Shown: positions 1-44,319 of the stretch, one piece after another
Layout of the letters: each line of letters begins with the position of its first letter
Position numbering within the stretch: position 1 is the stretch's first letter
Sequence record: PP514360
Source: Escherichia phage HK1
Length of the DNA stretch: 44,319 bases
Strand: one strand, 5' to 3'
Position numbers and translations under genes: made by a program
Notes under the pieces: generated by a model
Databases searched by the model: none
What the model saw: the letters and a program-made list of their open reading frames with translations, nothing else
What the model was told of the DNA's origin: nothing

Positions 1-1
1 T

Positions 2-577
2 TTAGTTTGAGTTTTCCCAGTCCATTTTGCGCCGAACCAGCGGGCTTTCGTAATATTCCTTTCCTTCCACTTCCACCAGGGGCCAATCGTTCACTATCAC
101 GTATGGCTCCGCAATATCCTCAATCACGCCGATGGCGCTATGCTGCCCGAACGACACCCCCACCAGAATAACACCGGCAACCCGACGAGTGAGATACTCG
201 CGAGCGCAACGTGCCTCTACCAGTCCGCGACGGATGCCGCTGGTGGCCTTAACCTCGTAGGTCCAGACGGCATCAATCATATGTTCGCGGAAGTCGGGAC
301 CGGATTTTACCTTGCGCTTGCCGACCATGATAATATCGCCGCGGTCGATAGTGTTAGCGCTAAACAGGCCGGTACGCATTAGCAAACCTTGCGGGATACA
401 GCTACGCCCACCCGCCTGCCCTTCGAGGTACATTCCTGCAAACATTTCGCCCAGCACACCGACGAGTCTGCTTTGCTTGCACGCGTCAGACTTGTATCGC
501 CACTGTTCAAACTCGATGCTTGCAATCATTGCCGCCAAGTGGAATTGTTTACCGGTTATTTCGTATTCGCCGTACAT
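2..577 (-). CDS. hypothetical protein (191 aa)
   Basis: Complete minus-strand ORF with GGAGGG Shine-Dalgarno ~8 nt upstream of the ATG at 577; same orientation as neighbouring replication-module genes. No motif recognised. Confidence 0.55.
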   Translation of the reverse strand: MYGEYEITGKQFHLAAMIASIEFEQWRYKSDACKQSRLVGVLGEMFAGMYLEGQAGGRSCIPQGLLMRTGLFSANTIDRGDIIMVGKRKVKSGPDFREHMIDAVWTYEVKATSGIRRGLVEARCAREYLTRRVAGVILVGVSFGQHSAIGVIEDIAEPYVIVNDWPLVEVEGKEYYESPLVRRKMDWENSN

Positions 578-619
578 CGTGTGGCCCTCCTTGATGCGGG
601 CCGAAGCCCGCGATTAGAA

Positions 620-1174
620 TTATTTAAGTGCGCTAGTCACCAGTGTTTTTTCCATGTTACGGAAATCTTCCGGCGTCATGAGGATTTTAGATCCGTCTTC
701 ACCAGTGAGCACGACCATAGGCCGGACGTCCTGGGCTTCAACTCCAAAATCGCGGGCCTTAACCGTCTTGCCGAACGAGGCTACCGTGTCCTCTGCAACG
801 CGAATTGCGCTGTTATACGCATTAATCTCGCCGTCCAGGAGCACGGACAGACCTTTGAGGCTGTCGAATTGTGCTGCCGTTGTATCGATCTGAATCTCGT
901 CATGCACGGTCATGTAAGACTCGCCCAGCAGGGCGGCATACGCCACCAGGTCCACGATGTTATCTTCCTGGTGCTTACGGTGCTGGCGCACCAGCTTCAG
1001 GCAGATCAGGAAGGTCCAGGCTTCTTGCTCGGTAAGGTCGCGCCCGGTAAGCGCGTTAAACACGGCGGCGACCTGTTTAGCGCTGCGTTCTTCTTTCGCG
1101 TTGTCATAGCCGTTTTCTTTCCCGCGCTGTTCCATAGTGGTAGCGGCGTTTTTGCAGTATTCGTATGCTTTCAC
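620..1174 (-). CDS. hypothetical protein (184 aa), probable GTG start
   Basis: ORF MKAYEYCKN...; first codon at 1174 is GTG with AAAGGG upstream; sigma70-like promoter (TTGCAA-18-TATAGT) at 1221-1250 on the same strand. Confidence 0.5.
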   Translation of the reverse strand: MKAYEYCKNAATTMEQRGKENGYDNAKEERSAKQVAAVFNALTGRDLTEQEAWTFLICLKLVRQHRKHQEDNIVDLVAYAALLGESYMTVHDEIQIDTTAAQFDSLKGLSVLLDGEINAYNSAIRVAEDTVASFGKTVKARDFGVEAQDVRPMVVLTGEDGSKILMTPEDFRNMEKTLVTSALK

Positions 1175-1220
1175 AGTATCACCCTTTTAGTGAGGGGGCG
1201 GTATTGCCCCCGACACGTGT

Positions 1221-1250
1221 ACTATAGTGAAACCAACCTATTGGTTGCAA
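1221..1250 (-). promoter_or_regulatory. sigma70-like promoter with TTGGTTGCA motif
   Basis: Minus strand TTGCAA-18 nt-TATAGT; the -35 is embedded in the AACCAAcctaTTGGTTGCAA inverted repeat; upstream of the gene starting at 1174. Confidence 0.4.
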
Positions 1251-1708
1251 GTGAATTTTGCGACGTTTATTGCGTAAATTTTCGGGACCAAATCACCACA
1301 CGCCCGACGAATTGCCGCGATGTTCTTCTCGCAATCTTCAATGATGACCAGTTCAGACACGTCCGCGTAGCAGACCATTTTGAACACGGCGCACGCCTTA
1401 AACTCTGGCGGCGGGGTGTCGTCCAGCATGTGGCGCATAAACAACCTGCCTACCGGGAAGACCTTCAATTGCTCGGCGGTGGTGTCCCAGCATTCGCGCT
1501 GCCGGTTGGTCAGATACGCGATCTCGAAGCCTTGCTCTTTATACATGCGCAGTAGCGGCAGCATATCCATGTTAAGGTCTTCGCGGACGTGCGCTTTGTG
1601 CCACTTCGCCCAAAAGGTGGATTTCGTTTTTATCCCCGGCACCAGGTCGGCACGCGCATCGCTTGAACCGTTAATAACGCCATCCAGATCACAAATCAGT
1701 AGTTTCAT
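1238..1708 (-). CDS. HAD-superfamily hydrolase-like protein (possible nucleotidase/phosphatase)
   Basis: N-terminal LLICDLDGVI matches HAD motif I (DxDG); GAGGAA SD upstream of ATG at 1708; 156 aa. Confidence 0.65.
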   Translation of the reverse strand: MKLLICDLDGVINGSSDARADLVPGIKTKSTFWAKWHKAHVREDLNMDMLPLLRMYKEQGFEIAYLTNRQRECWDTTAEQLKVFPVGRLFMRHMLDDTPPPEFKACAVFKMVCYADVSELVIIEDCEKNIAAIRRACGDLVPKIYAINVAKFTCNQ

Positions 1709-1929
1709 TTCAATTCCTCAATCAAATTTGCACGAACAATACGGGCGGAAAACGTGTCACACACAAGATGGCAGCGGGCAGTCATTACAAGCCAGCCGGT
1801 AAGGTCCATGCCGAGTATTTGCTCCGGGCGGCTGACCCGCCGCACTTTGTTCTCCCTCGGGTTAATTTGGTAGCGTTTAACAATTTCGTCCACGACGCGC
1901 AGACTGCGATCAACGATTAAGATATTCAT
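1705..1929 (-). CDS. small hypothetical protein (~74 aa)
   Basis: ORF MNILIVDRS...; ATG at 1929 overlaps the 3' end of the upstream methyltransferase gene; stop overlaps the start of the HAD gene (ATGA). Confidence 0.4.
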   Translation of the reverse strand: MNILIVDRSLRVVDEIVKRYQINPRENKVRRVSRPEQILGMDLTGWLVMTARCHLVCDTFSARIVRANLIEELK

Positions 1930-2395
1930 GTAGCTCACTCTCGCTCATTATTTCAATTTGTGCGCTGCCGGTGGGCGGCGCTTCGTCAAAGATTATTAAT
2001 TGCTGGCACTTGTTATTGCTCGGCCCGACTTCACCGGTGACGGCATGTATAAATCGGATCCGCCAGTCCAGAAGAATTATCAGGTTTGCAGTCTTCCGGG
2101 CCAGCTTCGCCCACTTCGTCGACGTGTCCTGATTCAGTAGCATGACGGTCCGGCGTCCGTGCGCTGCGCACTTAACCCACGGCAGCGGATCGGAATACGG
2201 CGGGTTGCACCACTTCCACCCTTTCAACTCTGACCAGTCCGCATCGAGCGCGCTGTGCTCCGCCGTGAAGTAACGCGGTAGCAGGTGGTTGGCATCGCTC
2301 GCCGCCATGTCATAACGGAATCGGTACTTCCGGCGCAGCGGTTTAAATAAAGCTGGCGGCGTGCGCCAGCTATCTTTTTGCTCACTCTTCTTCAT
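1910..2395 (-). CDS. DNA N6-adenine methyltransferase (phage Dam-like)
   Basis: Contains WCNPPYS (the NPPY catalytic motif of amino-methyltransferases) and an N-terminal SWRTPP stretch; 161 aa. Confidence 0.7.
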   Translation of the reverse strand: MKKSEQKDSWRTPPALFKPLRRKYRFRYDMAASDANHLLPRYFTAEHSALDADWSELKGWKWCNPPYSDPLPWVKCAAHGRRTVMLLNQDTSTKWAKLARKTANLIILLDWRIRFIHAVTGEVGPSNNKCQQLIIFDEAPPTGSAQIEIMSESELHEYLNR

Positions 2396-2846
2396 GGTCG
2401 GTGTCTATCGCATACAGGGCGATTTTATTGCCGGTTTTGAGAATGCGTTGCACGCGCTTTGATTCCTCGGCAATAAGCGGGCGCGCGTCCGGGTAGATGC
2501 TGCCGTTTGTAGGGTTGCGCCACGCCATGAGCACAAGGTCTTTCCGGGCGATCGAAGACTGGCGGCCCTTCGGACGCACGTACTCCTCCGCACGTTTACA
2601 GTGCTCACGCAAACTATCGGCAGTGATGCGGTTTAGTGCAACGCTGGTGGTGTATCCGGTGCGCTGCATAATCCCCATCAATTCGAATAGCAGTTCGAAG
2701 CGCTCCTCTAACTCCATGCGACGCTTTTCTTCCGTTTCATAACCTGACCGGAAGATTTCGGCCGATTGTTTCGCGTTGGCCGTTTGCTCGCGGGCTTCGA
2801 GGCATTGCGCGGCCCAGTAATTTTTCTCTTCTTGTAAAATTTTCAT
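2382..2846 (-). CDS. hypothetical protein (154 aa)
   Basis: ORF with GGAGA SD ~10 nt upstream of ATG at 2846; preceded by promoter TTGCAT-17-TATATT (2894-2922) carrying two ATTGGTTGCA motifs. Confidence 0.55.
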   Translation of the reverse strand: MKILQEEKNYWAAQCLEAREQTANAKQSAEIFRSGYETEEKRRMELEERFELLFELMGIMQRTGYTTSVALNRITADSLREHCKRAEEYVRPKGRQSSIARKDLVLMAWRNPTNGSIYPDARPLIAEESKRVQRILKTGNKIALYAIDTDHEEE

Positions 2847-2893
2847 CGTGTTGTCTCCAGGTATTAAAAAGGGCGTCCAAACCGGACACCCTC

Positions 2894-2927
2894 AATATAA
2901 TGCAACCAATATGATTATGCAACCAAT
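2894..2927 (-). promoter_or_regulatory. sigma70-like promoter with two ATTGGTTGCAT copies
   Basis: Minus strand TTGCAT-17 nt-TATATT; a second ATTGGTTGCAT fills the spacer; ~50 nt upstream of the ATG at 2846. Confidence 0.45.
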
Positions 2928-3251
2928 TTACGCATAAAAGTTTGGGTCGCGCGCTACGTCTACCAGATACAGATTGCTGATCCGGTTGCCGTAGTGCCCT
3001 GGCGTGCGCTGGCGGCACACAACGGCGAAGCCTGGGGGGATTGTATTGCCCGTCTCAATAATCCACGCCACGCGTGCGCCAGACAGCGTCTTACCGTTGT
3101 ATTCGATACGTGTTCCGCCATCGGCAGTGTTAAGGTTGCCAATCTTGCAGCCTGTGGACTTCAGGCGAATGACGCCGGTCTTGCTGTCGTAGGAAAAAAG
3201 CTGATTGGTCATTGCCACTGAAAAGTCGATGGCGTCGAATGTAGTATTCAT
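2928..3251 (-). CDS. HNH-family homing endonuclease-like protein (NUMOD4/HNH_3-like)
   Basis: LFSYDSKTGVIR resembles the NUMOD4 motif and GHYGNRISNLYLV resembles the NNRxSNL core of HNH_3 endonucleases; GAGGAAAA SD upstream of ATG at 3251. Canonical first His not obvious, so may be degenerate. Confidence 0.45.
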   Translation of the reverse strand: MNTTFDAIDFSVAMTNQLFSYDSKTGVIRLKSTGCKIGNLNTADGGTRIEYNGKTLSGARVAWIIETGNTIPPGFAVVCRQRTPGHYGNRISNLYLVDVARDPNFYA

Positions 3252-3943
3252 TTTAAATTTTCCTCGTTAACCGCTATCGCGAAGCCGCGCGGGGTGAGTG
3301 AGCGGATTAATTTTGTACGAGCGGATTTACCACCGAGGCGACTATACTGTTTCGAGTACCCTTTTTCAACGAAAACAGGTTTCTTCTCTGGCATACGGAA
3401 GCCGTTGCCGGTCCATAAGCAGGTCAGCTTCGGATATGAATCGCGGGCGTTGATGTATTCAGGGAATAACGGGTGTACGTCATCCTCTGGCAAATAGCCG
3501 CCATACTCCCACGGGTCAAACGAGTGGTCCGGCCTACGCCATTGAGTGGAGAGCACGCTGCGCGGATTCTCAATCATATACGGCACTTCAAAGAAATCAC
3601 CCAGGTAAGCGGCGATCTTCGCGGTGCGTACCGCCTTAAGCTGGAAGGCAGGGTCGCGGGCGCGTTTGCGCGGGAAAGCTGGCGCACCGCTAACCGCCAG
3701 ATCCGTACACGGCGGGAATGCATAAATGATATCCGGCGTGCCGAAATCACCATTCATCGCGCGGTCCACGAAGTCCAGGTCGATAAACTCATTGCGATAG
3801 CGAATGCCGCGACCATAGATCCGGTAGTCCAGGTATGACCCGTGATCGGCCTCGGAGTAGTTGAAGCAATAACACTTATGCCCCATCTCGGCAGCACGTT
3901 CAATCATCAAGCCGCTGCCGTCAAATAATGACCAGATAATCAT
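3248..3943 (-). CDS. short DNA (cytosine-5)-methyltransferase-like protein
   Basis: LFDGSG (motif I, FxGxG), PPCTDLAVSG (motif IV, PC) and MIENPRS (motif VI, ENV-like) appear in the canonical order; only 231 aa, shorter than typical C5-MTases. Confidence 0.5.
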   Translation of the reverse strand: MIIWSLFDGSGLMIERAAEMGHKCYCFNYSEADHGSYLDYRIYGRGIRYRNEFIDLDFVDRAMNGDFGTPDIIYAFPPCTDLAVSGAPAFPRKRARDPAFQLKAVRTAKIAAYLGDFFEVPYMIENPRSVLSTQWRRPDHSFDPWEYGGYLPEDDVHPLFPEYINARDSYPKLTCLWTGNGFRMPEKKPVFVEKGYSKQYSRLGGKSARTKLIRSLTPRGFAIAVNEENLK

Positions 3944-5364
3944 TTGCGCGCCTTTTTTGCTTTCATGTATTCCATTAAATCGTCCTGAATGTCTCGCTTA
4001 CTGTCGCGACGCTCCGCGACCAGTTCGTCCAGTGTGCCGCGCGCCTGGATAATGTAGACGAATACAGGACGAGGGTGTCCGGCTTGCATCTGACGAACTG
4101 GCCCGATACGCTCCACGATCTGCGAAAAATGCTCATAGTTCCAGGTGTCGGAGAAGATGGCAAGGTGGTGTCCTCCATCCTGCAAGTTAAGGCCGTGACC
4201 CGCCGATGCCGGGTGTGCGAACATGATGGGGATCTCGCCCCTGTTCCACGCTTCCATGTCCTTATTGCCTTGCTTACCCTTACCCATCGCTACGCCGTGC
4301 GGGAATTTCTTCTTGAGACGCGCCAGGTCATGCTTGTACTGGTACGCGACGAGCAACGGTGCGCCGTTCAACTCCTCCACGATACTTTCCAGCGCGTCCA
4401 GTTTAGCGTCGTGAATTTTCACCCATTCGTCGGTGCGCTCGCCGTCTTCGTCGACTTTATATACGGCCCCGGAAGCAAGCTGAAGGCACTTAATAGTCTT
4501 CGACGCGGCGTTAGCCGCCTCCACTGTTCCGCTTTCCAGTTCTGCAAATAGCTCCGCTTCGAACTGGTCATAAATCTTGCGGGCTTTCTTCGGCAGGTCC
4601 ACAACAACCGGCGTATAGATTGGCTTGTCGCATCCGAAGTATTCAGCCGCGTCAACGGTGAGCGATACGTCAGACAGGCGTTGTTGTATTTCTTTCTCGG
4701 AGTTCTTGAGCGGGGCGTGTTGCATAGTGAAGCTGCCAGGCTTAACAGGCTTGCTAATAAACCAGCGGTCTGTGAATGCCTTATAACTACTGCCGAGGCG
4801 TTCGCCACCGTCGACAAACCACGTCTGACCCCATAGGTCTTTCAGTCCGTTTGGTGCGGGTGTGCCGGTAAGGTTAATCCAGCGCTTGACGCGCTTATGT
4901 GCGATCGCCGCCAGGGCGCGGGCGCGCTTACTTCCCTGCTTGCTGCGGTAGCCTTTCAGCTTAGTGGATTCATCGGCAACAACGACCGTAAAGGGCCACT
5001 CGTCGCCGCAATAGTCAACCAGCCACTCAACCACATCATAGTTAACACAAACCACGTTAGCGTCGCTCTCAAGCGCAGCGATGCGGTCCTTCTCTGACCC
5101 GGTGCCGTCTACTACCAGCAGGGCGGGGAAGCGCCATTTTTCTTGTTCCGGGGGCCATGTGCCCGATGCAACGCGCAGCGGGGCAAGCACCAGTACGCGG
5201 TCCTCCTGGTTGGACAGGATGCCGGTCTGGAACATTTTATTCAGCGCCCACATGGTCGCGCCGGTTTTACCCGACCCCATTGTCGCCCAAATATTGCAGC
5301 GCTTATGCTTGAGGATGAACGCGGTTATCAACTTCTGATATTCGCGACGTCGGAAACGTGCCAT
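3940..5364 (-). CDS. SNF2/DEAD-like superfamily-2 DNA helicase
   Basis: Walker A ATMGSGKTG, DExx-like VVVADEST, motif III LTGTPAPN and a C-terminal helicase domain. Start placed at MARFRRREYQ (ATG 5364) just after the stop of the upstream gene; the track ORF extends to 5454 but overlaps that gene. Confidence 0.8.
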   Translation of the reverse strand: MARFRRREYQKLITAFILKHKRCNIWATMGSGKTGATMWALNKMFQTGILSNQEDRVLVLAPLRVASGTWPPEQEKWRFPALLVVDGTGSEKDRIAALESDANVVCVNYDVVEWLVDYCGDEWPFTVVVADESTKLKGYRSKQGSKRARALAAIAHKRVKRWINLTGTPAPNGLKDLWGQTWFVDGGERLGSSYKAFTDRWFISKPVKPGSFTMQHAPLKNSEKEIQQRLSDVSLTVDAAEYFGCDKPIYTPVVVDLPKKARKIYDQFEAELFAELESGTVEAANAASKTIKCLQLASGAVYKVDEDGERTDEWVKIHDAKLDALESIVEELNGAPLLVAYQYKHDLARLKKKFPHGVAMGKGKQGNKDMEAWNRGEIPIMFAHPASAGHGLNLQDGGHHLAIFSDTWNYEHFSQIVERIGPVRQMQAGHPRPVFVYIIQARGTLDELVAERRDSKRDIQDDLMEYMKAKKARK

Positions 5365-5368
5365 ATCT

Positions 5369-5587
5369 TTATTCCGCCTTTTTCCAGACTTCGGTTTCAC
5401 TGTTCCAATTCCTCTTTGTGGCGTAATAGTATGGGTCGTGCTCAAGGTGCACACCGGTAGCGCGGAAGCTCTGGAACTTTTGCCAGCACACGGTCAGCGG
5501 CAGCGGTTTAGCCATTCCTGAAGTAAACCATACGCGATCGCCCGGTTTGCATTCGCCCAGCTTGGTGAGTCGGTAATGTTCTTTCAT
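5369..5587 (-). CDS. small hypothetical protein (~72 aa)
   Basis: ORF MKEHYRLTKLGECKPGDR...; GGGAGA ~7 nt upstream of ATG at 5587; terminator-like hairpin immediately upstream (5601-5623). Confidence 0.45.
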   Translation of the reverse strand: MKEHYRLTKLGECKPGDRVWFTSGMAKPLPLTVCWQKFQSFRATGVHLEHDPYYYATKRNWNSETEVWKKAE

Positions 5588-5600
5588 CGTCATGTCTCCC

Positions 5601-5623
5601 AAAAATGGCGGGACAAGCCCGCC
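5601..5623 (-). terminator. intrinsic terminator/attenuator-like hairpin
   Basis: Minus-strand GGCGGG-cttgt-CCCGCC followed by AUUUUUG, between the zinc-ribbon gene and the next gene. Confidence 0.4.
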
Positions 5624-5630
5624 GTATTAA

Positions 5631-5804
5631 TTATTTTTGCTCTGCGCGGTAGCGGCGCTGCCGTTCGCGCTCTTTTTTATTGCGGCACGATTTGCACTCT
5701 GCCCGATACCCGTCCGGGCTTCGCGCAGTCTTACCGGTGTATTTATGGAACTGGGATAGCGGTTTAACGCAGCCGCAATTACTGCAACGTTTTTCTTCAA
5801 TCAT
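5631..5804 (-). CDS. small zinc-ribbon protein with basic C-terminal tail (candidate transcription factor)
   Basis: MIEEKRCSNCGC...AECKSCRNKKERERQRRYRAEQK: CxxC...CxxC arrangement plus Arg/Lys tail; GAGG SD upstream of ATG at 5804; promoter TTGCTG-17-TATAGT at 5836-5864. The longer track ORF start at 5876 lies within the promoter motif. Confidence 0.5.
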   Translation of the reverse strand: MIEEKRCSNCGCVKPLSQFHKYTGKTARSPDGYRAECKSCRNKKERERQRRYRAEQK

Positions 5805-5835
5805 CTCTAAAATCCTCGATATGGCTAACCGGCAC

Positions 5836-5870
5836 ACTATACCGCTACGCGACCAATTCAGCAACCAATA
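5836..5870 (-). promoter_or_regulatory. sigma70-like promoter with ATTGGTTGC motif
   Basis: Minus strand ATTTATTGGTTGCTG; TTGCTG-17 nt-TATAGT; upstream of the zinc-ribbon gene. Confidence 0.45.
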
Positions 5871-6123
5871 AATCACAGTCGGCTATGCTGTCGATAACGC
5901 GAACGTCCGCACCGCGGCGGGCCATTCGCTCATGTTCTCGTACCTGGTGCGGCTTAGGTTTACCGCCTGGGCGCTTCACTTCGACGAAAACTATCTTGCC
6001 GTTGATGATGATAATCAGATCGGGCGCACCTGCGCGCCCCTCCCAAGCCACTTTGCGGCAGAATCCGCCGACGGCTTTCACCCGTCTCATCAAGTGACTT
6101 TGGATCTTGCCTTCTGGTGTCAT
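5845..6123 (-). CDS. VRR-NUC domain nuclease
   Basis: GAPDLIIIINGKIVFVEVKRPGGKPKPHQ matches the VRR-NUC core; ATG at 6123 overlaps the DNA polymerase stop (TAATG). Confidence 0.65.
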   Translation of the reverse strand: MTPEGKIQSHLMRRVKAVGGFCRKVAWEGRAGAPDLIIIINGKIVFVEVKRPGGKPKPHQVREHERMARRGADVRVIDSIADCDLLVAELVA

Positions 6124-8414
6124 TATTTCCTGTACCTGTACATAATGTCGCCTTCCGCGGCAAGCGGGAAGCCTTTCGCCCAAACCGGCAGGTCGCACAT
6201 CAGCGCGCACAACTCCTCGGTTGTGTAGTCGTCGGTATCCGGCACTTCGGTTATCAGTTCATCGTGTACGGACAGTACGATCTCATACCCCGCAGCTTCA
6301 ACGCCCGGCATGGACCATGCGAGGATATCGCGGCACAGCGCCTGCACGATGTTTTCCGTCAGTTTACCGCCGTAGGTATACTGGAATCCCCACTGGCGCG
6401 TCGTCTGATTCTCGCCCTGATATTTAATGCGTGTGCTGGTGCGCTTCTTGCCGGTGTCTTCGTCGATCTCGGTCGTCACTGACAGCGCAATGCCTGGATA
6501 ACTCATAATACGCCCCGACGGCAACTCAATTTTCAACCACCACCCCGCGGCGTTCGGGTCGTCGCGTTCCTCGTCGAAGGTTGGGTCATGCTTCGCCTTC
6601 GTGCGGACTATCTTGAGCGCTTTCTTACCATCCGGGCGAACGTTCGCGCCAGCCCAGTACGCTTTGCCAGGATTGCGGATTGCACACAACACCGCGTCTT
6701 CAAGCTCGGCCCAAAAGGCTACCGTCTTCGGGTGAGCCTCGCGCCACATGCGTTTAATCGCATCACACGTAAGCCATACGTTTTTCGGCAGTATGTAAGT
6801 CGGGCGCTCGTCCTTCTTGCCCGGCTTCGGCGGTCGCTTCGCTTCGTTAATGCGGGCGTACTCATAACCACGTTTCGCCGCCGCCCAAATGTGATCGGGG
6901 AATGTGCCCTTCATCACGTCAGCCATCGCATAAAGGTCGAGGCCCAGGTTTTTAGCGAACTGCAAGAACGCAGCTACGCCGCCGCCATAGCCAAGTCCCA
7001 ACTCACACGCCTTACCAATCTGGCGTAGATCTTTGCGGTTGGCTTTAATGTATTCCGGGTCAAGGCCGAACATCTTACCGGCAGTTTCACAATAAATATC
7101 GCGACCGGCCCTAAACACCATTAGCGCGGTTTTCTCGCCCGCGGTCCAGGCAAGGCCGCGCCCTTCCACGTTGGAGTAGTCCGCGACGACAAACTTCTTG
7201 CCCTTCGCCGGAATAATGCACCCGCGAACGGTCGAGGCCGTTAGCTTCGATATGTCATACGCCCAGTGTGCGGTCCCGCGTAACAGGGAGTTTATGCCGT
7301 TGGTGAGCATGTGCGACCGCACCCAAAACGCGACGTCGCTCTCGCCTTCACGGCGTTTAATCTTCCCTTCGTGGTCATCGCTATACTCGCCGCGTGCCAG
7401 GTTTTGAGGCTGAAAGCCTTTACCGGCCCAGCGTAGCGTGCGCTTTGCGCCGCCATACTGGAGACAACCACGGCGGCGACCATCGGCGGATAGGCCATTA
7501 ACGAGCGGATTGTACTTAGTCGACGCCGTGGATGACGCACCGAGGCGCATCTCTATAAGCACTTTGCCCTCGTCCGGGAAGTCTGGATCTTCTAGCAGGT
7601 CGTTAAGCGTGGATTTCTGCGCGTTGTGGATTGTGAACGCAGGCGCGAGGTCGCGCAGCGCTGGCAGGAAGTCATTTCCGGTTAGCTTACCGCCGAAGCG
7701 CTCCCAGGCTTCTTCCTTTAATTCTTCCTTATGCGCCTGTACCGCTTTGATCGCAGCGCGTGCCAGGTCAACGTCCACATAGAAGCCGCGGTCGTTAATC
7801 AACTGGTCAATAAGCAGGATTTCGTCTTCCTTCGGCGTATTACCCCAGTCCGGTATGCGCCAATAGACTTCCCTCATCGCGATGATATCCAGCGCGGCAT
7901 AGCGCAGGAATTTAGCCCATTCTTCAGGGTGAGTCTCGCGGGTGTAGCGGCGGATTTTGTAGGTCTTAGGGGTTGGCTTACAGAATCGTTTGATCAGCGC
8001 CTTGCCAGCCTTATCCTTCGCGTGTTCTGCGTCAACGCCAAGCACCTGGCACTGCATGTCGAGACTACCCGGCAGCGCGTGTCGGAAGGCCATAATCATG
8101 GTGTCTTCGATCTGGCACACTGGCAGGTCAATGCCCCACTTCTCGCGAATAACCAGGCGGTCAAACAGGAGGCCGTTAGCCATCACGATTTTTGCTTTCT
8201 TGCGGGATACCTGGCGGAGCGCCTTGCGCAGTTCACGTGGCATTGTGGGGGACTCGGTGCAATCCCATGTCTGCACGCGGCCCTCGTCGATGGCGTAGGT
8301 GCAAATCATAATCTCGGTGGTTGGGTGCTCTGCGTAGGCGTATGCGCCAACTTTCTTCAGGTCTACCCCGCTAAATGTCTCGGTATCGAGAAACAGGCGT
8401 TCGAAGTCTTTCAT
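6123..8414 (-). CDS. family-A DNA polymerase with N-terminal 3'-5' exonuclease domain
   Basis: 763 aa; FLDTETFSG (exo I), DYSNVEGRGLA (pol motif A, DYSQIELR-like), KACELGLGYGGG (motif B), LSVHDELITE (motif C). Confidence 0.9.
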   Translation of the reverse strand: MKDFERLFLDTETFSGVDLKKVGAYAYAEHPTTEIMICTYAIDEGRVQTWDCTESPTMPRELRKALRQVSRKKAKIVMANGLLFDRLVIREKWGIDLPVCQIEDTMIMAFRHALPGSLDMQCQVLGVDAEHAKDKAGKALIKRFCKPTPKTYKIRRYTRETHPEEWAKFLRYAALDIIAMREVYWRIPDWGNTPKEDEILLIDQLINDRGFYVDVDLARAAIKAVQAHKEELKEEAWERFGGKLTGNDFLPALRDLAPAFTIHNAQKSTLNDLLEDPDFPDEGKVLIEMRLGASSTASTKYNPLVNGLSADGRRRGCLQYGGAKRTLRWAGKGFQPQNLARGEYSDDHEGKIKRREGESDVAFWVRSHMLTNGINSLLRGTAHWAYDISKLTASTVRGCIIPAKGKKFVVADYSNVEGRGLAWTAGEKTALMVFRAGRDIYCETAGKMFGLDPEYIKANRKDLRQIGKACELGLGYGGGVAAFLQFAKNLGLDLYAMADVMKGTFPDHIWAAAKRGYEYARINEAKRPPKPGKKDERPTYILPKNVWLTCDAIKRMWREAHPKTVAFWAELEDAVLCAIRNPGKAYWAGANVRPDGKKALKIVRTKAKHDPTFDEERDDPNAAGWWLKIELPSGRIMSYPGIALSVTTEIDEDTGKKRTSTRIKYQGENQTTRQWGFQYTYGGKLTENIVQALCRDILAWSMPGVEAAGYEIVLSVHDELITEVPDTDDYTTEELCALMCDLPVWAKGFPLAAEGDIMYRYRK

Positions 8415-8581
8415 TGCTTAATCCTCACTACGGCGTCAGCGCTGCCGATCATGGAGAAGATACCGTCGGAAAGTGTTATCTCCTCGCCGTTGTTGCGAAT
8501 CTCGGCAACGGTGAAATATTCCCCCAGTAGCTTGGACCATACTCGCATTCCGACTTTTACTTCGCTGGCTTTAATGCGCAT
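8411..8581 (-). CDS. small hypothetical protein (56 aa)
   Basis: ORF below the track cutoff, read by hand (MRIKASEVKVGMRVWSKLLGEYFTVAEIRNNGEEITLSDGIFSMIGSADAVVRIKQ); stop overlaps the DNA polymerase start (ATGA), suggesting translational coupling. Confidence 0.35.
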   Translation of the reverse strand: MRIKASEVKVGMRVWSKLLGEYFTVAEIRNNGEEITLSDGIFSMIGSADAVVRIKQ

Positions 8582-8594
8582 TTTTCATTGTCCT

Positions 8595-8621
8595 ATTAAA
8601 AAGCCCGCATTAAGCGGGCTT
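8595..8621 (-). terminator. intrinsic terminator downstream of the SSB-like gene
   Basis: Minus-strand AAGCCCGC-ttaat-GCGGGCTT followed by a U-rich run (UUUUAA). Confidence 0.55.
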
Positions 8622-8639
8622 GAATAGTGGGCTTTGCCC

Positions 8640-9419
8640 TTAACGACGGCGACGTTTACGTGGTGCTTCGTCTTCGTCGTCTTCGTCCTCATCTTCATCG
8701 TCGCGTGGCTTACGACGTTTACGAGGTTTTTCATCTTCGTCGTCGTCATCGTGGCGCTTGGACTTTTTGGACTTGCGCGGCTTGTCGTCTTCGTCGTCGT
8801 CATCACGACGTTTTGACTTTTTGGACTTGCGCGGGCTTTCATCTTCGTCATCGTTGTCCAGGTCTTCGTCGGAGCAAGAAGAACCGCCACCACCGAAGGA
8901 TTCACCATCATCGCGGAAGCGCAGACCCAGCAAGCCAGCCCCGAGTCCCTTGCCGTTGGTATTGTTCCACGCCCAAATATCAATGGACACGTTGCAATAA
9001 CAACCGGAGTAAATCTCCCGTCCTTCGATCTCGTCGCCTTCTACGGTCAGACCTTGTTCCGTCTGCTTCTCGCCGAGTGACGTTTGAATGTTTGGTTGTT
9101 TGAACGATTTGGTGTTGATATACAACATGCCTTCGAATTCTTCGGTTACTTCGTCGCGCTCATCACCGTCGCGAACAGCGCACTCCTTAGAATCCTGGGC
9201 GTAGTGGCGGTCCATCCACTTATCGGCGTTCTTCTCGGATTTCAGCTTGTCGGTGAGCACTGCGCGCGCTGCCGCTTCCACTTTGTCCACCTGCGGATCT
9301 TCTTTATCCAGAAGAATCACGGCACGGTATGCCGGTTTCTGACCATCTTTTTTAGGGGTATCGCGCTCCCAAATATTAAGGAAACATACGCGCACATTTT
9401 TCAGGTTGACTTTAGCCAT
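8640..9419 (-). CDS. putative ssDNA-binding protein (DUF2815/T7 gp2.5-like) with repetitive acidic/basic C-terminal tail
   Basis: N-terminus MAKVNLKNVRVCFLNIWE resembles the DUF2815 family that commonly sits between DUF2800 and PolA; C-terminus is a tandem repeat (DDDDEDxKPRKSKKSKR). ATG at 9419 (track start at 9440 is GTG). Confidence 0.55.
   Translation of the reverse strand: MAKVNLKNVRVCFLNIWERDTPKKDGQKPAYRAVILLDKEDPQVDKVEAAARAVLTDKLKSEKNADKWMDRHYAQDSKECAVRDGDERDEVTEEFEGMLYINTKSFKQPNIQTSLGEKQTEQGLTVEGDEIEGREIYSGCYCNVSIDIWAWNNTNGKGLGAGLLGLRFRDDGESFGGGGSSCSDEDLDNDDEDESPRKSKKSKRRDDDDEDDKPRKSKKSKRHDDDDEDEKPRKRRKPRDDEDEDEDDEDEAPRKRRRR
8695..8860. repeat. intragenic tandem repeat (~57-bp unit) encoding alternating acidic/basic tail of the SSB-like protein
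   Basis: TTTTTGGACTTGCGCGG...TCGTCGTCGTCATC appears in tandem; encodes DDDDEDxKPRKSKKSKR units. Confidence 0.7.
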
Positions 9420-9509
9420 TTTACAATTTCCCATTTTCACATGTATCGGGGTTATTGTGAGCCACCCCGTTCGGCTTGGTTGCTAATCTACTTGGTTGCG
9501 CCTAAGCGG

Positions 9510-9752
9510 TCAAGCATTTTCATTAAAAAGATTTCGGGTCACGTAGTTGGTGGCGTTCTCGACCCAGCTTAGCGGCGGGCGTTCGATGTTCTTTTCCACC
9601 CAATAGACGGCAGCTTCGCTATAACCGTCGTCCAGCCAGCGGGTCGGATGGCGAATCATCCAGGCTACCATTAACACGCCTTGCACACAATGCAGGATAA
9701 AGCCCAGTGCGCCGAGCAAAAACATCAATAAGATTGCGAATACTTTATTCAT
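9510..9752 (-). CDS. small membrane protein (80 aa)
   Basis: Hydrophobic N-terminus (FAILLMFLLGALGFIL); GAGGA SD upstream of ATG at 9752. Confidence 0.5.
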   Translation of the reverse strand: MNKVFAILLMFLLGALGFILHCVQGVLMVAWMIRHPTRWLDDGYSEAAVYWVEKNIERPPLSWVENATNYVTRNLFNENA

Positions 9753-11175
9753 TGCTTAAGTCCTCGTCAGTAGCTTCCGACCACGCAGGGCGCGGGTCGT
9801 CGATTGGTGCTAACACCGGTTTAGCGGGTGCGCGTGTGATTTTAGCACACAGCTTCGCCCACACTTTCGGCTTCTCGTCCTTCAGTACCTTCTCGGCATC
9901 GGTCGGGCTGAGCAATGTTTCTTTGTACATCACATCGCGCTTGATCCGGGCCTTCGTGAAGATTTCAATCACTTCGCTCTCGTCTGCCCACTTACGGATC
10001 CCTTCCTTACCGGCAACCATCTTAAGGCCCAACGATTCGCCATCGCCCGCCATGACCGCCTTGAATACCGCGTACTCGATAGCTTTGATGTGCTGGCGCA
10101 TTGCGTCAAGTCCTTCATAAGCCTTGCGCAGTTCCGCCGCGCTCATAGCGCCTGGGGTGGATTCCTTCTTGCCCCGTTTAGCACGTCGGGCAGCCTTCCG
10201 GGCTTCGCGGGTCATATTGCGGTCTTGGTTGGCGCACTCTTCCTCGGTTGCCACGCTCACGTCGTCGCCCAGGTCTTCGTCGGTTGCCGTTGGTGGCGTC
10301 ATCGTGTCGATTGCGGCCTTCGCCCGGACGCTGCACTGGTCCGCAAATCTGCACCACTGGCACGCATCAACGCTGGGCCGGAAGTCGGCGCGGGTGAGTC
10401 CTTTTTTACCGCGGGCGTACGCTTCCAGTGCGGCGATAGCACGCTTGGACGCAAACTTCGCGAATATCTCCAGCGCTTCCACTGAGATATCCCACTCTGA
10501 CGCCCCGCCGCAATACGGCTGGAAGATAACCAGGCGCACGGTCGTAATGTCGTACATGGTTTGCAGCTTGCGCAGCAAGCCGAGCGCGTACAACATAAGC
10601 TGTTTGTTTTCTTTTGCCTCGACCTTATGCCGCCCGGTCTTCAGGTCGCCAACAATCAGCATGTACGTTCCGTCGGTCTTTTTCATGACCATGACCATAT
10701 CGGCAGTACCGAACGTTTTAATCCTGTTGCCGTCGATCTCGAATCCTGAATGAAGGACGCGGGTCAGATCGGCGCGCATCTCAAGCTGGACAAACTCCGC
10801 CACTTCGAGGAGCGGTCGCCAGTGGTCGATGTACGCGTCGCACTGTTTCACCATATCGTCGTTGACCAGTACGCCGCCTTTCGGTGCTTTCGGGTGCGCC
10901 TTTACTGGCCCCTTGCCTTCATTCTCGACGTAACACCCTTTGTACGTCTTAGCGGTTATCAGCTTTTCCCCGGCAATGATGCGGTTTAGCACGACCTCTG
11001 ATACGGTGTGCATACTCGTACCATTAATCGCCGCTTGCCCGGATTCGTTCGGGATATCTTTTTCCACCACCAGGGCGGCGGGGCAGCCCATCCATTTTTT
11101 AGCACCGGATGGGCCGAGTAAAGAGTGTTCCGTGTTGCTACCGGATTGCGTTTTACGTTTTGGTTTAATCGCCAT
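9745..11175 (-). CDS. DUF2800-like PD-(D/E)XK nuclease (Cas4-like, Cys cluster)
   Basis: N-terminal HSLLGPSGAKKWMGCPAAL and C-terminal CQWCRFADQC cysteine cluster (Cas4-like arrangement); GGGTGG SD upstream of ATG at 11175. Confidence 0.65.
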   Translation of the reverse strand: MAIKPKRKTQSGSNTEHSLLGPSGAKKWMGCPAALVVEKDIPNESGQAAINGTSMHTVSEVVLNRIIAGEKLITAKTYKGCYVENEGKGPVKAHPKAPKGGVLVNDDMVKQCDAYIDHWRPLLEVAEFVQLEMRADLTRVLHSGFEIDGNRIKTFGTADMVMVMKKTDGTYMLIVGDLKTGRHKVEAKENKQLMLYALGLLRKLQTMYDITTVRLVIFQPYCGGASEWDISVEALEIFAKFASKRAIAALEAYARGKKGLTRADFRPSVDACQWCRFADQCSVRAKAAIDTMTPPTATDEDLGDDVSVATEEECANQDRNMTREARKAARRAKRGKKESTPGAMSAAELRKAYEGLDAMRQHIKAIEYAVFKAVMAGDGESLGLKMVAGKEGIRKWADESEVIEIFTKARIKRDVMYKETLLSPTDAEKVLKDEKPKVWAKLCAKITRAPAKPVLAPIDDPRPAWSEATDEDLSNE

Positions 11176-11360
11176 TATTCCACCCTTGAAAATTGAGCAA
11201 TGTAATAGTCGTGTTTAACATTGGCCCGCTTCGCGGCTTCGTTCATGGTCGATGCCAGTCCTCGGGCTTGCGTCCAGCAGCAATTCCAGTTTTGATTCAT
11301 AACAATTTCGGGCTGCTCGTCGCCGGTGATACGGCAGCGAAATAAAAAGAAGATAGCCAT
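11175..11360 (-). CDS. small hypothetical protein (61 aa)
   Basis: ORF with GGGAGA SD ~9 nt upstream of ATG at 11360. Confidence 0.4.
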   Translation of the reverse strand: MAIFFLFRCRITGDEQPEIVMNQNWNCCWTQARGLASTMNEAAKRANVKHDYYIAQFSRVE

Positions 11361-11612
11361 TTATTTTGTCTCCCAGCGGTCGATTGTTCTTGCTTCGGAT
11401 GCTACGGCGAAGCGAACATATTCCAGATTAGAATCAGCCCAAGTATAAAAGTCGGGATTAGTAAAGGTGGTGCGCTTAATTTGCGCGGGGGTGTTGCGGC
11501 GTTTATCTATTACGGCAACGCGTGACTGAAAATTGCCGATGCGTTCGAATAACCAATAGTAAGGGCGCTGGTCGCGGGAATCCACCGCCTCGATTAGCGT
11601 GAAGCGTGCCAT
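11361..11612 (-). CDS. hypothetical protein (83 aa)
   Basis: ORF with GAGGA SD upstream of ATG at 11612. Confidence 0.5.
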   Translation of the reverse strand: MARFTLIEAVDSRDQRPYYWLFERIGNFQSRVAVIDKRRNTPAQIKRTTFTNPDFYTWADSNLEYVRFAVASEARTIDRWETK

Positions 11613-11660
11613 TGTCTCGTCCTCTAAAAATAGGCCCGCTAATCTGCGGGCCGGATAATA

Positions 11661-12176
11661 TTAATCTTCCAGTTCGAAATAGGTTTCGACGATTTCTTTT
11701 AGCTCTTTGTGGAAGTCTTCGACGTCGTCATCTTCCAGCTTGGCGATTGATTTGATCTCGAACGATTCCAGCAGGTCGTCGAATTCGTCGTTCGCGTCGT
11801 CGTCATCACCACCCGCAATAATCGCGGCATACTGTTTGATTTCGTCGCGCATCTCCGCCAGCGGATCGGCATCTTTCTTACCTTTGCCTTTCGCCGGTGC
11901 TTTCTTAGACTTAGCCGGTTTTTCGTCTTCGGCATCGTCGTCGTCATCTTCTACGACTTCTTTTTTAGCCTTACCTTTCGCCGGTGCTTTTTTAGATTTA
12001 GCCGGTTTTTCGTCTTCAGCTTCATCGTCGTCATCTTCGACAACTTCTTTTTTGGCCTTAGACGGCTTCTTGTCTTCCTGCTTACCAACGGCAGCGCCAA
12101 CGGTTTCATAATGCTTTGCAATGGTTTCCAGTGCTACTACGCCGCGAGTGATCAGGTTTACGATTTGCTCAAACAT
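11661..12176 (-). CDS. acidic protein with tandem Lys-rich/Asp-Glu-rich repeats (histone-H1-like KAPAKGK units)
   Basis: Start at MFEQIVNL (ATG 12176) with GGAGA SD; internal 29-aa unit KKEVVEDDDDEAEDEKPAKSKKAPAKGKA repeated twice; strongly acidic C-terminus. The track ORF start at 12356 runs through the promoter region and is unlikely. Confidence 0.55.
   Translation of the reverse strand: MFEQIVNLITRGVVALETIAKHYETVGAAVGKQEDKKPSKAKKEVVEDDDDEAEDEKPAKSKKAPAKGKAKKEVVEDDDDDAEDEKPAKSKKAPAKGKGKKDADPLAEMRDEIKQYAAIIAGGDDDDANDEFDDLLESFEIKSIAKLEDDDVEDFHKELKEIVETYFELED
11881..12057. repeat. intragenic tandem repeat (~88-bp unit, two copies) in the acidic repeat protein gene
   Basis: CCTTTCGCCGGTGCTTT(C/T)TTAGA(C/T)TTAGCCGGTTTTTCGTCTTC...TCGTCGTCATCTTC twice in tandem; resembles the SSB-gene repeat unit at nucleotide level. 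Confidence 0.7.
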
Positions 12177-12413
12177 GGTATATCTCCGATTGGTTAAGTT
12201 TAGGTGTCGGCAGTTAACTTCGTCGGTGGCCTTAACATATTGCCAGGTTACGCGTTCTCCCGTTCGGGTAGTGGACCTGGTTATATAATCACGGTTGGGA
12301 ATCCTGACACTTCGATCCGGCCCCTGCGTTGCCCCTCTCCAGTTTGCGTCCTGCATCCTGTCGACGGGGTGAATAATAGATTGGTTGCAGGATGGGTGTC
12401 AACAACTAATTTC

Positions 12414-12446
12414 AAAAAAAAGCGCCGAGGCAAAATGCGACGGCGC
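12414..12446 (-). terminator. terminator-like hairpin plus U8 in the divergent control region
   Basis: Minus-strand GCGCCG-(13-nt loop)-CGGCGC followed by UUUUUUUU (A8 on the plus strand at 12414-12421); no coding gene upstream on that strand. Confidence 0.35.
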
Positions 12447-12517
12447 TAACCAATAAGAGACAATGAGACGGGAATTATTATTACACGCGTGCGCGCCCGT
12501 TTCAATATCCAAAGGAT

Positions 12518-12546
12518 TTGACACCGTGCAGTTTTGGGTGTAGTTT
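12518..12546 (+). promoter_or_regulatory. sigma70-like promoter for the plus-strand block
   Basis: TTGACA (12518-12523), 17-nt spacer, TAGTTT (12541-12546), ~30 nt upstream of the SD/ATG of the HTH regulator gene. Confidence 0.45.
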
Positions 12547-12577
12547 CGTTGGTCATTAACCAACTGAGGGCAGAGCA

Positions 12578-12907
12578 ATGAATGTAAACGACGCAATCGA
12601 AATGTTAACGAAGACTGTTTGCAGTGAGACAAGCCGGTCATGGGCATATACCGATGCCGTGGGGGCGGTGTTATTTGAAATCGAACGACTGCGGCTTACC
12701 GAAAAAGAATTGCGCGCCAGGCTGGAACTACTCAACGGTACGGCAGCAAGCAAGCTGCAAAAGCACAATGAGGAAATGGAAGAATACAAAAAACAGGTTA
12801 TCCGTTTACGCGATGAGGGGAAGTCATGGGCAATGATCGCGGAGTTGACAGGAATTAATCAGAGCACCGTGCGATCCTGGGTACGCAATAACAAAACTTC
12901 GAAGTAA
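12578..12907 (+). CDS. HTH DNA-binding protein (putative transcriptional regulator)
   Basis: C-terminal KSWAMIAELTGINQSTVRSWVRN is a classic helix-turn-helix; GAGGG SD upstream; first gene of the plus-strand block, downstream of TTGACA-17-TAGTTT. Confidence 0.6.
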   Translation: MNVNDAIEMLTKTVCSETSRSWAYTDAVGAVLFEIERLRLTEKELRARLELLNGTAASKLQKHNEEMEEYKKQVIRLRDEGKSWAMIAELTGINQSTVRSWVRNNKTSK

Positions 12908-12917
12908 GGCGACGGCA

Positions 12918-15182
12918 ATGAGCTTAATTAAATTCGCTGTAACAAAACCCGCTAAAAAAGGCGAAAAAGCCAGGGCGGAAAACTTCCAGATGACCACCGA
13001 TGAATTTTTCGAATTTATCAAAGATGCGAAAGAAATATCCTCGGTGCATATCAACAAAACGGAAGATAAAGCCGAGTATGCACGCCGCAAGCGTAAGGCC
13101 GACGGCATCGTGGCGTATACCAGTGACGGATTGCGTCGCAAGACCAGTGCGGTGGACCGCTCGATCCTGTTCTTTGATATTGACCGCACCGACACTCGCA
13201 CCTTGCGCCGCTGCCGTAAGGCTTTCATCGACGCGGGTCTGGAACACGTATTCCACACAACCACCGGCGACCGCCACCCACTGAAAGGTGGAACGCGTTG
13301 CGCTCGCTTCCTGGTGCTCACTGACAAGCCTGTACCGGCGGAAGACCTGGGCCGTGTCCAGTATGCGCTATTACACCAACTTGGTCTGTCAGATGTGGAC
13401 TTCGACGATTGCACGAAAGACACAAACCGCCTGATGTACCTACCACACCAGCAGTCTGTAATAAAGTGTCACTACGGCAAACGTGCCCGCGTCCGTCGTC
13501 TGCTTCGCCTGGCGGATACGCTTGGCGTGGAGAAGGAAGAAGTACGCCGCGAACTGACCCAGGGCGACGACGCAGTGGCAGACGGCATTCTTGACTGGTG
13601 CTTCCAGGCAGGATTCGAGGAGTTATCTTCCGGTCGCGGTTATGAAGTGCCGTGCCCGAACGAACATCTGCACAGCGGCGAAGGGTCGACGGCTATCATG
13701 GTTAAGGATGGCGAGATCCGTTTCAAGTGTATGCACACCGGCAACGAGTGTTGCTCCGAACTGAATAGACACCAGCACCTGGCGCTGCGTCTTATCGGGA
13801 TCCCGGACCACCTGAACGTCGAGCCACACAATATGTCCCGTAAGCAAATAGCCGCCATCCTTCCGGGGCTGGACGACGAGGAAGTCGAATCCTTATATGA
13901 ACATATTGTTGATGCGGTTGGCGACGGCGAAGAATATGGCGTGTGCACCGATGCGGATCTGGATAATGAGCCGGTTGCGCTGTTCAGTAAGCACGACCCG
14001 ATCATCGAGGGGTTGATTAACTTTAAATCAACCTGGTATATGGCTGGTGAGTCGAATATCGGTAAGTCTTTCTATGTGCTGGGCCAAATGGGCGCGGTTG
14101 CCGCGGGTATCCCGTTTGGCGGTGCGAAGGTCGTCCAGTCTCATTGCTTCTATTTCGACGCGGAAGGCGGCGAAGCCTCCAACCAGCGCAAAGAAGCATT
14201 GCAGATTAAATACGAGCACGACCTGGACAAGCTGCACATTATCGACCTGCAGTCTCGCGGCTGGGATATCACCAGCAAGTCCGGTTTGCGCGAAGTTATC
14301 AGCTTTATCAACCGCACCGCTAACGGCGAACCTGTTGGCCTGGTGGCGTTCGACTCACTCAACCAGACTGTTGCTCTGCGGTCCGCCGATGCTAAACCGT
14401 TTGACGAGAACAACGCCAGCGATATGGGTGAAGTGGTCAAAGCGCTGAAGGCCATTGCGGAAAACACAGGTGGCAGTGCGGGCGTCATCCACCACCCGGC
14501 GAAGGGTGCAAACGGCAGCAGAACCCCACGCGGATCCGGCGCACTGCATGGCGCTGTCGATTCAGCTTTCTTCCTGGAACAGCCGGACGACAACCAGCCG
14601 GGACAACTTAACCTGTATCACGAAAAGTCACGTAACGGCATCAAGCAAGCGCCGCGTGGCTTCGTCCTGCTCAAGTGCAAGGTGGCGGTAGATCTCCGCA
14701 AGTCAGAAGCGTTCGCGTCGCACCAGTCCACCAGCACCGGGCCAGACTTCGGTGACGTAGTTGCTGGTTGGGACGTCAAACCAATTGCGTCCACCCCGCG
14801 CGACGAGACTTTATACCTCGTACCGGTCGCCCTGGCACCGTTCGCTATAGAACAGGCGAAGGCCGCAGGAAAAGCCGCAGTTAAGGAAGAGAACACCGCC
14901 GGACCGCGCACCGAAAAAGAAAAGGTACTTTACGCGGCCCTGGAAAAACTGATGGAAGATAACCCGGACCATACTGGTTTCAGTAAATCGGCAATCGTCC
15001 GCCAGGCAGGACTCGCGAAGGGGGGCACTTCGACGAAGGCAATCGACGATATGGTTGAGCGCGGCGTGATCGGTTTCTATACAGATCCGCACACCGGGGC
15101 CATATATGGGTCGTCGAATTTAGTCATCAAATCGGATATCCCCATCACGCTTTCGGCGACCGATGACGACCTGAACGATTAA
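12918..15182 (+). CDS. DNA primase-helicase (N-terminal primase-like domain, C-terminal RecA-like ATPase)
   Basis: 754 aa; LFFDIDRTD (DxD, primase-polymerase-like), Cys/His cluster CPNEHLH...CMHTGNEC, Walker A GESNIGKS and AFDSLNQ in a RecA-like C-terminal half. Confidence 0.75.
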   Translation: MSLIKFAVTKPAKKGEKARAENFQMTTDEFFEFIKDAKEISSVHINKTEDKAEYARRKRKADGIVAYTSDGLRRKTSAVDRSILFFDIDRTDTRTLRRCRKAFIDAGLEHVFHTTTGDRHPLKGGTRCARFLVLTDKPVPAEDLGRVQYALLHQLGLSDVDFDDCTKDTNRLMYLPHQQSVIKCHYGKRARVRRLLRLADTLGVEKEEVRRELTQGDDAVADGILDWCFQAGFEELSSGRGYEVPCPNEHLHSGEGSTAIMVKDGEIRFKCMHTGNECCSELNRHQHLALRLIGIPDHLNVEPHNMSRKQIAAILPGLDDEEVESLYEHIVDAVGDGEEYGVCTDADLDNEPVALFSKHDPIIEGLINFKSTWYMAGESNIGKSFYVLGQMGAVAAGIPFGGAKVVQSHCFYFDAEGGEASNQRKEALQIKYEHDLDKLHIIDLQSRGWDITSKSGLREVISFINRTANGEPVGLVAFDSLNQTVALRSADAKPFDENNASDMGEVVKALKAIAENTGGSAGVIHHPAKGANGSRTPRGSGALHGAVDSAFFLEQPDDNQPGQLNLYHEKSRNGIKQAPRGFVLLKCKVAVDLRKSEAFASHQSTSTGPDFGDVVAGWDVKPIASTPRDETLYLVPVALAPFAIEQAKAAGKAAVKEENTAGPRTEKEKVLYAALEKLMEDNPDHTGFSKSAIVRQAGLAKGGTSTKAIDDMVERGVIGFYTDPHTGAIYGSSNLVIKSDIPITLSATDDDLND

Positions 15183-15275
15183 ATTTTGCGCGCATTGGTT
15201 GCCATTTTGAGCGTTTTTATCTGGGCGCATTGGTTGCCGTGTAGTGTGAATATAATGCATAGTTATGCAATAAAA

Positions 15276-15450
15276 CTGCATAAAACAAACGGGACAAAAA
15301 GCGGGACAAACAGGAGGCGGGACAAAGCGGGACAGCACCCCGTCCCACCCACGGATGACGCGGCCTGGCGAGGAGCGGGACAGCGGGACAGCACCCCAGT
15401 CTTTCAGACTAGACGGGGGGTCTGTCACCCCCCTCGTCTGAGACTGCATA
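15276..15450. repeat. copy A of duplicated non-coding module (GCGGGACA array plus GC-rich hairpin)
   Basis: CTGCATAAAACAAAC followed by four direct GGGACA repeats, GGGAC-agcacccc-GTCCC, two more GCGGGACA, then hairpin CAGTCTTTCAGACTAGACGGGGGG-tctgtca-CCCCCCTCGTCTGAGACTG. Near-identical to 32076-32250. Confidence 0.8.
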
Positions 15451-15605
15451 AAATCCGGGATTGCATATTGCACGGCAGCAGGGTGCGTATTGCGGTCGTC
15501 GACGAACTAGGCAACCAATGCGAGTTGCGGAATGGTGGGCGAAAAATGCAGTTTGCAGTAACAGCAGATAGCGATCGACTTTTTCATGCGCATGATTAAT
15601 ATTGG

Positions 15606-15634
15606 TTGCATTCGTGCCCGCACCCTGCTAGATT
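15606..15634 (+). promoter_or_regulatory. sigma70-like promoter with ATTGGTTGCA motifs
   Basis: TTGCAT-17 nt-TAGATT followed by GGTTGCACACCAACA and the AAGAGGA SD of the gene at 15663. Confidence 0.45.
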
Positions 15635-15662
15635 GGTTGCACACCAACAAGAGGACTGAACA

Positions 15663-15989
15663 ATGAAAAAATTAATCTGGAATTACGCAATGGCTATGGC
15701 GAAGGCACAAGAAGCGGCGGAGTTCGCCGGTGAGGGGGTGGAAGCAGTAGAAAGACTATCGGCAGCGTGGGCCGTTGTGCGGGTGATGCAGCGGGCCATC
15801 GCCGTTATGCTTGAGCGCCGCTTCGACACGATGGAAGAGATCCAGCCACTGGCGAACGCCATCCAGGACTACGCGCTTGCATTCTCCCGTGAGCGCCTGG
15901 CGTATCGCTTCGGGATCGGTGAGACGGCAGTGACAAACGTCGCCCGGATTAAAGCACAGCGCGAACTATTTGCCCAGCTTGCGAAATAA
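15663..15989 (+). CDS. hypothetical protein (108 aa)
   Basis: ORF with AAGAGGA SD; preceded by promoter TTGCAT-17-TAGATT (15606-15634). Confidence 0.55.
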   Translation: MKKLIWNYAMAMAKAQEAAEFAGEGVEAVERLSAAWAVVRVMQRAIAVMLERRFDTMEEIQPLANAIQDYALAFSRERLAYRFGIGETAVTNVARIKAQRELFAQLAK

Positions 15990-15998
15990 GGGGCCAAA

Positions 15999-16268
15999 AT
16001 GGTCCGCAGACGAGCTAAACAGCTTTCGTGGCATATTCCGCTGCATTGCATACGCATATGGGCTAAGAATGCGACTGAGGGCGATTCTGTGTTCTGGAGC
16101 TATCGCGACGATGTGAAGCCGTTGACGCAGACACGCTACTTGCACAAGTTCGCAGCAAAACACGATTTCAGGGTGCGGACTTCCTTGCAACCAATGGGAA
16201 TCCGTATTACATTACGCCGGAAGCCCGCCGTTGAGCGGGTAGGCAAACACTGGAGACTAAGCAAATGA
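15999..16268 (+). CDS. hypothetical protein (89 aa)
   Basis: ORF with AAGGGG SD upstream of ATG at 15999. Confidence 0.45.
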   Translation: MVRRRAKQLSWHIPLHCIRIWAKNATEGDSVFWSYRDDVKPLTQTRYLHKFAAKHDFRVRTSLQPMGIRITLRRKPAVERVGKHWRLSK

Positions 16269-16417
16269 CCAAAGTCGAGAGTAAGGCCACCGGTCTGATC
16301 TATCTTGTGGTGTGGGAGGGGAACGGGTGTGTTACGCTCATGTACCCAAAAACAAAAGAGCGCCACACTATCAGCCAATTTACCCTGAACAAAAATTACA
16401 GGAGACTGAGCAAATGA
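16265..16417 (+). CDS. small hypothetical protein (50 aa)
   Basis: Hand-read ORF; start overlaps the previous stop (ATGA) and its stop overlaps the next start; carries the AGGAGA SD of the next gene. Confidence 0.3.
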   Translation: MTKVESKATGLIYLVVWEGNGCVTLMYPKTKERHTISQFTLNKNYRRLSK

Positions 16418-17031
16418 AATTACTATTCCGCCGCAAATCGGACGGCAAAATACTTAGACCAATACAGACCCTTTCCGCATACGTGCGCCTACACCACGCC
16501 GCAAGCGATCGTGTCTGGTGGGCAACAAAAGCTAAACTTCCGGAGAAATACGATATTGTCACGCATGATATTGAGCGCGGCGATGTGCTGCGTGATATTC
16601 GCGACGGCAGTATGTGGATCGTCGAGTATGTCGGGCTTCATGGCCTGCGTATGCAATCACGCAAGGATGGCGTCGCCGGTATGACTTACTTCGGCCTCGT
16701 AAATTACGAGCGAGTGGGTCGCAAATACTGCATTCGTGACCGCCAGCCGCATGAGCGCGCGAACGCCATAGCGGACGCAGTTAACCGCGTAACGCGTGAC
16801 GTGGCGCAGAAGACGTGTGTGGAGTTCCGCAAGTCGCAGCCAGCCTATGCAACCTACGACTCCCACCAGGTGCAAGCGAAGATGGGCAACGCAGTACGCC
16901 AAATCGTCAATCGCTTTGATGCCGTGACGAACGCACAGCGCCATGCGAAGGAATATGGCGTTGGATTCATCCAGGTAGAACGGGACGGCAGCATGAAAGC
17001 CATCGACCCGCGCTCGGTGATTCTGAAATGA
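16414..17031 (+). CDS. hypothetical protein (205 aa)
   Basis: ORF MKLLFRRKSDGK... with AGGAGA SD; the track ORF start at 16312 lacks an SD and overlaps the upstream small ORF. Confidence 0.55.
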   Translation: MKLLFRRKSDGKILRPIQTLSAYVRLHHAASDRVWWATKAKLPEKYDIVTHDIERGDVLRDIRDGSMWIVEYVGLHGLRMQSRKDGVAGMTYFGLVNYERVGRKYCIRDRQPHERANAIADAVNRVTRDVAQKTCVEFRKSQPAYATYDSHQVQAKMGNAVRQIVNRFDAVTNAQRHAKEYGVGFIQVERDGSMKAIDPRSVILK

Positions 17032-17168
17032 GTGCGACGATCCGTGATATGCTTCAGCATAACCGCTTCGAGATAGGCGGTCGGGTATTTCGCAATTACT
17101 TCGTGGCGCGTGCATGGGCGCGCCATATTGGCAAACCGGAAGGGGCAATTCGATGTTACACGATGTGA
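17028..17168 (+). CDS. small hypothetical protein (46 aa)
   Basis: Hand-read ORF MSATIRDMLQHNRFEIGGRVF...; start overlaps the upstream stop (ATGA). Confidence 0.3.
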   Translation: MSATIRDMLQHNRFEIGGRVFRNYFVARAWARHIGKPEGAIRCYTM

Positions 17169-17440
17169 TTTATTGGTTTGGTATGGCCAGCATATTATGC
17201 CTGGTTACGGGAGTGCTGGGCGCGATATGGGTATTCCTGGTGTGGCCCGCCGTGGAAGCAGCCAGCATTACCCGCATGACGTTCGAGATCTACAAGCGCC
17301 GTGGAATCACGGAGCACCCGACCAAGTTGCGCATGTGGTGGCTGTGGTATCGGGATATGATAGGCGGTCGAACATTCGAAGCCGTCCGCTCATCCGGGTG
17401 GGAGTGGAAAGGCGTCGGCAAGTGGTCCGTTTTCGATTAA
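17153..17440 (+). CDS. small membrane protein (95 aa)
   Basis: MLHDVIYWFGMASILCLVTGVLGAIWVFLVWPAV: two hydrophobic segments; GAAGGGG SD. Confidence 0.5.
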   Translation: MLHDVIYWFGMASILCLVTGVLGAIWVFLVWPAVEAASITRMTFEIYKRRGITEHPTKLRMWWLWYRDMIGGRTFEAVRSSGWEWKGVGKWSVFD

Positions 17441-17492
17441 TTATGCAAGCGTGATATAGTCCCAGTGAGATAAAACTTACTGGGACTTTTTT

Positions 17493-17783
17493 ATGGATAA
17501 GCTAAACGAGTGGCTATTCGCCCTGGCATGTCTGGCGGGTGGCTTCGTAGGCGCACGCATTCATGGTGAGGCTACGAAGGGGCCGCTAAACTTCGTTTTG
17601 TATGTTGTAGTTGGCTTCCTGTGTGCCATATTTGGCGCACCGGCTATCGCTGAGTGGGCTGGTTTGTCGGGGGAGCGCACTGTCGCCGGTTTGGGCTTCG
17701 TGACAGCAATTTTCTGGATGCCAATCGCCGACCGGATCAGGGAGACTATTGCGTCGTTCCGACTTCCGGGGGGTGCAAAATGA
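17493..17783 (+). CDS. holin-like membrane protein (96 aa, ~3 hydrophobic segments)
   Basis: Three hydrophobic stretches; sits two genes upstream of the endolysin. Confidence 0.5.
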   Translation: MDKLNEWLFALACLAGGFVGARIHGEATKGPLNFVLYVVVGFLCAIFGAPAIAEWAGLSGERTVAGLGFVTAIFWMPIADRIRETIASFRLPGGAK

Positions 17784-18025
17784 TTATCTCCGTCCTGTTG
17801 TTTGTTATCATCGGGGCTTCGTCCCTGTTTAACGTGTATGCGCCGTCCGTCCGGGATGGCATTTTCGGCCGGGTGCTGTATCTGTTAACGGCAATGGTCT
17901 GTATTATCGGATTGTTGCAAACAGGAGACGTATCTGATACCACCTGGACCGCGTTAATATGGCTGTTTGCATTGCGCACCCTGCGTAATGCTGTTTTGAA
18001 TGGGGTAAAACATGCGATTCAGTGA
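17780..18025 (+). CDS. holin/antiholin-like membrane protein (81 aa)
   Basis: MIISVLLFVIIGASSLF... hydrophobic; start overlaps the upstream stop (ATGA); immediately precedes and overlaps the endolysin gene. Confidence 0.5.
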   Translation: MIISVLLFVIIGASSLFNVYAPSVRDGIFGRVLYLLTAMVCIIGLLQTGDVSDTTWTALIWLFALRTLRNAVLNGVKHAIQ

Positions 18026-18503
18026 CAACGGTCTACGATTTACGGCAGCATGGGAGACGTTTAGCCCGGTGCCGTATTTCGCGACTAAGAAAGAGCAGGC
18101 CCGTGGCCTGTACACCTGGGGATATGGGCACACCGGCACTAACCCGCCTCGAAGTATTACCCGATCGGAAGCGCTGGAGCTACTTAAGCGCGATGTGGCG
18201 TATGCTGAGGACTGGGTGAACAAATACGCGCATAAGAGCATTAACCAGGCGCAATTCGACGCGCTGGTGGACCTGGTTATCAATGCAGGTCAAGGTCCGA
18301 TCGTACCGGACCATATTGCCAATGACTTCGATGATGCGGTGCGACTGGGAGACTGGGCGAAGGTCCGTGCTACTCTGCCGCAGTTCCGCAAGCAAGGTGG
18401 GGAAGTGCTTAAGGGTCTGGTACGCCGTGCAATCGGCAGACAGGCGTTGTTTGATGGTAAGCAGTGGGACGTTGCCGAGAAAATCGGGCGTAACGCTGCA
18501 TAA
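18012..18503 (+). CDS. endolysin (glycoside hydrolase family 24 lysozyme-like)
   Basis: GLYTWGYGHTG and overall length (163 aa) match the phage lysozyme/muramidase fold. Confidence 0.8.
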   Translation: MRFSDNGLRFTAAWETFSPVPYFATKKEQARGLYTWGYGHTGTNPPRSITRSEALELLKRDVAYAEDWVNKYAHKSINQAQFDALVDLVINAGQGPIVPDHIANDFDDAVRLGDWAKVRATLPQFRKQGGEVLKGLVRRAIGRQALFDGKQWDVAEKIGRNAA

Positions 18504-18519
18504 TACGAGGTAACACAGT

Positions 18520-18687
18520 ATGTTAAAAAGCATTCTTGATCATAACGCCGACGCGCTCGCCGCGCTGGCTAAAACCGAAGACCCCGGCGCCCGCGCTATC
18601 ATCGCGGACACTATCAACCACGCTGGGGTCTTCGATGCGAAGCTGCCAAGCCCACCACCGCAGGATGAATCCGGCCCCGCAGCGTAA
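18520..18687 (+). CDS. small hypothetical protein (55 aa)
   Basis: Hand-read ORF MLKSILDHNADALAAL... with GAGG SD; followed directly by an intrinsic terminator. Confidence 0.35.
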   Translation: MLKSILDHNADALAALAKTEDPGARAIIADTINHAGVFDAKLPSPPPQDESGPAA

Positions 18688-18693
18688 ACAATT

Positions 18694-18720
18694 AAGCCCG
18701 GTTAATTCCGGGCTTTTTAT
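18694..18720 (+). terminator. intrinsic terminator after the lysis cassette
   Basis: AAGCCCGG-ttaatt-CCGGGCTT followed by TTTTTATT. Confidence 0.65.
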
Positions 18721-18924
18721 TGCTTGACTCGCAACCAACATAGACGCCATACTGCGACCAATCAACGAGAGGAGTAATCAAGATGGCACGTAAAGATATT
18801 TGGGTATTAGCGATCTGGACCACCGCGGCTTTTATCGGCATGGTTATTTGCGAATTGATATAGCCCGCAGCCATACGGACCGTGGTATATTGTCCACGGT
18901 CCACTAATCAGGAATTAATTAAAT

Positions 18925-20067
18925 ATGCACCCGCAAACTAAAATTACCGATGAGCAATTGATCGCAGAAATTCAGGCAGGGACTACGGTTAAAGAGATTG
19001 CGAAGAAATACGGGATTGCCCTGCGCAATGTCTATATGCGGAAGGCCCGCCTGTCGAAAAAGGGAATTGGTCACGGCAATGATGCCGTGATCCGTAAGCG
19101 CGTTGCCGATGGTTTTGGGGTTAAGCGCGTATCGGCCCTGGTGCGCGGAAATGGCGAAGAGGTCATGTCGTGGGTCATCACTGAGCAGGACAAGGAGCGC
19201 CAACTCGAAGCTATGCGCGCTGTTGTCGAGGGTATGAACAGCGAAATAACACCGGCAGCGCCAGTAAACGCTCCGCCAGTACCGATCCAGGCGCTCGACT
19301 TGCTTAACCTGTACACGGTGTCCGACTTCCACCTGGGCATGTTGGCATGGGGAGAGGAGACTGGCGAAGACTGGGATATGGCGATCGCCGAAGACCTGTT
19401 CTACCGCTGGTTTGTCGAAGCCTTCGCACGCGCACCAGACGCAGGCACTGCCGTGATCAATATCCTCGGCGATATGGCGCACTTTGATAGCCTCGACGCC
19501 GTCACTCCCGCCAGCGGTCACGTATTGGACGCCGACACCAGATACCAGAAGTTGGTCCGCTACATGATTCGTATGGTGCGCAACGTCGTCGAACTTGCCC
19601 TGCAAAAACACCACAAAGTCAAACTGCTAATCGTCCAGGGGAATCATGATGAGTCGGGTATGATCTGGCTGGCTGAGATGTTCAATACTCTGTACGAGAA
19701 CGAGCCGCGCGTCGATGTGGATACGTCCCCGGACGTTTACAAAATGGTGCAGCACGGAAAGACCACGCTATTCTTCCACCACGGGCACAAAGCGCGATTC
19801 GATGTTATCGAGCAGGTTATGATCGCTAAATTCAGACAGGCGTTCGGGGCGAGCGAATACAGCTACGCGCACGTAGGCCATTTGCACCACCAGAAGATTG
19901 TTGAATCCCGCAACATGATTGTTGAACAGCACAGGACGCTCGCAGCGAAAGACGCCTACGCCAGTCGTGGCGGTTGGATGTCAGGTCGCAGCGCCAACGT
20001 CATTACCTACAGCGCCAACTACGGCGAAGTAGCGCGCTTAACCATTAGCCCGGAAATGTTGAAGTAA
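18925..20067 (+). CDS. HTH domain fused to calcineurin-like metallophosphoesterase (phosphatase or Mre11/SbcD-like nuclease)
   Basis: N-terminal TVKEIAKKYGIALRNVY (HTH); C-terminal SDFHLG, ILGDMAHFD, QGNHDE, HHGHK, GHLHH matching the metallophosphoesterase motif series in order. Confidence 0.7.
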   Translation: MHPQTKITDEQLIAEIQAGTTVKEIAKKYGIALRNVYMRKARLSKKGIGHGNDAVIRKRVADGFGVKRVSALVRGNGEEVMSWVITEQDKERQLEAMRAVVEGMNSEITPAAPVNAPPVPIQALDLLNLYTVSDFHLGMLAWGEETGEDWDMAIAEDLFYRWFVEAFARAPDAGTAVINILGDMAHFDSLDAVTPASGHVLDADTRYQKLVRYMIRMVRNVVELALQKHHKVKLLIVQGNHDESGMIWLAEMFNTLYENEPRVDVDTSPDVYKMVQHGKTTLFFHHGHKARFDVIEQVMIAKFRQAFGASEYSYAHVGHLHHQKIVESRNMIVEQHRTLAAKDAYASRGGWMSGRSANVITYSANYGEVARLTISPEMLK

Positions 20068-20197
20068 CGGCAACCAGTACCCCTCCCAGCCTGCCGATTT
20101 GGTGGGCTTTTTTGTGCCTGTTATAATCCGCCTTAGATGGCAGGGCCGTCTCCTATGTCGCCGATGGTCGGCGCATATGAACAAAAGGGCTTATATC

Positions 20198-20749
20198 ATG
20201 GCAGAAATCAAAGTTAAGGGCCGACGCGCCAAACTGGACGGACGAGTAGCAGTAACCCCGCGCCGTAAACCAGGCGAGCAAACCGAGCACACCAATCTTG
20301 GACCTGAAATCGAGTACGGAAAACGCCGTAAAGGCGGCAAATGTGGACGCCCTACTGACTACAGATCCGTTTACTGCGATCAGCTTCGCCGCTATTTTGC
20401 CGACGCCGACGCCTGGCAGGTCAACTACTCCGATAAAGGCGCTGCGCAAGTAATCCCCCGCAACAAAATGCCAACCTTCGGCCGATTTGCCGCTGAAATC
20501 GGCGTGGGCGTAGCTTGCCTGTATCGCTGGGCGCGTGCGCATGAGGAGTTTGCCGAGGCGATGGCTGACGCTATGGAATTGCAGAAAACCTTCCTGATGG
20601 AAGCTGGCGGCGTGACCATCGCGGCGGGCTTCGCTACATTCCTGCTTAAAGCAAACCACGGCGTCCGCGACGATATACCGCTGGATGACGACGAAGATGA
20701 TAACGGCGACGTCGTTGTGGAGCCTACCGGCAAAGGCCAGGGTGAATAA
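20198..20749 (+). CDS. terminase small subunit
   Basis: Position directly upstream of and overlapping the large terminase; basic N-terminus, central helix-rich region (FGRFAAEIGVGVACLYRWARAHEEF), acidic C-terminus. Start at MAEIK (AAGGG SD); alternative ATG at 20177. Confidence 0.6.
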   Translation: MAEIKVKGRRAKLDGRVAVTPRRKPGEQTEHTNLGPEIEYGKRRKGGKCGRPTDYRSVYCDQLRRYFADADAWQVNYSDKGAAQVIPRNKMPTFGRFAAEIGVGVACLYRWARAHEEFAEAMADAMELQKTFLMEAGGVTIAAGFATFLLKANHGVRDDIPLDDDEDDNGDVVVEPTGKGQGE

Positions 20750-22134
20750 TGCGTAACTATGCGGCGGAACACCGCGCCCTTGAACGAGCGATCGCAAAGC
20801 GTAACCGACCGCCACGCCCGACACGCGTTGCGCAGGCTGTGCGTCTTTACCAGCCAGATTGCTTGCCGCACCAGGTTGAACTACTGCGTGACACGAAGAC
20901 TAAAATCCTCGGCCTGTGTTCCGGCTTCGGCGGTGGCAAGTCATGGGTTGCCGCACGTAAGGTCATCCAGCTTCTGACACTTAACCCTGGTTATGACGGC
21001 ATCGTGACCGAACCGACTATCCCACTCCTGGTTAAAATCATGTATCCGGAACTGGAGAAGGCATTCGACGAGGCTGGCTTCCGGTGGAAGTTCAATAAGC
21101 AGGACAAGATTTACAACGTGCTGGTGAAAGGCAAATGGACTCGCGTTATCTGTGAGTCAATGGAGAACTATACCCGCCTGATCGGTATCAACGCCGCGTG
21201 GATTGTTGCCGACGAGTTCGACACCACGAAACAAGACGTCGCGCTGGCGGCATATCACAAATTGCTCGGTCGTCTGCGTGCTGGCTTCGTCCGCCAGTTC
21301 GTCATCGTGTCAACGCCGGAAGGCTTCCGGGCGATGTATCAAATTTTCGAGGTGGAGAAGGATAGCCAGAAACGCTTGATCCGGGCGAAGACCACGGACA
21401 ACCACCATTTACCGGCGGACTTTATCGACACGCTGCGTAGTCAATACCCAGCTAACCTGATCGACGCGTACCTGAACGGCCTGTTTGTTAACCTTACGTC
21501 GGGCGCGGTGTACAAGATGTTCAACCGCGAGGAGAACGCCAGCACCGAAGAAGTGCAGCCGGACGACACGCTGATTATCGGTATGGACTTTAACGTCACG
21601 AAAATGGCGGCGGTCGTATACGTCAGACGGCAGCGAGTAACCGAGAACAAGGAGTTCCGCGACGAGATTCACGCGGTGGATGAATTTGTGGACCTGTTTG
21701 ACACCCCGGCTATGATTGAGGCGATCGAGGAGCGCTACCCCGATCATTGCGCTGCCGGTCGTGTCGTCGTTTACCCGGATAGCAGCGGCAAGTCTCGCAA
21801 GACTGTCAACGCGTCGTCGTCCGATATCGCACAACTGGAAGATGCTGGCTTCGAGGTGGAGTATGACAGCGTTAACCCACCGGTGAAAGACCGATTGATC
21901 GCGATGAATACGATGATGTGCAACTCGAATGGTGTGCGCCAGTATTTTGTCAACCTGGATAAATGCCCTACACTAGCGAAATGTCTGGAACAGCAGGTTT
22001 ACGACCTGAAGAAAGGCGAGCCGGATAAAACTGCCGGTGTGGACCACATGAATGACGCGGCGGGATACCCTATTGCGCACTTGTTCCCTGTGATTCGTCC
22101 GATCGCCGTTGTTCCAACTGTAGACTTCTACTAA
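20749..22134 (+). CDS. terminase large subunit
   Basis: 461 aa; Walker A-like GFGGGKS, Walker B IVADEFD, C-terminal nuclease-like GMDFNVTK; start overlaps the small-subunit stop (TAATG). Confidence 0.85.
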   Translation: MRNYAAEHRALERAIAKRNRPPRPTRVAQAVRLYQPDCLPHQVELLRDTKTKILGLCSGFGGGKSWVAARKVIQLLTLNPGYDGIVTEPTIPLLVKIMYPELEKAFDEAGFRWKFNKQDKIYNVLVKGKWTRVICESMENYTRLIGINAAWIVADEFDTTKQDVALAAYHKLLGRLRAGFVRQFVIVSTPEGFRAMYQIFEVEKDSQKRLIRAKTTDNHHLPADFIDTLRSQYPANLIDAYLNGLFVNLTSGAVYKMFNREENASTEEVQPDDTLIIGMDFNVTKMAAVVYVRRQRVTENKEFRDEIHAVDEFVDLFDTPAMIEAIEERYPDHCAAGRVVVYPDSSGKSRKTVNASSSDIAQLEDAGFEVEYDSVNPPVKDRLIAMNTMMCNSNGVRQYFVNLDKCPTLAKCLEQQVYDLKKGEPDKTAGVDHMNDAAGYPIAHLFPVIRPIAVVPTVDFY

Positions 22135-22144
22135 GGAAACGACC

Positions 22145-23665
22145 ATGACCGTTAACGTTGACAACCAGCACCCGCTTTATGCGCGCATCGCGCCAGAGTG
22201 GAAAATGATCCGTGACTGCGTAGCGGGGGAGCGCGCCGTGAAGGCGTGCGGCCCCTTGTACCTGCCGCACCCCGCAAGCGGCGACACCACCGACCCGAAA
22301 TCACGGGCACGGTATAAGGCGTATAAGCAACGTGCGGTATTCCTGAACGCCACCGCCCGTACACTGAATGCACTGTTAGGCGTGGCCTTCGCCAAACCGG
22401 TGAGTATGGACCTTTCCGGGGCAATGGCTGACCTGATTGATGACGTAGACGGCAGCGGGATGCCACTGGCGCAACTCCTGCGCGGCGCTATGTCGGAAGT
22501 GCTGCAATCGGGCCGCGCAGGCTTTATGGTGGACTACGACCGCCAGGCGCATTTTGACGAACTGGGTAACGTAGTGCCGCAGACAGCCGCTGAAATGGCG
22601 GCACACCGCCCACTTATCCGCCTGTATACGGCTGAACAGATCATTAACTGGCGGCAGACCCACGGGGTCGACACGCTAATTGTGCTGAAGGAGACGGACG
22701 AAATCAGCACCCAAGACCCGGACGACTTCGCAAACCACGAAGTAACGATCTGGACCGAGCTTCGCATGATTGCAGGTAAGGCTCACGCCCGCCGCTGGTT
22801 TTACAACGCTGACACGTCCGAGGTGCAGATGGACTTGCCGCGGGGCTTCACCCGCACCGACCTTGTACCATTGGTGGATGCCTCCGGTAATGCGCTTACG
22901 CAACTGCCATTTTGCTGGTGTGGTGCAGTGGACAACAACGCGACACCGGACGCCGCACCGCTGGCGGATATTGCGTCCATCAACATTAAGCACTACAACG
23001 CCGAAGCAGACGTCGCCGAGATTGCGCACATCGTGGGTCAACCTACACTCATTGCTACCGGTCTGACCCAATCATGGGCGGACAAGAACCTGAAAGGCGG
23101 AATCGCGCTCGGGGCAACTAAGGGCGTTATCCTGGGCCAGAACATGGACGCCAAACTGCTTCAGGCCGAAGAACGAAACCTATCGGTCGCACTGTGTGAA
23201 CGCCGAGAGTTGCAAATGGCTAAACTGGGCGCGGCCCTTGTCGAGAAAGGGACCGCACCTAAGACGGCAACCGAGGCGGCTTATGATGCGCAGACTGATA
23301 ACAGTATCCTGTCGCTTATTGCCGGTAATGTTGAGAAGGCTTTCAACCGTGCGCTGCAAATCGTTAAGCTGTTCACTGGTGACACCGCCGACCAGCGCGT
23401 AACGCTGAACAAGTTCTACACTGAAATCACGGTTGATGCGCAGCTTATGACCGCGATGATGGCAGGTGTGCAGACCGGTACTGTCCGACTGGCTGACTTT
23501 ATCAAGTGGATGATGGCCCAGGGCGTAATTGATGACTCGCAAACCGTCGAGCAGGTGGAAGACGAACTGCGAAATCAGAATCCATTGCCTCAAATGTCCC
23601 CGGATGCGGTAGAATCTACCGAAGAAGACCCGGACAAGGTAGCGGACAATGGCGAAGACAATTAA
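22145..23665 (+). CDS. portal protein
   Basis: 506 aa ORF directly after the large terminase, acidic C-terminus; conserved gene order terminase-portal-head morphogenesis. Confidence 0.75.
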   Translation: MTVNVDNQHPLYARIAPEWKMIRDCVAGERAVKACGPLYLPHPASGDTTDPKSRARYKAYKQRAVFLNATARTLNALLGVAFAKPVSMDLSGAMADLIDDVDGSGMPLAQLLRGAMSEVLQSGRAGFMVDYDRQAHFDELGNVVPQTAAEMAAHRPLIRLYTAEQIINWRQTHGVDTLIVLKETDEISTQDPDDFANHEVTIWTELRMIAGKAHARRWFYNADTSEVQMDLPRGFTRTDLVPLVDASGNALTQLPFCWCGAVDNNATPDAAPLADIASINIKHYNAEADVAEIAHIVGQPTLIATGLTQSWADKNLKGGIALGATKGVILGQNMDAKLLQAEERNLSVALCERRELQMAKLGAALVEKGTAPKTATEAAYDAQTDNSILSLIAGNVEKAFNRALQIVKLFTGDTADQRVTLNKFYTEITVDAQLMTAMMAGVQTGTVRLADFIKWMMAQGVIDDSQTVEQVEDELRNQNPLPQMSPDAVESTEEDPDKVADNGEDN

Positions 23666-24752
23666 TCAATATATGGCGGATCGAATGATCCGCCGACACA
23701 TCTTCACCCAGCGCCTGAGCAATGACCAGGCGCGACGGGTGCTGGCTATGTGGGAGAAGTTCCGGCCTACGTTACTGGGAAAGCTGACTGAGTTGCTTGA
23801 TGGCAAATCGTCAATGAACAACAAGGCACTTTCAACCCTGCTAACGCAAATCGACAAGACCGTAAAAACGGAACTGCGCACCGAGTTTAAGGTGTTGGCT
23901 GAAAGCCTTCAGGAGTTTGCCGACACGGAGGCTGATTATCTCGCCGACACATTAACGGCAGCGATCCAGCCGGTGGTCGCCGTACCTGCGGTCGAGGTGG
24001 TTGGCGTAGTGACCGGTGCGCAGATCGCAGCGACGGCTATGAAAAACCCGTTCCAGGGAAATACCATGATGCAATGGCCTGATTCATTGTCTGAGTGGAC
24101 CAGGACGCAGATCGGGAATCAGGTGCGCGCTGGATTCATCCAGGGCAAGCCAACTATGGAAATTATAGCGGACGTGAGGCGCGCGCTCGGCGGTCGTAGC
24201 GCGCAAGCCATCTCGAGCGTTGTTAAGTCCGCAGTCAACCACTATGCGGCGACAGCCCGCGAACTAATGGTGAAAGCAAATGACGATATTCTCGAAGGTC
24301 GCCAATGGTTATCTACATTGGACACGCATACTTCTCCCATGTGCCAGCTACGCGATCGCCTGTTTTATCCGGTTGATGTTACTCCCGACACCAAAGGAAA
24401 GCGCGGCGGGAAAATGGTGGCTGGGTCACAATATGGCGCTGGGCCGGGTAAGTTGCATTATTGTTGCCGGTCGACGGAGACGTGGAAGGTTAAAGGCATG
24501 GAAGATTGGCCCAGTGGTAAGCGTCCGGCACTGAAGGCTGACGCGGGGCGATTGCTGAGTGAGCAGGCCGACGCGCAGACTGATTTCTTCTCATGGGTGC
24601 AGCGCCAGCCGCGCCATATCCTGGAGGAATTATACGGGGTGCAACGCGCCGACCAGATTATGCGCGGCGTGAAAGTCCCGAAGATGTTCACCGATTCCGG
24701 CGAACTAATGACTATCGCACAGCTTAAAAACCGGGGGTTATGGCGTGATTAA
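23649..24752 (+). CDS. head morphogenesis protein (Mu F / SPP1 gp7-like minor capsid protein)
   Basis: 367 aa ORF after the portal and overlapping its end; call rests on position and size. Confidence 0.6.
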   Translation: MAKTINQYMADRMIRRHIFTQRLSNDQARRVLAMWEKFRPTLLGKLTELLDGKSSMNNKALSTLLTQIDKTVKTELRTEFKVLAESLQEFADTEADYLADTLTAAIQPVVAVPAVEVVGVVTGAQIAATAMKNPFQGNTMMQWPDSLSEWTRTQIGNQVRAGFIQGKPTMEIIADVRRALGGRSAQAISSVVKSAVNHYAATARELMVKANDDILEGRQWLSTLDTHTSPMCQLRDRLFYPVDVTPDTKGKRGGKMVAGSQYGAGPGKLHYCCRSTETWKVKGMEDWPSGKRPALKADAGRLLSEQADAQTDFFSWVQRQPRHILEELYGVQRADQIMRGVKVPKMFTDSGELMTIAQLKNRGLWRD

Positions 24753-25074
24753 ATATGCGGCTATTGGACTGGTTATGGGTCTGGCGGTAGGATTCTGGCT
24801 AGGTGACTCCTACCGCGCTGGCGTAGTGGCGAAGGCGGCGCAAGAAGCGCAATCCCAAGCCCAACGGCAGCAAACTAAAGTAATTGAGCGCTCCGTGCAG
24901 GCAGAACAAGCCCGCGACGTGGAATACCGGACTATCACAAAAGAGGTTGTTAAATATGTTACGCGCCCTAACCGCCCTGATTGTAGTTTTGACGCTGAGC
25001 GCGTGCGGATCAAGCAGCGTGCCGTTGATGCCGCTAACGGAATCGGCACTGCGACCGCCGTGCAAGTTCGATAA
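24745..25074 (+). CDS. putative i-spanin (Rz-like: N-terminal TM helix plus coiled coil)
   Basis: MIKYAAIGLVMGLAVGFWLG transmembrane segment followed by a Gln/Ala/Glu-rich helical region; partly overlaps a lipoprotein ORF in another frame. Confidence 0.45.
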   Translation: MIKYAAIGLVMGLAVGFWLGDSYRAGVVAKAAQEAQSQAQRQQTKVIERSVQAEQARDVEYRTITKEVVKYVTRPNRPDCSFDAERVRIKQRAVDAANGIGTATAVQVR

Positions 25075-25186
25075 CCCGTCTGCGGACCCCGACGAAGATT
25101 TGATGATTGACGTGAAAAATATGGAATGCGGGGCGAAGCTAAGGGCGCAGGTGCTGGAGTTGCAGCAAATAATTAAGGGGCCATAA
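24956..25186 (+). CDS. putative o-spanin (Rz1-like outer-membrane lipoprotein)
   Basis: MLRALTALIVVLTLSACGSS: signal peptide with LSAC lipobox; Pro-rich mature part; overlaps the 3' end of the i-spanin candidate out of frame; AAGAGG SD. Confidence 0.45.
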   Translation: MLRALTALIVVLTLSACGSSSVPLMPLTESALRPPCKFDNPSADPDEDLMIDVKNMECGAKLRAQVLELQQIIKGP

Positions 25187-25198
25187 TGGCCCCTTTTT
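25176..25198. terminator. terminator between convergent genes (GGGGCC-N-GGCCCC family)
   Basis: GGGGCC-ataat-GGCCCC followed by TTTTT on the plus strand; sits between the plus-strand spanin pair and the minus-strand gene ending at 25201. Confidence 0.6.
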
Positions 25199-25200
25199 CG

Positions 25201-25965
25201 TTAGCGCGGAATACCGCAAATCTCGTTGAGAGTTTTCACGTCCAGCGCCACCGCCGAGGATTTTGGCTTGTCCGGGTACGGGATGAATTGCTCAACTTCA
25301 GGCCATGCCTTAATCAGCTTCTTATCGGTATTGTGCATATCCAGCACGCCGGTAACAGTTAGTTTGAACGCGTCATACTTAGCCCGCAACTCACGGCGGG
25401 CCTTGTCGTTACGGTCTAGGCGCTTGCAGAAATCATGGTCCGCCGGGTAGTCTACGCGACCGCGTGGGAGATATATCGGCAGCGCTTTCCCGTCCTCGTC
25501 CACTTCGCACACTGAAGCCAGCATAACTGTCTCGAACCCCGGAACGATATCGCCGAGATCGGGCGCGAGCTTATTCATATATTTCTCTTCCCAGTACCCG
25601 CGATGCACGCGGTATTGGCGACCGTCTCCACTCAATGACAAGGTGCGAACATTTCCGCCTGCGTTGATTTCGAAAGTGGCGTCGTAAACGCTGCCGATAC
25701 CTTTCGGGCGGTCGGAGTTATAACTATACGTCGCCTTGTTGGTGTATACGCTGACGCCGTACATCTGCGACTGGTCGTCGCGAATTGCCTTGATATGCTC
25801 GCGGAGCGCTGCGAACGTGCGAATGCCTTCTGGCATACAGTCCAGCGTAATGGCATAAGCCAGATCGCGCGAGTCCATCATGATTTGTTTGGCTTCGGTC
25901 GCTATTTCGTGGTCGCGCAGGATGTTAGCCAGGATCTGATTTTTAATGTCTTTCGTCAGTCTCAT
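25201..25965 (-). CDS. hypothetical protein (254 aa), antisense to the structural module
   Basis: Minus-strand ORF with GAGGA SD upstream of ATG at 25965; ends at a shared convergent terminator (25176-25198). Confidence 0.6.
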   Translation of the reverse strand: MRLTKDIKNQILANILRDHEIATEAKQIMMDSRDLAYAITLDCMPEGIRTFAALREHIKAIRDDQSQMYGVSVYTNKATYSYNSDRPKGIGSVYDATFEINAGGNVRTLSLSGDGRQYRVHRGYWEEKYMNKLAPDLGDIVPGFETVMLASVCEVDEDGKALPIYLPRGRVDYPADHDFCKRLDRNDKARRELRAKYDAFKLTVTGVLDMHNTDKKLIKAWPEVEQFIPYPDKPKSSAVALDVKTLNEICGIPR

Positions 25966-26004
25966 TTTTATGTCCTCATTATTGGGGCTTTCGCCCCGGT
26001 TGGT

Positions 26005-26319
26005 TTAGTTGAATTTGATGTTGCCACCGGTGGAAGTTAAGCGGGCACATACAGCTTCAACGGCATCGACGCACATGAAATCGTTAAAGGCTTCGACCAG
26101 GGCGTTTATGAAAGATGCCGGAACCAGGCCGCAAGCCGGATTATCAAATGTTGCGGAGTTGATCGCCGCTTTTGCCGCTTCGGAAGCATTCATGCTCTGG
26201 CACAGATTCAGCGCTTCCGCGTTACGCATTGCGTGAAAGGTAAAGGTATTCGCTACGGTAGCTTTATTGAAACGGGCCATTGCGGCGTCTACTGGAGTTG
26301 CTACGGTCATGTTAGTCAT
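26005..26319 (-). CDS. hypothetical protein (~104 aa), antisense to the structural module
   Basis: Minus-strand ORF; start chosen at MTNMTV (AAGGAAA SD); alternatives at 26334 (ATG) and 26370 (TTG). Promoter TTGCAC-18-TATATT at 26355-26384. Confidence 0.5.
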   Translation of the reverse strand: MTNMTVATPVDAAMARFNKATVANTFTFHAMRNAEALNLCQSMNASEAAKAAINSATFDNPACGLVPASFINALVEAFNDFMCVDAVEAVCARLTSTGGNIKFN

Positions 26320-26354
26320 CTTGTTTTCCTTCATATCTCTGTTGGTGTGCAACC

Positions 26355-26384
26355 AATATAGCGCAACCAATTCCCGCAGTGCAA
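26355..26384 (-). promoter_or_regulatory. sigma70-like promoter of the antisense cassette with ATTGGTTGC motifs
   Basis: Minus strand TTGCAC-18 nt-TATATT followed by GGTTGCACACCAACA, the same post-box sequence as at 15635-15649. Confidence 0.45.
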
Positions 26385-26474
26385 GCGAATTTTGCGATTA
26401 TTTTTATCACTGATAATATTAGAGGCGTGAAGTCGAGCGGGTGGCCCGCTCTGCCACAATCCCAGGGGGATAGC

Positions 26475-27176
26475 ATGAAACTTACTAAAGCAGAATATGA
26501 CGCGTTGCCGGAAGGTATGAAGGCGCTTTTTGTTGCCGATGGCGATGGGTATAAATCAACGTTCATGACCGCCGAAGAAGTACAGGCGGAGATCAAGGGT
26601 CTGAAAGACAACAATGCGAAGCTGGTGAGCGAGAAGAAAGCAGAAGCCGAACGCCGCGCCGAAGCTGAGCGCCTTGCGAAAGAGAAAGAGGAAGCCGCCG
26701 CGCGCAAAAATGGCGACCTCGAAGCGATCGACAAGTCCTGGAAGGATAAGTTTGCGAAATACGAAGCAGACACATCGGGAAAAATCGAAGCCTACCGCAA
26801 GCAGATCCACGATCTAACCATCGGCAGCGCTGCCAAAGATTTGGCCTCGAAGCTGTTCGGTAAGAATGCTGGAATCATGCAACGCCACGTAATGGACCGC
26901 CTGACGCTGGAAGACGGCGAAGACGGCAGCTTGAAGGTGCGTGTCTTGCAGGATGGTAAACCGTCCGCGCTGACTATGGAAGAGCTTGAAAAAGAGTTCC
27001 GTAATAACGCCGATTTTGCATCCGTCCTGGCTGGCACGCCAGCCGGTGGTGCGCCGAGCAAACCGACGCATGTTGTCGAAGATGTGAAGTCGAAAATCTC
27101 TATGGGCCACAGCTTCGGCATCACCGATCTGACGAAACAGGCTGGTGAAATCATCGCTAAAATGGGCGACGAGTAA
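26475..27176 (+). CDS. putative scaffolding protein
   Basis: MKLTKAEYDALPEGMKALF...; Glu/Lys/Ala-rich helical region; directly precedes the major capsid gene; AGGGGGA SD; followed by a terminator. Confidence 0.55.
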   Translation: MKLTKAEYDALPEGMKALFVADGDGYKSTFMTAEEVQAEIKGLKDNNAKLVSEKKAEAERRAEAERLAKEKEEAAARKNGDLEAIDKSWKDKFAKYEADTSGKIEAYRKQIHDLTIGSAAKDLASKLFGKNAGIMQRHVMDRLTLEDGEDGSLKVRVLQDGKPSALTMEELEKEFRNNADFASVLAGTPAGGAPSKPTHVVEDVKSKISMGHSFGITDLTKQAGEIIAKMGDE

Positions 27177-27182
27177 GCAAAT

Positions 27183-27207
27183 TGCCCGCTTTCGCGGGCA
27201 ATTTTGC
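27183..27207 (+). terminator. intrinsic terminator after the scaffold gene
   Basis: TTGCCCGC-tttc-GCGGGCAA followed by TTTTG. Confidence 0.6.
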
Positions 27208-27273
27208 GAGCGCGTAAATCTAAGGTAACATTAACGGTACTGGGCGAATGCTCACAACTCAAAGGATTTCGAT

Positions 27274-28368
27274 ATGTCTTTAACAGTGTTCCAGCGTAAA
27301 CTCGTCACCGCGGTTACGCAAATGATCCCCGATAACCTGAACGTGTTCAACGCCGCCGCAAATGGCGCTGTTGTTCTCGGTACGGGTGAAGTGCTGAAGG
27401 ATGTTGTAGAAAAAATGTCCGTAGGCTTGATCGCCAACCTCGTTACCGACCGTAATGCCTACGCCCCTGTCGGTACTCCGGCGACTGCAAAAGTGCTGGC
27501 GCGTATGCTGACCAACTCGGTTAACCTTTCCGCGAAAGTGGGTCCGGTAGCAATCACTAAGTCCATGATGGCTAAGATCGAAACCAACGTTAACAGCGTT
27601 GCGGCTGAGATTGCGGCGCAGGCTACTCAAGCGATTATGCTGCATTACCTGAAAGCGGGCATCGGCGCAAGTAAAGCGGCGATCGAGAGCAACGAAGCGG
27701 CAAAATACACCCAACCGGCGCGCGTTGACGGCGTTGGCGGTCGTACATTCCCGACCCTGGCAGACTTCCCGCTGGCGGCTTCTAAGTTCGGCGATCAGGC
27801 GTCTTTGATTAAATCCTGGTTTATGGACGGCGTTACCTGGGCAAACTTCATTGCTTACCAGGCGCTCCCTTCCGCTGAGCAGGTATTCGCGATCGGCGAT
27901 CTGCAAGTGATGGGCGACGGCCTGGGCCGCCGTTTCATTATCTCCGATGCCGCTGCCGATGCTATGGGTGCTGGCAAAATGCTGGGCCTGGTCCCTGGCG
28001 CGGTTGCAGTTACCACCAACGGCCTCGATATGCTGGCGCAGGAAAAAGGCGGTAACGAGAACATTGAGCGCTGGTGGCAGGGCGAGTTCGACTTCAACGT
28101 GGCTGTTAAGGGCTATCGTCTGAAGGCGTCCGCTCGTACTCCGATCGAAGGCGTTCGCTCGTTCAAACTGGACGACATCACCACTTCCGCTAACTGGGAA
28201 CTGGACCAGGGCCAGGTAGACAACGCACCGGCAACCGTTCAGGATGTTGGTGGTGATAGCGATACTAAAGGCCGTCGTAAGACCCAGGCCGCGCAGGCAG
28301 TGCCTACCCGTAACATCAAGGAAACGGCTGGCGTACTGGTTACGCTGACTGCGACCACCGCGTCTTAA
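27274..28368 (+). CDS. major capsid protein
   Basis: 364 aa ORF after the scaffold candidate with AAAGGA SD and its own downstream terminator; call rests on position and size. Confidence 0.7.
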   Translation: MSLTVFQRKLVTAVTQMIPDNLNVFNAAANGAVVLGTGEVLKDVVEKMSVGLIANLVTDRNAYAPVGTPATAKVLARMLTNSVNLSAKVGPVAITKSMMAKIETNVNSVAAEIAAQATQAIMLHYLKAGIGASKAAIESNEAAKYTQPARVDGVGGRTFPTLADFPLAASKFGDQASLIKSWFMDGVTWANFIAYQALPSAEQVFAIGDLQVMGDGLGRRFIISDAAADAMGAGKMLGLVPGAVAVTTNGLDMLAQEKGGNENIERWWQGEFDFNVAVKGYRLKASARTPIEGVRSFKLDDITTSANWELDQGQVDNAPATVQDVGGDSDTKGRRKTQAAQAVPTRNIKETAGVLVTLTATTAS

Positions 28369-28386
28369 CGGGCGCACATCCCAAAT

Positions 28387-28412
28387 GGGCGGGCTTATGC
28401 CCGCCTTTTTTA
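28387..28412 (+). terminator. intrinsic terminator after the major capsid gene
   Basis: GGGCGGGC-ttat-GCCCGCC followed by TTTTTT. Confidence 0.65.
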
Positions 28413-28426
28413 TAGGAGAGAATACA

Positions 28427-28927
28427 ATGTATGGCGACCAGCAGACCTTTGTTGTTTATGCCGCTGCGCGAGGCGTTGAAATTACGCAGAGCGACGCAAC
28501 GCGACACCTTACCATCGTTAATGATTTCCTTAACGGCATAGCCTGGATCGGCGAACAAGCGGACCCGACCGGAATTGACGCATGGCCCCGCGTCAACTAC
28601 CCGTCAGACGGTAAGCCGGTGCGAAACACGCTTACTGAAGATTTGGCAGTAGTTCCCGCTGGGCAGATTGTAGACTTCGCATCAATCCCTGTAGCCGTGG
28701 AGCAAGCCGTTTACAGGTTGGCGATGTTGGTGGCGGACGAGGTTGATATTTCTCCTGTTGGCAGCGGGAAGGAGACTATCCGCGAAACTGTTGGCCCGAT
28801 CACGATGGAATATGACCCTGCGACGATTGGCAGCGGTGTCTCGTTCCCGTGGTGGGATGGCTTGCTGGGCCACTGGATTGACTCCGACGGCAACGCAGCG
28901 GGTAATTTTGACGTATTCCGGGGGTGA
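28427..28927 (+). CDS. structural protein (putative head-tail connector/adaptor)
   Basis: ORF MYGDQQTFVVYAAARGVEI... with AGGAGA SD; position between capsid and tail genes. Confidence 0.45.
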   Translation: MYGDQQTFVVYAAARGVEITQSDATRHLTIVNDFLNGIAWIGEQADPTGIDAWPRVNYPSDGKPVRNTLTEDLAVVPAGQIVDFASIPVAVEQAVYRLAMLVADEVDISPVGSGKETIRETVGPITMEYDPATIGSGVSFPWWDGLLGHWIDSDGNAAGNFDVFRG

Positions 28928-29025
28928 TATGAATCCTGCATTTCTGGCGGCTATTATCGCCGCAAATACTAAACGCCAACCAGAACCCGCGCCAGAACCA
29001 GAACCACCGGTACAGGAGGATGATA

Positions 29026-29379
29026 ATGGCGGGCTTTAATTACACGGGTTTAAAGCGGAAAGTTAATCCGCTGATTAAAAAATTCGGCATGACGGCTACG
29101 GTGACGCGCCCTGGCACCGTCGACCGCGTAGACGGAGACGAAGTGGTCATCCCTGCGACCTCGTTTGACGTTATAGGGCTTCGCGAGGAGTACAAGCCTA
29201 GCGAGATCGACGGGACGCGTATCGTTGCCGGGGATGTGAAGTTTTTGTGCCAGGCGGTAAAGCAGGTGACGGTAGGGGATTTGGTCCGCCTGAACGGCAC
29301 TGACTACAGGGTCATCAACCCTAACCCACTGCAACCGGCGGGCACTACCATGCTGTTTCAACTACAGCTAAGGGGCTAA
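29026..29379 (+). CDS. structural protein (putative head closure / head-tail joining)
   Basis: ORF MAGFNYTGLKRK... with AGGAGGA SD; position in the neck module. Confidence 0.45.
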   Translation: MAGFNYTGLKRKVNPLIKKFGMTATVTRPGTVDRVDGDEVVIPATSFDVIGLREEYKPSEIDGTRIVAGDVKFLCQAVKQVTVGDLVRLNGTDYRVINPNPLQPAGTTMLFQLQLRG

Positions 29380-29380
29380 T

Positions 29381-29974
29381 GTGGCTGAAGTCTACTCATT
29401 CGCCGCCACTATCGCTACATGGGTGGATAAGACGAAGGAGAACAACGACAAGGCGGTGCGGGCTTACGGTATGCAAATACTCGGACGCCTGATCGAGATA
29501 TCCCCGGTGGGCGACCCTCGCCGGTGGAAGATTAACAGGGCTTACGCGCTGGCCAGCCAGCACGCGAACAAGGTGAACGTCGCACAGCGCCGCAAGAATG
29601 GCGGCAAACTGAAGCGCGGGCAGAAGAAGCACGCCAGTGTGCTGGTATCATTCAAGACTAAAAACGGCAATGTGACATTCCGCCAGCGTGGCTGGGCTGC
29701 GAAGAATTACACCGGCGGACGCTTCCGGGGAAACTGGCAGGTGACATTTGACCGCCCTGCTGTCGGCGCTATTGACCGTGTTGACAAGGCCGGAACGGCA
29801 ACATTAGCCGCAGGTCGTGAAGTGCTGGCGCACTATGATTCGAGTGAATACGGGTCGATCTGGTTTACTAACAACGTGCCATACGCGCAGCGCCTGGAGT
29901 ATGGCTGGAGTAAACAAGCGCCCGCGGGAATTGTTCGCGTTGTAGCGGCAGAAATTAATTCGAAGGTGAAATAA
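29381..29974 (+). CDS. structural protein (putative neck/tail completion), GTG start
   Basis: ORF MAEVYSFAATIATW... begins with GTG at 29381 (AAGGGG SD); the adjacent ATG at 29379 is in a frame that terminates quickly. Confidence 0.45.
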   Translation: MAEVYSFAATIATWVDKTKENNDKAVRAYGMQILGRLIEISPVGDPRRWKINRAYALASQHANKVNVAQRRKNGGKLKRGQKKHASVLVSFKTKNGNVTFRQRGWAAKNYTGGRFRGNWQVTFDRPAVGAIDRVDKAGTATLAAGREVLAHYDSSEYGSIWFTNNVPYAQRLEYGWSKQAPAGIVRVVAAEINSKVK

Positions 29975-30396
29975 TGAGCAATACCGCAATCCGCAAAGCG
30001 CTTAACAGCGTGGTAGAAGAGTTATCGGTAAGCCTGAGCACTAGCCAGCGTCCGATTAGGGTTAACTGGGAGAACGTGAGCGGCGACCACGCAAACGGCA
30101 GCGGTGTCTACCTGGAGCCGTACCTGCTACCGGCCCCAACCCAGTTTGTGGGCATCCAGCAGAAGGGCCGGATCTATGCTGGCGTATATCAGGTTGCCGT
30201 GGTGTTCCCCGCGGGCACTGGTACACAGTATGCGAGCGAACTTGCGGACGCCATCGCGACGTCGGATAAATGGCAGGCCGTAAGGATTTCCGGAGCGGCC
30301 TTCCAGCTTCAGGACTCGCCGTATACCAGTTCGGTGGTCGAGGACGTTGATCGCGCCCGCATCGTGGTTACAGTCCCCTACACCTGTTGCGCCTGA
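29974..30396 (+). CDS. structural protein (putative tail terminator/completion)
   Basis: 140 aa ORF; start overlaps the upstream stop (TAATG); precedes the major tail protein. Confidence 0.45.
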   Translation: MSNTAIRKALNSVVEELSVSLSTSQRPIRVNWENVSGDHANGSGVYLEPYLLPAPTQFVGIQQKGRIYAGVYQVAVVFPAGTGTQYASELADAIATSDKWQAVRISGAAFQLQDSPYTSSVVEDVDRARIVVTVPYTCCA

Positions 30397-30457
30397 TTTG
30401 GCGCAATTATGCGCGTGCTGTATCATTAAACCGTATATCTAAACAGGAGCGTTCATT

Positions 30458-31183
30458 ATGGGTTATCAACTTCCTAACGGGTCCAGCGTGCAGATTGGGT
30501 CCGTATTAGGTGCAGGCATCGCAGTTACGGCAGCGACCAACGCCGCGGCGTCGATCTCCGACCTTACGCAAGGTTGCGTAATTACCTGCGCTGCTTCGCA
30601 TGGCCTGGTTGTAGGCGACGTTGTTATGTTCACTAAAACCCCGTGGGTCCGTGCGCTGAACCGCGCGTTCATCGTGGGTAAAGTGGATACTAACGACGTG
30701 ACGCTGGCGCGCTTCGACACCTCGGACGTCACCAAATACCCGACCGGTGCTTTCGGCGCAGGCACACCTGGTGAGGTGGTGAAGGTGTCGAGCTTTATCG
30801 ACTTCCCGTTTATCACTAACGTTGCCGTGTCTGGCGGCGACCAGCAGACCACCACCTTCCAGCCGTTGCAGGTGAATACCGCGATCAGTCTGAACACCAC
30901 GAAAAACCCGTTGGTCCAGACCTACACTTTCACCCACGACGAAGAAGACCCGATCCGCCCGATTCTGGAAGACCTGGACGACACACAGAAAACCACTGTG
31001 ATTAAGTTCACCAACCCGGCAGCGGCAAGCGGCAAAGGTGAGATCCGTATTTACCCGGCGAAGGTGTCTTTCCGGAAGATTCCATCGGCTGAAGTAAACA
31101 ACGTGGAGACGGTGGAGTCCACCCTCACTATGCAGTCCGATATGGTTATTTACCGTAAAGATCTGGTCGAGGCATTGTCTTGA
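30458..31183 (+). CDS. major tail protein
   Basis: 241 aa ORF with AGGAG SD, followed by a terminator and then the G/GT chaperone pair and tape measure (conserved siphovirus order). Confidence 0.65.
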   Translation: MGYQLPNGSSVQIGSVLGAGIAVTAATNAAASISDLTQGCVITCAASHGLVVGDVVMFTKTPWVRALNRAFIVGKVDTNDVTLARFDTSDVTKYPTGAFGAGTPGEVVKVSSFIDFPFITNVAVSGGDQQTTTFQPLQVNTAISLNTTKNPLVQTYTFTHDEEDPIRPILEDLDDTQKTTVIKFTNPAAASGKGEIRIYPAKVSFRKIPSAEVNNVETVESTLTMQSDMVIYRKDLVEALS

Positions 31184-31213
31184 TTTGGTCGCTTAAATAG
31201 CGGGTGTTAATAT

Positions 31214-31237
31214 GGGGCCAGCACGGCCCCTTTTTTA
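31214..31237 (+). terminator. intrinsic terminator after the major tail gene (GGGGCC-N-GGCCCC family)
   Basis: GGGGCC-agcac-GGCCCC followed by TTTTTT. Confidence 0.6.
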
Positions 31238-31252
31238 TTGGAGAATACTACA

Positions 31253-31615
31253 ATGGCTAAAGCACCACTCTTTACACTTGACCCTAAGCCTACTTTTAAG
31301 CTGCCGATTGAGATCCCGCGCCCAGGCGAAAACGAACCGGGCAAAATGACGTTTACCGTGCGCCACCGTCCGATCGACGAATTTTCGCAGACCATGCAGG
31401 ACACGGAGCGCAAGCTGTCGGAATACGACGACAACGACCAGGAAGGCTTTAACGTTATGGTCGAGGCCATCATGCACGTCGCTGAAGGCTGGAATCTGCC
31501 AGATGAATTTAACGCGGAGAACGTCCGCCGCCTGGTGGTTAACTACCCTCGCGCGTTCGGTGTGTTCCACACGTCGTACTATCTCGAACTAATGGGACTG
31601 CGTGAAAAAAACTAA
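31253..31615 (+). CDS. tail assembly chaperone (lambda G-like)
   Basis: 120 aa ORF directly upstream of the tape measure; GGAGAA SD; ends with slippery A_AAA_AAC immediately before its stop. Confidence 0.65.
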   Translation: MAKAPLFTLDPKPTFKLPIEIPRPGENEPGKMTFTVRHRPIDEFSQTMQDTERKLSEYDDNDQEGFNVMVEAIMHVAEGWNLPDEFNAENVRRLVVNYPRAFGVFHTSYYLELMGLREKN

Positions 31616-31929
31616 TTGAGGCGGCGCGACGCTTTTATGGCCCGCCGCCACCCTCCGAAGATTTAGCAGCAAGTTTATGGGGTGCGTCCCCCGAAGATGT
31701 TTGTCCGCCTGTTGCACTATGGCCCGACAACGCGAAGATAGTCGCAGTCTTCACCGATTGCGCCACTCAATGGCGCACAGGATTCGGTGGCGCATACGGC
31801 ATCGACTATGGCGTGCTGGAGTGGCTATTCAAGATGCACGGCATCGAAAACGCGCAACGTGCGTTTAAAGATATCAAGCTAATGGAACGCGTTGCGCTGG
31901 ACGAAATGGCGCGACAGAACCCCGCATAA
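31253..31929 (+). CDS. tail assembly chaperone frameshift product (lambda GT-like, -1 frameshift at 31606-31612)
   Basis: The -1 frame is open from the slippery heptamer to the TAA at 31927-31929 (about 105 extra codons, checked codon by codon). Confidence 0.55.
31606..31612 (+). other. programmed -1 ribosomal frameshift slippery heptamer (A_AAA_AAC)
   Basis: In the G frame the codons are GAA AAA AAC TAA; the heptamer A AAA AAC fits the X_XXY_YYZ pattern and the -1 frame is open to 31929. Confidence 0.55.
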
Positions 31930-31933
31930 CGAA

Positions 31934-31967
31934 GCGGGACAAAACGGGACGTCCCGTTTTGTCCCGC
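31934..31967. promoter_or_regulatory. perfect 34-bp palindrome built from GCGGGACA units
   Basis: GCGGGACAAAACGGGAC|GTCCCGTTTTGTCCCGC, five nt after the GT stop codon; candidate operator or hairpin. Confidence 0.55.
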
Positions 31968-32075
31968 CGCCATTAAACCGCATATATACTCACTTTCATT
32001 GCATAAACTAAAAGCGGGACGGGGTGCTGTCCCGATCTGTCCCACCCCTTAAAAGTGAATAGCTATGCGGTTTTT

Positions 32076-32250
32076 CTGCATAAAACAAACGGGACAGAAA
32101 GCGGGACAGAATGAGGCGGGACAAAGCGGGACAGCACCCCGTCCCCGTCAGTGCTGCCGCGGGTTTTAGCCGATCGGGACAGGCGGGACAAAGCCCAGTC
32201 TTTCAGACTAGACGGGGGTCATCGGCCCCCCTCGTCTGAGACTGAATAAG
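32076..32250. repeat. copy B of duplicated non-coding module (GCGGGACA array plus GC-rich hairpin)
   Basis: Same order of elements as copy A with a few substitutions; hairpin arms conserved while the loop differs (tcatcgg versus tctgtca). Confidence 0.8.
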
Positions 32251-32312
32251 GTTTGTTTTAAATTCGCTGATACAATGACCGACGGCAACTGCATAAAAAG
32301 GGGGACTGCATA

Positions 32313-34955
32313 ATGGCAGATCAGGCAGCGGGCATCACGCTCAAGGCGGACGTCGCGCAAATTAAAACGGCTAATACTGTGCTGGACACATTTGCGCAGA
32401 AATCCGAGAACACAGAACAGAAAGTAAAGAAATTAAACGACACACTCGGCAAGTCGAAAAAGGTCACTGGTGACGCCGCGGGCGGAATGGAAAAGTTAGC
32501 GACTGAATCGCAGCGCGCAGCCGACGGCATGACGAAACAGGAGCGACTCGCCAGCCGATTAGGCATGTCGACCAAAAACCTGGGATTCGCATCGCGGAAT
32601 GCCGCATTCCAGTTACAGGATATCGCGGTGACGCTTGAAATGGGTATGCCGGTGCATCGAGTCATGCTTCAGCAGTTACCACAGCTTACTGGGGCGTTTG
32701 GCGGGTTGGGGAATACGCTGCGTTATGTCGTCGGCACACTCGGCCCGTTAGGGATCGGCATCGCTGCATTAACGGCAACGATGGGCGTTGGCGTGTCGAT
32801 TATGTCCCGCGCGGAAAACCAAGTGGCGGCGCTTAACAAGACGCTGGCGCTGTCCGGTAATATTTCTGGCCTCACCGCTAACCAGATCCTGGTGCTATCT
32901 GAGAACGCCGAGCGTATGGGCGGGTCATTCCGCAAGACGCGTGACACCATTCAGTCACTGGCGGCGGCTGGTGTGAAAGCGGGTGCGGACTTCGGCGCAC
33001 TGGCGAAAGTGGTGAATGACTTCTCTAAGGTGTCCAGCCAGCCGATCGAAGAAGTTGTCGCGGCGGTAGCGAAGCTGTCAACCGACCCGGTAGGCGGCTT
33101 GCGCGCACTGGCGGATAAGTATCACGTCGTAAACGAAGCGCAGATCCAGCAAGTGCAGTCGCTTGTGGATATGGGTCGTGAGACAGACGCAGTTGCGCTG
33201 GCGAACAAAACCGCCGCGGCATCGTTCACCACTATGACCAACGATATCAAGGCGAACATGGGTACGCTTGAGCGTTCCATGAACGTCGTCACATCGGCAG
33301 CCAAATCAATGTGGGACGCCATTCTGGATGTTGGACGCGCGCAGTCCTCCAATGAGTCCGAGATGAAAGCGCGTGAATCCTTGCAGCGCATGACTACGGC
33401 TTACTATGCCGAGATGAAAGCGGTTAACGCTGCCGGTGGGGTAATGACTGAAGCGCAGAAAGCACGTATTAACATGCTTTACAGCGAACTGGTCGCCCAG
33501 GAAAAAGTAGTGGCGTCGCTCACCCTGCGTAACCGTGCGGAGCGAGACAACGCCCGCGCCGCGGACGAATCAGCAAAGGCGAACGAGGAGGCCAACCGCA
33601 CCGCCCGCGACCGCGCCGCGTTCGAGAAGGAGTACGCAACTAACGCGAAGAAGCGCGCCGACGAGATCGCCCGCCTCAATTTGCTGAATAAGCGCGGCGT
33701 TATTGATGAGAAAGAGCTTGCTGAGGCAGTTAAGCAGGTAAACGAGCGTTACAAAGACCCGGCCCCGAAGAAGGCCGCGGCTGTTCGCGTGGATGCCGGT
33801 ATGAAAATGCTGGAAGTCGCACGGAGCGAACTGGCCCAGCTTCGAGAATCAGGCAAGCAGATCGAAGCCAACGCATCTACGCAGACCCGCACGCAACGCG
33901 CTCAAGCGGCCTTAAACAAGCTGATCGCCGACAACGAGCAGTTAGTCGCCGCGAGTAAAGAAAGGGCGCTAACGGCAGCGGAAAAGCAGCAGATGGTGGA
34001 ATTTGGACGCGTGAAGGAAGTCCGCGAGCAGATCGTCGAAGAAGCCAAATTGCTGGATGCGAAAGAGAAGCAGATCAAAGCCCACGCGCAGGTCGACGCT
34101 TTCCTCAAGAATCAGAACGCCGAGATAAAGGCCACCGCTGCGGGCTACGCACTGTCTACGCGCGAAGCGGCTAACCTGCGTGAAGAATTGCAGCTAATCG
34201 ACCGCCTGAAGCGTGTAGGCGCTAACGATACCGATATTGACAAGGCGGTGTCTAAGCTGCGGGAAGTGCAGGAGGCGCAGACCGGCGCTAACGCCTCGCT
34301 ATGGGATGGATTCAGTCGCGGGCTTAAGGATAGCGTGGATGAAATGGGTAACGGATATACGCAGATGGCGTCGCTCACTAAATTCACGTTCAGCGCTATG
34401 CAAGACACGATGAACGAGTTTTTCGAGACGGGCAAGATTAACGCGAAGGATATGGTCAAATCCATCCTGAGCGAATTAATCAAGCTGGCTACATCGCAGG
34501 CATTCAAGTCCATCGTTAGCGCATTCGGTGGTGACGGCGGCAAAAACGGATTGTTCGGCGCTATCTTCTCTGGCCTGACTAAGAATGCGGACGGCGGAGC
34601 GTACGCAGGAGGCAATCTAGCAGCCTATTCGGGGAAAGTGGTAAGCCAGCCTACCTTTTTCAGTTATGGCGTCCAGGCGTTCGCTAAGGGCGCAGGGTTG
34701 ATGGGTGAGGCTGGACCCGAGGCCATCATGCCACTGAAGCGCGGGCCGGACGGTAAACTGGGCGTTGCCGCGTCTGGCGCAGGCGGTGGTATGGTCGTGA
34801 CGACTAACGTTTACACTGTGACCGGTAAAACGGATGCCAGTGTCAGCGGGCCGGACCCCCGTACCGCGCAGGCGTTCGGCAAGCAAATCACCGAGGCGGT
34901 GAAGGCTGAGATCGTGAAAGCGACGAAACCGGGTGGTGTACTTTACAAACGATGA
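32313..34955 (+). CDS. tail tape measure protein
   Basis: 880 aa, Ala/Gln/Glu-rich helical protein with a Gly-rich C-terminal region, between the chaperone pair and the M-L-K-I-J genes. Confidence 0.85.
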   Translation: MADQAAGITLKADVAQIKTANTVLDTFAQKSENTEQKVKKLNDTLGKSKKVTGDAAGGMEKLATESQRAADGMTKQERLASRLGMSTKNLGFASRNAAFQLQDIAVTLEMGMPVHRVMLQQLPQLTGAFGGLGNTLRYVVGTLGPLGIGIAALTATMGVGVSIMSRAENQVAALNKTLALSGNISGLTANQILVLSENAERMGGSFRKTRDTIQSLAAAGVKAGADFGALAKVVNDFSKVSSQPIEEVVAAVAKLSTDPVGGLRALADKYHVVNEAQIQQVQSLVDMGRETDAVALANKTAAASFTTMTNDIKANMGTLERSMNVVTSAAKSMWDAILDVGRAQSSNESEMKARESLQRMTTAYYAEMKAVNAAGGVMTEAQKARINMLYSELVAQEKVVASLTLRNRAERDNARAADESAKANEEANRTARDRAAFEKEYATNAKKRADEIARLNLLNKRGVIDEKELAEAVKQVNERYKDPAPKKAAAVRVDAGMKMLEVARSELAQLRESGKQIEANASTQTRTQRAQAALNKLIADNEQLVAASKERALTAAEKQQMVEFGRVKEVREQIVEEAKLLDAKEKQIKAHAQVDAFLKNQNAEIKATAAGYALSTREAANLREELQLIDRLKRVGANDTDIDKAVSKLREVQEAQTGANASLWDGFSRGLKDSVDEMGNGYTQMASLTKFTFSAMQDTMNEFFETGKINAKDMVKSILSELIKLATSQAFKSIVSAFGGDGGKNGLFGAIFSGLTKNADGGAYAGGNLAAYSGKVVSQPTFFSYGVQAFAKGAGLMGEAGPEAIMPLKRGPDGKLGVAASGAGGGMVVTTNVYTVTGKTDASVSGPDPRTAQAFGKQITEAVKAEIVKATKPGGVLYKR

Positions 34956-34962
34956 TAAAATG

Positions 34963-34994
34963 GCCCTCACATCCATCGTGGGGGCTTTTTTTTT
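34963..34994 (+). terminator. terminator/attenuator between tape measure and distal tail genes
   Basis: GCCCTCAC-atccatc-GTGGGGGC (one G-U pair) followed by T9. Confidence 0.5.
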
Positions 34995-35594
34995 ATGTCA
35001 CAAGGTACGATCACATTAACTAAGGATAGTAAGACCGTTACAGGCGCGGGGACGGCGTTCCTTAGCGAGATCGGGAAGGTACTCGTATTCGCCCGCATCG
35101 ACGGCAACGACTACACCGGCAAAATTGCGGCGTTCAACTCGAACACGGTCATTACACTGAAAGATAACTGGGCCGGTCCAACGAAATCCGGTGCGGTATA
35201 TGAGCTAATCGAAGCGCACGACCCTCGATCAAACGAATGGCCATACTACTGGCACATGCAATTGCAAGGCGGCGGAGACGTGCAGTTGGCTTTCCGGTCG
35301 GAGGAATTGCAATTCGGTAACGGTTACGGTCAGAACATCGCGGACGGCCCGAACGCCGAAACGAAACAATTTCCCGTGCAATTCGTCGGACTGACTACCG
35401 ACAAGTGGTGTAACCCTAAGCTGGTTTACAACTTCCTTCGCGGGCACTTTGTAAAACCGTTCATCGTCACCGCGCCGGATGGCGAGACAGGTTTATTCGT
35501 GGTCGAGCGTTCGAGCTTGTCGTACACTGACAACGGGCACTACACGGCAACCGTATCCGCCACCCTGAAAACAGCCATTGGATTCGTAAGATGA
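34995..35594 (+). CDS. minor tail protein (lambda M-like)
   Basis: 199 aa; first of the conserved M-L-K-I-J series after the tape measure. Confidence 0.7.
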   Translation: MSQGTITLTKDSKTVTGAGTAFLSEIGKVLVFARIDGNDYTGKIAAFNSNTVITLKDNWAGPTKSGAVYELIEAHDPRSNEWPYYWHMQLQGGGDVQLAFRSEELQFGNGYGQNIADGPNAETKQFPVQFVGLTTDKWCNPKLVYNFLRGHFVKPFIVTAPDGETGLFVVERSSLSYTDNGHYTATVSATLKTAIGFVR

Positions 35595-36379
35595 ATAAAC
35601 TATATCGTGAGGCGACGCGCTTTGACCCATCGGGCCGCGTTCGCCTGATTCATATTGACGCGCAGGACGTGGAACCAGGCGACGGCGCGATCGGAGCGGG
35701 CCATCACTATTTTCACTACTGCTTTATTCCGCACACTGCCGAGGATATTGCTGCCGCGGGGGGTGACGAGGATAAGCTAAAACCTAAATCAATCTTCTTC
35801 GGCGGGCAGGAGTTCGAATTTTGGCCCTTTGATTTGTCCGGCCTCAACTTCTCCACGACAACGGCAGCGGAACCGCAGCTGACCATTGTCGATATCGGCG
35901 GCATAATCACCCGGCTGTCGCTGAATCACGACCAGCTACTGGGCGCGAAGGTTGAGATCATTGATACGTTCGCGAAGTTCCTGGACAACGGGACAGATCC
36001 AGACCCGACGCAGAAACGAGTTCAGGAGTATTACATCGACTCGCAGGTCGGGCGCAATCCGGGCAAGCAAATCACATTTGCGCTATCCTCCCCCGCGGAT
36101 ATGGAAGGGCAGGTCGTCCCCCGTCGCCAAATCATGAATATGTGCGAATGGGCGCTAAACGGGAAGTACGCCAGCGGGGACGGGTGTACGTGGAACCTTG
36201 CGAAGCCTGGGATCAAGTATTACGACGAGCGTGGTAATGAAGTCATTGCGATGGATATGGACCGATGCGGCGGCTGTTTGTCCGACTGCTATCTTCGTTT
36301 TGGTCAGGGGCTTGCGGATCCTAAAGCTGCGGTGCTGGACTTCGGTGGTTTTCCTGGGTCCAAATTAATCAAGGGGTAG
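35591..36379 (+). CDS. minor tail protein (lambda L-like)
   Basis: 262 aa; C-terminal Cys cluster (CGGCLSDC); overlaps the upstream stop. Confidence 0.7.
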   Translation: MNKLYREATRFDPSGRVRLIHIDAQDVEPGDGAIGAGHHYFHYCFIPHTAEDIAAAGGDEDKLKPKSIFFGGQEFEFWPFDLSGLNFSTTTAAEPQLTIVDIGGIITRLSLNHDQLLGAKVEIIDTFAKFLDNGTDPDPTQKRVQEYYIDSQVGRNPGKQITFALSSPADMEGQVVPRRQIMNMCEWALNGKYASGDGCTWNLAKPGIKYYDERGNEVIAMDMDRCGGCLSDCYLRFGQGLADPKAAVLDFGGFPGSKLIKG

Positions 36380-36381
36380 CC

Positions 36382-37122
36382 ATGTTAACGAAAAAGGTTA
36401 AAAGCGATATCGCCGCGCACGTTGCGGCATGTCTGCCTGAAGAAGCCTGTGGCCTTGTTGTCATGGTGGGCCGCAAACAAGTATTTGTCCCGTGCATGAA
36501 CGTATTCGAAGACCCGACCGGCGTGCGTTCACGTAAAGACGCATTCACGATTAGTGATATGGCCTGGATGGATGCCGAGGATATGGGCGACGTCGTGCGC
36601 GTAGTCCACTCGCATCCGGGCCAGAGAGAGCTTACCCCCTCACTGGGCGACGTTAACGGATGCAACGGCAGCGGCGTAGTCTGGACCATCACTAACGAAT
36701 ATGGCGACTTTATCGAGATCGACCCTGAAGACCCGCCGCTGGTAGGCCGCCGATTTGTTCTCGGAATTACAGATTGTTATGGCCTCGTCATGGACTGGCA
36801 CAAAAAGCAGGGTGTAAACCTGCCAGACTTCCGCGTGCCGTATAACTGGTGGGAGACAGGCGAAAATCTGTATATGGATAATTGGTACGGTGCGGGCTTC
36901 AGGGAATGCGAGGAGAATACGCCGGGGGCAATGGTCATCATGCAGATTAGCGCGCCTGTGCCTAACCACGCTGGGATATTCCTTCCGGGCAACCAACTAC
37001 TACACCATATCTACGGCAGCCTGTCGAGCGTGATTCCCTTCCGGGCAGGATTTTTCCGCGACAATGTGGTTAAATGGGTACGTCATAAAGACCTACCAGG
37101 GAATATCACAGAATGGCAATGA
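36382..37122 (+). CDS. tail assembly protein (lambda K-like, JAB/MPN plus NlpC/P60-like)
   Basis: N-terminal ...EEACGLVVMVG...VHSHPG (JAMM-like HxH) and a C-terminal Cys/His region; position between L and I. Confidence 0.7.
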   Translation: MLTKKVKSDIAAHVAACLPEEACGLVVMVGRKQVFVPCMNVFEDPTGVRSRKDAFTISDMAWMDAEDMGDVVRVVHSHPGQRELTPSLGDVNGCNGSGVVWTITNEYGDFIEIDPEDPPLVGRRFVLGITDCYGLVMDWHKKQGVNLPDFRVPYNWWETGENLYMDNWYGAGFRECEENTPGAMVIMQISAPVPNHAGIFLPGNQLLHHIYGSLSSVIPFRAGFFRDNVVKWVRHKDLPGNITEWQ

Positions 37123-37730
37123 CCACGTTTAAATTGTACGGCGTCTTAGGGCGTCGTTTTGGTAAAGTGCATAAGCTGGACTGCTTCACACCGGGAGAAG
37201 GCATCACCGGCCTGTGTGTGAAGTTGCCAGGGCTACAAGACTTTTTAATGTCGGCCCACCTGGACAATATGATGTTCAAGGTGCGCAAAGGCAACCACAC
37301 GATGACCGGTTATGATGAGCTTGGCGAGTTCCACGGTAACCGCGTCGTCACCATCGCGCCGGTTATGACGGGGGCAAAAAGCGGACTGGGCCAGTTGCTG
37401 GCGGGTGTCGCGATTGTAGTGGCGTCGTTCTATACTGGCGGACTTGCTACTGCCGCTTTCGGGGCTTCGGCTGCAACCGCTGCCGCTATCGGTACGGCTA
37501 CATTTTCGTTTGGCATGTCGCTTGCGCTGGGCGGTGCTATGCAATTGCTGTCGCCGCAGCCGAAAGGATTGCAGACCCGGCAGGACGTGGATAACAAAGC
37601 GTCGTACGCGTTCGGCGGCCCTGTAAACACGACCGCGCAAGGCACGGCACTTGGTGTATTATGGGGCGAGCGTGAGATCGGCGGCGCTATTATTTCCGCA
37701 GGAATCGTAACCGAGGACTTGAACGAATGA
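37113..37730 (+). CDS. tail assembly protein (lambda I-like)
   Basis: 205 aa with a Gly/Ala-rich hydrophobic C-terminal half; overlaps the K-like stop; immediately upstream of the J-like gene. Confidence 0.65.
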   Translation: MAMTTFKLYGVLGRRFGKVHKLDCFTPGEGITGLCVKLPGLQDFLMSAHLDNMMFKVRKGNHTMTGYDELGEFHGNRVVTIAPVMTGAKSGLGQLLAGVAIVVASFYTGGLATAAFGASAATAAAIGTATFSFGMSLALGGAMQLLSPQPKGLQTRQDVDNKASYAFGGPVNTTAQGTALGVLWGEREIGGAIISAGIVTEDLNE

Positions 37731-40700
37731 CGATTGTCTATGACGTCACAGGCCATAAAGGCGGCGGTGGCAAACAGCACACCCCACAGGAGACACCAGA
37801 TAGCCTGCATTCTCTGGCTAAAATCCGCATCTTGCTTGCGCTGGGAGAAGGTGAGTTCGAAGGTATTCCAGACCCTAACGAATTACGGCGGCGCGTATAT
37901 CTGGACGGAACACCGATCCAGAATGCAGACCTGTCTGAAAACTTCCCCGGCGCGCGTGTGGAGTTCCGCCCCGGAACACAGCACCAGGATGTGATCCACG
38001 GATTTTCAGCGGTGGAAAGTGAGCAATCTGTCGGCGTAAAACTGGAAAACGGCACGCCGTGGGTGCGCCAGATTAACGACACCAGTTTGGACGCCGTGCG
38101 CATTCGCATAGGCATTCCGGCCCTATACACAAACGAAGATAATGGCGACCTGGTGGGCGGGCGCATCGACTATAAGATCGTTGTGTATACGGATAACGCG
38201 GACCCGCGTGAGTTCAGATTCGCCGCCGTTGGTAAAACAATGTCGCTATATGAGCGCGACCACCGCATCGAATTACCGCCGAACGTTAACACCGGCTGGC
38301 GCGTGGAGATGCACCGCATAACGGCAGACTCCACATCGGCGAAAGTGGTTAATGATATCCAGGTGCAATCCATCACTGAGATTATTGACGCCCGCCTGCG
38401 TTATCCGCTAACCGCGCTGTTGTTCGTGGAGTTCGACGCTAAAGCGTTCCAGAACATCCCGCGCGTGTCCATTAAGTGCAAAGGTCGCAAAGTTCTAATA
38501 CCGAACAACTACGACCCGATCAATCATACCTATTCCGGGGACTGGGACGGCACGTTTAAACGCGCATGGACAGATAACCCTGCGTGGCACTGGTACGATA
38601 TTTGTATTACTGAGCGCTTCGGCCTCGGTCGGCGTATCAAACCGCAAATGCTGAACCGGTACGCGCTCTACCAGATCGCGCAGCGCTGCGATCAGTTGGT
38701 CAGCGACGGCAACGGCGGACGGGAAATCAGATTTAAGAATGATATGTACATCCAGTCGCAGACAGACGCCTGGACCGTGCTTAAGGATTTAGCTGCCATC
38801 TTCGCCGGGATGACCTGGTGGGGAAACCAAATGTTGAATATCGTCAGTGACCAACCGGTCGCAGCAGTGTCGCACACTATCACCAACGCCTCGGTTATTG
38901 ATGGTCGATTCGACTACGCATCTGGCAGCCAGAAAACGCGGTACTCCACTTTCGCGGTAGCATACGGCAACCCGAAAAACCACTATGATGACGCTATCGC
39001 AACGGGCCAGCGCGTCGAACTGGTGCGCCGCCATAAGATTAACCGTCTTGATATAACGGCGATCGGCTGTACGCGCGAATCTGAAGCGCAACGCCGCGGA
39101 CACTGGGCGCTAATCTCCAACCAGTTGGACCAGCAGGTCAGCTTTAAGGTTGGCATGGAGGGGCTATTCTTTATTCCTGGTAGCGTAGTCGCGATCGCGG
39201 ATACTAATATTTCTGGCGGATTCGAGACTCGCGGCGGTCGCCTGTTGTCAGACCCTGGCACGCGTACCGTGCTTAACACAGACAGCGAAATCACATTCCG
39301 CCCTGGTGATAAGTTCCTGGTGCGCACCGATAGCGGAAATGTGGAGACTCGCGAGATCGCCAGTGTCAACGGCAACAAGGTAACGCTAAAAACCGCACTG
39401 GATGCCGACCCGATTCCAGGCCAACCGTTTTGCGTTGATGGCGATGATATCCAGTTGCAAAAATTCCGCATCACCGATCTGGAGTATGACGACTCTACGA
39501 GCACTTTCTCGGTGCGCGGGATTGAATACAACGATAGCAAATATGATGCCGTTGATAATGGCGCACGACTAGACCCAGGCATCTTTACGCAAGTGCCAGA
39601 CGGTGTATTGAAGGGGCCAGAATCCGTTACCATCACCCCGTCGCAGATCTCATCGCAAGGCCAGCTAATCACCAACGTGGATATTGTTTTCCCGCCGGTG
39701 AAGGATGCCGTGGTGTATGAAATCCAGTGGCGGCGTACAAGCCTGCAGAATATGGCGGTCCAGTGGGGTAACGACTGGGTGAATATCCCGCGCACGGCAT
39801 CGAACGGCGCGCACATTCCTAACGTGTTCTCCGGAAACTATCAGGCGCGCGTCCGTGCGATCGGTATGGGCGAGATTTCATCCCCGTGGGTGTCGTCCGC
39901 CATCACGCCGGTGGAAGGTCGCCTCGGTGGGCTTAACGCACCAATCATCACCAGCGCGATTTCGGGTCTGCATCAAATTCTATGGAAGTGGAACCACAAC
40001 AACGCCGCGACGGATATTTCTTACACCGAGCTTGAAGTCCGCAAGACGGGCGAAACGGAATGGAAGTTCTTAACAAACGTCCCGTATCCTGGCGCGGAGT
40101 ACGCGCAAACGTCGCTGGAGTTCGGAATTTACCAGCAGTTGCGCGCCCGTGTAGCGGATAAAATCGGCAACCTGTCGGACTGGTCGGCCCCGTTTGAAGG
40201 GCAGGTGAGTGACAAAGTTGACGAGTACATGAAGGGGCTTGATGACGAGTTCTTGACTTCCGAGGATGGTAAACGCTTCCAGGAAGCAATCGACACGATC
40301 CCGCAGGGTATTTACGAGGCGATGCTCACCGACGCGCAGCAATTGTTCAACGCCCGCGCCGAGTACAAGGGTATTTATGCGGAAATCAAGGTGGCGTATA
40401 ACGTTGCCACGGACGCCCACAAGGCAGTAGCGCAACTGGAAACGTTGATCGGCACACGACTTGATGATGCGGAGGCGTCAATCCACACGTTGCAGACAGC
40501 GCAAAGCACGCACGAACAAGCGTTCGCCCAGTACCAACAAACTGTCGCCGCTAAGTTTGGGGAGCAGGAAGCCGCCATCCAGCAGGTACAAACGGCAACG
40601 GCAGACGTAGCTGGCGCACTGGCGGAGTACAAGACCCAGGTCGCGGCACAGTTCGGTCAGCAGTCTGCCGCTATCGAGCAGAAGATGACGTCTTCGTTTA

Positions 40701-41173
40701 ACCATGCTGGTGGCAGCGCCACATATAGCCTTAAGGCTGGCGTGACGTATAACGGGGCTTACTACGATGCCGGTATGCAGCTTTCAGTTGTTGCGGAAGG
40801 TGGCTCGGTTAAATCCCGCATCGCGTTCAAGGCGGACCAGTTCTACATCATGCACCCATCTAATGGGTCGCTTTCGTCCGCGTTTATCGTTGACGGCGGT
40901 CAGGTGTACATTGACACCGCACGCATCAAGAACGCGTCTATCAACTTCGCGCAGATCACGGACACGCTGCAGTCGAATAACTGGAATCCGGGTCACAGCG
41001 GCTGGCGCATCCAGAAGGACGGCGGGGCGGAGTTCAACAACGTAACGGTACGAGGCAACTTGTTCGCTACTACTGGTAACTTCGGATTCTCTGGAGGGTC
41101 GGTACAGATCGACGCCACCGGCATTAACGTGCCATTACCGGGCGGGGGTAGGGTGAAAGTGGGGACGTGGTAA
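37727..41173 (+). CDS. tail tip / host specificity protein (lambda J-like)
   Basis: 1148 aa, largest ORF of the tail block, directly after the I-like gene. Confidence 0.85.
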   Translation: MTIVYDVTGHKGGGGKQHTPQETPDSLHSLAKIRILLALGEGEFEGIPDPNELRRRVYLDGTPIQNADLSENFPGARVEFRPGTQHQDVIHGFSAVESEQSVGVKLENGTPWVRQINDTSLDAVRIRIGIPALYTNEDNGDLVGGRIDYKIVVYTDNADPREFRFAAVGKTMSLYERDHRIELPPNVNTGWRVEMHRITADSTSAKVVNDIQVQSITEIIDARLRYPLTALLFVEFDAKAFQNIPRVSIKCKGRKVLIPNNYDPINHTYSGDWDGTFKRAWTDNPAWHWYDICITERFGLGRRIKPQMLNRYALYQIAQRCDQLVSDGNGGREIRFKNDMYIQSQTDAWTVLKDLAAIFAGMTWWGNQMLNIVSDQPVAAVSHTITNASVIDGRFDYASGSQKTRYSTFAVAYGNPKNHYDDAIATGQRVELVRRHKINRLDITAIGCTRESEAQRRGHWALISNQLDQQVSFKVGMEGLFFIPGSVVAIADTNISGGFETRGGRLLSDPGTRTVLNTDSEITFRPGDKFLVRTDSGNVETREIASVNGNKVTLKTALDADPIPGQPFCVDGDDIQLQKFRITDLEYDDSTSTFSVRGIEYNDSKYDAVDNGARLDPGIFTQVPDGVLKGPESVTITPSQISSQGQLITNVDIVFPPVKDAVVYEIQWRRTSLQNMAVQWGNDWVNIPRTASNGAHIPNVFSGNYQARVRAIGMGEISSPWVSSAITPVEGRLGGLNAPIITSAISGLHQILWKWNHNNAATDISYTELEVRKTGETEWKFLTNVPYPGAEYAQTSLEFGIYQQLRARVADKIGNLSDWSAPFEGQVSDKVDEYMKGLDDEFLTSEDGKRFQEAIDTIPQGIYEAMLTDAQQLFNARAEYKGIYAEIKVAYNVATDAHKAVAQLETLIGTRLDDAEASIHTLQTAQSTHEQAFAQYQQTVAAKFGEQEAAIQQVQTATADVAGALAEYKTQVAAQFGQQSAAIEQKMTSSFNHAGGSATYSLKAGVTYNGAYYDAGMQLSVVAEGGSVKSRIAFKADQFYIMHPSNGSLSSAFIVDGGQVYIDTARIKNASINFAQITDTLQSNNWNPGHSGWRIQKDGGAEFNNVTVRGNLFATTGNFGFSGGSVQIDATGINVPLPGGGRVKVGTW

Positions 41174-41180
41174 AGGAGAA

Positions 41181-41201
41181 GGGGCCATCCGGCCCCTTTT
41201 T
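41181..41201. terminator. bidirectional terminator between J-like gene and antisense cassette (GGGGCC-N-GGCCCC family)
   Basis: GGGGCC-atcc-GGCCCC followed by TTTTT on the plus strand; on the minus strand the hairpin follows the stop of the 321-aa gene. Confidence 0.6.
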
Positions 41202-42165
41202 AATAGATGTTAGGAATTACGAGTAACGGGGTGGGTACTGCAATATTTTTACCCGGCATTTGGAATTGCTGCCGTGAATAGTTGCCGATTACCCGGTTTT
41301 TGGCGATGCGCACATTACCGCCTGCCATTCGAATCCCGTTCATTCGAACGTGATTGTAGCCGCCGTTGTTCTCAATGAGCGCGCCGGTATACGAAAGCTG
41401 GACCAGGCTATTGCCTATGTACTGATCGCCGCCGCCGATATAGATAAGGCGGTCATAAACAAATGGCTTATTCACTGTTGAGAACGTGACCTGACCCTGG
41501 TTGTTTGTCATGGTGATGCCGTTTCCAGGGGTGGGTGGCGTATTGTTGAATATAACCAGGTCCATTTCAACGGCAGCGCCTACGTCGTCAATCCCGCCAT
41601 AGGACGCATTACGGACGATAATACTTCCGCCATCGAAGCCGACCGACACGTTTCCGTCGTCCCAGCGCGCGAATGGGACACCGCCTACAGGTAACGGCAT
41701 ACTTCCGTTCACCCACACGCGCTGCGCATATTGGCAGGTCATTAGCCTGGATACATTTGATATGGCGGTGAAGTCCGTCGAGTTCGCCACCAGTAACCCC
41801 GCGTTGCGCGAACCAACCGGCAACACTTCCATGATCACCCCGCCCCATGTTGGAAGCCCGCTATATGCGCCATATGCGTCTTCACCTCGCAAGGTGATTC
41901 CGCCATCCCCGTTACGTTGTACTGAGGTGACGTAGAAAGGGTCGGGCAAGACCAGTGTCTGGTCGAATACTTCTATAACTTCAACGGGGCTTGTGAGCGC
42001 GACGACCAGATCTGACCCTGGCGTTAGCTGAGTGTTAATAGTAAGCGTCTTATCAGACTGGCAGCGCTGATAGAATGAGGTACAGAATGACGGCGCGCGA
42101 AGTCCTGCGGTTATCTCCATGCGCGGCCTTCCGTCGTTGTAGTCGATAAGTATCCCAGCGCCCAT
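41200..42165 (-). CDS. hypothetical beta-rich protein (321 aa), co-transcribed with the lipoprotein; possible receptor-binding/host-range protein
   Basis: Minus-strand ORF rich in Gly/Asn/Val/Thr; ATG at 42165 overlaps the lipoprotein stop (TAATG); ends at a bidirectional terminator. Confidence 0.5.
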   Translation of the reverse strand: MGAGILIDYNDGRPRMEITAGLRAPSFCTSFYQRCQSDKTLTINTQLTPGSDLVVALTSPVEVIEVFDQTLVLPDPFYVTSVQRNGDGGITLRGEDAYGAYSGLPTWGGVIMEVLPVGSRNAGLLVANSTDFTAISNVSRLMTCQYAQRVWVNGSMPLPVGGVPFARWDDGNVSVGFDGGSIIVRNASYGGIDDVGAAVEMDLVIFNNTPPTPGNGITMTNNQGQVTFSTVNKPFVYDRLIYIGGGDQYIGNSLVQLSYTGALIENNGGYNHVRMNGIRMAGGNVRIAKNRVIGNYSRQQFQMPGKNIAVPTPLLVIPNIY

Positions 42166-42389
42166 TACTTCCACTCCCGTGATTTAACTGAAACAGTGCC
42201 GGAAAAATTGCCGTCACTATCGGCAGACAGCCCAGTGAATCGCAAGTCCACATCCCCGGAGGGCACTTTTTGCCCGTCAACGTAGCGCAACATGCAGCTA
42301 CCGTAAGCCATAGTAATGCAATCGCCGTTGTTGCGTTCTACAGCACAGCCGGACAACATAACCGCACAAATCATAATTAAAGTTTTCAT
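42165..42389 (-). CDS. small outer-membrane lipoprotein (Cor/Llp-like superinfection-exclusion candidate)
   Basis: MKTLIMICAVMLSGC: signal peptide with LSGC lipobox; 74 aa; AGGAAA SD; promoter with ATTGGTTGCAT motif at 42421-42448; antisense between the J-like and tail fibre genes. Confidence 0.5.
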   Translation of the reverse strand: MKTLIMICAVMLSGCAVERNNGDCITMAYGSCMLRYVDGQKVPSGDVDLRFTGLSADSDGNFSGTVSVKSREWK

Positions 42390-42420
42390 GGTATCATTTC
42401 CTATATTTGGTTGAGTTTTA

Positions 42421-42448
42421 GTATTACACCGCTCGACCATTAATGCAA
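42421..42448 (-). promoter_or_regulatory. sigma70-like promoter of the lipoprotein cassette with ATTGGTTGCAT motif
   Basis: Minus strand ATTGGTTGCAT; TTGCAT-16 nt-TAATAC; downstream sequence AATGGTCGAGCGG resembles AATTGGTCGCG at the 5836-5864 promoter. Confidence 0.4.
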
Positions 42449-42469
42449 CCAATTTATGAGGATTCAGCT

Positions 42470-44293
42470 ATGGCAGCGGGTACACTATCCGTAACGAATA
42501 ACAGCAAGGCGGTTGTCGGGGTAGGCACGACGTTTACCTCGTTTACAGCTGGCGACTTCTTATCGCTGGTAGTGGGGCAAGTCCCATACACTGTTGCTAT
42601 CGCGTCAGTCGAAAGCGACACCGCGCTTACGCTGGTGCTGCCGTTCGACGGCCCAACGGCAGCAGGCCTTGCGTGGGATGGCGTTAAGCGCGACACCATG
42701 TCGCTGGCAACGATGGGCGTAACAGTACAGGCACAGAAAGCGTTGCGCTTGATGCTCGCGGACGAAAACAACTGGCGTGCGATCTTCGGAGACGAAGAAG
42801 AAATCACGGTAACGCTGCCGAACGGGCAAGTTATGCAGGGTATGTCTTGGGGCTACCTGTCGCAATTGATGAAGCAAGTTGACCCCGTTGAAATGCGCAA
42901 CCTGCAACAACAAGCCGCGGCATCTGAAGCAGCAGCGCAAGGATTTCGCAATGAGGCCGAAGGCTTCAAGACTGAGACGGCTGGCATTCGCGACGCCACC
43001 AATCAGATTAAGGCAGAGACGGCAGGCATTCGCGACGCAACTAATACCATAAAAACGCAGACTGATCAGATTAAGGCTGATACGCAGGCGATCAAAAACC
43101 AGACTAACCAGATCAAGACTGACACCGGCGCTATTCGCGACGAGGCCAACGCCGCGAAGGCTGAAGCGCAAGCCGCCAGCACTGCCGCGCAGGGATTTCG
43201 CGATCAGGCCGAAGAATGGGCGCAAAGCGTAAACCCCGACAATCTGCTAACAAAATCCGGCAACCTCGCGGGGCTTGCGGACAAAGGCGCGTCGTGGGCT
43301 AACCTTATGCCGCCCGGACCGCTTCGCGTAGGTGCGGACCCCGTAAACCCCCTGGACGCTGCGACTAAAGGGTGGGTGTGGCGCGGTCTTGACGACGTGG
43401 GGCTTTGGGGCTTACGCAATAATTACGCGTCAGACCCGGCGAATGGCGCAGAAGTATACGGCGGTCGATTTGACTCCTCTGTGAACGTCGCAGGGGTCGA
43501 AAAATACAGAATGTCGATTCAGCTTCAGGGCCGTAATAACGTAGACGCCTGGACCCGTTTGGCAACCGTTAACGCCCTCGATCCAAGTACCTCGCCGTCG
43601 TGGGACTTTAAATATGATGGCAAGATTATTTTCAACAAAGGACTGAATCCAGCGTCCACCTCGGCGTCGCCAGGTAATACCTACGTAACCCTTGCGAATA
43701 CATGGATGGACAGCCAATACTCGGGACACGTCGGCTTTGTTGGAGGCGGGGCGGGGACGAGTGGTGGCGGGTGGCGTAACTTTATTTCGTTCGGCGCGCT
43801 GATCCACCCGCCCGCCGGTAACTCGCACCCCCATGCTATGATTGCGCAGGTCTTTGATTATGATTTGGCGTCCGGTACACAGCCTAACGGCGATAGCGTT
43901 CGAAACACTACATTCAACCCCGAAGCATACGATATCACCTTCGGCAACAACTTAGGGACTGTTAACTATATTTTCGCAAAGTCCCCGGTATCCGATAGGG
44001 CGCTGAAGCATGATATCGCCCGGATCGATACTCAAGTTGCGTACGATAACGTTATGACTATGGAGTACTCGTCCTTTGTTTATAACTACGACAAAAAAGA
44101 GACGGTTAGACGTGGTTTTATCGCGCAGCAGTTGGAAGAGATCGACCCGCAGTATGTCCGCAAGTACACCAACGCAACCGGTAAAGAGTTTCTGGCATTA
44201 GATGAAAACGTCCTACTACTTGATCTAATCGCGACTGTTCAGCATTTGGCGGCGAAGGTTGAGGCGTTAGAAAGTAAGTTAGCGGAGAAATGA
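42470..44293 (+). CDS. tail fibre protein with C-terminal intramolecular chaperone (peptidase S74-like) domain
   Basis: Start at MAAGTLSVTNNSK (GAGGA SD); central heptad-like repeats (xTxxIKx/xTxxIRD, about 8 units); C-terminus SDRALKHDIARID...GFIAQQLEEIDPQYV resembles self-cleaving fibre chaperone domains. Confidence 0.75.
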   Translation: MAAGTLSVTNNSKAVVGVGTTFTSFTAGDFLSLVVGQVPYTVAIASVESDTALTLVLPFDGPTAAGLAWDGVKRDTMSLATMGVTVQAQKALRLMLADENNWRAIFGDEEEITVTLPNGQVMQGMSWGYLSQLMKQVDPVEMRNLQQQAAASEAAAQGFRNEAEGFKTETAGIRDATNQIKAETAGIRDATNTIKTQTDQIKADTQAIKNQTNQIKTDTGAIRDEANAAKAEAQAASTAAQGFRDQAEEWAQSVNPDNLLTKSGNLAGLADKGASWANLMPPGPLRVGADPVNPLDAATKGWVWRGLDDVGLWGLRNNYASDPANGAEVYGGRFDSSVNVAGVEKYRMSIQLQGRNNVDAWTRLATVNALDPSTSPSWDFKYDGKIIFNKGLNPASTSASPGNTYVTLANTWMDSQYSGHVGFVGGGAGTSGGGWRNFISFGALIHPPAGNSHPHAMIAQVFDYDLASGTQPNGDSVRNTTFNPEAYDITFGNNLGTVNYIFAKSPVSDRALKHDIARIDTQVAYDNVMTMEYSSFVYNYDKKETVRRGFIAQQLEEIDPQYVRKYTNATGKEFLALDENVLLLDLIATVQHLAAKVEALESKLAEK

Positions 44294-44299
44294 GAAAAA

Positions 44300-44319
44300 G
44301 GGGCCATACGGCCCCTTTT
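44300..44319 (+). terminator. intrinsic terminator after the tail fibre gene (GGGGCC-N-GGCCCC family)
   Basis: GGGGCC-atac-GGCCCC followed by TTTT at the window edge. Confidence 0.55.

Follow-up and report, generated by a model that had tools for sequence, protein, structure and literature searches.

Two genes for DNA methyltransferase-like proteins, one of the amino type and one of the cytosine (C5) type, lie within about 2 kb of each other in a coliphage genome, with a gene for an HNH-like protein between them, and the C5-type gene codes for only 231 amino acids. Is this a working methylation segment, or a damaged methyltransferase gene next to a mobile endonuclease gene? A preliminary, sequence-only reading had judged the 231-aa protein too short for a standard enzyme (perhaps inactive, in need of a partner, or another kind of SAM-dependent enzyme) and had likened the HNH-like gene to a homing-endonuclease insertion. 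The explanation that we favour, and consider likely, is that the genes form a conserved methylation block of the early/replication operon, composed of an active compact C5-methyltransferase and a Dam enzyme and holding a domesticated HNH remnant. Positions are those of the window, i.e. the whole stretch of 44,319 nt that was analysed.

Layout of the block and its adenine methyltransferase

The source phage is a Dhillonvirus coliphage, with 94.3% nucleotide identity to Escherichia phage B2. In 150 of the 159 matching phage records, the region 1500–5500 is covered to at least 80% and carries the same annotated genes; the block is a standard Dhillonvirus methylation segment and already known, with annotations in about 150 phages of GenBank. 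The order on the minus strand is DNA polymerase, VRR-NUC, helicase, C5-methyltransferase, HNH-like gene, 154-aa protein gene, dam and phosphatase. It is identical in SSL-2009a, Ioannina, Envy, TheodorHerzl and SO-1, and it is also kept in metagenomic relatives in which the identity of the HNH-like protein falls to 58–60%. Gene identities and synteny were both established directly, and the three open reading frames singled out earlier (161, 107 and 231 aa, all on the minus strand) were recovered with unchanged boundaries (Table 1).

Table 1. Features of the methylation block and the evidence on which each rests
Feature	Coordinates	Strand	Evidence
Phage Dam-type DNA N6-adenine methyltransferase, 161 aa (predicted)	1910..2395	-	PF05869, NPPY, phrog_111
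154-aa protein	2382..2846	-	phrog_10530 (E 4.5e-86)
Terminator-like hairpin	2866..2893	-	10-bp stem GAGGGUGUCC / GGACGCCCUU into a U-run; sequence, RNA fold
107-aa HNH-like relic, similar to the N-terminal half of I-HmuI	2928..3251	-	phrog_99, fold, residues
Compact Dcm-like DNA C5-cytosine methyltransferase, 231 aa (putative)	3248..3943	-	Motifs, phrog_757, fold
SNF2-type replication helicase	3940..5454	-	PF00176 (E 3.6e-11); phrog_62 (E 4e-157); ORF coordinates

Two features of this layout had not been described in the sequence-only reading. One is that the replication operon runs on into the methylation block: the helicase gene is the upstream member of the same co-directional operon as the C5-methyltransferase gene, and 4-nt ATGA overlaps join the helicase stop to the C5-methyltransferase start and the C5-methyltransferase stop to the start of the HNH-like gene, the latter start being preceded by a Shine-Dalgarno-like GAGGA. 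The other is a fourth gene, which lies between the HNH-like gene and dam and overlaps the start of dam by 14 nt. Its 154-aa product had no match in Pfam, NCBIfam, PADLOC or PDB sequences, and its dN/dS is about 0.19. Some records label it 'DNA ligase', a label that is unsupported (one RefSeq note says 'Possible DNA ligase but no evidence').

The HNH-like gene is followed by a gap of 81 nt that contains the hairpin, and ahead of the hairpin stand two copies of ATTGGTTGCAT in direct orientation (2917–2927 and 2900–2910). When the gap was folded as RNA, the centroid retained only this hairpin (z only −1.58 for the whole gap), and a simple terminator scan did not list it; its function as a terminator is inferred only.

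The 161-aa protein is, from its sequence, clearly a Dam-type amino-methyltransferase, as its NPPY motif had already suggested. The motif occupies residues 64–67, and the protein matches PF05869 (E 2.7e-36; 125.2 bits against a cutoff of 28.1), phrog_111 (E 7.7e-56) and the PADLOC orphan methyltransferase model (E 1.4e-11), its TIGR01712 score of 88.4 bits falling below the equivalog cutoff of 97.05. Dam homologues are present in 1749 phage records, including Stx-converting and T1-like phages; among these PF05869/TIGR01712 enzymes, the 161-aa protein is 36% identical to the Stx-converting phage homologues and about 30% identical to the T1-like ones. The dN/dS of dam is about 0.08. Its specificity is presumably for GATC, as we assume from its relatives. 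Neither methyltransferase had a credible candidate for a restriction enzyme partner, which supports the earlier view that both are orphans. No methylome or biochemical study of any Dhillonvirus methyltransferase was found in the literature.

A compact family of C5-methyltransferases

The translation of the 231-aa protein does contain the C5-methyltransferase motifs I, IV and VI that had been reported: F7-D-G9-S-G11 (the SAM-binding loop, satisfying F-x-G-x-G), P77-P78-C79 with the catalytic Cys, C79, and E125-N126-P127 with the catalytic Glu, E125, where the classical motif is E-N-V. In an alignment of 58 diverse family members C79, E125 and K172 are invariant; motif I is looser across the family, with a consensus of SLFDxTG in which only L6 is conserved at 90% or more. 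The target-recognition domain (TRD) and motifs VIII–X had been proposed as a check on the assignment. The strand that would correspond to motif VIII reads Y170-P-K172-L-T174-C-L-W177, with Y, K, T and W invariant, where the classical motif is Q-x-R-x-R; a Lys may take the place of the Arg. Between this strand and IRSLTPRGFA the TRD amounts to only about 35 residues (181–213), a segment variable in both length and sequence across the family, and a motif IX/X-like stretch (IRSLTPRGFAIAV) follows at 213–225.

The classical enzymes of the PF00145 family (M.HhaI, M.HaeIII and E. coli Dcm) have motif I, the Pro-Cys of motif IV and the Glu of motif VI in common with the 231-aa protein; they differ from it in being longer by about 100 aa or more and in having a fuller TRD and a canonical motif VIII, and at the level of sequence profiles the two groups are hardly linked. 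Apart from phrog_757 'DNA methyltransferase' (E 9.8e-82, residues 1–229), the 231-aa protein had no match in Pfam, NCBIfam or PADLOC, PF00145 gave nothing at E ≤ 0.1, and a search of PDB sequences returned a chance match only. Weak PF00145 matches were obtained for 9 of the 58 family members (best E 3e-4), and the family profile barely detected M.HaeIII (E 1.1). Since sequence searches were so unproductive, a comparison of folds was needed. The predicted structure is confident (pLDDT 93.9, pTM 0.91), and the model has a complete class I SAM-methyltransferase fold, to which C5-methyltransferases are structurally closest, in agreement with the motifs; the top matches, DNMT3B, the prophage methyltransferase 3g7u and M.HhaI, are all DNA enzymes. 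The catalytic domains of DNMT3A and DNMT3B are only 13–16% identical to it in sequence; unlike the phage protein, they belong to large multidomain eukaryotic proteins, and they are CpG-specific and act in DNMT3L-containing oligomers.

Could the 231-aa protein nevertheless be a pseudo-enzyme, i.e. an inactive, decaying or truncated C5-methyltransferase? Its shortness relative to the classical enzymes and the lack of a Pfam or NCBIfam match would fit, as would the existence of natural broken alleles: the TheodorHerzl gene has an in-frame deletion of 39 aa, and in a metagenomic Dhillonvirus (locus L013) a 10-bp deletion shifts the frame, giving a product that represents a cluster of 24 sequences. 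However, the family to which the protein belongs is very large (2277 clusters at 90% identity and 794 at 50%, with a homologue in 1509 phage records), and most of its best 150 representatives are about 210–260 aa long; to judge from these sequences, a length of about 230 aa is normal for the family and not a truncation. The invariance of C79 and E125, a dN/dS of about 0.05 among intact alleles, the completeness of the predicted fold and the activity in vivo of a homologue (below) also speak against decay, to which we give a very small probability indeed. The earlier description of the protein as truncated and possibly inactive is therefore not upheld. Conserved residues, fold and purifying selection are the directly established part of this argument.

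The informative homologue is the Dcm of phage K42, to which the 711-bp gene bas06_0055 of KarlJaspers (Bas06) corresponds; the KarlJaspers protein is 53% identical to the 231-aa protein over its full length. The K42/KarlJaspers Dcm belongs to the same family and is of about equal size (236 versus 231 aa). C82, E128 and K175 of K42 Dcm, which are among the residues mutated in that enzyme, align with C79, E125 and K172, and the spacings from C to E and from E to K (46 and 47 residues) are identical. Both genes are orphans and belong to the early regions of small siphoviruses of E. coli, although K42 and KarlJaspers are Drexlerviridae and K42-type phages have no adjacent HNH-like gene. K42 Dcm alone raised 5mC on the msDNA of retron Ec86, as measured by LC-MS, whereas a quadruple active-site mutant did not; the effect required the CCTGG motif in the msDNA, and dcm was disrupted in four escaper phages (bioRxiv 10.1101/2023.08.16.553469). 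The Dcm–retron result is repeated in two peer-reviewed papers (PMC12916289, PMC12640716). By analogy, the 231-aa protein is probably a compact but active enzyme.

What the enzyme modifies is less firmly indicated. The K42 experiments were performed in dcm+ MG1655, in which empty-vector msDNA held little 5mC (bioRxiv 10.1101/2023.08.16.553469), which suggests that the phage enzyme is not a simple copy of host Dcm. Moreover, the CCWGG assignment in that study is indirect, as it is based on mutating the msDNA motif, and the presumed recognition segment, residues 182–201, is not conserved between the 231-aa and the K42/KarlJaspers proteins; so strong is the difference that the target of the 231-aa protein may not be CCWGG. 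The divergent segment and the MG1655 observation, together with the non-canonical motif VIII (Y-x-K-x-T) and the small TRD, would be expected if a C5-methyltransferase fold served another substrate or cofactor, as in DNMT2-like RNA/tRNA m5C enzymes or CmoX-like Cx-SAM carboxymethyl-transferases, or acted at a relaxed or non-CCWGG DNA site. We regard this as unlikely: the K42 homologue yielded 5mC by LC-MS with an effect tied to CCTGG of the msDNA, and the closest structural matches are DNA enzymes. As to the Cx-SAM version, no CmoA-like Cx-SAM synthase turned up among the ORFs screened, in a screen that covered positions 1 to 8414 only and was not aimed at it. A compact, active DNA C5-methyltransferase remains the reading that we prefer.

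The HNH-like gene between the methyltransferases

The 107-aa protein matches phrog_99 'HNH endonuclease' (E 2.3e-16), its predicted fold is similar to that of the HNH endonuclease I-HmuI (Bacillus phage SPO1, PDB 1u3e), and its score against Pfam HNH_3 is 13.1 bits, below the cutoff of 24.8. The HNH likeness noted earlier holds. The two proteins were placed in register by secondary structure and by equating the conserved N93-L94 with N87-L88 of I-HmuI, the reference sequence of which was verified against SPO1. In this register, D74-H75 of I-HmuI corresponds to V78-C79, at the end of strand 75–79, so that neither residue of the canonical Asp-His pair is retained; four of 10 family members have Leu at position 79. 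An hhalign comparison of the family with I-HmuI was not significant (probability 0.3%) and was used only as a register check, and a PDB profile search with the family gave no matches. No helix is predicted after strand 94–98, and the protein ends where the N96 helix of I-HmuI would begin; compared with the 174 aa of I-HmuI, it is devoid of that helix and of the C-terminal helix-turn-helix DNA-binding half. G85, H86, Y87, R90, N93, L94 and D98 are invariant in the family, as is D102. Non-canonical HNH nucleases do exist, PacI being one without the usual His, and H86, D98 and D102, all invariant, could together make up a different active site.

Might the gene be an active free-standing homing endonuclease, a recent invader between the two methyltransferase genes? 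The phrog_99 match and the I-HmuI-like fold agree with this, the BASEL records annotate the gene as 'putative homing endonuclease', and it is missing from the equivalent position in the Guernseyvirinae, where phage VLCpiS11a has helicase, C5-methyltransferase and Dam genes contiguous. Judged against this contiguous order, the HNH-like and 154-aa genes look like an old insertion, so that the insertion proposed earlier finds some backing, but its mobility does not. Unlike I-HmuI, the gene lies outside any intron and is fixed rather than sporadic: it is found in every matching Dhillonvirus record (157 at ≥80% identity), always at the same position, and at that position also in the relatives only 58–60% identical, whereas a mobile gene would be expected to be patchy. 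Its dN/dS of 0.05–0.14 indicates strong purifying selection, and its product has none of three parts of I-HmuI: the Asp-His dyad, the helix with the last metal ligand, and the entire C-terminal half that binds DNA. An active homing endonuclease is accordingly quite improbable, and from its sequence the gene product is under selection, with the function of a canonical HNH nuclease or of a mobile homing element probably gone.

A further possibility is that the C5-methyltransferase and the HNH-like protein work as a pair, either as a small type II restriction-modification module, or an addiction module, or with the HNH-like protein providing the DNA-recognition domain that the enzyme lacks. The two genes are coupled translationally through the ATGA overlap and are adjacent in every matching Dhillonvirus record and in the divergent relatives. 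The one further lineage with an HNH-like homologue, Edwardsiella phage eiAU-183, again has it beside a C5-methyltransferase gene, there of the canonical PF00145 type; a profile comparison of that enzyme with the compact family gave no meaningful alignment, so the C5-methyltransferases beside HNH-like genes are of different lineages. On the other hand, K42 Dcm works when expressed alone, and the methyltransferase occurs without an HNH-like neighbour in Drexlerviridae and Guernseyvirinae; indeed most family members have none, which leaves the earlier suggestion that the enzyme may need a partner unsupported. The HNH-like gene is also intact where the methyltransferase is broken (TheodorHerzl and locus L013), canonical catalytic Asp-His is absent from its product, and PADLOC restriction-modification models match neither protein. 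Host Dcm could mask a dependence in the broken cases. Overall, we hold a functional pair to be very improbable.

Site frequencies and the proposed role of the block

GATC (173 copies, observed/expected 0.89) and CCWGG (149 copies, 0.96) are not avoided in the phage sequence, from which many 6-bp palindromes are absent. This fits methylation shielding short sites but is not proof of it. Nor are the frequencies a guide to specificity, since neither site is avoided or enriched and E. coli Dam and Dcm are confounding.

Under the favoured explanation, the two orphan methyltransferases would be produced together with the replication proteins and newly replicated phage DNA would be methylated before packaging. 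The PF05869 Dam would act on N6 of adenine, most likely at GATC, and the compact Dcm-like enzyme, complete, minimal and working without a partner, on C5 of cytosine, with CCWGG or a similar short site as its likeliest target. Progeny would then resist restriction enzymes blocked by these marks, regardless of host Dam/Dcm status. The 107-aa gene would descend from an I-HmuI-type HNH endonuclease, as a remnant domesticated long ago. Target sequences, expression timing and the anti-restriction role are inferred here, as is the loss of nuclease activity. In the BASEL study no simple link was found between phage methyltransferase genes and restriction resistance, a remark made about Drexlerviridae, and Dhillonvirus and Drexlerviridae were less resistant to restriction-modification systems than Queuovirinae (PMC8594841).

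C5-methyltransferase activity would also be a liability, because retron Eco1/Ec86 senses such activity, and this may explain the natural broken alleles. In a broader reading, to which we assign a modest chance, well short of even, the compact enzymes, which lack a Pfam model and have only the small TRD, may form a mechanistically distinct minimal class with a target, or a modified cytosine, unlike that of host Dcm. This would explain why retron Eco1 is not pre-triggered in dcm+ MG1655; recurrent loss-of-function alleles in Dhillonvirus would represent escape from methylation-sensing defences, and the HNH-like relic, found in eiAU phages beside an unrelated C5-methyltransferase gene, could be a DNA-binding accessory factor linked to cytosine methylation.

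For annotation, it follows that the short cytosine methylase should not be labelled truncated or inactive, that 'HNH/homing endonuclease' exceeds the evidence for the 107-aa gene and that 'DNA ligase' is an unsupported label for the 154-aa gene. Which restriction systems a coliphage used in therapy or in the laboratory can evade, and which methylation-sensing defences detect it, depends on the Dam and Dcm that it encodes, retron Eco1 being a defence that senses phage Dcm. With the compact family present in more than 1500 sequenced phages, its real target, and how DNA is recognized with almost no recognition domain, are worthwhile biochemical questions.

Organization of the block

The sequence-only reading had described a DNA-modification island of three open reading frames, all of which were recovered from the ORF list at exactly the same coordinates and on the minus strand. 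A fourth gene, coding for a 154-aa protein, had been overlooked, as had the fact that the block belongs to the replication operon. Overall, the observation is confirmed and its interpretation partly supported.

Genes and intergenic gap of the methylation block (positions in the window)
Feature	Position	Strand	Remarks
Dam-like ORF	1910-2395	-	161 aa, ORF list
154-aa ORF	2382-2846	-	between HNH-like gene and dam
Intergenic gap	2847-2927	-	81 nt, after HNH-like gene; two ATTGGTTGCAT copies and a hairpin
HNH-like ORF	2928-3251	-	107 aa, ORF list
C5-MTase ORF	3248-3943	-	231 aa, ORF list
SNF2 helicase	3940-5454	-	overlaps MTase start by ATGA

A megablast search with positions 1500-5500 matched 159 phage records (at least 80% query cover in 150 of the 159), nearly all of them from Dhillonvirus coliphages and the closest from Escherichia phage B2 (94.3% identity). 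The genes are labelled there as 'DNA helicase', 'putative DNA cytosine methyltransferase C5' or 'Dcm-like C5 cytosine methyltransferase', 'putative HNH / homing endonuclease', 'DNA ligase' or 'hypothetical' (the 154-aa gene) and 'DNA N-6-adenine methyltransferase'. The methylation block is ordinary for a Dhillonvirus and already annotated in about 150 genomes. The start of the HNH-like gene overlaps the MTase stop by ATGA, with GAGGA upstream. The gap that follows this gene contains two direct copies of ATTGGTTGCAT, at 2917-2927 and 2900-2910, as well as a 10-bp hairpin that leads into a U-run (about 2866-2893). As a possible terminator or attenuator, it would separate a helicase-MTase-HNH-like unit from a 154-aa-Dam unit. 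Several relatives have an extra 80-aa (243-bp) ORF at this position.

The name 'DNA ligase' given to the 154-aa protein by RefSeq and PHROGs (phrog_10530) is apparently unsupported, since no sequence match was found in Pfam, NCBIfam, PADLOC or PDB. Its gene has the highest dN/dS of the block (about 0.19), and the N-terminal third of the protein is strongly divergent among relatives. Two further PHROG labels look unreliable: the 'polynucleotide kinase' at 1238-1708 (minus strand, 156 aa) has as its sole match a HAD-type acid phosphatase domain, under the Pfam cutoff, and the 184-aa protein at 620-1174 (minus strand) is a DUF6378 protein whose related phrogs are named 'phosphofructokinase'.

A compact C5-methyltransferase with a characterized homologue

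Searches of Pfam, NCBIfam and PADLOC with the 231-aa protein gave no match; phrog_757, however, matches it across its full length (E = 9.8e-82). Together with motifs I (F7-x-G9-x-G11), IV (P77-P78-C79) and VI (E125-N-P127), all found as announced, this bears out the C5-MTase-like call. The family comprises 2277 clusters at 90% identity (794 at 50%) and occurs in 1509 phage records, from hosts including Escherichia, Klebsiella, Salmonella and Vibrio and from phage types including Drexlerviridae, Guernseyvirinae, T4-like and other large myoviruses. Among the matches listed, most members are about 210-260 aa long; members of this family are therefore normally short, and the protein is not 'truncated' as had been supposed. 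Ten positions (C79, G86, E125, P127, P144, Y170, K172, T174, W177 and P185) are invariant in an alignment of 58 diverse members.

Both by its predicted fold and by catalytic motifs I, IV and VI, the protein corresponds to a DNA C5-methyltransferase. Unlike classical enzymes, which share these motifs, it has no normal target-recognition domain: when this domain and motifs VIII-X were looked for, as had been proposed, about 35 variable residues (181-213) were found between a motif VIII-like strand (Y-P-K-L-T-C-L-W) and a motif IX/X-like stretch (IRSLTPRGFAIAV). By sequence profiles, the link with classical enzymes is barely detectable (family profile against M.HaeIII, E = 1.1; weak PF00145 matches in just 9 of the 58 members).

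An experimental anchor is provided by phage K42, a Drexlerviridae phage similar to KarlJaspers (Bas06). All four K42 escapers of retron Ec86 (Eco1) carried lesions in the 711-bp dcm gene; dcm expressed alone was toxic only in retron-bearing cells; 5mC in msDNA, measured by LC-MS, was raised by the wild-type gene and not by a C82A/E128A/K175A/K176A mutant; and defence was abolished once the CCTGG motif of the msDNA was altered (preprint, 10.1101/2023.08.16.553469; restated in the peer-reviewed PMC12916289 and PMC12640716). In KarlJaspers (MZ501090) the counterpart is bas06_0055, a gene of 711 bp annotated as 'Dcm-like C5 cytosine methyltransferase'; its product and the 231-aa protein share 53% identity from end to end (E = 4e-86), and C79, E125 and K172 align with K42 C82, E128 and K175 with identical spacing. 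The window protein therefore belongs to a family in which activity has been demonstrated for one member. Residues 182-201, the likeliest DNA-reading segment, are nevertheless not conserved between the two proteins. The assignment of CCWGG to K42 Dcm is itself indirect: the strain used was dcm+ MG1655, and the low 5mC of control msDNA in this background (10.1101/2023.08.16.553469) suggests that the phage enzyme acts in some way that host Dcm does not.

Intact C5-MTase alleles show a dN/dS of about 0.05. TheodorHerzl (Bas14; locus L009, 2026-2604) has lost 39 residues in frame between two 'GF' repeats, which takes out the mini-TRD and motif IX, and in a metagenomic Dhillonvirus (L013, 2262-2947) a deletion of 10 bp shifts the frame; the resulting product is the representative of a 24-sequence cluster. 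Selection on intact alleles and the existence of broken ones thus identify the C5-MTase as a selected but dispensable accessory gene. The broken alleles resemble the retron-escape lesions of K42, and it is plausible that they arise under pressure of methylation-sensing defences.

The HNH-like protein as a probable domesticated relic

The HNH/NUMOD4-like call for the 107-aa protein holds at the level of phrog_99 (E = 2.3e-16), but Pfam HNH_3 is sub-threshold (13.1 versus 24.8 bits) and the catalytic residues differ. Comparison was made with I-HmuI of phage SPO1 (the sequence used being 100% identical to that of the phage), in a register set by strand predictions (75-79 and 94-98) together with the invariant pair N93-L94 (I-HmuI N87-L88). 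The I-HmuI pair D74-H75 (metal ligand and general base) is replaced by V78-C79, position 79 being Leu in four family members; no helix is predicted after the second strand, where I-HmuI has N96; and the C-terminal DNA-binding half is wholly missing. Nevertheless, the invariance of G85, H86, Y87, R90, N93, L94 and D98 in the family shows that the protein is functional, possibly with an unconventional active site. In SSL-2009a (L001, 4653-4988) the frame changes past residue 73, so that the 111-aa product has an unrelated C-terminus; either the gene is frameshifted or this older record contains a sequencing error.

Homologues at 80% identity or more occur in 157 Dhillonvirus records, with the C5-MTase adjacent in every one. 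Outside Dhillonvirus-like phages, the sole homologues are in four Edwardsiella eiAU-type phages (about 40% identity); a large protein database added just a few HNH-like relatives (50-62% identity), of which two, both metagenomic, keep the order helicase, MTase, HNH-like, 142-147-aa protein, Dam. By comparison with the Guernseyvirinae phage VLCpiS11a, where no other gene separates helicase, compact C5-MTase (64% identical) and Dam, the HNH-like and 154-aa genes have the appearance of an insertion made long ago in the Dhillonvirus lineage. Of the homing-endonuclease insertion originally proposed, the insertion stands, as an old one, whereas the 157 records, a dN/dS of 0.05-0.14 and V78-C79 argue against mobility. 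With moderate confidence, we regard the protein as a domesticated relic and not as a homing endonuclease that is still active and mobile.

The order differs in eiAU-183 (L005, 3360-5382): helicase, HNH-like (151 aa, 40% identity, weak I-HmuI NUMOD-like match), a 330-aa canonical PF00145 C5-MTase and a PF05869 Dam. The HNH-like gene thus adjoins a C5-MTase of a separate lineage, which could reflect a functional link between the two proteins or simply the common descent of the block. Three observations speak against a link: Drexlerviridae and Guernseyvirinae have the C5-MTase without the HNH-like gene, K42 Dcm is active on its own, and the HNH-like gene is intact in both TheodorHerzl and the metagenomic phage with broken MTase alleles. 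The first two points also speak against the idea that the 231-aa protein might need a partner.

Dam, restriction sites and defence

The 161-aa protein is an ordinary phage Dam, as its amino-methyltransferase call implied: NPPY is at residues 64-67, and it matches PF05869 (E = 2.7e-36; 125 bits, cutoff 28.1), phrog_111 (E = 7.7e-56) and the PADLOC orphan-MTase model (E = 1.4e-11), the score for the NCBIfam equivalog TIGR01712 being slightly under cutoff (88.4 versus 97.05). Homologues were found by tblastn in 1749 phage records, including Stx-converting (36% identity) and T1-like (about 30%) phages, and dN/dS is about 0.08 among six Dhillonviruses. Its target is presumably GATC, as in relatives. 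An 8-bp GC-rich inverted repeat (AGCTGGCG...CGCCAGCT, 2351-2371) within the 5' end of dam, directly downstream of the 154-aa gene overlap, has a terminator-like score on both strands that may be due to chance. Ioannina (L007, 4679-5149) has a second 'DNA N-6-adenine-methyltransferase' gene downstream of a phosphatase gene, without counterpart in the window.

In the likeliest mechanism, the block would be transcribed together with the replication genes, and both orphan methyltransferases would act on phage DNA as it replicates, probably placing m6A at GATC and 5mC at CCWGG or a short site related to it. Once packaged, this DNA would be shielded from restriction enzymes that such marks block, irrespective of host Dam/Dcm status, at the cost of being recognized by defences that sense methylation, retron Eco1 among them. 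Over the whole window (1-44319), GATC (173 copies) and CCWGG (149) occur at near-expected frequency, as do CCGG and GCGC, whereas the observed/expected ratio is 0.26 for CTAG and 0.70 for GGCC. Strong avoidance affects many 6-bp palindromes, among which the following are absent (expected copies in parentheses): AAGCTT (16.2), GCCGGC (17.7), GGGCCC (13.4), CCATGG (8.1), CCCGGG (7.9), GCATGC (8.1) and GGTACC (6.8). These statistics are compatible with, and not diagnostic of, methylation protection; 6-cutters are apparently countered by the avoidance of their sites. In the BASEL study, phage MTase genes bore no simple relation to restriction resistance in Drexlerviridae, and resistance to RM systems was lower in Dhillonviruses than in Queuovirinae (PMC8594841); the protective value of methylation may therefore be narrow. 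According to PMC12640716, the Dhillonvirus 'phage98' escapes retron Eco7 by mutations in a gene of unknown function, left unnamed, whose expression triggers the retron; this gene may or may not lie within the methylation block.

The least obvious component of the block thus has a characterized homologue. The remaining interest belongs to the family at large and not to this window: how so small a C5-methyltransferase, with hardly any recognition domain, recognizes DNA, and which site it targets.

Follow-up and report, generated by a model that had tools for sequence, protein, structure and literature searches.

The zinc-module gene and its surroundings

The window, i.e., the whole 44,319-nucleotide stretch of DNA from Escherichia phage HK1 that was analysed (PP514360), represents the entire genome of a Dhillonvirus of the HK578/JL1/SO-1 type and shares 93–95% nucleotide identity with more than 150 records. 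On its minus strand, positions 5631..5804 hold an open reading frame which runs from an ATG (5804–5802) to a TAA (5633–5631) and encodes a protein of 57 amino acids, MIEEKRCSNCGCVKPLSQFHKYTGKTARSPDGYRAECKSCRNKKERERQRRYRAEQK (minus strand, 5804 down to 5631), referred to below as the zinc-module protein. This frame had been proposed from the sequence alone and is confirmed by translation; the plus strand at 5631–5804 has many stops. Two CxxC pairs, C7-x2-C10 and C37-x2-C40, are separated by 26 residues; of the 304 ORFs in the window that encode 45 aa or more, only three have the pattern CxxC-N15–35-CxxC. Overall, the protein contains 17 Lys/Arg as opposed to 7 Asp/Glu residues (pI 9.85). The Arg/Lys-rich tail previously described is indeed present, as nine of the 17 residues from 41 to 57 are Lys or Arg, and it is helical in the predicted structure discussed below. 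A λ-N-like Arg-rich RNA-binding function of this tail was considered and dropped, since its sequence varies among orthologues and only its basic helical character is kept.

The gene is located inside the DNA-replication operon, which agrees with its earlier assignment to an early block (the operon is presumably early or middle). All neighboring genes lie on the minus strand. Upstream, the PolA gene (6123–8414) is followed by a gene for a 92-aa VRR-NUC nuclease (5845..6123; Pfam VRR_NUC, 3.7e-6), which is annotated as a Holliday junction resolvase or endonuclease. Downstream, an ORF of 74–77 aa with no assigned function (5369–5602) separates the zinc-module gene from the gene of a SNF2-family helicase (3940..5364; Pfam SNF2-rel_dom, 3.3e-11), after which methyltransferases are encoded.

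A promoter-like site (5836..5869, minus strand) overlaps the 3′ end of the VRR-NUC gene and is made up of the motif ATTGGTTGC (5869–5861), a −35-like TTGCTG (5864–5859) followed by a 17-nt spacer which contains a second, degenerate motif copy, ATTGGTCGC (5857–5849), and a −10-like TATAGT (5841–5836). A Shine-Dalgarno-like GAGGA (5813..5817, minus strand) is found 8 nt upstream of the ATG. Beyond the stop codon, a terminator scan of both strands revealed a GC-rich, intrinsic-terminator-like hairpin with a U-run on the minus strand (5597..5623), consisting of GGCGGG-CUUGU-CCCGCC (5623–5607) and the subsequent AUUUUUGGG, with a predicted RNA folding energy of −13.4 kcal/mol (z −1.4). No known RNA family was detected by Rfam anywhere in the window.

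The sequence-only reading had assigned the gene a promoter of its own. A simple consensus promoter scan called nothing upstream, as TTGCTG-17-TATAGT matches the consensus at three of six and five of six positions, respectively; the promoter-like site itself, however, is well conserved. The motif and TATAGT/TATGAT are kept in 10 aligned Dhillonvirus-like loci, and TTGCNN-17-TAnnnT recurs at the same place, within the last VRR-NUC codons, in at least nine diverged lineages (L028, L027, L040, L039, L007, L008, L005, L025, and Smarc3). Conservation of the site thus makes an own promoter plausible. Furthermore, GAGGA is kept in nine of the 10 aligned sequences (L024 has CGAAGG there), and the terminator-like hairpin in nine of the 10 loci, being absent in L024 and altered in its loop in L023. 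Judged from these sequence signals, the zinc-module gene seems to form a small separate transcription unit in Dhillonviruses, which would be transcribed from its own putative promoter to its own putative terminator.

The gene order PolA, VRR-NUC, zinc module, zero to two small ORFs, and SNF2 was found at 19 diverged loci beyond the near-identical Dhillonvirus copies (L005–L010, L026, L028, L039, L040, L042–L044, L050, L051, L054, L056, L067, and, up to the contig end, L024). In these loci, PolA identity amounts to 60–69%, with the exception of L024 (81%). Eiauvirus, Serratia phage Smarc3 and numerous metagenomic phage contigs share the part of this order that extends from VRR-NUC to SNF2. VRR-NUC lies upstream in all zinc-module loci in which that flank is covered; it was not found in L025, and L027 covers only about 160 bases upstream of the match. 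The zinc-module stop codon and the SNF2 start overlap by 8 nt in L005 and by 4 nt in L007, which suggests co-translation. Other phages do without the module: in Jerseyvirus SS3e and Kagunavirus Bas72, where the SNF2 helicase is 65–67% identical, a Cys-free 63-aa protein occupies the zinc-module slot, and Caulobacter phage Jess A and APSE-7 have no zinc module either. The core replication chemistry can therefore proceed without it.

Conservation and selection

A tblastn search detected the zinc-module gene in 164 phage records, 157 of which show 90–100% amino acid identity. Across 10 distinct nucleotide versions, pN/pS is 0.04 (pS 0.32, pN 0.014). Due to this purifying selection and the wide presence of the gene, it is neither a chance ORF nor a decaying fragment, but a real gene under purifying selection.

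Among 25 orthologues, with identities down to 42%, C7, C10, C37, and C40 are invariant, as are K5, K14, S29, D31, G32, R34, and R41; R28, K38, P15, and F19 are nearly so. The best-kept stretch of the protein is FHKYxGxxxRSxDGxRxxCKxCR, within which several syntenic orthologues have Ser or Gly in place of H20. The previously noted third cysteine adjacent to the first pair, C12, varies among orthologues and is therefore not a ligand, so that of the cysteine pattern originally described the two CxxC pairs stand and the additional residue does not.

These data also bear on the proposal that the gene descends from a homing HNH endonuclease and, while decaying, has kept nothing but a functionless DNA-binding module. 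Such an origin would fit the finding that paralogous modules are parts of homing-type nucleases (see below), and nucleases of this type are inserted in the same region in SS3e and Bas72. Decay is already contradicted by the selection data, as a pN/pS of 0.04 is accompanied by a pS of 0.32; moreover, syntenic orthologues from many lineages are intact at 42–70% identity with all four cysteines and eight other invariant positions, and the promoter-like and Shine-Dalgarno sites are conserved. A remnant is thus the least credible of the explanations considered here.

A free-standing member of a widespread Cys4 module family

Searching Pfam and NCBIfam with the zinc-module protein alone yielded only sub-threshold zinc-ribbon noise: DUF6510 scored 13.6 bits against a cutoff of 26.4, and Pfam Stc1 did not match. 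Among the 25 orthologues, 22 match DUF6510 and 10 match Stc1, with whole-protein E-values no better than 4.4e-4 and 1.2e-3, respectively, and two family members weakly match Pfam His_Me_b4a2. In PHROGs, the protein matches phrog_5558 (“Lar-like”) at 6.5e-17 as well as endonuclease VII and HNH families at 1e-10 to 1e-6. A word-indexed search with the single sequence returned only three near-identical proteins, so that an exhaustive profile search of 1.84 billion protein representatives was needed (E ≤ 1e-3, with a second search using the alignment). It revealed 2422 relatives with E-values down to 1e-22, most of which are 200–700 aa long and contain the module two to nine times in tandem. Among 117 relatives scanned, Pfam Stc1 was found in 74, DUF6510 in 47, HNH in 18, Endonuclease_7 in 16, and HNH_5 in 14, whereas T5orf172, MUG113, or Bro-N were isolated cases. 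Judging from this domain make-up, the module is a common, non-catalytic, tandem N-terminal part of homing-type nucleases.

The consensus of the 117 distant relatives, K-x-C-x2-C-x3-KP-x3-F...DG-x4-CK-x-C, is matched by the zinc-module protein, which belongs to a distinct free-standing group of 54–90 aa. This group is characterized by the signature C-x2-C-G-x2-KP-x3-FHKY-x-G-x3-RS-x-DG-x-R-x2-CK-x-CRN, followed by a basic helix. In the zinc-module protein, a Cys4 module with kinship to Stc1, DUF6510, and His_Me_b4a2 thus occurs on its own; its connection to proteins that do carry Stc1 was made by the profile search. According to the profile search, the tandem Cys4 modules of HNH and endonuclease VII proteins (e.g., the “endonuclease VII” Bas72_0041) are the same module. 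In contrast to these nucleases, which combine two to nine copies with a catalytic domain, the protein of the window consists of a single copy without a catalytic domain, and it differs further by a longer hairpin-2 loop, by its own signature FHKYxGxxxRSxDG and by its fixed syntenic position.

The top PDB sequence match, Schizosaccharomyces pombe Stc1 (PDB 2luy; Pfam PF12898), covers only the first knuckle. Stc1 is a protein bridge between Ago1 (RNAi) and CLRC (PMC2875855); unlike the phage protein, it is eukaryotic and has two fingers.

Predicted fold and loss of the catalytic residues

An AlphaFold2 model computed with the family alignment as input reached a pLDDT of 90.2 and exhibits strands at residues 4–6, 13–15, 19–21, and 33–37 followed by a helix at 38–56. 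In this model, the second CxxC lies at the strand-helix junction, corresponding to a treble-clef or β4-α2 arrangement. The description as a small zinc ribbon consequently needs to be revised: the protein is a small Cys4 protein, but in the model its second CxxC is at the start of a helix, which does not correspond to a classical two-hairpin ribbon.

The best PDB match of the model in Foldseek is Hpy99I (3fc3; probability 0.97, TMq 0.54), and PacI is also among the best structure matches. In a profile-to-PDB search, the sequence profiles reach Hpy99I residues 74–121; at 17–23% identity, Hpy99I is the only PDB sequence match which is aligned across the whole module. Hpy99I residues 65–126 form the first of two β4-α2 repeats, each of which holds a structural zinc by two CXXC motifs, one located on hairpin 1 and the other at the start of helix 1 (PMC2699513). 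The second repeat corresponds to the active ββα-Me site, whereas the first is non-catalytic and reads bases by inserting hairpin 2 into the major groove (PMC2699513). The Hpy99I repeat is one domain of a 190-aa dimeric enzyme and is placed next to the active repeat, while the phage protein is free, comprises 57 aa and has only one helix, which is basic.

Aligning the family to an ordinary HNH core by hhalign places the four cysteines and H20 in register. The position of the metal-ligand Asp is taken by F19 (Tyr in some orthologues) and that of the Asn by the invariant R41. Thus, the predicted structure shows the β-hairpin-plus-helix Cys4 core of a His-Me finger, and the protein lacks the catalytic set of Asp-His and an Asn/His ligand. 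Because the metal-ligand positions are replaced, the protein is very unlikely to cut DNA, as far as can be judged from its residues, and it is not filed as a nuclease here. It is best described as an inactivated His-Me-finger core, in which the four cysteines presumably hold zinc, and free-standing modules of this kind are a conserved uncharacterised family.

GGGACA arrays and the comparison to P2 Ogr

In the sequence-only reading, the protein was compared to the small zinc-finger late-gene activators of P2-type phages and was speculatively linked to arrays of GGGACA/GTCCC. These arrays are located at 15291–15390 and 31936–32190, each followed by a long hairpin, and they are strongly clustered, with nine CGGGACA copies within 250 bp. 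They are also present in JL1. Across the window, GGGACA occurs 26 times compared to 17 ± 4 times in shuffled sequences, and this excess is due only to the arrays.

In favor of an Ogr-like late-gene activator that binds the arrays and the palindrome at 31934–31967, the protein is a small Cys4 protein with a basic tail, and one GGGACA is indeed part of the hairpin just after the gene. This lone copy (5610–5615, plus strand) belongs to the terminator stem-loop, however, and it is the stem and not the motif which is kept, as L023 carries GGGACT at this place. The distribution of the arrays is a further argument against such an activator. GGGACA occurs seven times in eiAU and nine times in Smarc3 as opposed to about 25 expected copies, and eiAU has other repeats, GCAACCAAC and CGCCCCG, at both homologous positions, one of which follows the primase-helicase gene while the other precedes the tape-measure gene. 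The core of the zinc-module protein is nevertheless unchanged in these two array-less phages. As the arrays are specific to Dhillonviruses while the protein core is shared with relatives that have none, the proposed link is unsupported, and the sequence comparison provides modest evidence against it.

The resemblance to P2-type activators does not extend beyond general features either. P2 Ogr and P4 Delta are, like the protein of the window, small phage proteins with four cysteines presumed to bind zinc. Pfam Ogr_Delta (PF04606) does not match the window protein at E ≤ 10 or any of the 25 orthologues at E ≤ 1, and hhalign against P2 Ogr (sequence from NC_001895) gives a probability of 0.5%. 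The cysteine spacing differs as well, being CX2CX22CX4C in P2 Ogr (C4, C7, C30, C35) and CX2CX26CX2C here, and Ogr lacks the basic tail. Furthermore, in P2 the ogr gene is situated beside attP/int, where it closes the late F operon behind the tail gene D, whereas the gene of the window lies in the replication operon. In view of these differences, of the arrays missing where the protein core persists and of an excess of GGGACA that is confined to the arrays, we consider an Ogr-like activator of the arrays very improbable.

The primase-helicase was also considered as a P4-α-like iteron-binding protein of the arrays; Pfam shows only AAA_25 and offers no support for this assignment.

A promoter-associated motif

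The motif found at the putative zinc-module promoter is a dispersed element that accompanies many promoters of the phage. ATTGGTTGC (= GCAACCAAT) occurs in 14 exact copies in the window compared to about 0.3 expected, and its copies are often paired and located just upstream of gene starts. The 8-mer GCAACCAA is present 18 times in the window, 18 times in JL1, 23 times in eiAU, and 13 times in Smarc3, as opposed to about 1.2 expected copies, and the TTGGTTGC (GCAACCAA) motif is thus dispersed in Dhillonvirus-, Eiauvirus-, and Smarc3-like genomes. In SS3e, which has no zinc module, GCAACCAA is at chance level (two copies vs. about 1.2). Copies of the motif flank the zinc-module promoter in many lineages.

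It could accordingly be asked whether the protein is a sequence-specific transcription regulator, either an activator or an autoregulating repressor, that acts on TTGGTTGC (= GCAACCAA) rather than on GGGACA. The numbers of ATTGGTTGC copies and their frequent pairing near gene starts point in this direction, as does the enrichment of GCAACCAA in all three fully sequenced lineages with a zinc module and not in SS3e. In many diverged loci, one or two motif copies directly precede the zinc-module gene, and the second copy often overlaps the predicted transcription start, where it would occupy an operator position. In addition, hairpin 2 is conserved in sequence across lineages to the same degree as the motif core, and a gene with its own putative promoter and terminator would suit a regulator. 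Conversely, the correlation extends over very few independent lineages, and an N6-methyltransferase and an acidic repeat protein (11661–12356) share the same phyletic pattern. More conventional regulators are available in the form of HTH proteins at the divergent control region (12578–12907 in the window; an XRE protein in Smarc3). L005, L051, L054, L056, and L067 show zero or one GCAACCAA nearby, part of the motif upstream of the zinc-module gene is constrained by its coding for the VRR-NUC C-terminus, and the motif may be an extended −35 element read by the host RNA polymerase. Taken together, a regulatory role is unlikely, yet it deserves to be kept in mind. If the protein did read TTGGTTGC, this would be a case of an inactivated HNH core turned phage transcription regulator.

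A proposed accessory factor of the replication and recombination module

A nucleic-acid-binding role of the zinc-module protein is plausible. What we infer about its DNA binding, its partner proteins and its physiological role is guided by the nuclease-related family, the predicted fold, the missing catalytic residues, the gene neighborhood, the purifying selection and the basic charge of the protein, to which the invariant K5, K14, R34, and R41 and the nearly invariant R28 and K38 contribute. The protein would form a single β4-α2 or Stc1-like module with one structural zinc, two CxxC motifs and a basic C-terminal helix. By analogy to the first Hpy99I repeat, hairpin 2 (F19–R34) may enter the major groove while the basic helix runs along the backbone. 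Such a protein would most likely serve the replication and recombination module formed by PolA, VRR-NUC, the zinc module and the SNF2 helicase, possibly as a DNA-targeting or adaptor subunit which acts in trans for VRR-NUC or SNF2. This role in trans would parallel that of paralogues in which the module is covalently joined to an HNH or endonuclease VII nuclease. Our favored explanation is therefore worded as follows: a zinc-stabilised, catalytically dead His-Me-finger module binds DNA as an accessory factor of the replication and recombination module, a proposal in which we place about even confidence. The more specific ideas that the free module is a trans-acting reader of TTGGTTGC (GCAACCAA) or a detachable DNA-targeting subunit for VRR-NUC/SNF2 are clearly more doubtful.

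Several observations speak against an accessory factor of this kind. The gene is not universal in the replication module, as illustrated by SS3e, Bas72, APSE-7, and Jess A, and in none of the 117 scanned relatives is the module fused to VRR-NUC or SNF2. Having a putative promoter and terminator to itself would be in keeping with a regulator, too. Moreover, the same fold can mediate protein-protein contacts, as in Stc1 (PMC2875855). The protein could therefore be a Stc1- or LIM-like protein-protein adaptor for SNF2, VRR-NUC, the polymerase or a host protein, including roles in anti-defence such as the restriction alleviation named in the “Lar-like” label. Matches of Pfam Stc1 to the wider family and the protein-bridging function of Stc1 itself (PMC2875855) are in line with such an adaptor, as is the “Lar-like” phrog_5558 match. 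The gene is, furthermore, accessory rather than core, as anti-defence genes often are, and small Dhillonvirus proteins are known to trigger or inhibit defence, namely the two that have been studied in experiments, Ksap1, the trigger of KpAvs2 (PMC11564622), and anti-Tmn (PMC11846954). The zinc-module protein is neither of these two, since Ksap1 comprises 74 aa and is encoded at a different locus (PMC11564622) and anti-Tmn is a helical rod (PMC11846954).

A relationship to Lar does not hold up to closer inspection. Rac Lar (RalR), the source of the RefSeq/PHROG “Lar-like” label, is annotated as an endodeoxyribonuclease toxin in MG1655; like the protein of the window, it is small and has a CxxC...CxxC pattern. 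Pfam Lar_restr_allev (PF14354) does not match the window protein, is found in three of the 25 orthologues only at E ≥ 0.065 and matches one of the 117 distant relatives (1e-4). In hhalign, the similarity to Rac Lar/RalR is restricted to 11 columns around the first CxxC (probability 38%), so that only this knuckle aligns and membership in the Lar/RalR family was rejected. Nucleic acid is suggested as the ligand by the strongly basic surface and by paralogues that are fused to nucleases, and the position of the gene in the replication operon is fixed even between diverged phages, whereas anti-defence genes are more often found in variable regions. An adaptor is thus rather improbable, and DNA binding in the service of replication and recombination is retained as the preferred role.

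The family consists of free-standing inactivated His-Me-finger modules that are encoded within the replication operons of quite a large group of enterobacterial siphophages; several of these phages are under development for therapy or biocontrol. If the protein were a site-specific DNA binder, it would exemplify how DNA recognition can be taken over by a nuclease-derived module standing alone. For the time being, it is an ordinary “conserved hypothetical” protein whose fold and context are now better defined. A specialist would hardly be surprised by it, short of a demonstration that it binds specific sites or works together with the adjacent enzymes. The protein is a small and tractable target.

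Public labels and insertions in the region

The gene has received diverse labels in public records, i.e., hypothetical protein, Lar-like restriction alleviation protein, HNH endonuclease, kilA anti-repressor protein and meiotic chromosome segregation protein, and in some records, e.g., that of eiAU, it has been left unannotated. No experimental basis was found for any of these labels, and the gene goes unmentioned in the EE09 proteomics paper. The “Lar-like” label looks like an annotation transfer between unrelated zinc knuckles. The present analysis corrects this misleading naming, as “Lar-like restriction alleviation protein,” “HNH endonuclease,” and “kilA anti-repressor” denote one and the same gene.

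Two of the phages without the module show insertions close to its slot: in SS3e, an HNH gene splits the PolA gene, and in Bas72, an endonuclease VII with zinc-module repeats is encoded between PolA and VRR-NUC.

Dispersed and Clustered Repeats

The 9-mer ATTGGTTGC (equivalent to GCAACCAAT) occurs in 14 exact copies in the window as opposed to approximately 0.3 expected, with sites at positions 1240, 2902/2919, 5849/5861, 12380, 15194/15229, 15511, 15601/15632, 16187, 26349/26363, and 42445. The copies are frequently found as pairs, spaced 12–35 bp apart, immediately 5' of gene starts, and in about half of the cases the TTGC(A/T)N portion is found 16–17 bp from a −10-like hexamer. The 9-mer is probably a phage promoter or operator element. 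Enrichment of GCAACCAA extends to the Eiauvirus eiAU (23 copies) and Serratia phage Smarc3 (13 copies), while a motif count in the Jerseyvirus SS3e returned two copies, which is no enrichment.

Two further regions, both intergenic, are homologous modules; in each, GCGGGACA repeats precede a hairpin (CCCAGTCTTTCAGACTAGACGGGGG...CCCCCTCGTCTGAGACTG) that is long and imperfect. The module at 15186–15450 lies immediately 3' of the primase-helicase gene and that at 31934–32260 between the tail-chaperone and tape-measure genes; neither matched any Rfam family. eiAU carries modules with a similar hairpin at both equivalent positions; their repeat units are different ones, GCAACCAAC and CGCCCCG. A perfect 34-bp palindrome, GCGGGACAAAACGGGACGTCCCGTTTTGTCCCGC (31934–31967), lies 4 bp past the TAA of the annotated tail-chaperone gene, the equivalent of gp47 in the related Dhillonvirus JL1, and no U-run is present on its 3' side.

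Another repeat, the heptamer CTTCGTC/ACGAAGA, is clustered at 8666–8864 (six in 200 bp). This cluster falls within a minus-strand ORF (8640–9440) aligning to JL1 gp23, which is annotated as a Gp2.5-like ssDNA-binding protein, and probably encodes an acidic Asp/Glu-rich tail.

Candidate Regulator and Phyletic Patterns

Immediately 5' of the primase-helicase gene, the plus-strand gene at 12578–12907 encodes a 109-aa protein with a clear helix-turn-helix, GKSWAMIAELTGINQSTVRSWVRN, at its C-terminal end, annotated in JL1 as a "transposase." This protein is a more conventional candidate regulator for the repeated DNA motifs than the zinc module, the 57-aa Cys4 protein for which the sequence-only reading had speculatively proposed such a role.

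The zinc-module gene is unannotated in the records of Edwardsiella phages eiAU and eiAU-183, where it lies at approximately 4965–5165 of the eiAU locus (approximately 17650–17820 of KF772233). In the Smarc3 locus it occupies 4944–5165, flanked or overlapped by differently called ORFs. Its phyletic pattern, present in eiAU and Smarc3 and absent from SS3e, is shared by the gene that opens the replication operon (11661–12356, minus strand), whose 231-aa product contains repeated acidic and Lys-rich blocks with …EDDDDEAEDEKPAKSKKAPAKGK… occurring twice.

In Jerseyvirus and Kagunavirus, a Cys-free 63-aa protein (MKYEYDRKPARDIVPGDMIF…) replaces the zinc module 3' of the VRR-NUC nuclease gene, encoded by SS3e orf45 (2818–3009 of locus L093) and Bas72_0037 (2526–2717 of the Kagunavirus locus L094). 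Bas72 additionally carries an endonuclease VII gene with several zinc-module copies, inserted between PolA and VRR-NUC.

Follow-up and report, generated by a model that had tools for sequence, protein, structure and literature searches.

A tandemly duplicated acidic/basic C-terminal array in the DUF2815 single-stranded DNA-binding protein of Escherichia phage HK1

Acidic C-terminal tails are held to be a universal element of control and recruitment in the SSBs (single-stranded DNA-binding proteins) of bacteria and phages. The replicative SSB of phage T7, gp2.5, which also has annealing activity, ends in a purely acidic tail of 26 residues with a required C-terminal Phe; this tail is in competition with ssDNA and serves to dock polymerase and helicase. 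The T7 helicase-primase has a similar acidic C-terminus. The gp2.5 tail governs binding dynamics (PMC10359462). The tail of Enc34 ORF6 is plainly acidic, with D or E at 16 of the last 29 residues, and the protein acquires dsDNA binding once the tail is removed (PMC5686142). T4 gp32 is controlled by two disordered segments, one basic (the N-terminal B domain) and one acidic (the C-terminal A domain). Its basic Lys/Arg-Ser/Thr (LAST) motif mediates cooperativity, and its acidic segment mediates autoinhibition and partner binding. E. coli SSB is laid out as an OB core, a disordered linker, which tunes cooperativity and drives phase separation, and a short tip.

We analyzed a stretch of 44,319 nucleotides from Escherichia phage HK1 (PP514360), referred to below as the window. 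The phage is a Dhillonvirus, a member of a common group of E. coli phages. The SSB gene and its surroundings are as follows.

8640..9419, minus strand: SSB gene (ORF list and translation), 259 codons plus stop; start ATG at 9419, stop TAA at 8640-8642
8895..9419, minus strand: OB-fold ssDNA-binding domain, residues 1-175; AF2 pLDDT above 90
9745-11175: DUF2800 PD-(D/E)XK exonuclease, upstream of the SSB gene (Pfam DUF2800, E=5.5e-65)
6123-8414: family-A polymerase (Pfam DNA_pol_A), downstream of the SSB gene
8598..8621, minus strand: intrinsic terminator hairpin and U-run directly past the SSB stop codon; RNA fold of -18.5 kcal/mol, z = -6.6
9485..9513, minus strand: TTGACC-17-TAGATT, a candidate sigma-70-like promoter, upstream of the SSB gene and based on a consensus scan only

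The gene order, DUF2800 exonuclease, SSB, small ORF and family-A DNA polymerase, is that of the usual module; it is identical around the SSB gene of a 46%-identical relative (L026), and the Enc34-type SSBs share the neighborhood of DUF2800 nuclease, SSB and family-A polymerase. An alternative GTG start at 9440 is possible and would yield a longer SSB. The terminator hairpin was overlooked by the consensus scan and established by folding; a terminator is also annotated at this site in three related GenBank records.

Profile and structural-model searches together identify the product as a protein of the replicative ssDNA-binding and annealing type with the Enc34/DUF2815 (T7 gp2.5-type) OB fold. 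Residues 3-193 match positions 2-173 of the 176 in Pfam PF10991 (Enc34_ssDNA-bd, DUF2815) with E=1.8e-31 and 109.6 bits against a gathering cutoff of 26, and the protein hits PHROG 112 (gp2.5-like SSB/annealing protein) with E=1.4e-50. Foldseek aligned the AF2 model to 4klk (E=6e-13) and to the Enc34 SSB with ssDNA, 5odl (E=7e-12), with target-normalised TM scores of 0.76-0.77 for both, and to T7 gp2.5, 1je5 (E=3e-6). These matches bear out the original prediction of an N-terminal DUF2815 or gp2.5 fold, which spans residues ∼1-175. The HK1 SSB thus shares Pfam family and fold with Enc34 ORF6 and other DUF2815 SSBs (5odj, 5odk, 5odl, 4klk, 4jg2), and it shares the OB variant of T7 gp2.5 at about 14% identity. 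W147 and N151 line up with the ssDNA-contacting W150 and N154 of Enc34 ORF6; the aromatic residue at Enc34 Y156 is not kept, the equivalent position being N153 with W149 nearby. This comparison covered W150, N154 and Y156 of a set of ssDNA-contacting residues to which R112, K46 and Y37 also belong.

The final 76 residues of the SSB consist of four acidic blocks interleaved with four Pro-initiated basic blocks, arranged as listed here.

8871..8894, minus strand: GGGGSSCS, a Gly/Ser linker formed by residues 176-183, with pLDDT under 50 from residue 177 onward
8850..8873, minus strand: proximal acidic motif SDEDLDND, residues 183-190, at the opening of acidic block A0 (184-194); a candidate site for partner docking
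8781..8834, minus strand: repeat unit 1, PRKSKKSKRRDDDDEDDK, residues 196-213; basic block B1 PRKSKKSKRR and acidic block A1 DDDDEDD-K; Tandem Repeats Finder period 54
8727..8780, minus strand: repeat unit 2, PRKSKKSKRHDDDDEDEK, residues 214-231; B2 PRKSKKSKRH and A2 DDDDEDE-K
8664..8726, minus strand: degenerate unit 3, PRKRRKPRDDEDEDEDDEDEA, residues 232-252; B3 PRKRRKPR and A3 DDEDEDEDDEDE-A
8643..8663, minus strand: C-terminal basic tip B4, PRKRRRR, residues 253-259

The original prediction had described the C-terminus as a tandem acidic/basic array and quoted its sequence exactly; it had also proposed a tandem DNA repeat of ∼57 bp, and here the repeat stands while the period is corrected to 54 nt. 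Tandem Repeats Finder reported 2.3 copies with 85% matches (score 187) at 8729-8854, and units 1 and 2 differ at seven nucleotides, five of them synonymous. The array arose by in-frame tandem duplication of this 54-nt unit. Each unit is nearly neutral, with a net charge of +1. The whole tail is 82% charged (27 K/R against 35 D/E), with a net charge of -8, and its charges are strongly segregated: there are 8 charge runs, compared with 31 in shuffles, and a blockiness kappa of ∼0.6 was matched by 0 of 5000 shuffles. The tail is predicted to be disordered, with an AF2 pLDDT of 45-55 and a short helical turn at 184-186 as the only secondary structure. In disorder, charged fraction (0.82) and block segregation, it fits the composition of condensate-forming blocky polyampholytes. 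PDB sequence matches of the tail to the legumins 3ksc and 5gyl were rejected as low-complexity noise. The last residues form a conserved basic tip, not an acidic/hydrophobic one, a feature overlooked in the original prediction.

In the HK1 protein, as in Enc34-type SSBs, the chain leaves the OB domain through a Gly-rich stretch and continues as a disordered, net-acidic tail. Compared with the plain acidic tails of the structurally studied members, however, the HK1 tail is ∼3 times longer, alternating, encoded by a tandem repeat and terminated by PRKRRRR. A canonical T7-type tail is short and purely acidic, with an acidic plus hydrophobic/aromatic tip; the HK1 tail departs from it on both counts, while agreeing with it in being net negative (-8, the same as the plain-tail median). 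Unlike gp2.5, it lacks an aromatic tip, its acidic stretches are interspersed with basic blocks, and its docking-like motif is internal. PRKSKKSKRR resembles the LAST-type motif of gp32, but gp32 is unrelated in sequence, has a zinc-containing OB fold and bears single charged segments at opposite ends. The layout is that of E. coli SSB, except that the Gly/Gln/Pro-rich, nearly uncharged linker of the latter is matched in HK1 by one that is 82% charged and blocky and leads to a basic tip. Outside phages, nucleic-acid-binding proteins such as nucleophosmin, nucleolin, NOLC1-type proteins (D/E tracts with K blocks) and HMGB1 (acidic tail) have disordered regions with comparable D/E tracts and Lys/Arg blocks; they are not homologs, and the analogy is one of composition only. 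The blocky polyampholyte pattern of such eukaryotic proteins gives autoinhibition and condensate formation. To our knowledge, autoinhibition or condensation by charge blocks of this kind has been shown for no phage SSB.

We put at roughly 0.5 the probability that the duplicated array serves the Dhillonvirus SSB as a regulatory linker acting by electrostatics, through which autoinhibition and self-association are adjusted. We infer a mechanism in which the acidic parts of the tail, as those of T7 gp2.5 and Enc34 ORF6 do, would mimic ssDNA and vie for the basic OB cleft, suppressing dsDNA binding, and would also dock replisome partners. The interleaved basic blocks make the tail a blocky polyampholyte, which could pair with acidic blocks on its own SSB or on a neighboring one, or with the DNA backbone. 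As the charged counterpart of the bacterial disordered linker, the array would then set the level of autoinhibition, of cooperative SSB self-association on ssDNA and possibly of condensation, and the conserved basic tip would take the place of the usual acidic/hydrophobic one. The three roles first suggested for the tail (autoinhibited DNA-binding tail, nucleic-acid mimic, condensate-forming region) would all fit the data. Several points count against the favored mechanism: the AF2 monomer model contains no confident tail-to-cleft contact; in Plasmodium SSB linker swaps, highly charged linkers reportedly lower the cooperativity of bacterial SSB instead of increasing it; the aromatic equivalent of Enc34 Y156 is lost; and natural isolates tolerate different block numbers and, if the frameshifted records are real, loss of most of the array.

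The acidic motif that precedes the array belongs to a set. The pattern [ST]D[DE]DL occurs four times in the six-frame translation of the window, against 0.067 expected, and all four occurrences are in replication proteins. The motif peptides are CSDEDLDNDDEDE in the SSB, SEATDEDLSNE at the exonuclease C-terminus and SATDDDLND at that of the primase-helicase; the copies beyond the SSB are these.

9748..9774, minus strand: C-terminus of the DUF2800 exonuclease, ATDEDLSNE followed by the stop
10261..10290, minus strand: internal copy in the exonuclease, TATDEDLGDD
15156..15179, plus strand: C-terminus of the primase-helicase (PHROG 3228, replicative helicase-primase), ATDDDLND followed by the stop

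This sharing parallels the similar acidic C-termini of T7 gp2.5 and the T7 helicase-primase. The SSB motif is conserved in L001-L021 and in the 46%-identical L026, and in plain-tail relatives, the SSB and the upstream neighbor gene, an exonuclease by position, have the same tip. Since the motif lies just ahead of the array and is found again where the exonuclease and the primase-helicase end, the array looks, on sequence grounds, like an appendage beyond an ancestral docking tip. The canonical acidic motif, a candidate for docking, is still present directly before the array, a point missed in the original prediction.

The extreme C-terminus is conserved as well. PRKRRRR is invariant in 19 of 19 intact Dhillonvirus genes (preceded by A in 18 and by K in SECphi4) and is kept as PRRRRR in relatives of 45 to 60% identity; other clades with alternating tails retain an acidic tip. 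One way to read the conserved tip is docking with reversed polarity, in which the basic blocks, above all the tip, capture the acidic C-termini of the exonuclease (ATDEDLSNE) and primase-helicase (ATDDDLND), or the acidic tip of host SSB, and so recruit them to SSB-coated DNA. Both putative partners do carry conserved acidic C-terminal motifs, and the basic tip persists from Dhillonvirus to the 45%-identity relatives. However, the SSB bears the same acidic motif itself, which is better accommodated if a single basic site elsewhere is contested by all three proteins, in the way that T7 gp2.5 and gp4 compete on gp5; the acidic tips of the other alternating clades also speak against reversed docking, and we consider it very unlikely. 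A broader version is speculative and, in our judgment, distinctly unlikely: the array would make the SSB a multivalent electrostatic scaffold that condenses SSB-coated ssDNA into a replication/recombination compartment, with the motif-tipped exonuclease and primase-helicase recruited through the basic blocks and tip, a polarity-reversed arrangement evolved repeatedly in DUF2815 SSBs. A charge-block protein encoded nearby, at 11661-12176, might also be recruited to such a scaffold.

The basic blocks may instead be auxiliary nucleic-acid-binding arms that, when freed from the acidic blocks, contact the DNA backbone, screen charge and speed strand annealing, rather than making SSB-SSB contacts; the SSB would here act in recombination together with the adjacent PD-(D/E)XK exonuclease. 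The annotation of PHROG 112 as SSB and annealing protein, the adjoining DUF2800/PDDEXK exonuclease gene and the invariance of PRKRRRR are all consistent with such arms, as is the similarity of the blocks to SPKK-like and arginine-rich nucleic-acid-binding peptides. Yet each basic block has an acidic flank that is equal or larger, and the tail is net acidic in every Dhillonvirus isolate (-3 to -13 over lengths of 41 to 82 residues), so that a free tail should repel DNA. Annealing arms are an unlikely main role, although one that can coexist with the regulatory linker that we favor.

The array varies among isolates, as had been anticipated: Dhillonvirus genes have 2, 3 or 4 basic blocks, and unit 2 is absent from isolates with 3 blocks, HK578 among them. 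The block number changes when units slip or recombine unequally with one another. Among the 19 intact Dhillonvirus genes compared, all indels are in frame and excise from one block into a like-charged block, thus preserving the acidic/basic alternation, and B1 and the terminal basic block are kept in every gene. In the same 19 genes, dN/dS is 0.067 in the tail versus 0.047 in the OB domain, and dS is 0.52 versus 0.33. These rates, from the coding-sequence comparison, indicate that purifying selection maintains the tail reading frame. With a dN/dS of 0.067, in-frame indels and more than 150 relatives, we regard the array as neither an artefact nor neutral filler.

The array could nevertheless be a low-complexity expansion, tolerated after slippage in a GA-rich repeat, with no role beyond that of an acidic tail. 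Viable isolates do vary in copy number, which shows that natural isolates tolerate 2 to 4 blocks and that block number is not critical; the nearly neutral unit would make gain or loss cheap; and four deposited genomes, Ioannina, vB_EcoS-101114B2 and vB_EcoS-22664B1 among them, have frameshifted tails, which, if real, would mean that most of the array is dispensable. Against this, a dN/dS of 0.067 alongside a dS of 0.52, retention of B1 and the terminal block, and a tail grammar preserved in relatives to about 25% identity, where DNA similarity is gone, make mere tolerance highly improbable.

Readings that place the function in the DNA, dismiss the array as an artefact or make the tail a decoy are largely refuted, and we give them hardly any credence. 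Tandem DNA repeats inside replication genes can be origins, as in lambda O, so iterons or a packaging or regulatory site might be considered; but the dS of the tail exceeds that of the OB domain, which points to no additional constraint at the DNA level, and distant homologs conserve the protein pattern, not the DNA. A DNA-level element was rejected on this dS/dN pattern and protein-only conservation. An assembly artefact, raised as a caveat in the original prediction, was rejected because more than 150 independent genomes show the array, with the same architecture in 155 phage records of GenBank and also in 15 contigs from IMG/VR. Phage acidic DNA mimics such as Ocr exist, and the tail might be an anti-defense decoy of that kind; however, Dhillonvirus SSBs remain triggers of both Retron-Eco8 and type III Sir2-HerA, and the escape mutations compared, those of SECphi4 and SECphi18, do not fall in the tail. 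The SSBs of SECphi4 and SECphi18, nearly identical to that of HK1, have been used experimentally and trigger Retron-Eco8, and the SECphi4 protein binds Retron-Eco8 msDNA according to earlier work cited in PMC13402713. None of five SECphi4 and one SECphi18 Retron-Eco8 escapers has a tail mutation; all carry T56P or a change upstream of the gene, which in SECphi4 includes an intergenic mutation. In the single study to have modelled the SECphi4 SSB, the tail was cropped from the structural figure (bioRxiv 10.1101/2022.08.27.505566).

The alternating tail is not peculiar to HK1. Such tails are found in 12 of 145 unbiased family representatives (∼8%), in several clades. Among 74 proteins with 249 basic blocks, Pro occupies 86% of acid-to-basic junctions and the period is about 18 residues. 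Across the family sample, the medians for alternating tails are a net charge of -9 and 74 residues, and those for plain tails are -8, 26 residues and a single basic residue; acidic residues follow 1.24 x basic + 6. The last residue is hydrophobic in 96 of 136 plain tails, many of which end in DDIPF-like tips. A neighbor-joining (NJ) tree required 16 tail-state changes, against 60 in shuffles; since NJ lacks the depth for this question and the full-length query made alternating tails over-represented, we claim no more than several separated groups. We found no published description of an alternating SSB tail in literature searched mostly without subscription journals.

These observations suggest that a sizeable, selected minority of DUF2815 SSBs has rebuilt the tail as a blocky polyampholyte and that one clade has swapped the acidic tip for a basic one. 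The Dhillonvirus SSBs concerned (SECphi4, SECphi18 and a BASEL-type phage) are model triggers of Retron-Eco8 and type III Sir2-HerA. Sharing of [ST]D[DE]DL offers a map, concrete enough to be tested, of how replisome docking may work in the module. The scaffold, if it exists, would reverse the classic rule that an acidic SSB tip binds a basic pocket. Isolates with 2, 3 and 4 blocks form a natural allelic series in which charge patterning can be set against cooperativity, ss/ds discrimination, annealing and possible condensation.

The SSB gene lies on the minus strand (ATG at 9419, TAA at 8640-8642), with a promoter-like site upstream and a strong terminator hairpin immediately 3' of the stop codon. 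Residues 3 to 193 of its 259-aa product match Pfam PF10991 (Enc34_ssDNA-bd, formerly DUF2815) at 109.6 bits (cutoff, 26), and the protein also matches PHROG 112, "gp2.5-like ssDNA binding and annealing protein." Sequence matches to solved structures were the DUF2815 proteins 4klk and 4jg2 and Enc34 ORF6 (5odj and 5odk). In an AlphaFold2 model built with 60 homologues as input, residues 1 to 175 have pLDDT values of >90, and Foldseek matched the model to 4klk, 5odl (Enc34 SSB with ssDNA), and 1je5 (T7 gp2.5). The DUF2815 or gp2.5-type N-terminal fold proposed in the original prediction was thus recovered by both profile and structure searches. Among the Enc34 DNA-contact residues, W150 and N154 correspond to W147 and N151, and Y156 has no match. 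We conclude that the window protein is an OB-fold SSB. Its neighbors are as follows.

3940-5454, helicase
6123-8414, family-A polymerase
9745-11175, DUF2800/PD-(D/E)XK exonuclease
12918-15182, primase-helicase, divergently transcribed

The window DNA is 93 to 95% identical to Escherichia coli siphophages of the genus Dhillonvirus, including HK578, SSL-2009a, JL1, KarlBarth, and SECphi18. Some database attributions are odd and likely reflect contamination or host mislabelling: near-identical Dhillonvirus genomes carry the names Campylobacter phage A144, Acinetobacter phage NJ01, and Salmonella phage Kenya-K19, and the rubber tree Hevea brasiliensis is given as the source of a phage SSB-like protein (P0057). 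Some relatives (Pubbukkers, StarDew) have an annotated intein-containing or split DNA polymerase, and in one relative (locus L027, 1266-4358) the family-A polymerase has 1030 aa versus 763 aa in the window. A second charge-block protein of the SSB module (11661-12356, minus strand), probably starting at an internal MFEQIV (12176), carries an 87-nt (29-aa) tandem duplication at 11872-12060, with KKEVVEDDDD(E/D)AEDEKPAKSKKAPAKGKA present twice; it falls in PHROG 3127, a family of unknown function, and had no match in a Pfam search. Its syntenic counterparts, with a K/A/P-rich middle and an acidic C terminus, are found upstream of the exonuclease-SSB pair at 6818-7306 in the metagenomic locus L026 and at 7061-7477 in Loktanella phage pCB2051-A.

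From residue 177 to its end, the SSB model has pLDDT values of 45 to 55 and no secondary structure beyond one short helical turn (184-186), and the tail is predicted to be disordered. The C-terminal sequence quoted in the original prediction agrees exactly with the translated ORF. A tandem DNA repeat does encode the tail, but its period is 54 nt rather than the ∼57 nt first estimated (Tandem Repeats Finder; 8729-8854, 2.3 copies, 85% matches). Read in register, the tail is composed of the following.

Residues 176-183, linker GGGGSSCS
Residues 184-194, acidic block A0, DEDLDNDDEDE
Residues 196-213, unit 1, PRKSKKSKRR-DDDDEDD-K
Residues 214-231, unit 2, PRKSKKSKRH-DDDDEDE-K
Residues 232-252, degenerate unit 3, PRKRRKPR-DDEDEDEDDEDE-A
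Residues 253-259, terminal block PRKRRRR

Units 1 and 2 differ at 7 nt, five of them synonymous. Charged residues make up 82% of the 76-residue tail, whose net charge is −8; they fall into 8 charge runs versus 31 in shuffles, and the blockiness (kappa, ∼0.6) was matched by none of 5,000 shuffles.

To examine variation among isolates, we compared 19 intact Dhillonvirus SSB genes from the window, IMG/VR contigs, SECphi4, SECphi18, HK578, and Kente. Copy number varies as anticipated: 12 genes encode four basic blocks, 6 (HK578 and SECphi4 among them) encode three, and 1 encodes two, with tails of 41 to 82 aa. Among the GenBank matches listed, a spread of 60, ∼15% of those at full length are shorter by a single unit (∼54 nt). 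The array thus has a repeat origin and a variable copy number. All indels in these genes are multiples of three, and each runs from one block into a like-charged one, which preserves the acidic/basic alternation; none of the 19 genes lacks B1 or the terminal PRKRRRR. Every tail is net negative (−3 to −13), and since a repeat unit is close to neutral (+1), longer tails are not correspondingly more charged. In Nei-Gojobori comparisons of all pairs, the OB domain has a dN/dS of 0.047 and the tail one of 0.067, and dS is higher in the tail (0.52) than in the OB domain (0.33). Therefore, the tail is under purifying selection as a protein, without extra constraint on the DNA, and these substitution patterns show selection on its reading frame. 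The same dN/dS values speak against a neutral expansion of the array, which we disfavor. An array that is a DNA-level element or an artefact is essentially excluded.

Frameshifted tails occur in four database entries: Ioannina (L020), with 2 nt added in the Gly linker; vB_EcoS-101114B2 (L021), with a 49-nt deletion between acidic repeats; vB_EcoS-22664B1 (P0005); and a metagenomic protein (P0008). In the first two, whose DNA was examined, the original frame is intact downstream. The shifted frame passes the normal stop into the terminator. These entries represent either sequencing or assembly errors in a GA-rich repeat or real tail-less variants or recent mutants.

With the OB domain alone as the query, so that the tail could not bias the result, 1.84 billion cluster representatives yielded 2,226 relatives. 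Alternating tails occur in 12 (8%) of the best 145 full-length proteins among the 2,226, these 12 including 5 of the 6 closest full-length relatives; the others among these 145 have short acidic tails, many with DDIPF-, DDLA-, or DDLL-like tips. With the full-length protein as the query, which enriches for such tails, they were found down to ∼25% identity. On a neighbor-joining tree of 208 OB domains, the trait requires 16 changes versus 60 in shuffles and forms at least three separated groups: Dhillonvirus-like (ending PRRRRR), Lys rich (acidic tips, e.g., DDEEI), and Arg rich (DDDVA or DDDI). The SSB of the isolated marine Loktanella phage pCB2051-A has ∼9 D/E plus PRGRGRGR blocks, unlike other Casjensviridae, which have plain tails. 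Across 74 alternating tails, one grammar is constant, with a period of 18 aa, medians of 6 basic and 8 acidic charges per block, and Pro at the acid-to-basic junction of 86% of 249 basic blocks. Alternating tails have a median net charge of −9 over 74 aa, and plain ones −8 over 26 aa. Many plain-tail DUF2815 SSBs (e.g., P0150, P0157, P0167, P0186, and P0209) end in DDIPF, DDVPF, or DDLPF, essentially the E. coli SSB tip, a resemblance suggesting that they may plug into the host SSB interaction network.

A further feature is the motif [ST]-D-[DE]-D-L, found at 4 sites (0.067 expected) when the whole window is translated in all six frames.

8850-8873, minus strand, SSB residues 183-187 (SSCSDEDLDND), just before the array
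9748-9774, minus strand, exonuclease C terminus (SEATDEDLSNE*)
10261-10290, minus strand, internal site in the DUF2800 exonuclease
15156-15179, plus strand, primase-helicase C terminus (SATDDDLND*)

Across Dhillonvirus loci, the copies in SSB and exonuclease are conserved. In L026, whose SSB is 46% identical, four proteins carry the motif: the exonuclease (ending ASDDDLE*), the primase-helicase (ASDEDLNS*), a 62-aa protein (ATDEDLE*), and the SSB (ANDDDLDDD ahead of the array). Where the SSB tail is plain, the protein encoded immediately upstream, an exonuclease by position, shares the C-terminal ending of SSB (upstream protein and SSB, respectively: VEDLV* and AADLV* in BPP-1, VDDLLG* and DDDLLG* in Ruegeria V18, and QQLI* and DGLI* in PspYZU01). 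T7 gp2.5 and gp4 have similar acidic C termini that are used on the polymerase. By analogy, we infer that [ST]D[DE]DL is a candidate common replisome docking motif and that the charge array of the Dhillonvirus clade was added distal to the ancestral SSB tip.

Net acidity and the basic tip are conserved, and the motif is shared. Among family members studied, the Enc34 protein without its tail binds ssDNA as before and also gains dsDNA binding, and in the crystal the tail sits in a neighbor's groove (PMC5686142); the T7 tail regulates binding dynamics (PMC10359462) and is dispensable for Retron-Eco8 activation (PMC13402713). Acidic blocks may retain a mimic and docking role, and basic blocks would add intra- or intermolecular electrostatic pairing; the array would therefore act as a charged linker tuning autoinhibition, cooperativity, and perhaps condensation. 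Alternatively, basic blocks could be annealing or DNA-binding arms, or, in a reversed-polarity reading, the tail could recruit the acid-tipped partner proteins.

According to a preprint (bioRxiv 10.1101/2022.08.27.505566), the SECphi4 and SECphi18 SSBs trigger Retron-Eco8, and the escape mutants considered here (five from SECphi4 and one from SECphi18) have either T56P or a change upstream of the SSB gene; its structural figure of SECphi4 SSB omits the tail as "flexible C-terminal residues." The 56-aa ORF directly downstream of SSB in the window (8411-8581, minus strand; PHROG 10102, no assigned function) is the counterpart of the "SECphi4 56aa protein of unknown function." In the same preprint, that protein is frameshifted (E21fs) in one defence-escape mutant and is among the candidate triggers cloned. 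A Dhillonvirus SSB also triggers type III Sir2-HerA (PMC13434337). No description of an alternating SSB tail was found in the literature searched. Thus, Dhillonvirus SSBs are already known as defence triggers. The main value of their alternating tail is that isolates of tractable model phages naturally supply an allelic series for studying how charge patterning works in SSB tails.

Follow-up and report, generated by a model that had tools for sequence, protein, structure and literature searches.

The virulent E. coli phage HK1 carries a recurrent 9-base word, ATTGGTTGC, which is best read from its sequence context as an operator for a phage regulator. The whole stretch of DNA that we analysed (the window; 44,319 nt, PP514360) is a near-complete Dhillonvirus genome of the HK578/EP23-like type. 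We infer with moderate confidence that the word is the operator, or an operator half-site, of a phage protein that represses early and middle promoters; the likeliest such protein is gp45, which would both bind the word and exert the repression. Almost all predicted sigma70-type promoters of early, replication, accessory and moron genes would have such sites in their cores (-40 to +12).

In total, 18 copies of TTGGTTGC were found on both strands of the window, versus 2.12 ± 1.5 (maximum 7) in dinucleotide shuffles, and 13 of these 18 copies lie in non-coding DNA, which makes up 7.5% of the genome. Intergenic enrichment, which the initial annotation had named as a check of its proposal, was thus confirmed. 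The form ATTGGTYGC occurs 16 times in the window versus 0.94 expected. Allowing one mismatch in the 9-mer gave 25 sites versus about 14 expected, so that the gain was mostly noise. Sites of the form TTGGTYGC number 22 in the window. All sites listed in the initial annotation are present, some of them with coordinates that had been 1–5 nt off; the copies at 5849, 18754 and 36989 were absent from that list. A search of the window against Rfam found no RNA families.

The arrangement of the copies is irregular. Paired copies are 9–35 bp apart (12, 13, 14, 16, 17 and 31 bp in forward pairs), and most sites are single copies or direct repeats; such irregular spacing does not correspond to a simple dimer model. 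The fixed direct-repeat spacing of 10–11 bp that is typical of Lambda CII or PhoB sites was not observed, the forward pairs being spaced by 12–31 bp. Exactly three TTGGT-N5-ACCAA dyads were revealed (12549-12563, 15633-15647 and 26342-26356), each of them at a predicted start site, and together with one everted pair they are the only approach to the palindrome expected of a symmetric dimer. The dyads mentioned in the initial annotation are thus a minority form; singles and direct repeats predominate.

A close association with promoters, also proposed at the outset, was clearly seen: 13 of the 22 TTGGTYGC sites are located within -40 to +5 of the 30 best sigma70-like promoters, which occupy 2.8% of the genome (binomial P ~3e-15). 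Eleven motif-bearing sites possess a -35-like hexamer, a spacer of 16–18 nt and a -10 element with A2 and T6 (e.g., TTGACA-18-TATTAT; TTGACC-17-TAGATT; TTGCAT-17-TATATT). The promoters of structural genes lack the motif.

In four predicted promoters of the window a forward copy is located at -39, and its TTGC serves as the -35 element. The leftward promoter TTGCAT(2922-2917)-17-TATATT(2899-2894), predicted to transcribe gp30, Dam, hyp28 and hyp27, contains minus-strand copies at 2919-2927 (-39) and 2902-2910 (-22). The promoter of the Lar-like gene, TTGCTG-17-TATAGT (-10 at 5841-5836, minus strand), is located within the 3' end of the VRR-NUC gene and has forward copies at 5861-5869 (-39) and 5849-5857 (-27), the latter being a TCGC variant, ATTGGTCGC. 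The plus-strand promoter of hyp48 and downstream rightward genes (15601-15649) is composed of a forward copy at -39 (15601-15609, with TTGCAT as the -35), a 17-nt spacer and TAGATT (15629-15634), and a second forward copy (15632-15640) overlaps the -10/start and runs into the dyad TTGGTtgcacACCAA (15633-15647). Finally, the leftward promoter of the lipoprotein and DUF6453 genes (42420-42453) has a minus-strand copy at -39 (42445-42453, TTGCAT as the -35), a 17-nt spacer, AATACT (42425-42420) and a reversed partial copy, CAACCAAAT, downstream of the start. The geometry initially noted, with a TTGC(N)(N) hexamer 16–18 nt from TATATT, TATAGT or TAGATT, was found to be correct at 2919, 5861, 15602 and 42445. 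It should be mentioned that this class, with its direct repeats between -40 and -15 and its weak -35 elements (TTGCAT, TTGCTG), also resembles an activator-dependent architecture.

In other predicted promoters the copies are reversed. The strongest leftward early promoter, TTGACA(12402-12397)-18-TATTAT(12378-12373), contains one reversed copy in its spacer (-22; 12380-12388, plus strand), and the leftward promoter TTGACC(9513-9508)-17-TAGATT(9490-9485), predicted to transcribe the SSB, hyp37 and DNA polymerase genes, contains two plus-strand copies, at -21 in the spacer (9491-9499) and at -5 at the start site (9475-9483). Two reversed copies were also revealed in the rightward promoter TTGACT(18724-18729)-18-CATACT(18748-18753), which follows the lysis-operon terminator and is predicted to transcribe a 26-aa ORF and gp56; these minus-strand copies lie at -29 (18731-18739) and at -6 (18754-18762, a TCGC variant). 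In the rightward early promoter TTGACA(12518-12523)-17-TAGTTT(12541-12546) on the plus strand, predicted to transcribe gp45 and the helicase-primase gene (12518-12563), the dyad TTGGTcattaACCAA (12549-12563) covers the predicted start. A reversed copy at -34/-33 provides TTGCAA as the -35. The plus-strand copy at 1240-1248, which reads GCAACCAAT on the minus strand, overlaps the -35 TTGCAA (1250-1245) of the leftward hyp26 promoter (-10 TATAGT at 1226-1221), and a degenerate inverted partner TTGGTTTC (1229-1236, minus strand) is a perfect TTGGTTGC in relatives. The minus-strand copy within hyp49 (16187-16195) is reversed at -33 with respect to an internal promoter-like sequence on the plus strand, TTGCAA(16185-16190)-17-TACATT(16208-16213).

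One more leftward promoter, TTGCAC(26384-26379)-18-TATATT(26360-26355), located inside the structural module (26340-26384) and predicted to transcribe orf104 and an Nmad5-like gene, contains forward copies on the minus strand at -22 (26363-26371) and -8 (26349-26357) and the dyad at 26342-26356. This cassette is conserved while its cargo gene varies among phages. The extended sequence ATTGGTTGCACACCAACA is indeed common to 15632-15649 on the plus strand and 26340-26357 on the minus strand, as had been noted; it does not strictly follow the -10, as had also been stated, and overlaps its last three bases.

The remaining copies are located outside clear promoters. The extended form GCGCATTGGTTGCC is present twice, as described in the initial annotation (15190-15203 and 15225-15238), and provides two forward copies on the plus strand (15194-15202 and 15229-15237) to the left of an iteron block; the second precedes TATAAT (15251-15256) by 15 nt. 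On the right side of the block there is a single minus-strand copy, GCATTGGTTGCC (15511-15519), which is conserved between variable flanks and has no convincing promoter. The conserved copies at 15194, 15229 and 15511 thus flank the iteron block outside clear promoters, which counts against the reading of the word as a repressor operator. An isolated minus-strand copy, GTTGGTTGC, inside a minor tail gene (36989-36997) is not associated with a good promoter; it may have arisen by chance or be an orphan site.

Thus, the copies occupy several positions in the core promoter. Besides the forward copies at -39, copies in the spacer at about -22 and at the start site from -8 to -5 are found in either orientation, and a further position is +4. 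In the window and in distant relatives the overlap with core elements, expected of an operator, extends over -39 to -31, -23 to -14, -9 to +4 and +4 to +12. Nine of the 11 predicted promoters have a copy between -23 and +4, so that a protein bound there must clash with RNAP. A box of fixed position and orientation that replaces the -35 describes the forward -39 class (four promoters in the window and 10 in relatives) and does not describe the reversed, spacer and start-site copies. The presence of both orientations and of several core positions is incompatible with a fixed RNAP contact and supports the earlier view, which took the word for the site of a regulator and not for an element of the polymerase alone.

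The motif is better conserved than its surroundings. Across 19 Dhillonvirus loci, identity amounts to 98.1% in the motif columns and to 87.3% in other intergenic columns, and the copies have kept their places while the spacers that separate them have changed. In the more distant relatives L140, L141, L143 and L145 (~70% nucleotide identity), ATTGGTTGC is still the top over-represented word (e.g., 13 copies versus 0.75 expected in L141; 11 exact 9-mers versus 0.18 expected in L145) and occupies the same positional classes as in the window; in BLAST comparisons of their intergenic DNA with the window almost nothing aligned except the iteron block. At the start site of the gp45 promoter a dyad or a complete copy is present in the window, in L140, L141 and L143, and in every aligned Dhillonvirus locus but L004, which lacks the dyad. 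In distant relatives a full reversed copy is located at +4 of this promoter; in L145 its spacer has only a partial (6/9) match. As for phage specificity, a search of 5,426 genomes of E. coli and of 72,556 plasmids gave no match to either the promoter cassette or gp45. A scan of IMG/VR for ATTGGTTGC-N(4-34)-ATTGGTTGC returned more than 120 mostly unrelated contigs, many with 54-nt tandem arrays, and was uninformative for Dhillonvirus.

Exclusion and co-conservation point to gp45 as the most likely protein to bind the motif. The gene of this 109-aa protein (12578-12907, plus strand) opens the rightward early operon and immediately precedes that of the replicative helicase-primase. The protein is composed of a variable N-terminus, a long helix (23-79) and a C-terminal helix-turn-helix (HTH; 84-108). 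Its Pfam matches above the cut-off are HTH_23, Sigma70_r4_2 and HTH_28, and the AF2 model (pLDDT 83) contains the long helix and the HTH. Among 25 homologues hardly any variation is seen in the last 60 aa, which contain the recognition helix INxSTVRSWVRN, whereas the N-terminus is hypervariable. Among all compared phages gp45 is the only recognisable DNA-binding (HTH) protein in common. The best structural matches of its C-terminal domain in Foldseek were the HTHs of resolvase, Hin, LuxR and IS transposases, with a probability of 0.9–0.99 over ~35 residues and non-significant E-values (at least 0.4); PDB sequence searches with gp45 and gp56 gave generic or designed-repeat matches only. HTHs of these types typically read an asymmetric half-site of 9–12 bp as a monomer. 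Since gp45 has no catalytic or receiver domain, its annotations as a transposase, resolvase or recombination nuclease inhibitor gamma are unsupported.

Among the relatives we found no case of an altered recognition helix accompanied by an altered motif. The most divergent homologue, P0026 of L145 (44% identity), has STIKNW in place of STVRSW and keeps ATTGGTTGC; the unchanged motif would fit conserved contact residues and would also fit the irrelevance of gp45. The other candidate binder, gp56, which combines a weak N-terminal HTH with a metallophosphatase, was rejected because it is absent from L140, L141, L143 and L145, where the motif is kept. We also considered gp45 as a binder of the GGGACA iterons. 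In L143 the standard recognition helix is combined with GGTGCCA iterons, and this change of the iteron word without a change of the helix indicates that gp45 is not tied to the iterons.

It can be hypothesized that after infection the motif-bearing promoters would be fired by the host RNAP, and that gp45 would then build up and fill the motif sites. Its occupancy would compete with RNAP because each promoter has at least one copy in the spacer by the -10, over the start or on the -35. As a result, early and middle transcription, including that of gp45's own operon, would be turned down, in a Cro-like shut-off with autoregulation.

The clean split of the promoters into two classes by orientation and -35 quality, in the window and in distant relatives, raises the possibility that a single phage protein activates the forward -39 promoters and represses the TTGAC(N) promoters with reversed copies, thereby acting as an early-to-middle switch. 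The activated set, with weak TTGCNN -35 elements, would comprise the gp30-Dam, Lar, hyp48-to-lysis and lipoprotein promoters and would resemble PhoB, lambda CII or T4 MotA targets; the repressed set, in which reversed copies occupy the spacer or the start site, would comprise the leftward early, SSB-polymerase, gp45 operon and gp56 promoters. The constant position of the forward copy (-39 ± 1 in the four window promoters and 10 promoters of relatives) and the location of the earliest replication and recombination genes under reversed-class promoters agree with such a switch. However, the forward class is equally good as plain sigma70 promoters (TTGCAT-17-TATATT scores 11.0 versus 11.2 for the SSB and rightward gp45 promoters), its second copies at -22 or -8 are placed where a bound protein should block RNAP, the spacing between copies is variable, and Pfam scans of most small early- and lysis-region proteins revealed no MotA or AsiA families. 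We therefore consider a dual switch unlikely. More doubtful still is the proposal that the sigma-region-4-like HTH of gp45 reads a 9-mer doubling as the -35, the orientation and position of the site setting a two-way genome-wide switch; the same low probability applies to its parts taken jointly, namely that gp45 represses the immediate-early promoters with a consensus -35 and replaces sigma region 4 at the TTGC middle promoters. If true, this would amount to sigma appropriation in its minimal form, by one protein alone, in a siphophage without its own RNA polymerase or sigma factor.

Reading of ATTGGTTGC by a host DNA-binding protein, which would tie the phage promoters to host physiology, would account for a motif that stays invariant in spite of the divergence of the gp45 homologue to 44% identity, and the known hosts are all Enterobacterales. 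We judge it very unlikely: the phages themselves encode a conserved HTH protein whose recognition helix is invariant and whose own promoter contains the putative operator, nothing in E. coli genomes corresponds to the promoter cassette, and this recognition sequence is not known for any E. coli regulator. Still less probable is a direct reading by host RNAP, in which the word would be an extended -35 or an upstream element peculiar to this phage family and no regulator would be involved. TTGC of the forward copies does supply the -35 at a fixed position in several promoters, and the reversed copies at -34/-33 act likewise, but many copies lie in the spacer, over the -10/start or at +4 in either orientation, often where a separate TTGAC(N) consensus already serves as the -35; three conserved copies lie outside any clear promoter, and the conserved (A)TTGG bases upstream of TTGC are outside any known sigma70 contact. 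The position of gp45 immediately upstream of the helicase-primase gene and the three conserved GCATTGGTTGCC-subtype copies that bracket the iteron block (15256-15451) could point to a signal for DNA transactions, i.e., sites for a replication initiator or helicase loader, or genome organisation by gp45 as a partner of the helicase-primase. This is the most improbable of the readings considered, as the great majority of copies are dispersed at early-region promoters without clustering at an origin and the second iteron block (32056-32249) has no copies nearby. Clustering of the iteron type is a property of GCGGGACA, which forms arrays at 15290-15390 and 32090-32190, and not of the dispersed ATTGGTTGC.

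Repression by a phage protein, probably gp45, thus remains our preferred reading of the motif. Research on phage defence and therapy makes wide use of Dhillonviruses (HK578, EP23, SECphi4/18, BASEL Bas18 and others). The literature searched yielded nothing relevant on the motif or on Dhillonvirus or HK578 promoters and transcription start sites, nor did it contain an account of the transcription programme of Dhillonviruses or RNA 5'-end data from any of them. With the motif, the predicted promoters for host polymerase can be mapped almost completely across the early, middle and moron units, and gp45, whose present annotation as 'transposase', 'resolvase' or 'nuclease inhibitor gamma' appears to be wrong, is nominated as a regulator. 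It would also explain the short cassette kept ahead of variable accessory genes, which may be of use in phage engineering and in predicting the expression timing of anti-defence genes. The motif would be a clean example of an asymmetric operator in several geometries; the regulon that it defines is a solid and moderately novel one of a familiar kind, and not a new principle of gene regulation.

Several known systems share features with that of HK1. The stoperators of L5/Bxb1 (gp71/gp69, 13 bp) are likewise short asymmetric sites with ~20–30 copies per genome, mostly intergenic and conserved across relatives, and presumably the site is in both cases read by a single HTH. However, stoperators have one orientation, are located mainly within transcription units and block elongation in lysogeny, whereas about half of the HK1 copies are forward and half reversed, mostly in promoter cores of a virulent phage. 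The stoperator model was ruled out because of this mixed orientation relative to local transcription. The immunity repressor of a temperate phage, as known for cluster-A stoperators, does not fit either: no integrase or cI-type repressor was found in the relatives' annotations or Pfam scans, and no prophage copies were found in E. coli genomes. The T4 MotA box, a 9-bp asymmetric phage element, lies on or stands in for the -35 of many middle promoters, a constant distance away from their sigma70 -10, and it matches the forward -39 class. MotA boxes, however, are centred at -30 in one orientation only, whereas about half of the HK1 copies differ in position or orientation and belong to promoters that have a normal -35; no Pfam or PHROG family of MotA-like or AsiA-like proteins was revealed among the scanned proteins, which covered most of the early and lysis regions. 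Phi29 p4, like other proteins that act both as early repressors and as late activators, is similar in that one small phage protein with sites around the -35 of several promoters could repress some of them and help others. It recognises inverted repeats at three promoters, all within one control region, gp45 is unrelated to it in sequence and structure, and a role at late promoters is not evident in HK1, whose structural-gene promoters lack the motif.

The operators of Lambda Cro, in turn, are 17-bp pseudo-palindromes in two operator regions only, whereas the HK1 site is an asymmetric 9-mer, present as single copies or variable direct repeats and rarely as a dyad, at ~11 promoters genome-wide. 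The fold of gp45, with a long helix followed by a C-terminal HTH, is arranged differently from that of Cro, with no detectable sequence similarity, and HK1 is virulent; the annotations used contain neither cI nor integrase. Like Cro, gp45 is a small HTH protein encoded by the first rightward early gene, ahead of replication genes and beside a divergent leftward early promoter; the HK1 sites overlap the cores of both early promoters, including gp45's own, and the predicted role is the same, i.e., the turning down of early transcription.

A search with the 7-kb piece around the finding matched 179 phage records at 90–97% identity, nearly all of them Escherichia or Shigella phages of the genus Dhillonvirus (HK578/EP23-like virulent siphophages). 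The window (44,319 bp, 54.6% GC) is essentially a whole Dhillonvirus-type genome. Transfer of the phage EP23 genes by tblastn gave a map with 92.5% coding DNA. The leftward replication and recombination block (2–12356) is separated by a divergent control region of 220 bp from the rightward block. The latter begins with gp45 (12578–12907), encoding a 109-aa helix-turn-helix (HTH) protein, and continues with the helicase-primase gene (12918–15182), a 480 bp intergenic region where the motif was originally flagged (15183–15662), small genes, lysis genes, gp56, terminase and then structural genes, which extend to 41173. The layout is completed by two small leftward islands (25201–26319 and 41200–42397) and a tail-fibre gene.

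Some other features of the map should be mentioned. DNA polymerase (6123–8414) has 763 aa in the window vs 1062 aa in EP23 (L001, 29110–32298); for residues ~500–735 of the EP23 protein the window has no counterpart, a difference suggestive of an insertion in EP23 (an intein or a homing-endonuclease-type element). In-frame tandem repeats of 54 and 87 nt (8656–8854 and 11867–12040) code for acidic (D/E-rich) stretches in the C-terminal part of the SSB-like product and within hyp44, the gene that opens the leftward early operon. Terminator hairpins at 25175–25195, 41179–41198 and 44298–44317 (also 31214–31230) have a common stem, AAGGGGCC(loop)GGCCCCTT, and this reuse puts GGCCCCTT among the most over-represented 8-mers of several Dhillonvirus genomes.

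The recurrence of the motif noticed in the initial annotation is real: TTGGTTGC is present in 18 copies vs 2.12 ± 1.5 expected from dinucleotide shuffles (shuffle maximum 7), and ATTGGTYGC in 16 copies vs 0.94 expected. It is also mostly intergenic, with 13 of the 18 exact sites in non-coding DNA and three of the five "coding" sites at gene ends directly upstream of the next gene. The sites listed initially were correct to a few bases, while the TCGC variants at 5849 and 18754 and an intragenic site at 36989 had been overlooked. The 18-mer ATTGGTTGCACACCAACA is indeed common to 15632–15649 (plus strand) and 26340–26357 (minus strand), and GCGCATTGGTTGCC is present in duplicate. When all sites were aligned on the motif, information content was limited to A-TTGGT(T/c)GC-(a), with no fixed flanking element.

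Both a consensus scan and a simple weight-matrix scan placed nearly every copy inside a sigma70-like promoter directed at the next gene. The proposed embedding in promoters is supported: 13 of 22 TTGGTYGC sites lie wholly between −40 and +5 of the 30 top-scoring promoter-like sequences, windows that make up 2.8% of the genome (binomial P ~3e-15), although the TTGC of the motif itself adds to the −35 score in some promoters; nine of the 13 are second copies or lie in promoters with a separate TTGAC(N) −35. The hyp48 promoter was slightly below the top-30 threshold.

Orientation is not uniform, as had been noted, and both forward and reversed copies (relative to local transcription) occupy several core-promoter positions. 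At 2919, 5861, 15602 and 42445 the forward 8-mer starts at −39, and its TTGC makes up the first four −35 bases. Copies at −22/−21, in either orientation, fill the spacer up to the −10 (2902, 26363, 12381, 9492), and those at −8 to −5, again in either orientation, lie across the start (15633, 26349, 9476, 18754). Reversed copies are found at −34/−33 with TTGCAA as the −35 (1241, 16187) and at −29 (18731), and a forward copy at −27 (5849). The TTGGT-N5-ACCAA dyads noted earlier number exactly three in the genome, each at a predicted start site: those of gp45 (12549–12563), hyp48 (15633–15647) and orf104 (26342–26356).

In the structural-gene region, the motif is restricted to the divergent orf104 promoter and one orphan intragenic site, and it is absent from promoter-like sequences upstream of terS (terminase small subunit), scaffold and major tail genes. 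Upstream of terS, just past the gp56 terminator, the sequence TTGGTG-17-TATAAT (20099–20127) with the extended −10 TGTTATAAT (20119–20127) contains no exact motif copy and may be a late promoter. At 12445–12454 (minus strand) a conserved near-copy, ATTGGTTaGC, has one inserted base; it adjoins a conserved hairpin (12423–12445) and lies downstream of a second leftward promoter, TTGAAA(12505–12500)-17-AATAAT, otherwise devoid of the motif. GC-rich stable hairpins start the predicted minus-strand transcripts of gp30 (2866–2891), hyp26 (1190–1215) and SSB (9440–9470); that of gp30 is followed by a T-run and is terminator-like, between promoter and gene.

Five complete Dhillonvirus genomes contain 17–21 copies of TTGGTTGC each, and it is among the most over-represented 8-mers in all five. 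Alignments of promoter regions (up to 19 loci) revealed footprints of the classical kind. The SSB promoter has a fixed −35, TAnATT −10 and pair of GCAACCAAG copies, with the 8 bp in between rewritten; the 17-nt spacer separating the two copies of the hyp48 promoter is highly variable, and the 15511 copy is an island of identity amid variable sequence. Identity to the window was 98.1% in motif columns (81% invariant) vs 87.3% in other intergenic columns (58.5% invariant; Mann–Whitney P = 5e-11, with columns not independent of each other). The orf104 cassette (26340–26384, two motif copies) is kept in L001–L005, whereas the first gene behind it differs among these phages: orf104 in the window and, in EP23 and AV129, a RusA-like or "Pol III beta-like moron" gene. 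The cassette behaves like a fixed slot for the expression of accessory genes.

Homologues of gp45 led us to metagenomic contigs with the same gene order and a coding nucleotide identity of ~67–72%, in whose intergenic DNA BLAST aligned almost nothing to the window except the iteron block. ATTGGTTGC is again the top over-represented word in all four (L140, L141, L143, L145), with 13 copies vs 0.75 expected in L141 (11 of 14 sites in the 7% non-coding DNA), nine copies in 6.1 kb of L140, 10 in 10.7 kb of L143, and 11 exact 9-mers vs 0.18 expected in L145. The geometric classes recur independently. Ten promoters carry a forward copy at −39 ± 1, and second copies lie at −22 to −27. Where the −35 is TTGAC(G/A), reversed copies lie at −20 to −31, and in L140, L141 and L143 the promoter of the gp45 homologue has a reversed copy at +4. 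This recurrence strongly indicates selection on the word and on its placement in the promoter core.

Pfam and PHROG scans, covering most early, accessory and lysis-region proteins, revealed DNA-binding motifs in only two proteins, gp45 and gp56. The gp56 protein (18925–20067) has a weak N-terminal GerE/HTH_28 signal (residues 8–48) followed by a calcineurin-like metallophosphatase domain; existing annotations name it "DNA repair exonuclease" or "transcriptional regulator". It has no counterpart in the four distant contigs (~70% nucleotide identity); the motif is therefore independent of gp56, which we rejected as the binder. A conserved inverted repeat, GGACCGTGG-tatattgt-CCACGGTCC (18877–18902), lies 22 nt upstream of the gp56 start codon, and a conserved hydrophobic 26-aa ORF (18783–18863, MARKDIWVLAIWTTAAFIGMVICELI) lies between promoter and gene.

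Homologues of gp45 are present in all these phages. HTH_23, Sigma70_r4_2 and HTH_28 score above cut-off at residues 65–106, and the last 60 residues are almost invariant (LELLNGTAASKL.KHN.EME.YK.QVI.LR.EGKSWAMIAE.TGIN.STVRSWVRN.K). The first 45 residues (12578–12712) are unalignable, being hypervariable or replaced; the 149-aa version of CHD5UKE2 (L004, 20200–20649) has a longer, unrelated N-terminus. Such variation suggests that the N-terminus is a modular domain for partner binding or oligomerisation, under diversifying pressure. The AF2 model (pLDDT 83) consists of a short helix, one 57-residue helix and the HTH, which best superimposes on DNA-binding domains of IS21/IS3 transposases, LuxR/NarL proteins and serine recombinases with high probability and non-significant E-values, as expected for a match of 35 residues. 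Such HTH domains usually read an asymmetric half-site of 9–12 bp, and the motif fits this habit. Annotations of gp45 elsewhere as transposase, resolvase or "recombination nuclease inhibitor gamma" are unsupported, since a DNA-binding HTH is the only domain present. Exclusion and co-conservation with an invariant word both point to gp45 as the best candidate reader of ATTGGTTGC. No joint change of recognition helix and motif was found among the relatives: the most divergent homologue (44% identity, STIKNW for STVRSW) is paired with an unchanged motif, and CHD5UKE2, with INRSTIRQW vs INQSTVRSW and a different N-terminal half, keeps all motif sites. The dyad at the gp45 promoter itself is absent in CHD5UKE2.

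The simplest reading is promoter occlusion by a motif-bound protein, because a copy lies between −23 and +4 in nine of the 11 promoters that bear the motif and on the −35 in the remainder. The gp45 protein would build up from the rightward early promoter and then lower early, middle and accessory transcription, its own included. That paired copies are irregularly spaced (9–35 bp) and occur in both orientations argues for each 9-mer being an independent unit, and the three dyads may be higher-affinity dimer sites. Alternatively, the system could be a dual switch, with the forward −39 class activated and the reversed class repressed. Forward-class promoters combine a weak TTGCNN −35 with direct repeats that span −40 to −15, and reversed-class promoters have a consensus TTGAC(N) −35 and drive replication and recombination genes. 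However, the forward class scores equally well as plain sigma70 promoters (11.0 vs 11.2) and bears copies where RNA polymerase must sit. The orientations and positions of the copies make a pure polymerase element unlikely, and reading of the motif by a host factor is possible but unsupported.

Three GCATTGGTTGCC copies bracketing an iteron block might have a role in replication, but this does not extend to the remaining copies. The GCGGGACA iterons form a second repeat family, packed into two blocks of ~195 bp (15256–15451 and 32056–32249). The blocks make up a dispersed direct repeat, 78–83% identical and 16.8 kb apart, that ends in a GACGGGGG...CCCCCTCGTC hairpin. One block adjoins the helicase-primase gene and the other lies in a 700-bp gap between the genes for tail chaperone and tape measure, an arrangement that recalls ori and crr of phage P4. 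CTGCATAA (15276, 15444, 32076, 32289, 32306 and others; eight copies vs 1.2 expected, five of them flanking the two blocks) may be an extended −10-like element (TGcATAAA). In L143 and L145 GGTGCCA repeats replace the iterons while the remaining layout is kept; as L143 has the standard gp45 recognition helix, iteron type does not track gp45, which was rejected as the iteron binder.

In the literature searched, we found no description of the motif, of Dhillonvirus promoters or of gp45 function, and papers describing genomes from the genus do not treat promoters. Such a system is unsurprising in principle, but the finding is solid and useful: phages of this genus are much used in defence-system research, and it gives them a promoter map, an engineering cassette and a candidate regulator.

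Minus cI, the arrangement parallels that of the early region in lambda: (i) a strong leftward early promoter and a rightward one face apart; (ii) the first rightward gene encodes a small HTH protein and is followed by replication genes; (iii) presumptive sites of this protein overlap both early promoters and its own start site. The closest functional analogue is lambda Cro and its operators, while the L5/Bxb1 stoperators are closest in site logic (asymmetric, many copies, conserved) and the forward class resembles T4 MotA boxes in promoter geometry. Nevertheless, the system departs from each named family in at least one tested defining feature. Unlike Cro-type operators, few sites are palindromic; unlike stoperators, they are of mixed orientation and the phage is virulent; unlike MotA boxes, many copies lie outside the −35, and no MotA or AsiA homologue was detected among the proteins scanned; unlike CII- or PhoB-type sites, their spacing is variable. 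Thus, it is a new case of the general kind in which a phage regulator has its operators in early promoters, and its flexible half-site grammar is unusual.

Follow-up and report, generated by a model that had tools for sequence, protein, structure and literature searches.

Duplicated CGGGACA modules beside the primase-helicase gene and in the tail operon of a Dhillonvirus: candidate origin-type iteron arrays

Escherichia phage HK1 is a Dhillonvirus, an HK578/SO-1-like siphophage of E. coli, and its sequence record (PP514360; 44,319 nt, analysed whole and referred to here as the window) contains a non-coding module of ~195 bp twice, at 15256-15451 (module A) and 32056-32249 (module B). Module A starts ~75 bp past the stop codon (15182) of the gene for a 754-aa primase-helicase, an arrangement of array downstream of helicase that is found at A but not at copy B. 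The features of the two regions are as follows.

12918-15182, plus strand: primase-helicase gene, 754 aa (Pfam AAA_25, E 2.3e-19; PHROG 3228, 'replicative helicase-primase'), with a primase-like N-terminal part, a Zn motif, a RepA-like AAA_25 helicase at aa 357-531, a disordered linker at aa 645-660 and then a predicted C-terminal winged helix
14913-15140, plus strand: coding region of the winged-helix domain (about aa 666-740), which is proposed to bind the iterons
15240-15289, no strand assigned: tract rich in A+T on the 5' edge of module A (in a composition profile 15240-15299 has 30% G+C, the genome ~54%)
15256-15269: 14-bp palindrome TGCATAGTTATGCA, inside this A+T-rich tract
15276-15283: CTGCATAA, also inside the tract (motif statistics; conservation in 33 copies)
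15290-15346, plus strand: first iteron block of module A, with CGGGACA in direct orientation at 15290, 15302, 15318 and 15328 (units 1-4)
15342-15346: inverted GTCCC, forming a dyad with unit 4 (GGGAC-N8-GTCCC, 15329-15346)
15347-15375: spacer of 29 nt, which differs between A and B and is kept within each type across genomes (33-copy alignment)
15376-15390, plus strand: second iteron block of module A, a direct pair of CGGGACA units that start at 15376 and 15384
15397-15446, plus strand: G+C-rich hairpin of module A, outer stem CAGTCT/AGACTG, inner stem AGACGGGGGG/CCCCCCTCGTCT
15421-15427: loop of this hairpin, 7 nt, variable
15444-15451: further copy of CTGCATAA, after the hairpin
31930-32312: gap B, which separates the tail assembly chaperone genes from the tape measure gene (32313)
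31934-31967, no strand assigned: perfect 34-bp palindrome with halves GCGGGACAAAACGGGAC and GTCCCGTTTTGTCCCGC, two direct and two inverted units
32016-32046, minus strand: inverted partial array, 90% complementary to 32115-32145 (repeat search)
32056-32249, plus strand: module B, the full second copy, with the palindrome-like TGAATAGCTATGCG, and CTGCATAA at 32076
32090, 32102, 32117 and 32127, then a dyad, then 32175 and 32184: units of module B
32196-32244: hairpin of module B

Self-comparison of the window aligned the two regions well beyond chance in three collinear blocks, all at an offset of ~16,800 bp: 15256-15308 with 32056-32108 (53 nt, 83% identical), 15314-15419 with 32113-32218 (106 nt, 78% ungapped) and 15416-15451 with 32214-32249 (36 nt, 83% identical). 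An earlier note on this DNA had described such a duplication, with one copy after the primase-helicase gene and the other before the tape measure gene, and had read its anatomy as four direct units, a GGGAC-N8-GTCCC dyad, two more units and a G+C-rich hairpin, all of which proved right. The bounds it gave, 15276-15450 and 32076-32250, located both copies but fell ~20 bp short on the 5' side; in a MAFFT alignment of both gaps the similarity ends at the module edges, which sets the extent at 15256-15451 and 32056-32249. Gap B starts at 31930 and not, as had been proposed, at 31869. The TGCATAGTTATGCA palindrome, the 34-bp palindrome, the inverted partial array and the primase-helicase as a candidate binder were absent from that account.

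The window contains 22 copies of the CGGGACA unit, where 6.29 +/- 2.32 are expected; none of 100 shuffles reached that number. Fifteen of the 22 copies fall within the two gaps: modules A and B each hold six on the plus strand, and gap B holds nine in all (six plus, three minus). CGGGACA therefore forms what is typical of an iteron origin, a non-coding cluster of short direct and inverted repeats above chance frequency. Both modules are also bracketed by CTGCATAA, with eight copies in the window against 1.2 expected. The A+T-rich tract of module A, which flanks that module on one side only, is a candidate DNA-unwinding region or site for a second protein. A GC-skew profile of the genome was confounded by the switch in gene orientation near 12.4 kb.

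Each of the two gaps is matched by 158 phage records. In the GenBank record of Sodalis phage SO-1 both are annotated as repeat regions, 'A' and 'B', mutually similar and containing 'direct, inverted and palindromic repeat sequences'. Our literature search returned no paper on this element, queries with GGGACA and CGGGACA being uninformative, and the Dhillonvirus literature that it found nowhere describes a replication origin. The kind of element is ordinary, the phage group is unstudied, and the repeat is already flagged in one public record.

Conservation was assessed in an alignment of 33 distinct module copies from ~17 Dhillonvirus genomes. In 15 genomes both regions were retrieved, and every one of these carried A as well as B. 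Within units 1-4, 26 of 28 columns were invariant, compared with six of 17 in the spacers between units; in the hairpin the stems had 38 invariant columns of 43 and the loop none of seven, with the conservation of the 5' stem arm biased by the search pattern that served to retrieve the copies. With the copy-specific spacer excluded, mean identity was 0.872 between A and B within a genome, 0.865 between A copies of different genomes, 0.885 between B copies of different genomes, and 0.843 between A and B of different genomes. The duplication is old, yet A and B are no more diverged from one another than orthologues are, which indicates either shared constraint or exchange between the copies. The module is duplicated, the duplication is conserved across these genomes, and its units are selectively conserved.

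Gap B contains more than a second copy of the module. The 34-bp palindrome starts 4 nt past the stop codon of the T part of the tail chaperone, and the inverted partial array and module B together bracket a relatively A+T-rich region of ~68 bp in the composition profile. Units in inverted orientation enclose 32047-32089; the tracts at 31980-32019 and 32240-32279 are rich in A+T. The T part itself (gp16-like; 31238-31929 region) ends at 31929 in a frame for which no start is listed upstream of 31813, which would fit a -1 frameshift (G/GT-type) out of the ORF at 31238-31615; in HK578 it is annotated as an ORF of its own. A number of public records or contigs start or end inside gap B, at positions equivalent to ~32140 (Kente), ~32207 (UAE_MI-01), ~32239 (Maverick), ~32041 (IMG/VR 3300045988_009799) and probably ~31946 (PNS1), and the ends of the Edwardsiella phage eiAU-183 record fall in its equivalent gap. 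Gap B was in one piece, with at least 80% covered, in only 151 of the 158 records. These breaks reflect either assembly failure induced by repeats and hairpins or a hint of physical DNA ends; in practice they are a warning that the repeats and hairpins of the modules coincide with assembly breaks in several public genomes.

A second motif, ATTGGTTGC, is distributed differently. It has 14 exact copies, and 25 when one mismatch is allowed, against 12.5 expected, and these are mostly paired and intergenic (1240, 2902/2919(-), 5849/5861(-), 9475/9491, 12380, 15194/15229, 15511(-), 15601/15632, 16187(-), 18731/18754(-), 26349/26363(-) and 42445(-)). The pair at 15601/15632 overlaps a promoter-like TTGCAT-N17-TAGATT before the gene at 15663, and ATTGGTTGC is likely a phage operator or promoter motif. 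Related motifs (GCAACCAAC, GTTGGCAGC and GCGGCCAAC) fill the same gaps in eiAU and in two diverged relatives, L010 and L011. Elsewhere in the window, tandem direct repeats of 54 nt and 87 nt, rich in GTC/TTC, lie inside minus-strand genes at 8656-8854 and 11867-12040, where they encode acidic, lysine-rich repeats.

The protein encoded next to module A carries DxD and Zn motifs, as read from its translation, and an AF2 model of it had a pLDDT of 78.9. According to this model the C-terminus folds as a winged helix, a feature that goes with an iteron origin, and this predicted domain is the best candidate for the binder of the units. Homology searches of the domain gave little: a search of PDB sequences with the whole primase-helicase returned noise only, and a Pfam search with the C-terminal domain found no match. 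A profile of that domain compared with PDB sequences matched only the TALE-like repeats of BurrH (summed E 7e-35); each BurrH repeat scores only 5-12 bits, and we therefore regard this as motif resemblance and not homology. The stretch concerned, helix 2, turn and helix 3 (14985-15100, aa ~690-727; homologues P0015-P0120), has the consensus GFSxAEIVKIAGxGGxRRxAL and resembles the Burkholderia BurrH repeat RGFSQADIVKIAGNxGGAQAL, ~20 repeats of which contributed to the sum; the likeness may reflect convergence or a remote relationship. Beyond the winged helix the protein ends in an acidic DDDLND tail (15168-15182), and in an alignment of 40 homologues the pattern D-x-D-L-x-D is conserved, with D751 invariant and L752 nearly so. 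Acidic C-terminal tails of this sort mediate contacts with polymerase or SSB in T7 gp4 and gp2.5. One of the binders suggested in the earlier note, an 'HTH-phosphoesterase' (18925-20067), matches a DNA repair exonuclease family.

Arrays of short repeats were also found beside the helicase genes of more diverged phages, where the repeated unit changes (percentages are protein identities).

L009, 68%: CGGGACA after the gene, with the same hairpin
Salmonella phage SE1, 44%: GGGGGAGA, with four exact matches (0.68 expected) that all fall in the gap, accompanied by a dyad and a hairpin
L010 and L042, 46%: GGGGATC dyads after the helicase gene
L011 and L043, 48%: TCGCAA, 9-10 copies after the helicase gene
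L044, 48%: TTCCGCACA, five copies after the helicase gene

The two large gaps recur in Edwardsiella phage eiAU-183 (Eiauvirus), where they share a 52-nt core (88%, E 4e-14) with a different, G+C-rich unit, TCGCCCCG/CGCCCGCCCC; the eiAU-183 hairpin before the tape measure gene resembles the Dhillonvirus hairpin. Counting eiAU, six different units occur in six lineage groups, a lineage specificity of the iterons that is seen by correlation only. The start of helix 3 is similar where a unit is shared (TSTKAI/TNTTAI, KRRPAI, HYGKTL/NYKKVL) and differs in lineages with other units (DRYKIL, RYSDAL). Unit and protein both vary with phylogeny, so that their co-variation does not single out the primase-helicase, and the small HTH gene upstream likewise differs by lineage. 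SE1 has the helicase-side array only, with no copy at its tail operon, and a second copy is therefore not a general requirement. Kagunavirus and Jerseyvirus genomes encode partial homologues of the helicase with no such array downstream, and have a reverse cI/DicA-like gene there instead. Searches with the tail chaperone, aimed at a copy B in the 68%-identity clade (L009/L039), found relatives that were too close or T1-like phages.

Searching IMG/VR by the CGGGACA-array pattern alone returned at least 120 stretches on many unrelated contigs, and among the matches listed a common layout was three to six direct units, a G+C-clamped palindrome and inverted units. A helicase-core profile identified 46 ORFs in the listed array loci, and in 43 of these 46 the array lay between -205 and +332 nt from the 3' end of the ORF, mostly within 60 nt of it. 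Pfam AAA_25 was confirmed in the four ORFs that we checked, one of which also had a Prim-Pol domain, and no other neighbouring gene family was shared by more than seven of the 43 listed helicase loci. Arrays are thus tied by position to genes for RepA-like helicases, and their units change between lineages. No single conserved domain that reads GGGACA emerged: the Dhillonvirus tail and the C-termini of the unrelated CGGGACA-associated helicases, which among themselves share the motif WRxxFY...KKKAFxRA...VWxV, gave an hhalign probability of 3.4% and no HMM matches. With no detectable homology between these winged-helix tails, the binder is not identified by homology.

Further listed arrays sit inside genes for DnaD-like or O-like replication initiators. 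On three IMG/VR contigs of unrelated phages, the CGGGACA units (L136 2147-2289, L102 1221-1371 and L090 5775-5905) are within DnaD/O-like coding sequence, where they encode G-T-rich linkers such as GTDSGTG and SGTAAGQQRDK; they recall the iterons of the lambda origin, which lie inside gene O. On five contigs of ~40-45 kb from IMG/VR sample 3300045988 that look like integrated elements (L209, L232, L211, L228 and L186), pairs of the form CGGGACA(R)AAACGGGACA adjoin the 3' ends of tRNA genes and are possibly recombination or arm-type sites. Two-unit pairs are heterogeneous in this way, and only arrays of at least three units and the helicase-linked set were therefore used as evidence.

The layout at module A has described counterparts, which the earlier note, stating that it could not place the module in a described system, did not name: it is that of the SaPI Rep and P4 alpha origins. 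In SaPIs, Rep is a helicase that loads itself and reads, with a C-terminal winged helix, 6-12 iterons of five or six nucleotides directly downstream of rep; these iterons occur in both orientations around an A+T-rich centre, their sequence is element-specific, and in PriRep5 the initiator helicase is fused to a primase (PMC9371898). Module A resembles this Rep-ori arrangement, also seen in PICIs, in its position directly 3' of a helicase gene, in the predicted winged-helix C-terminus of the encoded protein and in its short iterons. The proteins are of different families, however, SaPI Rep belonging to an AAA+ MCM-like clade and the phage protein having a RecA fold of the RepA-like AAA_25 type, which places it outside the SaPI Rep family. 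SaPIs are satellites, whereas HK1 is a lytic phage of 44 kb that encodes a DNA polymerase; the SaPI A+T tract is central, whereas that of module A is at one edge; and the second full copy 16.8 kb away and the conserved G+C hairpin are unlike SaPI. In the plasmid pRN1 the origin lies downstream of the gene for ORF904, a prim-pol/helicase/winged-helix protein, and needs an intact stem-loop, and the authors of that study noted similar arrangements in bacteriophages (PMC4234260). Unlike the phage, pRN1 is an archaeal plasmid; its helicase is of the SF3 type, it lacks iterons, and its stem-loop measures ~100 nt (PMC4234260).

Precedents for a second, distant site come from satellite phage P4 and Bacillus phage SPP1. 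The alpha protein of P4 combines primase, helicase and a C-terminal winged-helix origin-binding domain in one polypeptide and binds short octamer iterons, and its two separated cis sites, ori and crr, carry the same iteron (TGTTCACC) ~4.5 kb apart. This is reportedly the subject of Ziegelin & Lanka 1995 and Yeo et al. 2002, both cited in PMC4234260. The likeness to HK1 is in having one primase/helicase/winged-helix protein and two separated sites, with copy B comparable to crr; P4 alpha has an SF3 helicase and an alpha-type origin-binding domain, and the phage protein does not belong to its family. SPP1 likewise has two sites, oriL and oriR, which share repeats bound by the initiator G38P, one located among replication genes (oriL, inside gene 38) and the other far off in the late genes, so that copy B is comparable to oriR; the SPP1 initiator is a separate origin-binding protein that works with a helicase loader and a DnaB-type helicase. 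The oriV of the IncQ plasmid RSF1010 is served by a hexameric helicase of the RepA family (AAA_25) and an AEP-like primase, and has iterons together with the hairpins ssiA and ssiB, which are primase entry sites. The phage modules share with it an AAA_25 helicase, a primase, and iterons plus hairpins; RSF1010 divides these activities among three separate proteins, RepA, RepB' and RepC, with 20-mer iterons bound by RepC and not by the helicase, compared with one protein here.

Given the match in layout to the SaPI Rep-ori and to pRN1, with the precedents of P4 and SPP1, we read both modules as probably being origin-type iteron arrays for the phage's own primase-helicase. Their units are present in both orientations and as perfect palindromes, and adjoin A+T-rich tracts. 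The predicted winged helix at the C-terminus of the 754-aa protein would bind the CGGGACA units, concentrating several protomers on the array, and the hexameric RepA-like helicase could then load itself at the adjoining A+T-rich tract, the G+C hairpin, or both. The A+T tracts (30-35% G+C), the hairpin, or both would serve as the site of melting or priming, after which the primase part would start DNA synthesis. Copy B, 16.8 kb away in the tail operon, may be a second origin or an auxiliary cis site for the same protein. We infer the winged helix as binder, the start of replication at the modules, and the roles of copy B and the hairpin from this layout.

The arrays could instead be sites for a phage transcription regulator, or a transcribed RNA element of the processive antitermination or RNA-protein type, that controls the downstream gene blocks. 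The earlier note preferred this to an iteron origin because the copies stand at the heads of gene blocks, and both copies are indeed oriented with transcription and ahead of gene blocks, copy B inside the late operon. The promoter-like TTGCAT-N17-TAGATT lies ~155 bp downstream of A (a site picked out by eye and absent from the promoter scan's list), a TATAAT at 15251-15256 is conserved among A copies, the gap of the GGGAC/GTCCC dyad stays at 8-9 nt in both sequence variants, compatible with an RNA hairpin, and the hairpin has conserved stems with a variable loop. Those stems hardly vary, however, and for that reason contain no compensatory changes; Rfam covariance models at gathering score matched nothing in the whole window, where a tRNA scan was also empty, and RNA folding of the modules gave weak z-scores, -1.7 and -2.5. 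Units that are inverted or form perfect palindromes point to recognition of duplex DNA. In the 43 of 46 listed unrelated loci the arrays follow the 3' ends of helicase genes and not operon starts, some arrays of other phages sit within the coding sequence of initiators, the tail operon of SE1 lacks a copy, and the motif that is paired in intergenic regions throughout the HK1 genome is ATTGGTTGC, not GGGACA. We consider transcriptional or RNA control unlikely, and the helicase-gene tie, the two orientations and palindromes, and the pairing of ATTGGTTGC favour iterons instead.

Module B, or both modules, might alternatively be a pac or other DNA-processing site, with repeats bound by the small terminase around the cut. 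The pac site of P1 contains hexamer repeats, and P1 and SPP1 pac both serve as precedents. The records and contigs that begin or end in gap B, the ends of the eiAU-183 record in the equivalent gap and the number of records with gap B unbroken would suit such a site, as would headful packaging of Opt-212, determined by PhageTerm (PMC9022532). The break positions vary, however, assemblies commonly break at a two-copy repeat that has strong hairpins, and a different terminus, cos with ATCTTAAGGG, has been reported for EE09 (PMC10673088). Copy A and the 43 listed unrelated arrays are tied to helicase and not terminase genes, and the HK1 terminase genes are ~11 kb away (20099-22134), all of which makes a processing site a quite improbable explanation. 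We give still less credence to the hairpins and palindromes being plain terminators of the primase-helicase and tail-chaperone units, with repeats that have no separate function. The HK578 record labels the site equivalent to the 31934-31967 palindrome a rho-independent terminator, PTXU06 also annotates a terminator in gap B, and the palindrome does closely follow a stop codon; but a plus-strand terminator scan called none at module A, module B or 31934-31967, and the G+C stem-loops, palindrome and module hairpin alike, are followed on that strand by the tails CTGCATAAAATCC and CGCCATTAAACC and not by the T-run of an intrinsic terminator. Termination in gap B would also block expression of the tape measure gene, and six invariant direct units, the change of unit between lineages and the same units in unrelated phages would be left unexplained.

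If the modules are origin-type iteron arrays, a more far-reaching scenario can be drawn, which we offer as speculation that is doubtful as a whole. Dhillonviruses and Eiauviruses would need two distant copies of one origin module, both bound by one self-loading primase-helicase of the RepA type (SF4), and copy B, from its place after the tail chaperone genes and ahead of the tape measure gene, would link replication with late events as well; it might, for example, be the start point of concatemer synthesis or headful packaging, or a gate on tape measure expression. CGGGACA arrays at the 3' ends of AAA_25 helicase genes would then mark a large class of phage origins that has not been described, in which self-loading helicases with unrelated winged-helix tails recognise one and the same 7-bp site by convergence.

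Two precise candidate origins and a candidate initiator domain make the initiation of replication in Dhillonviruses directly testable. The group is commonly isolated on E. coli and has members in the BASEL collection, and the candidate origins bear on phage engineering as well as on interference by plasmids ("PER"-type resistance). For annotation, a rule follows: in a phage with a RepA-like helicase-primase, an array of 6-8-bp repeats with a palindrome should be sought directly 3' of the gene, a rule that could mark the origins of many metagenomic phages.
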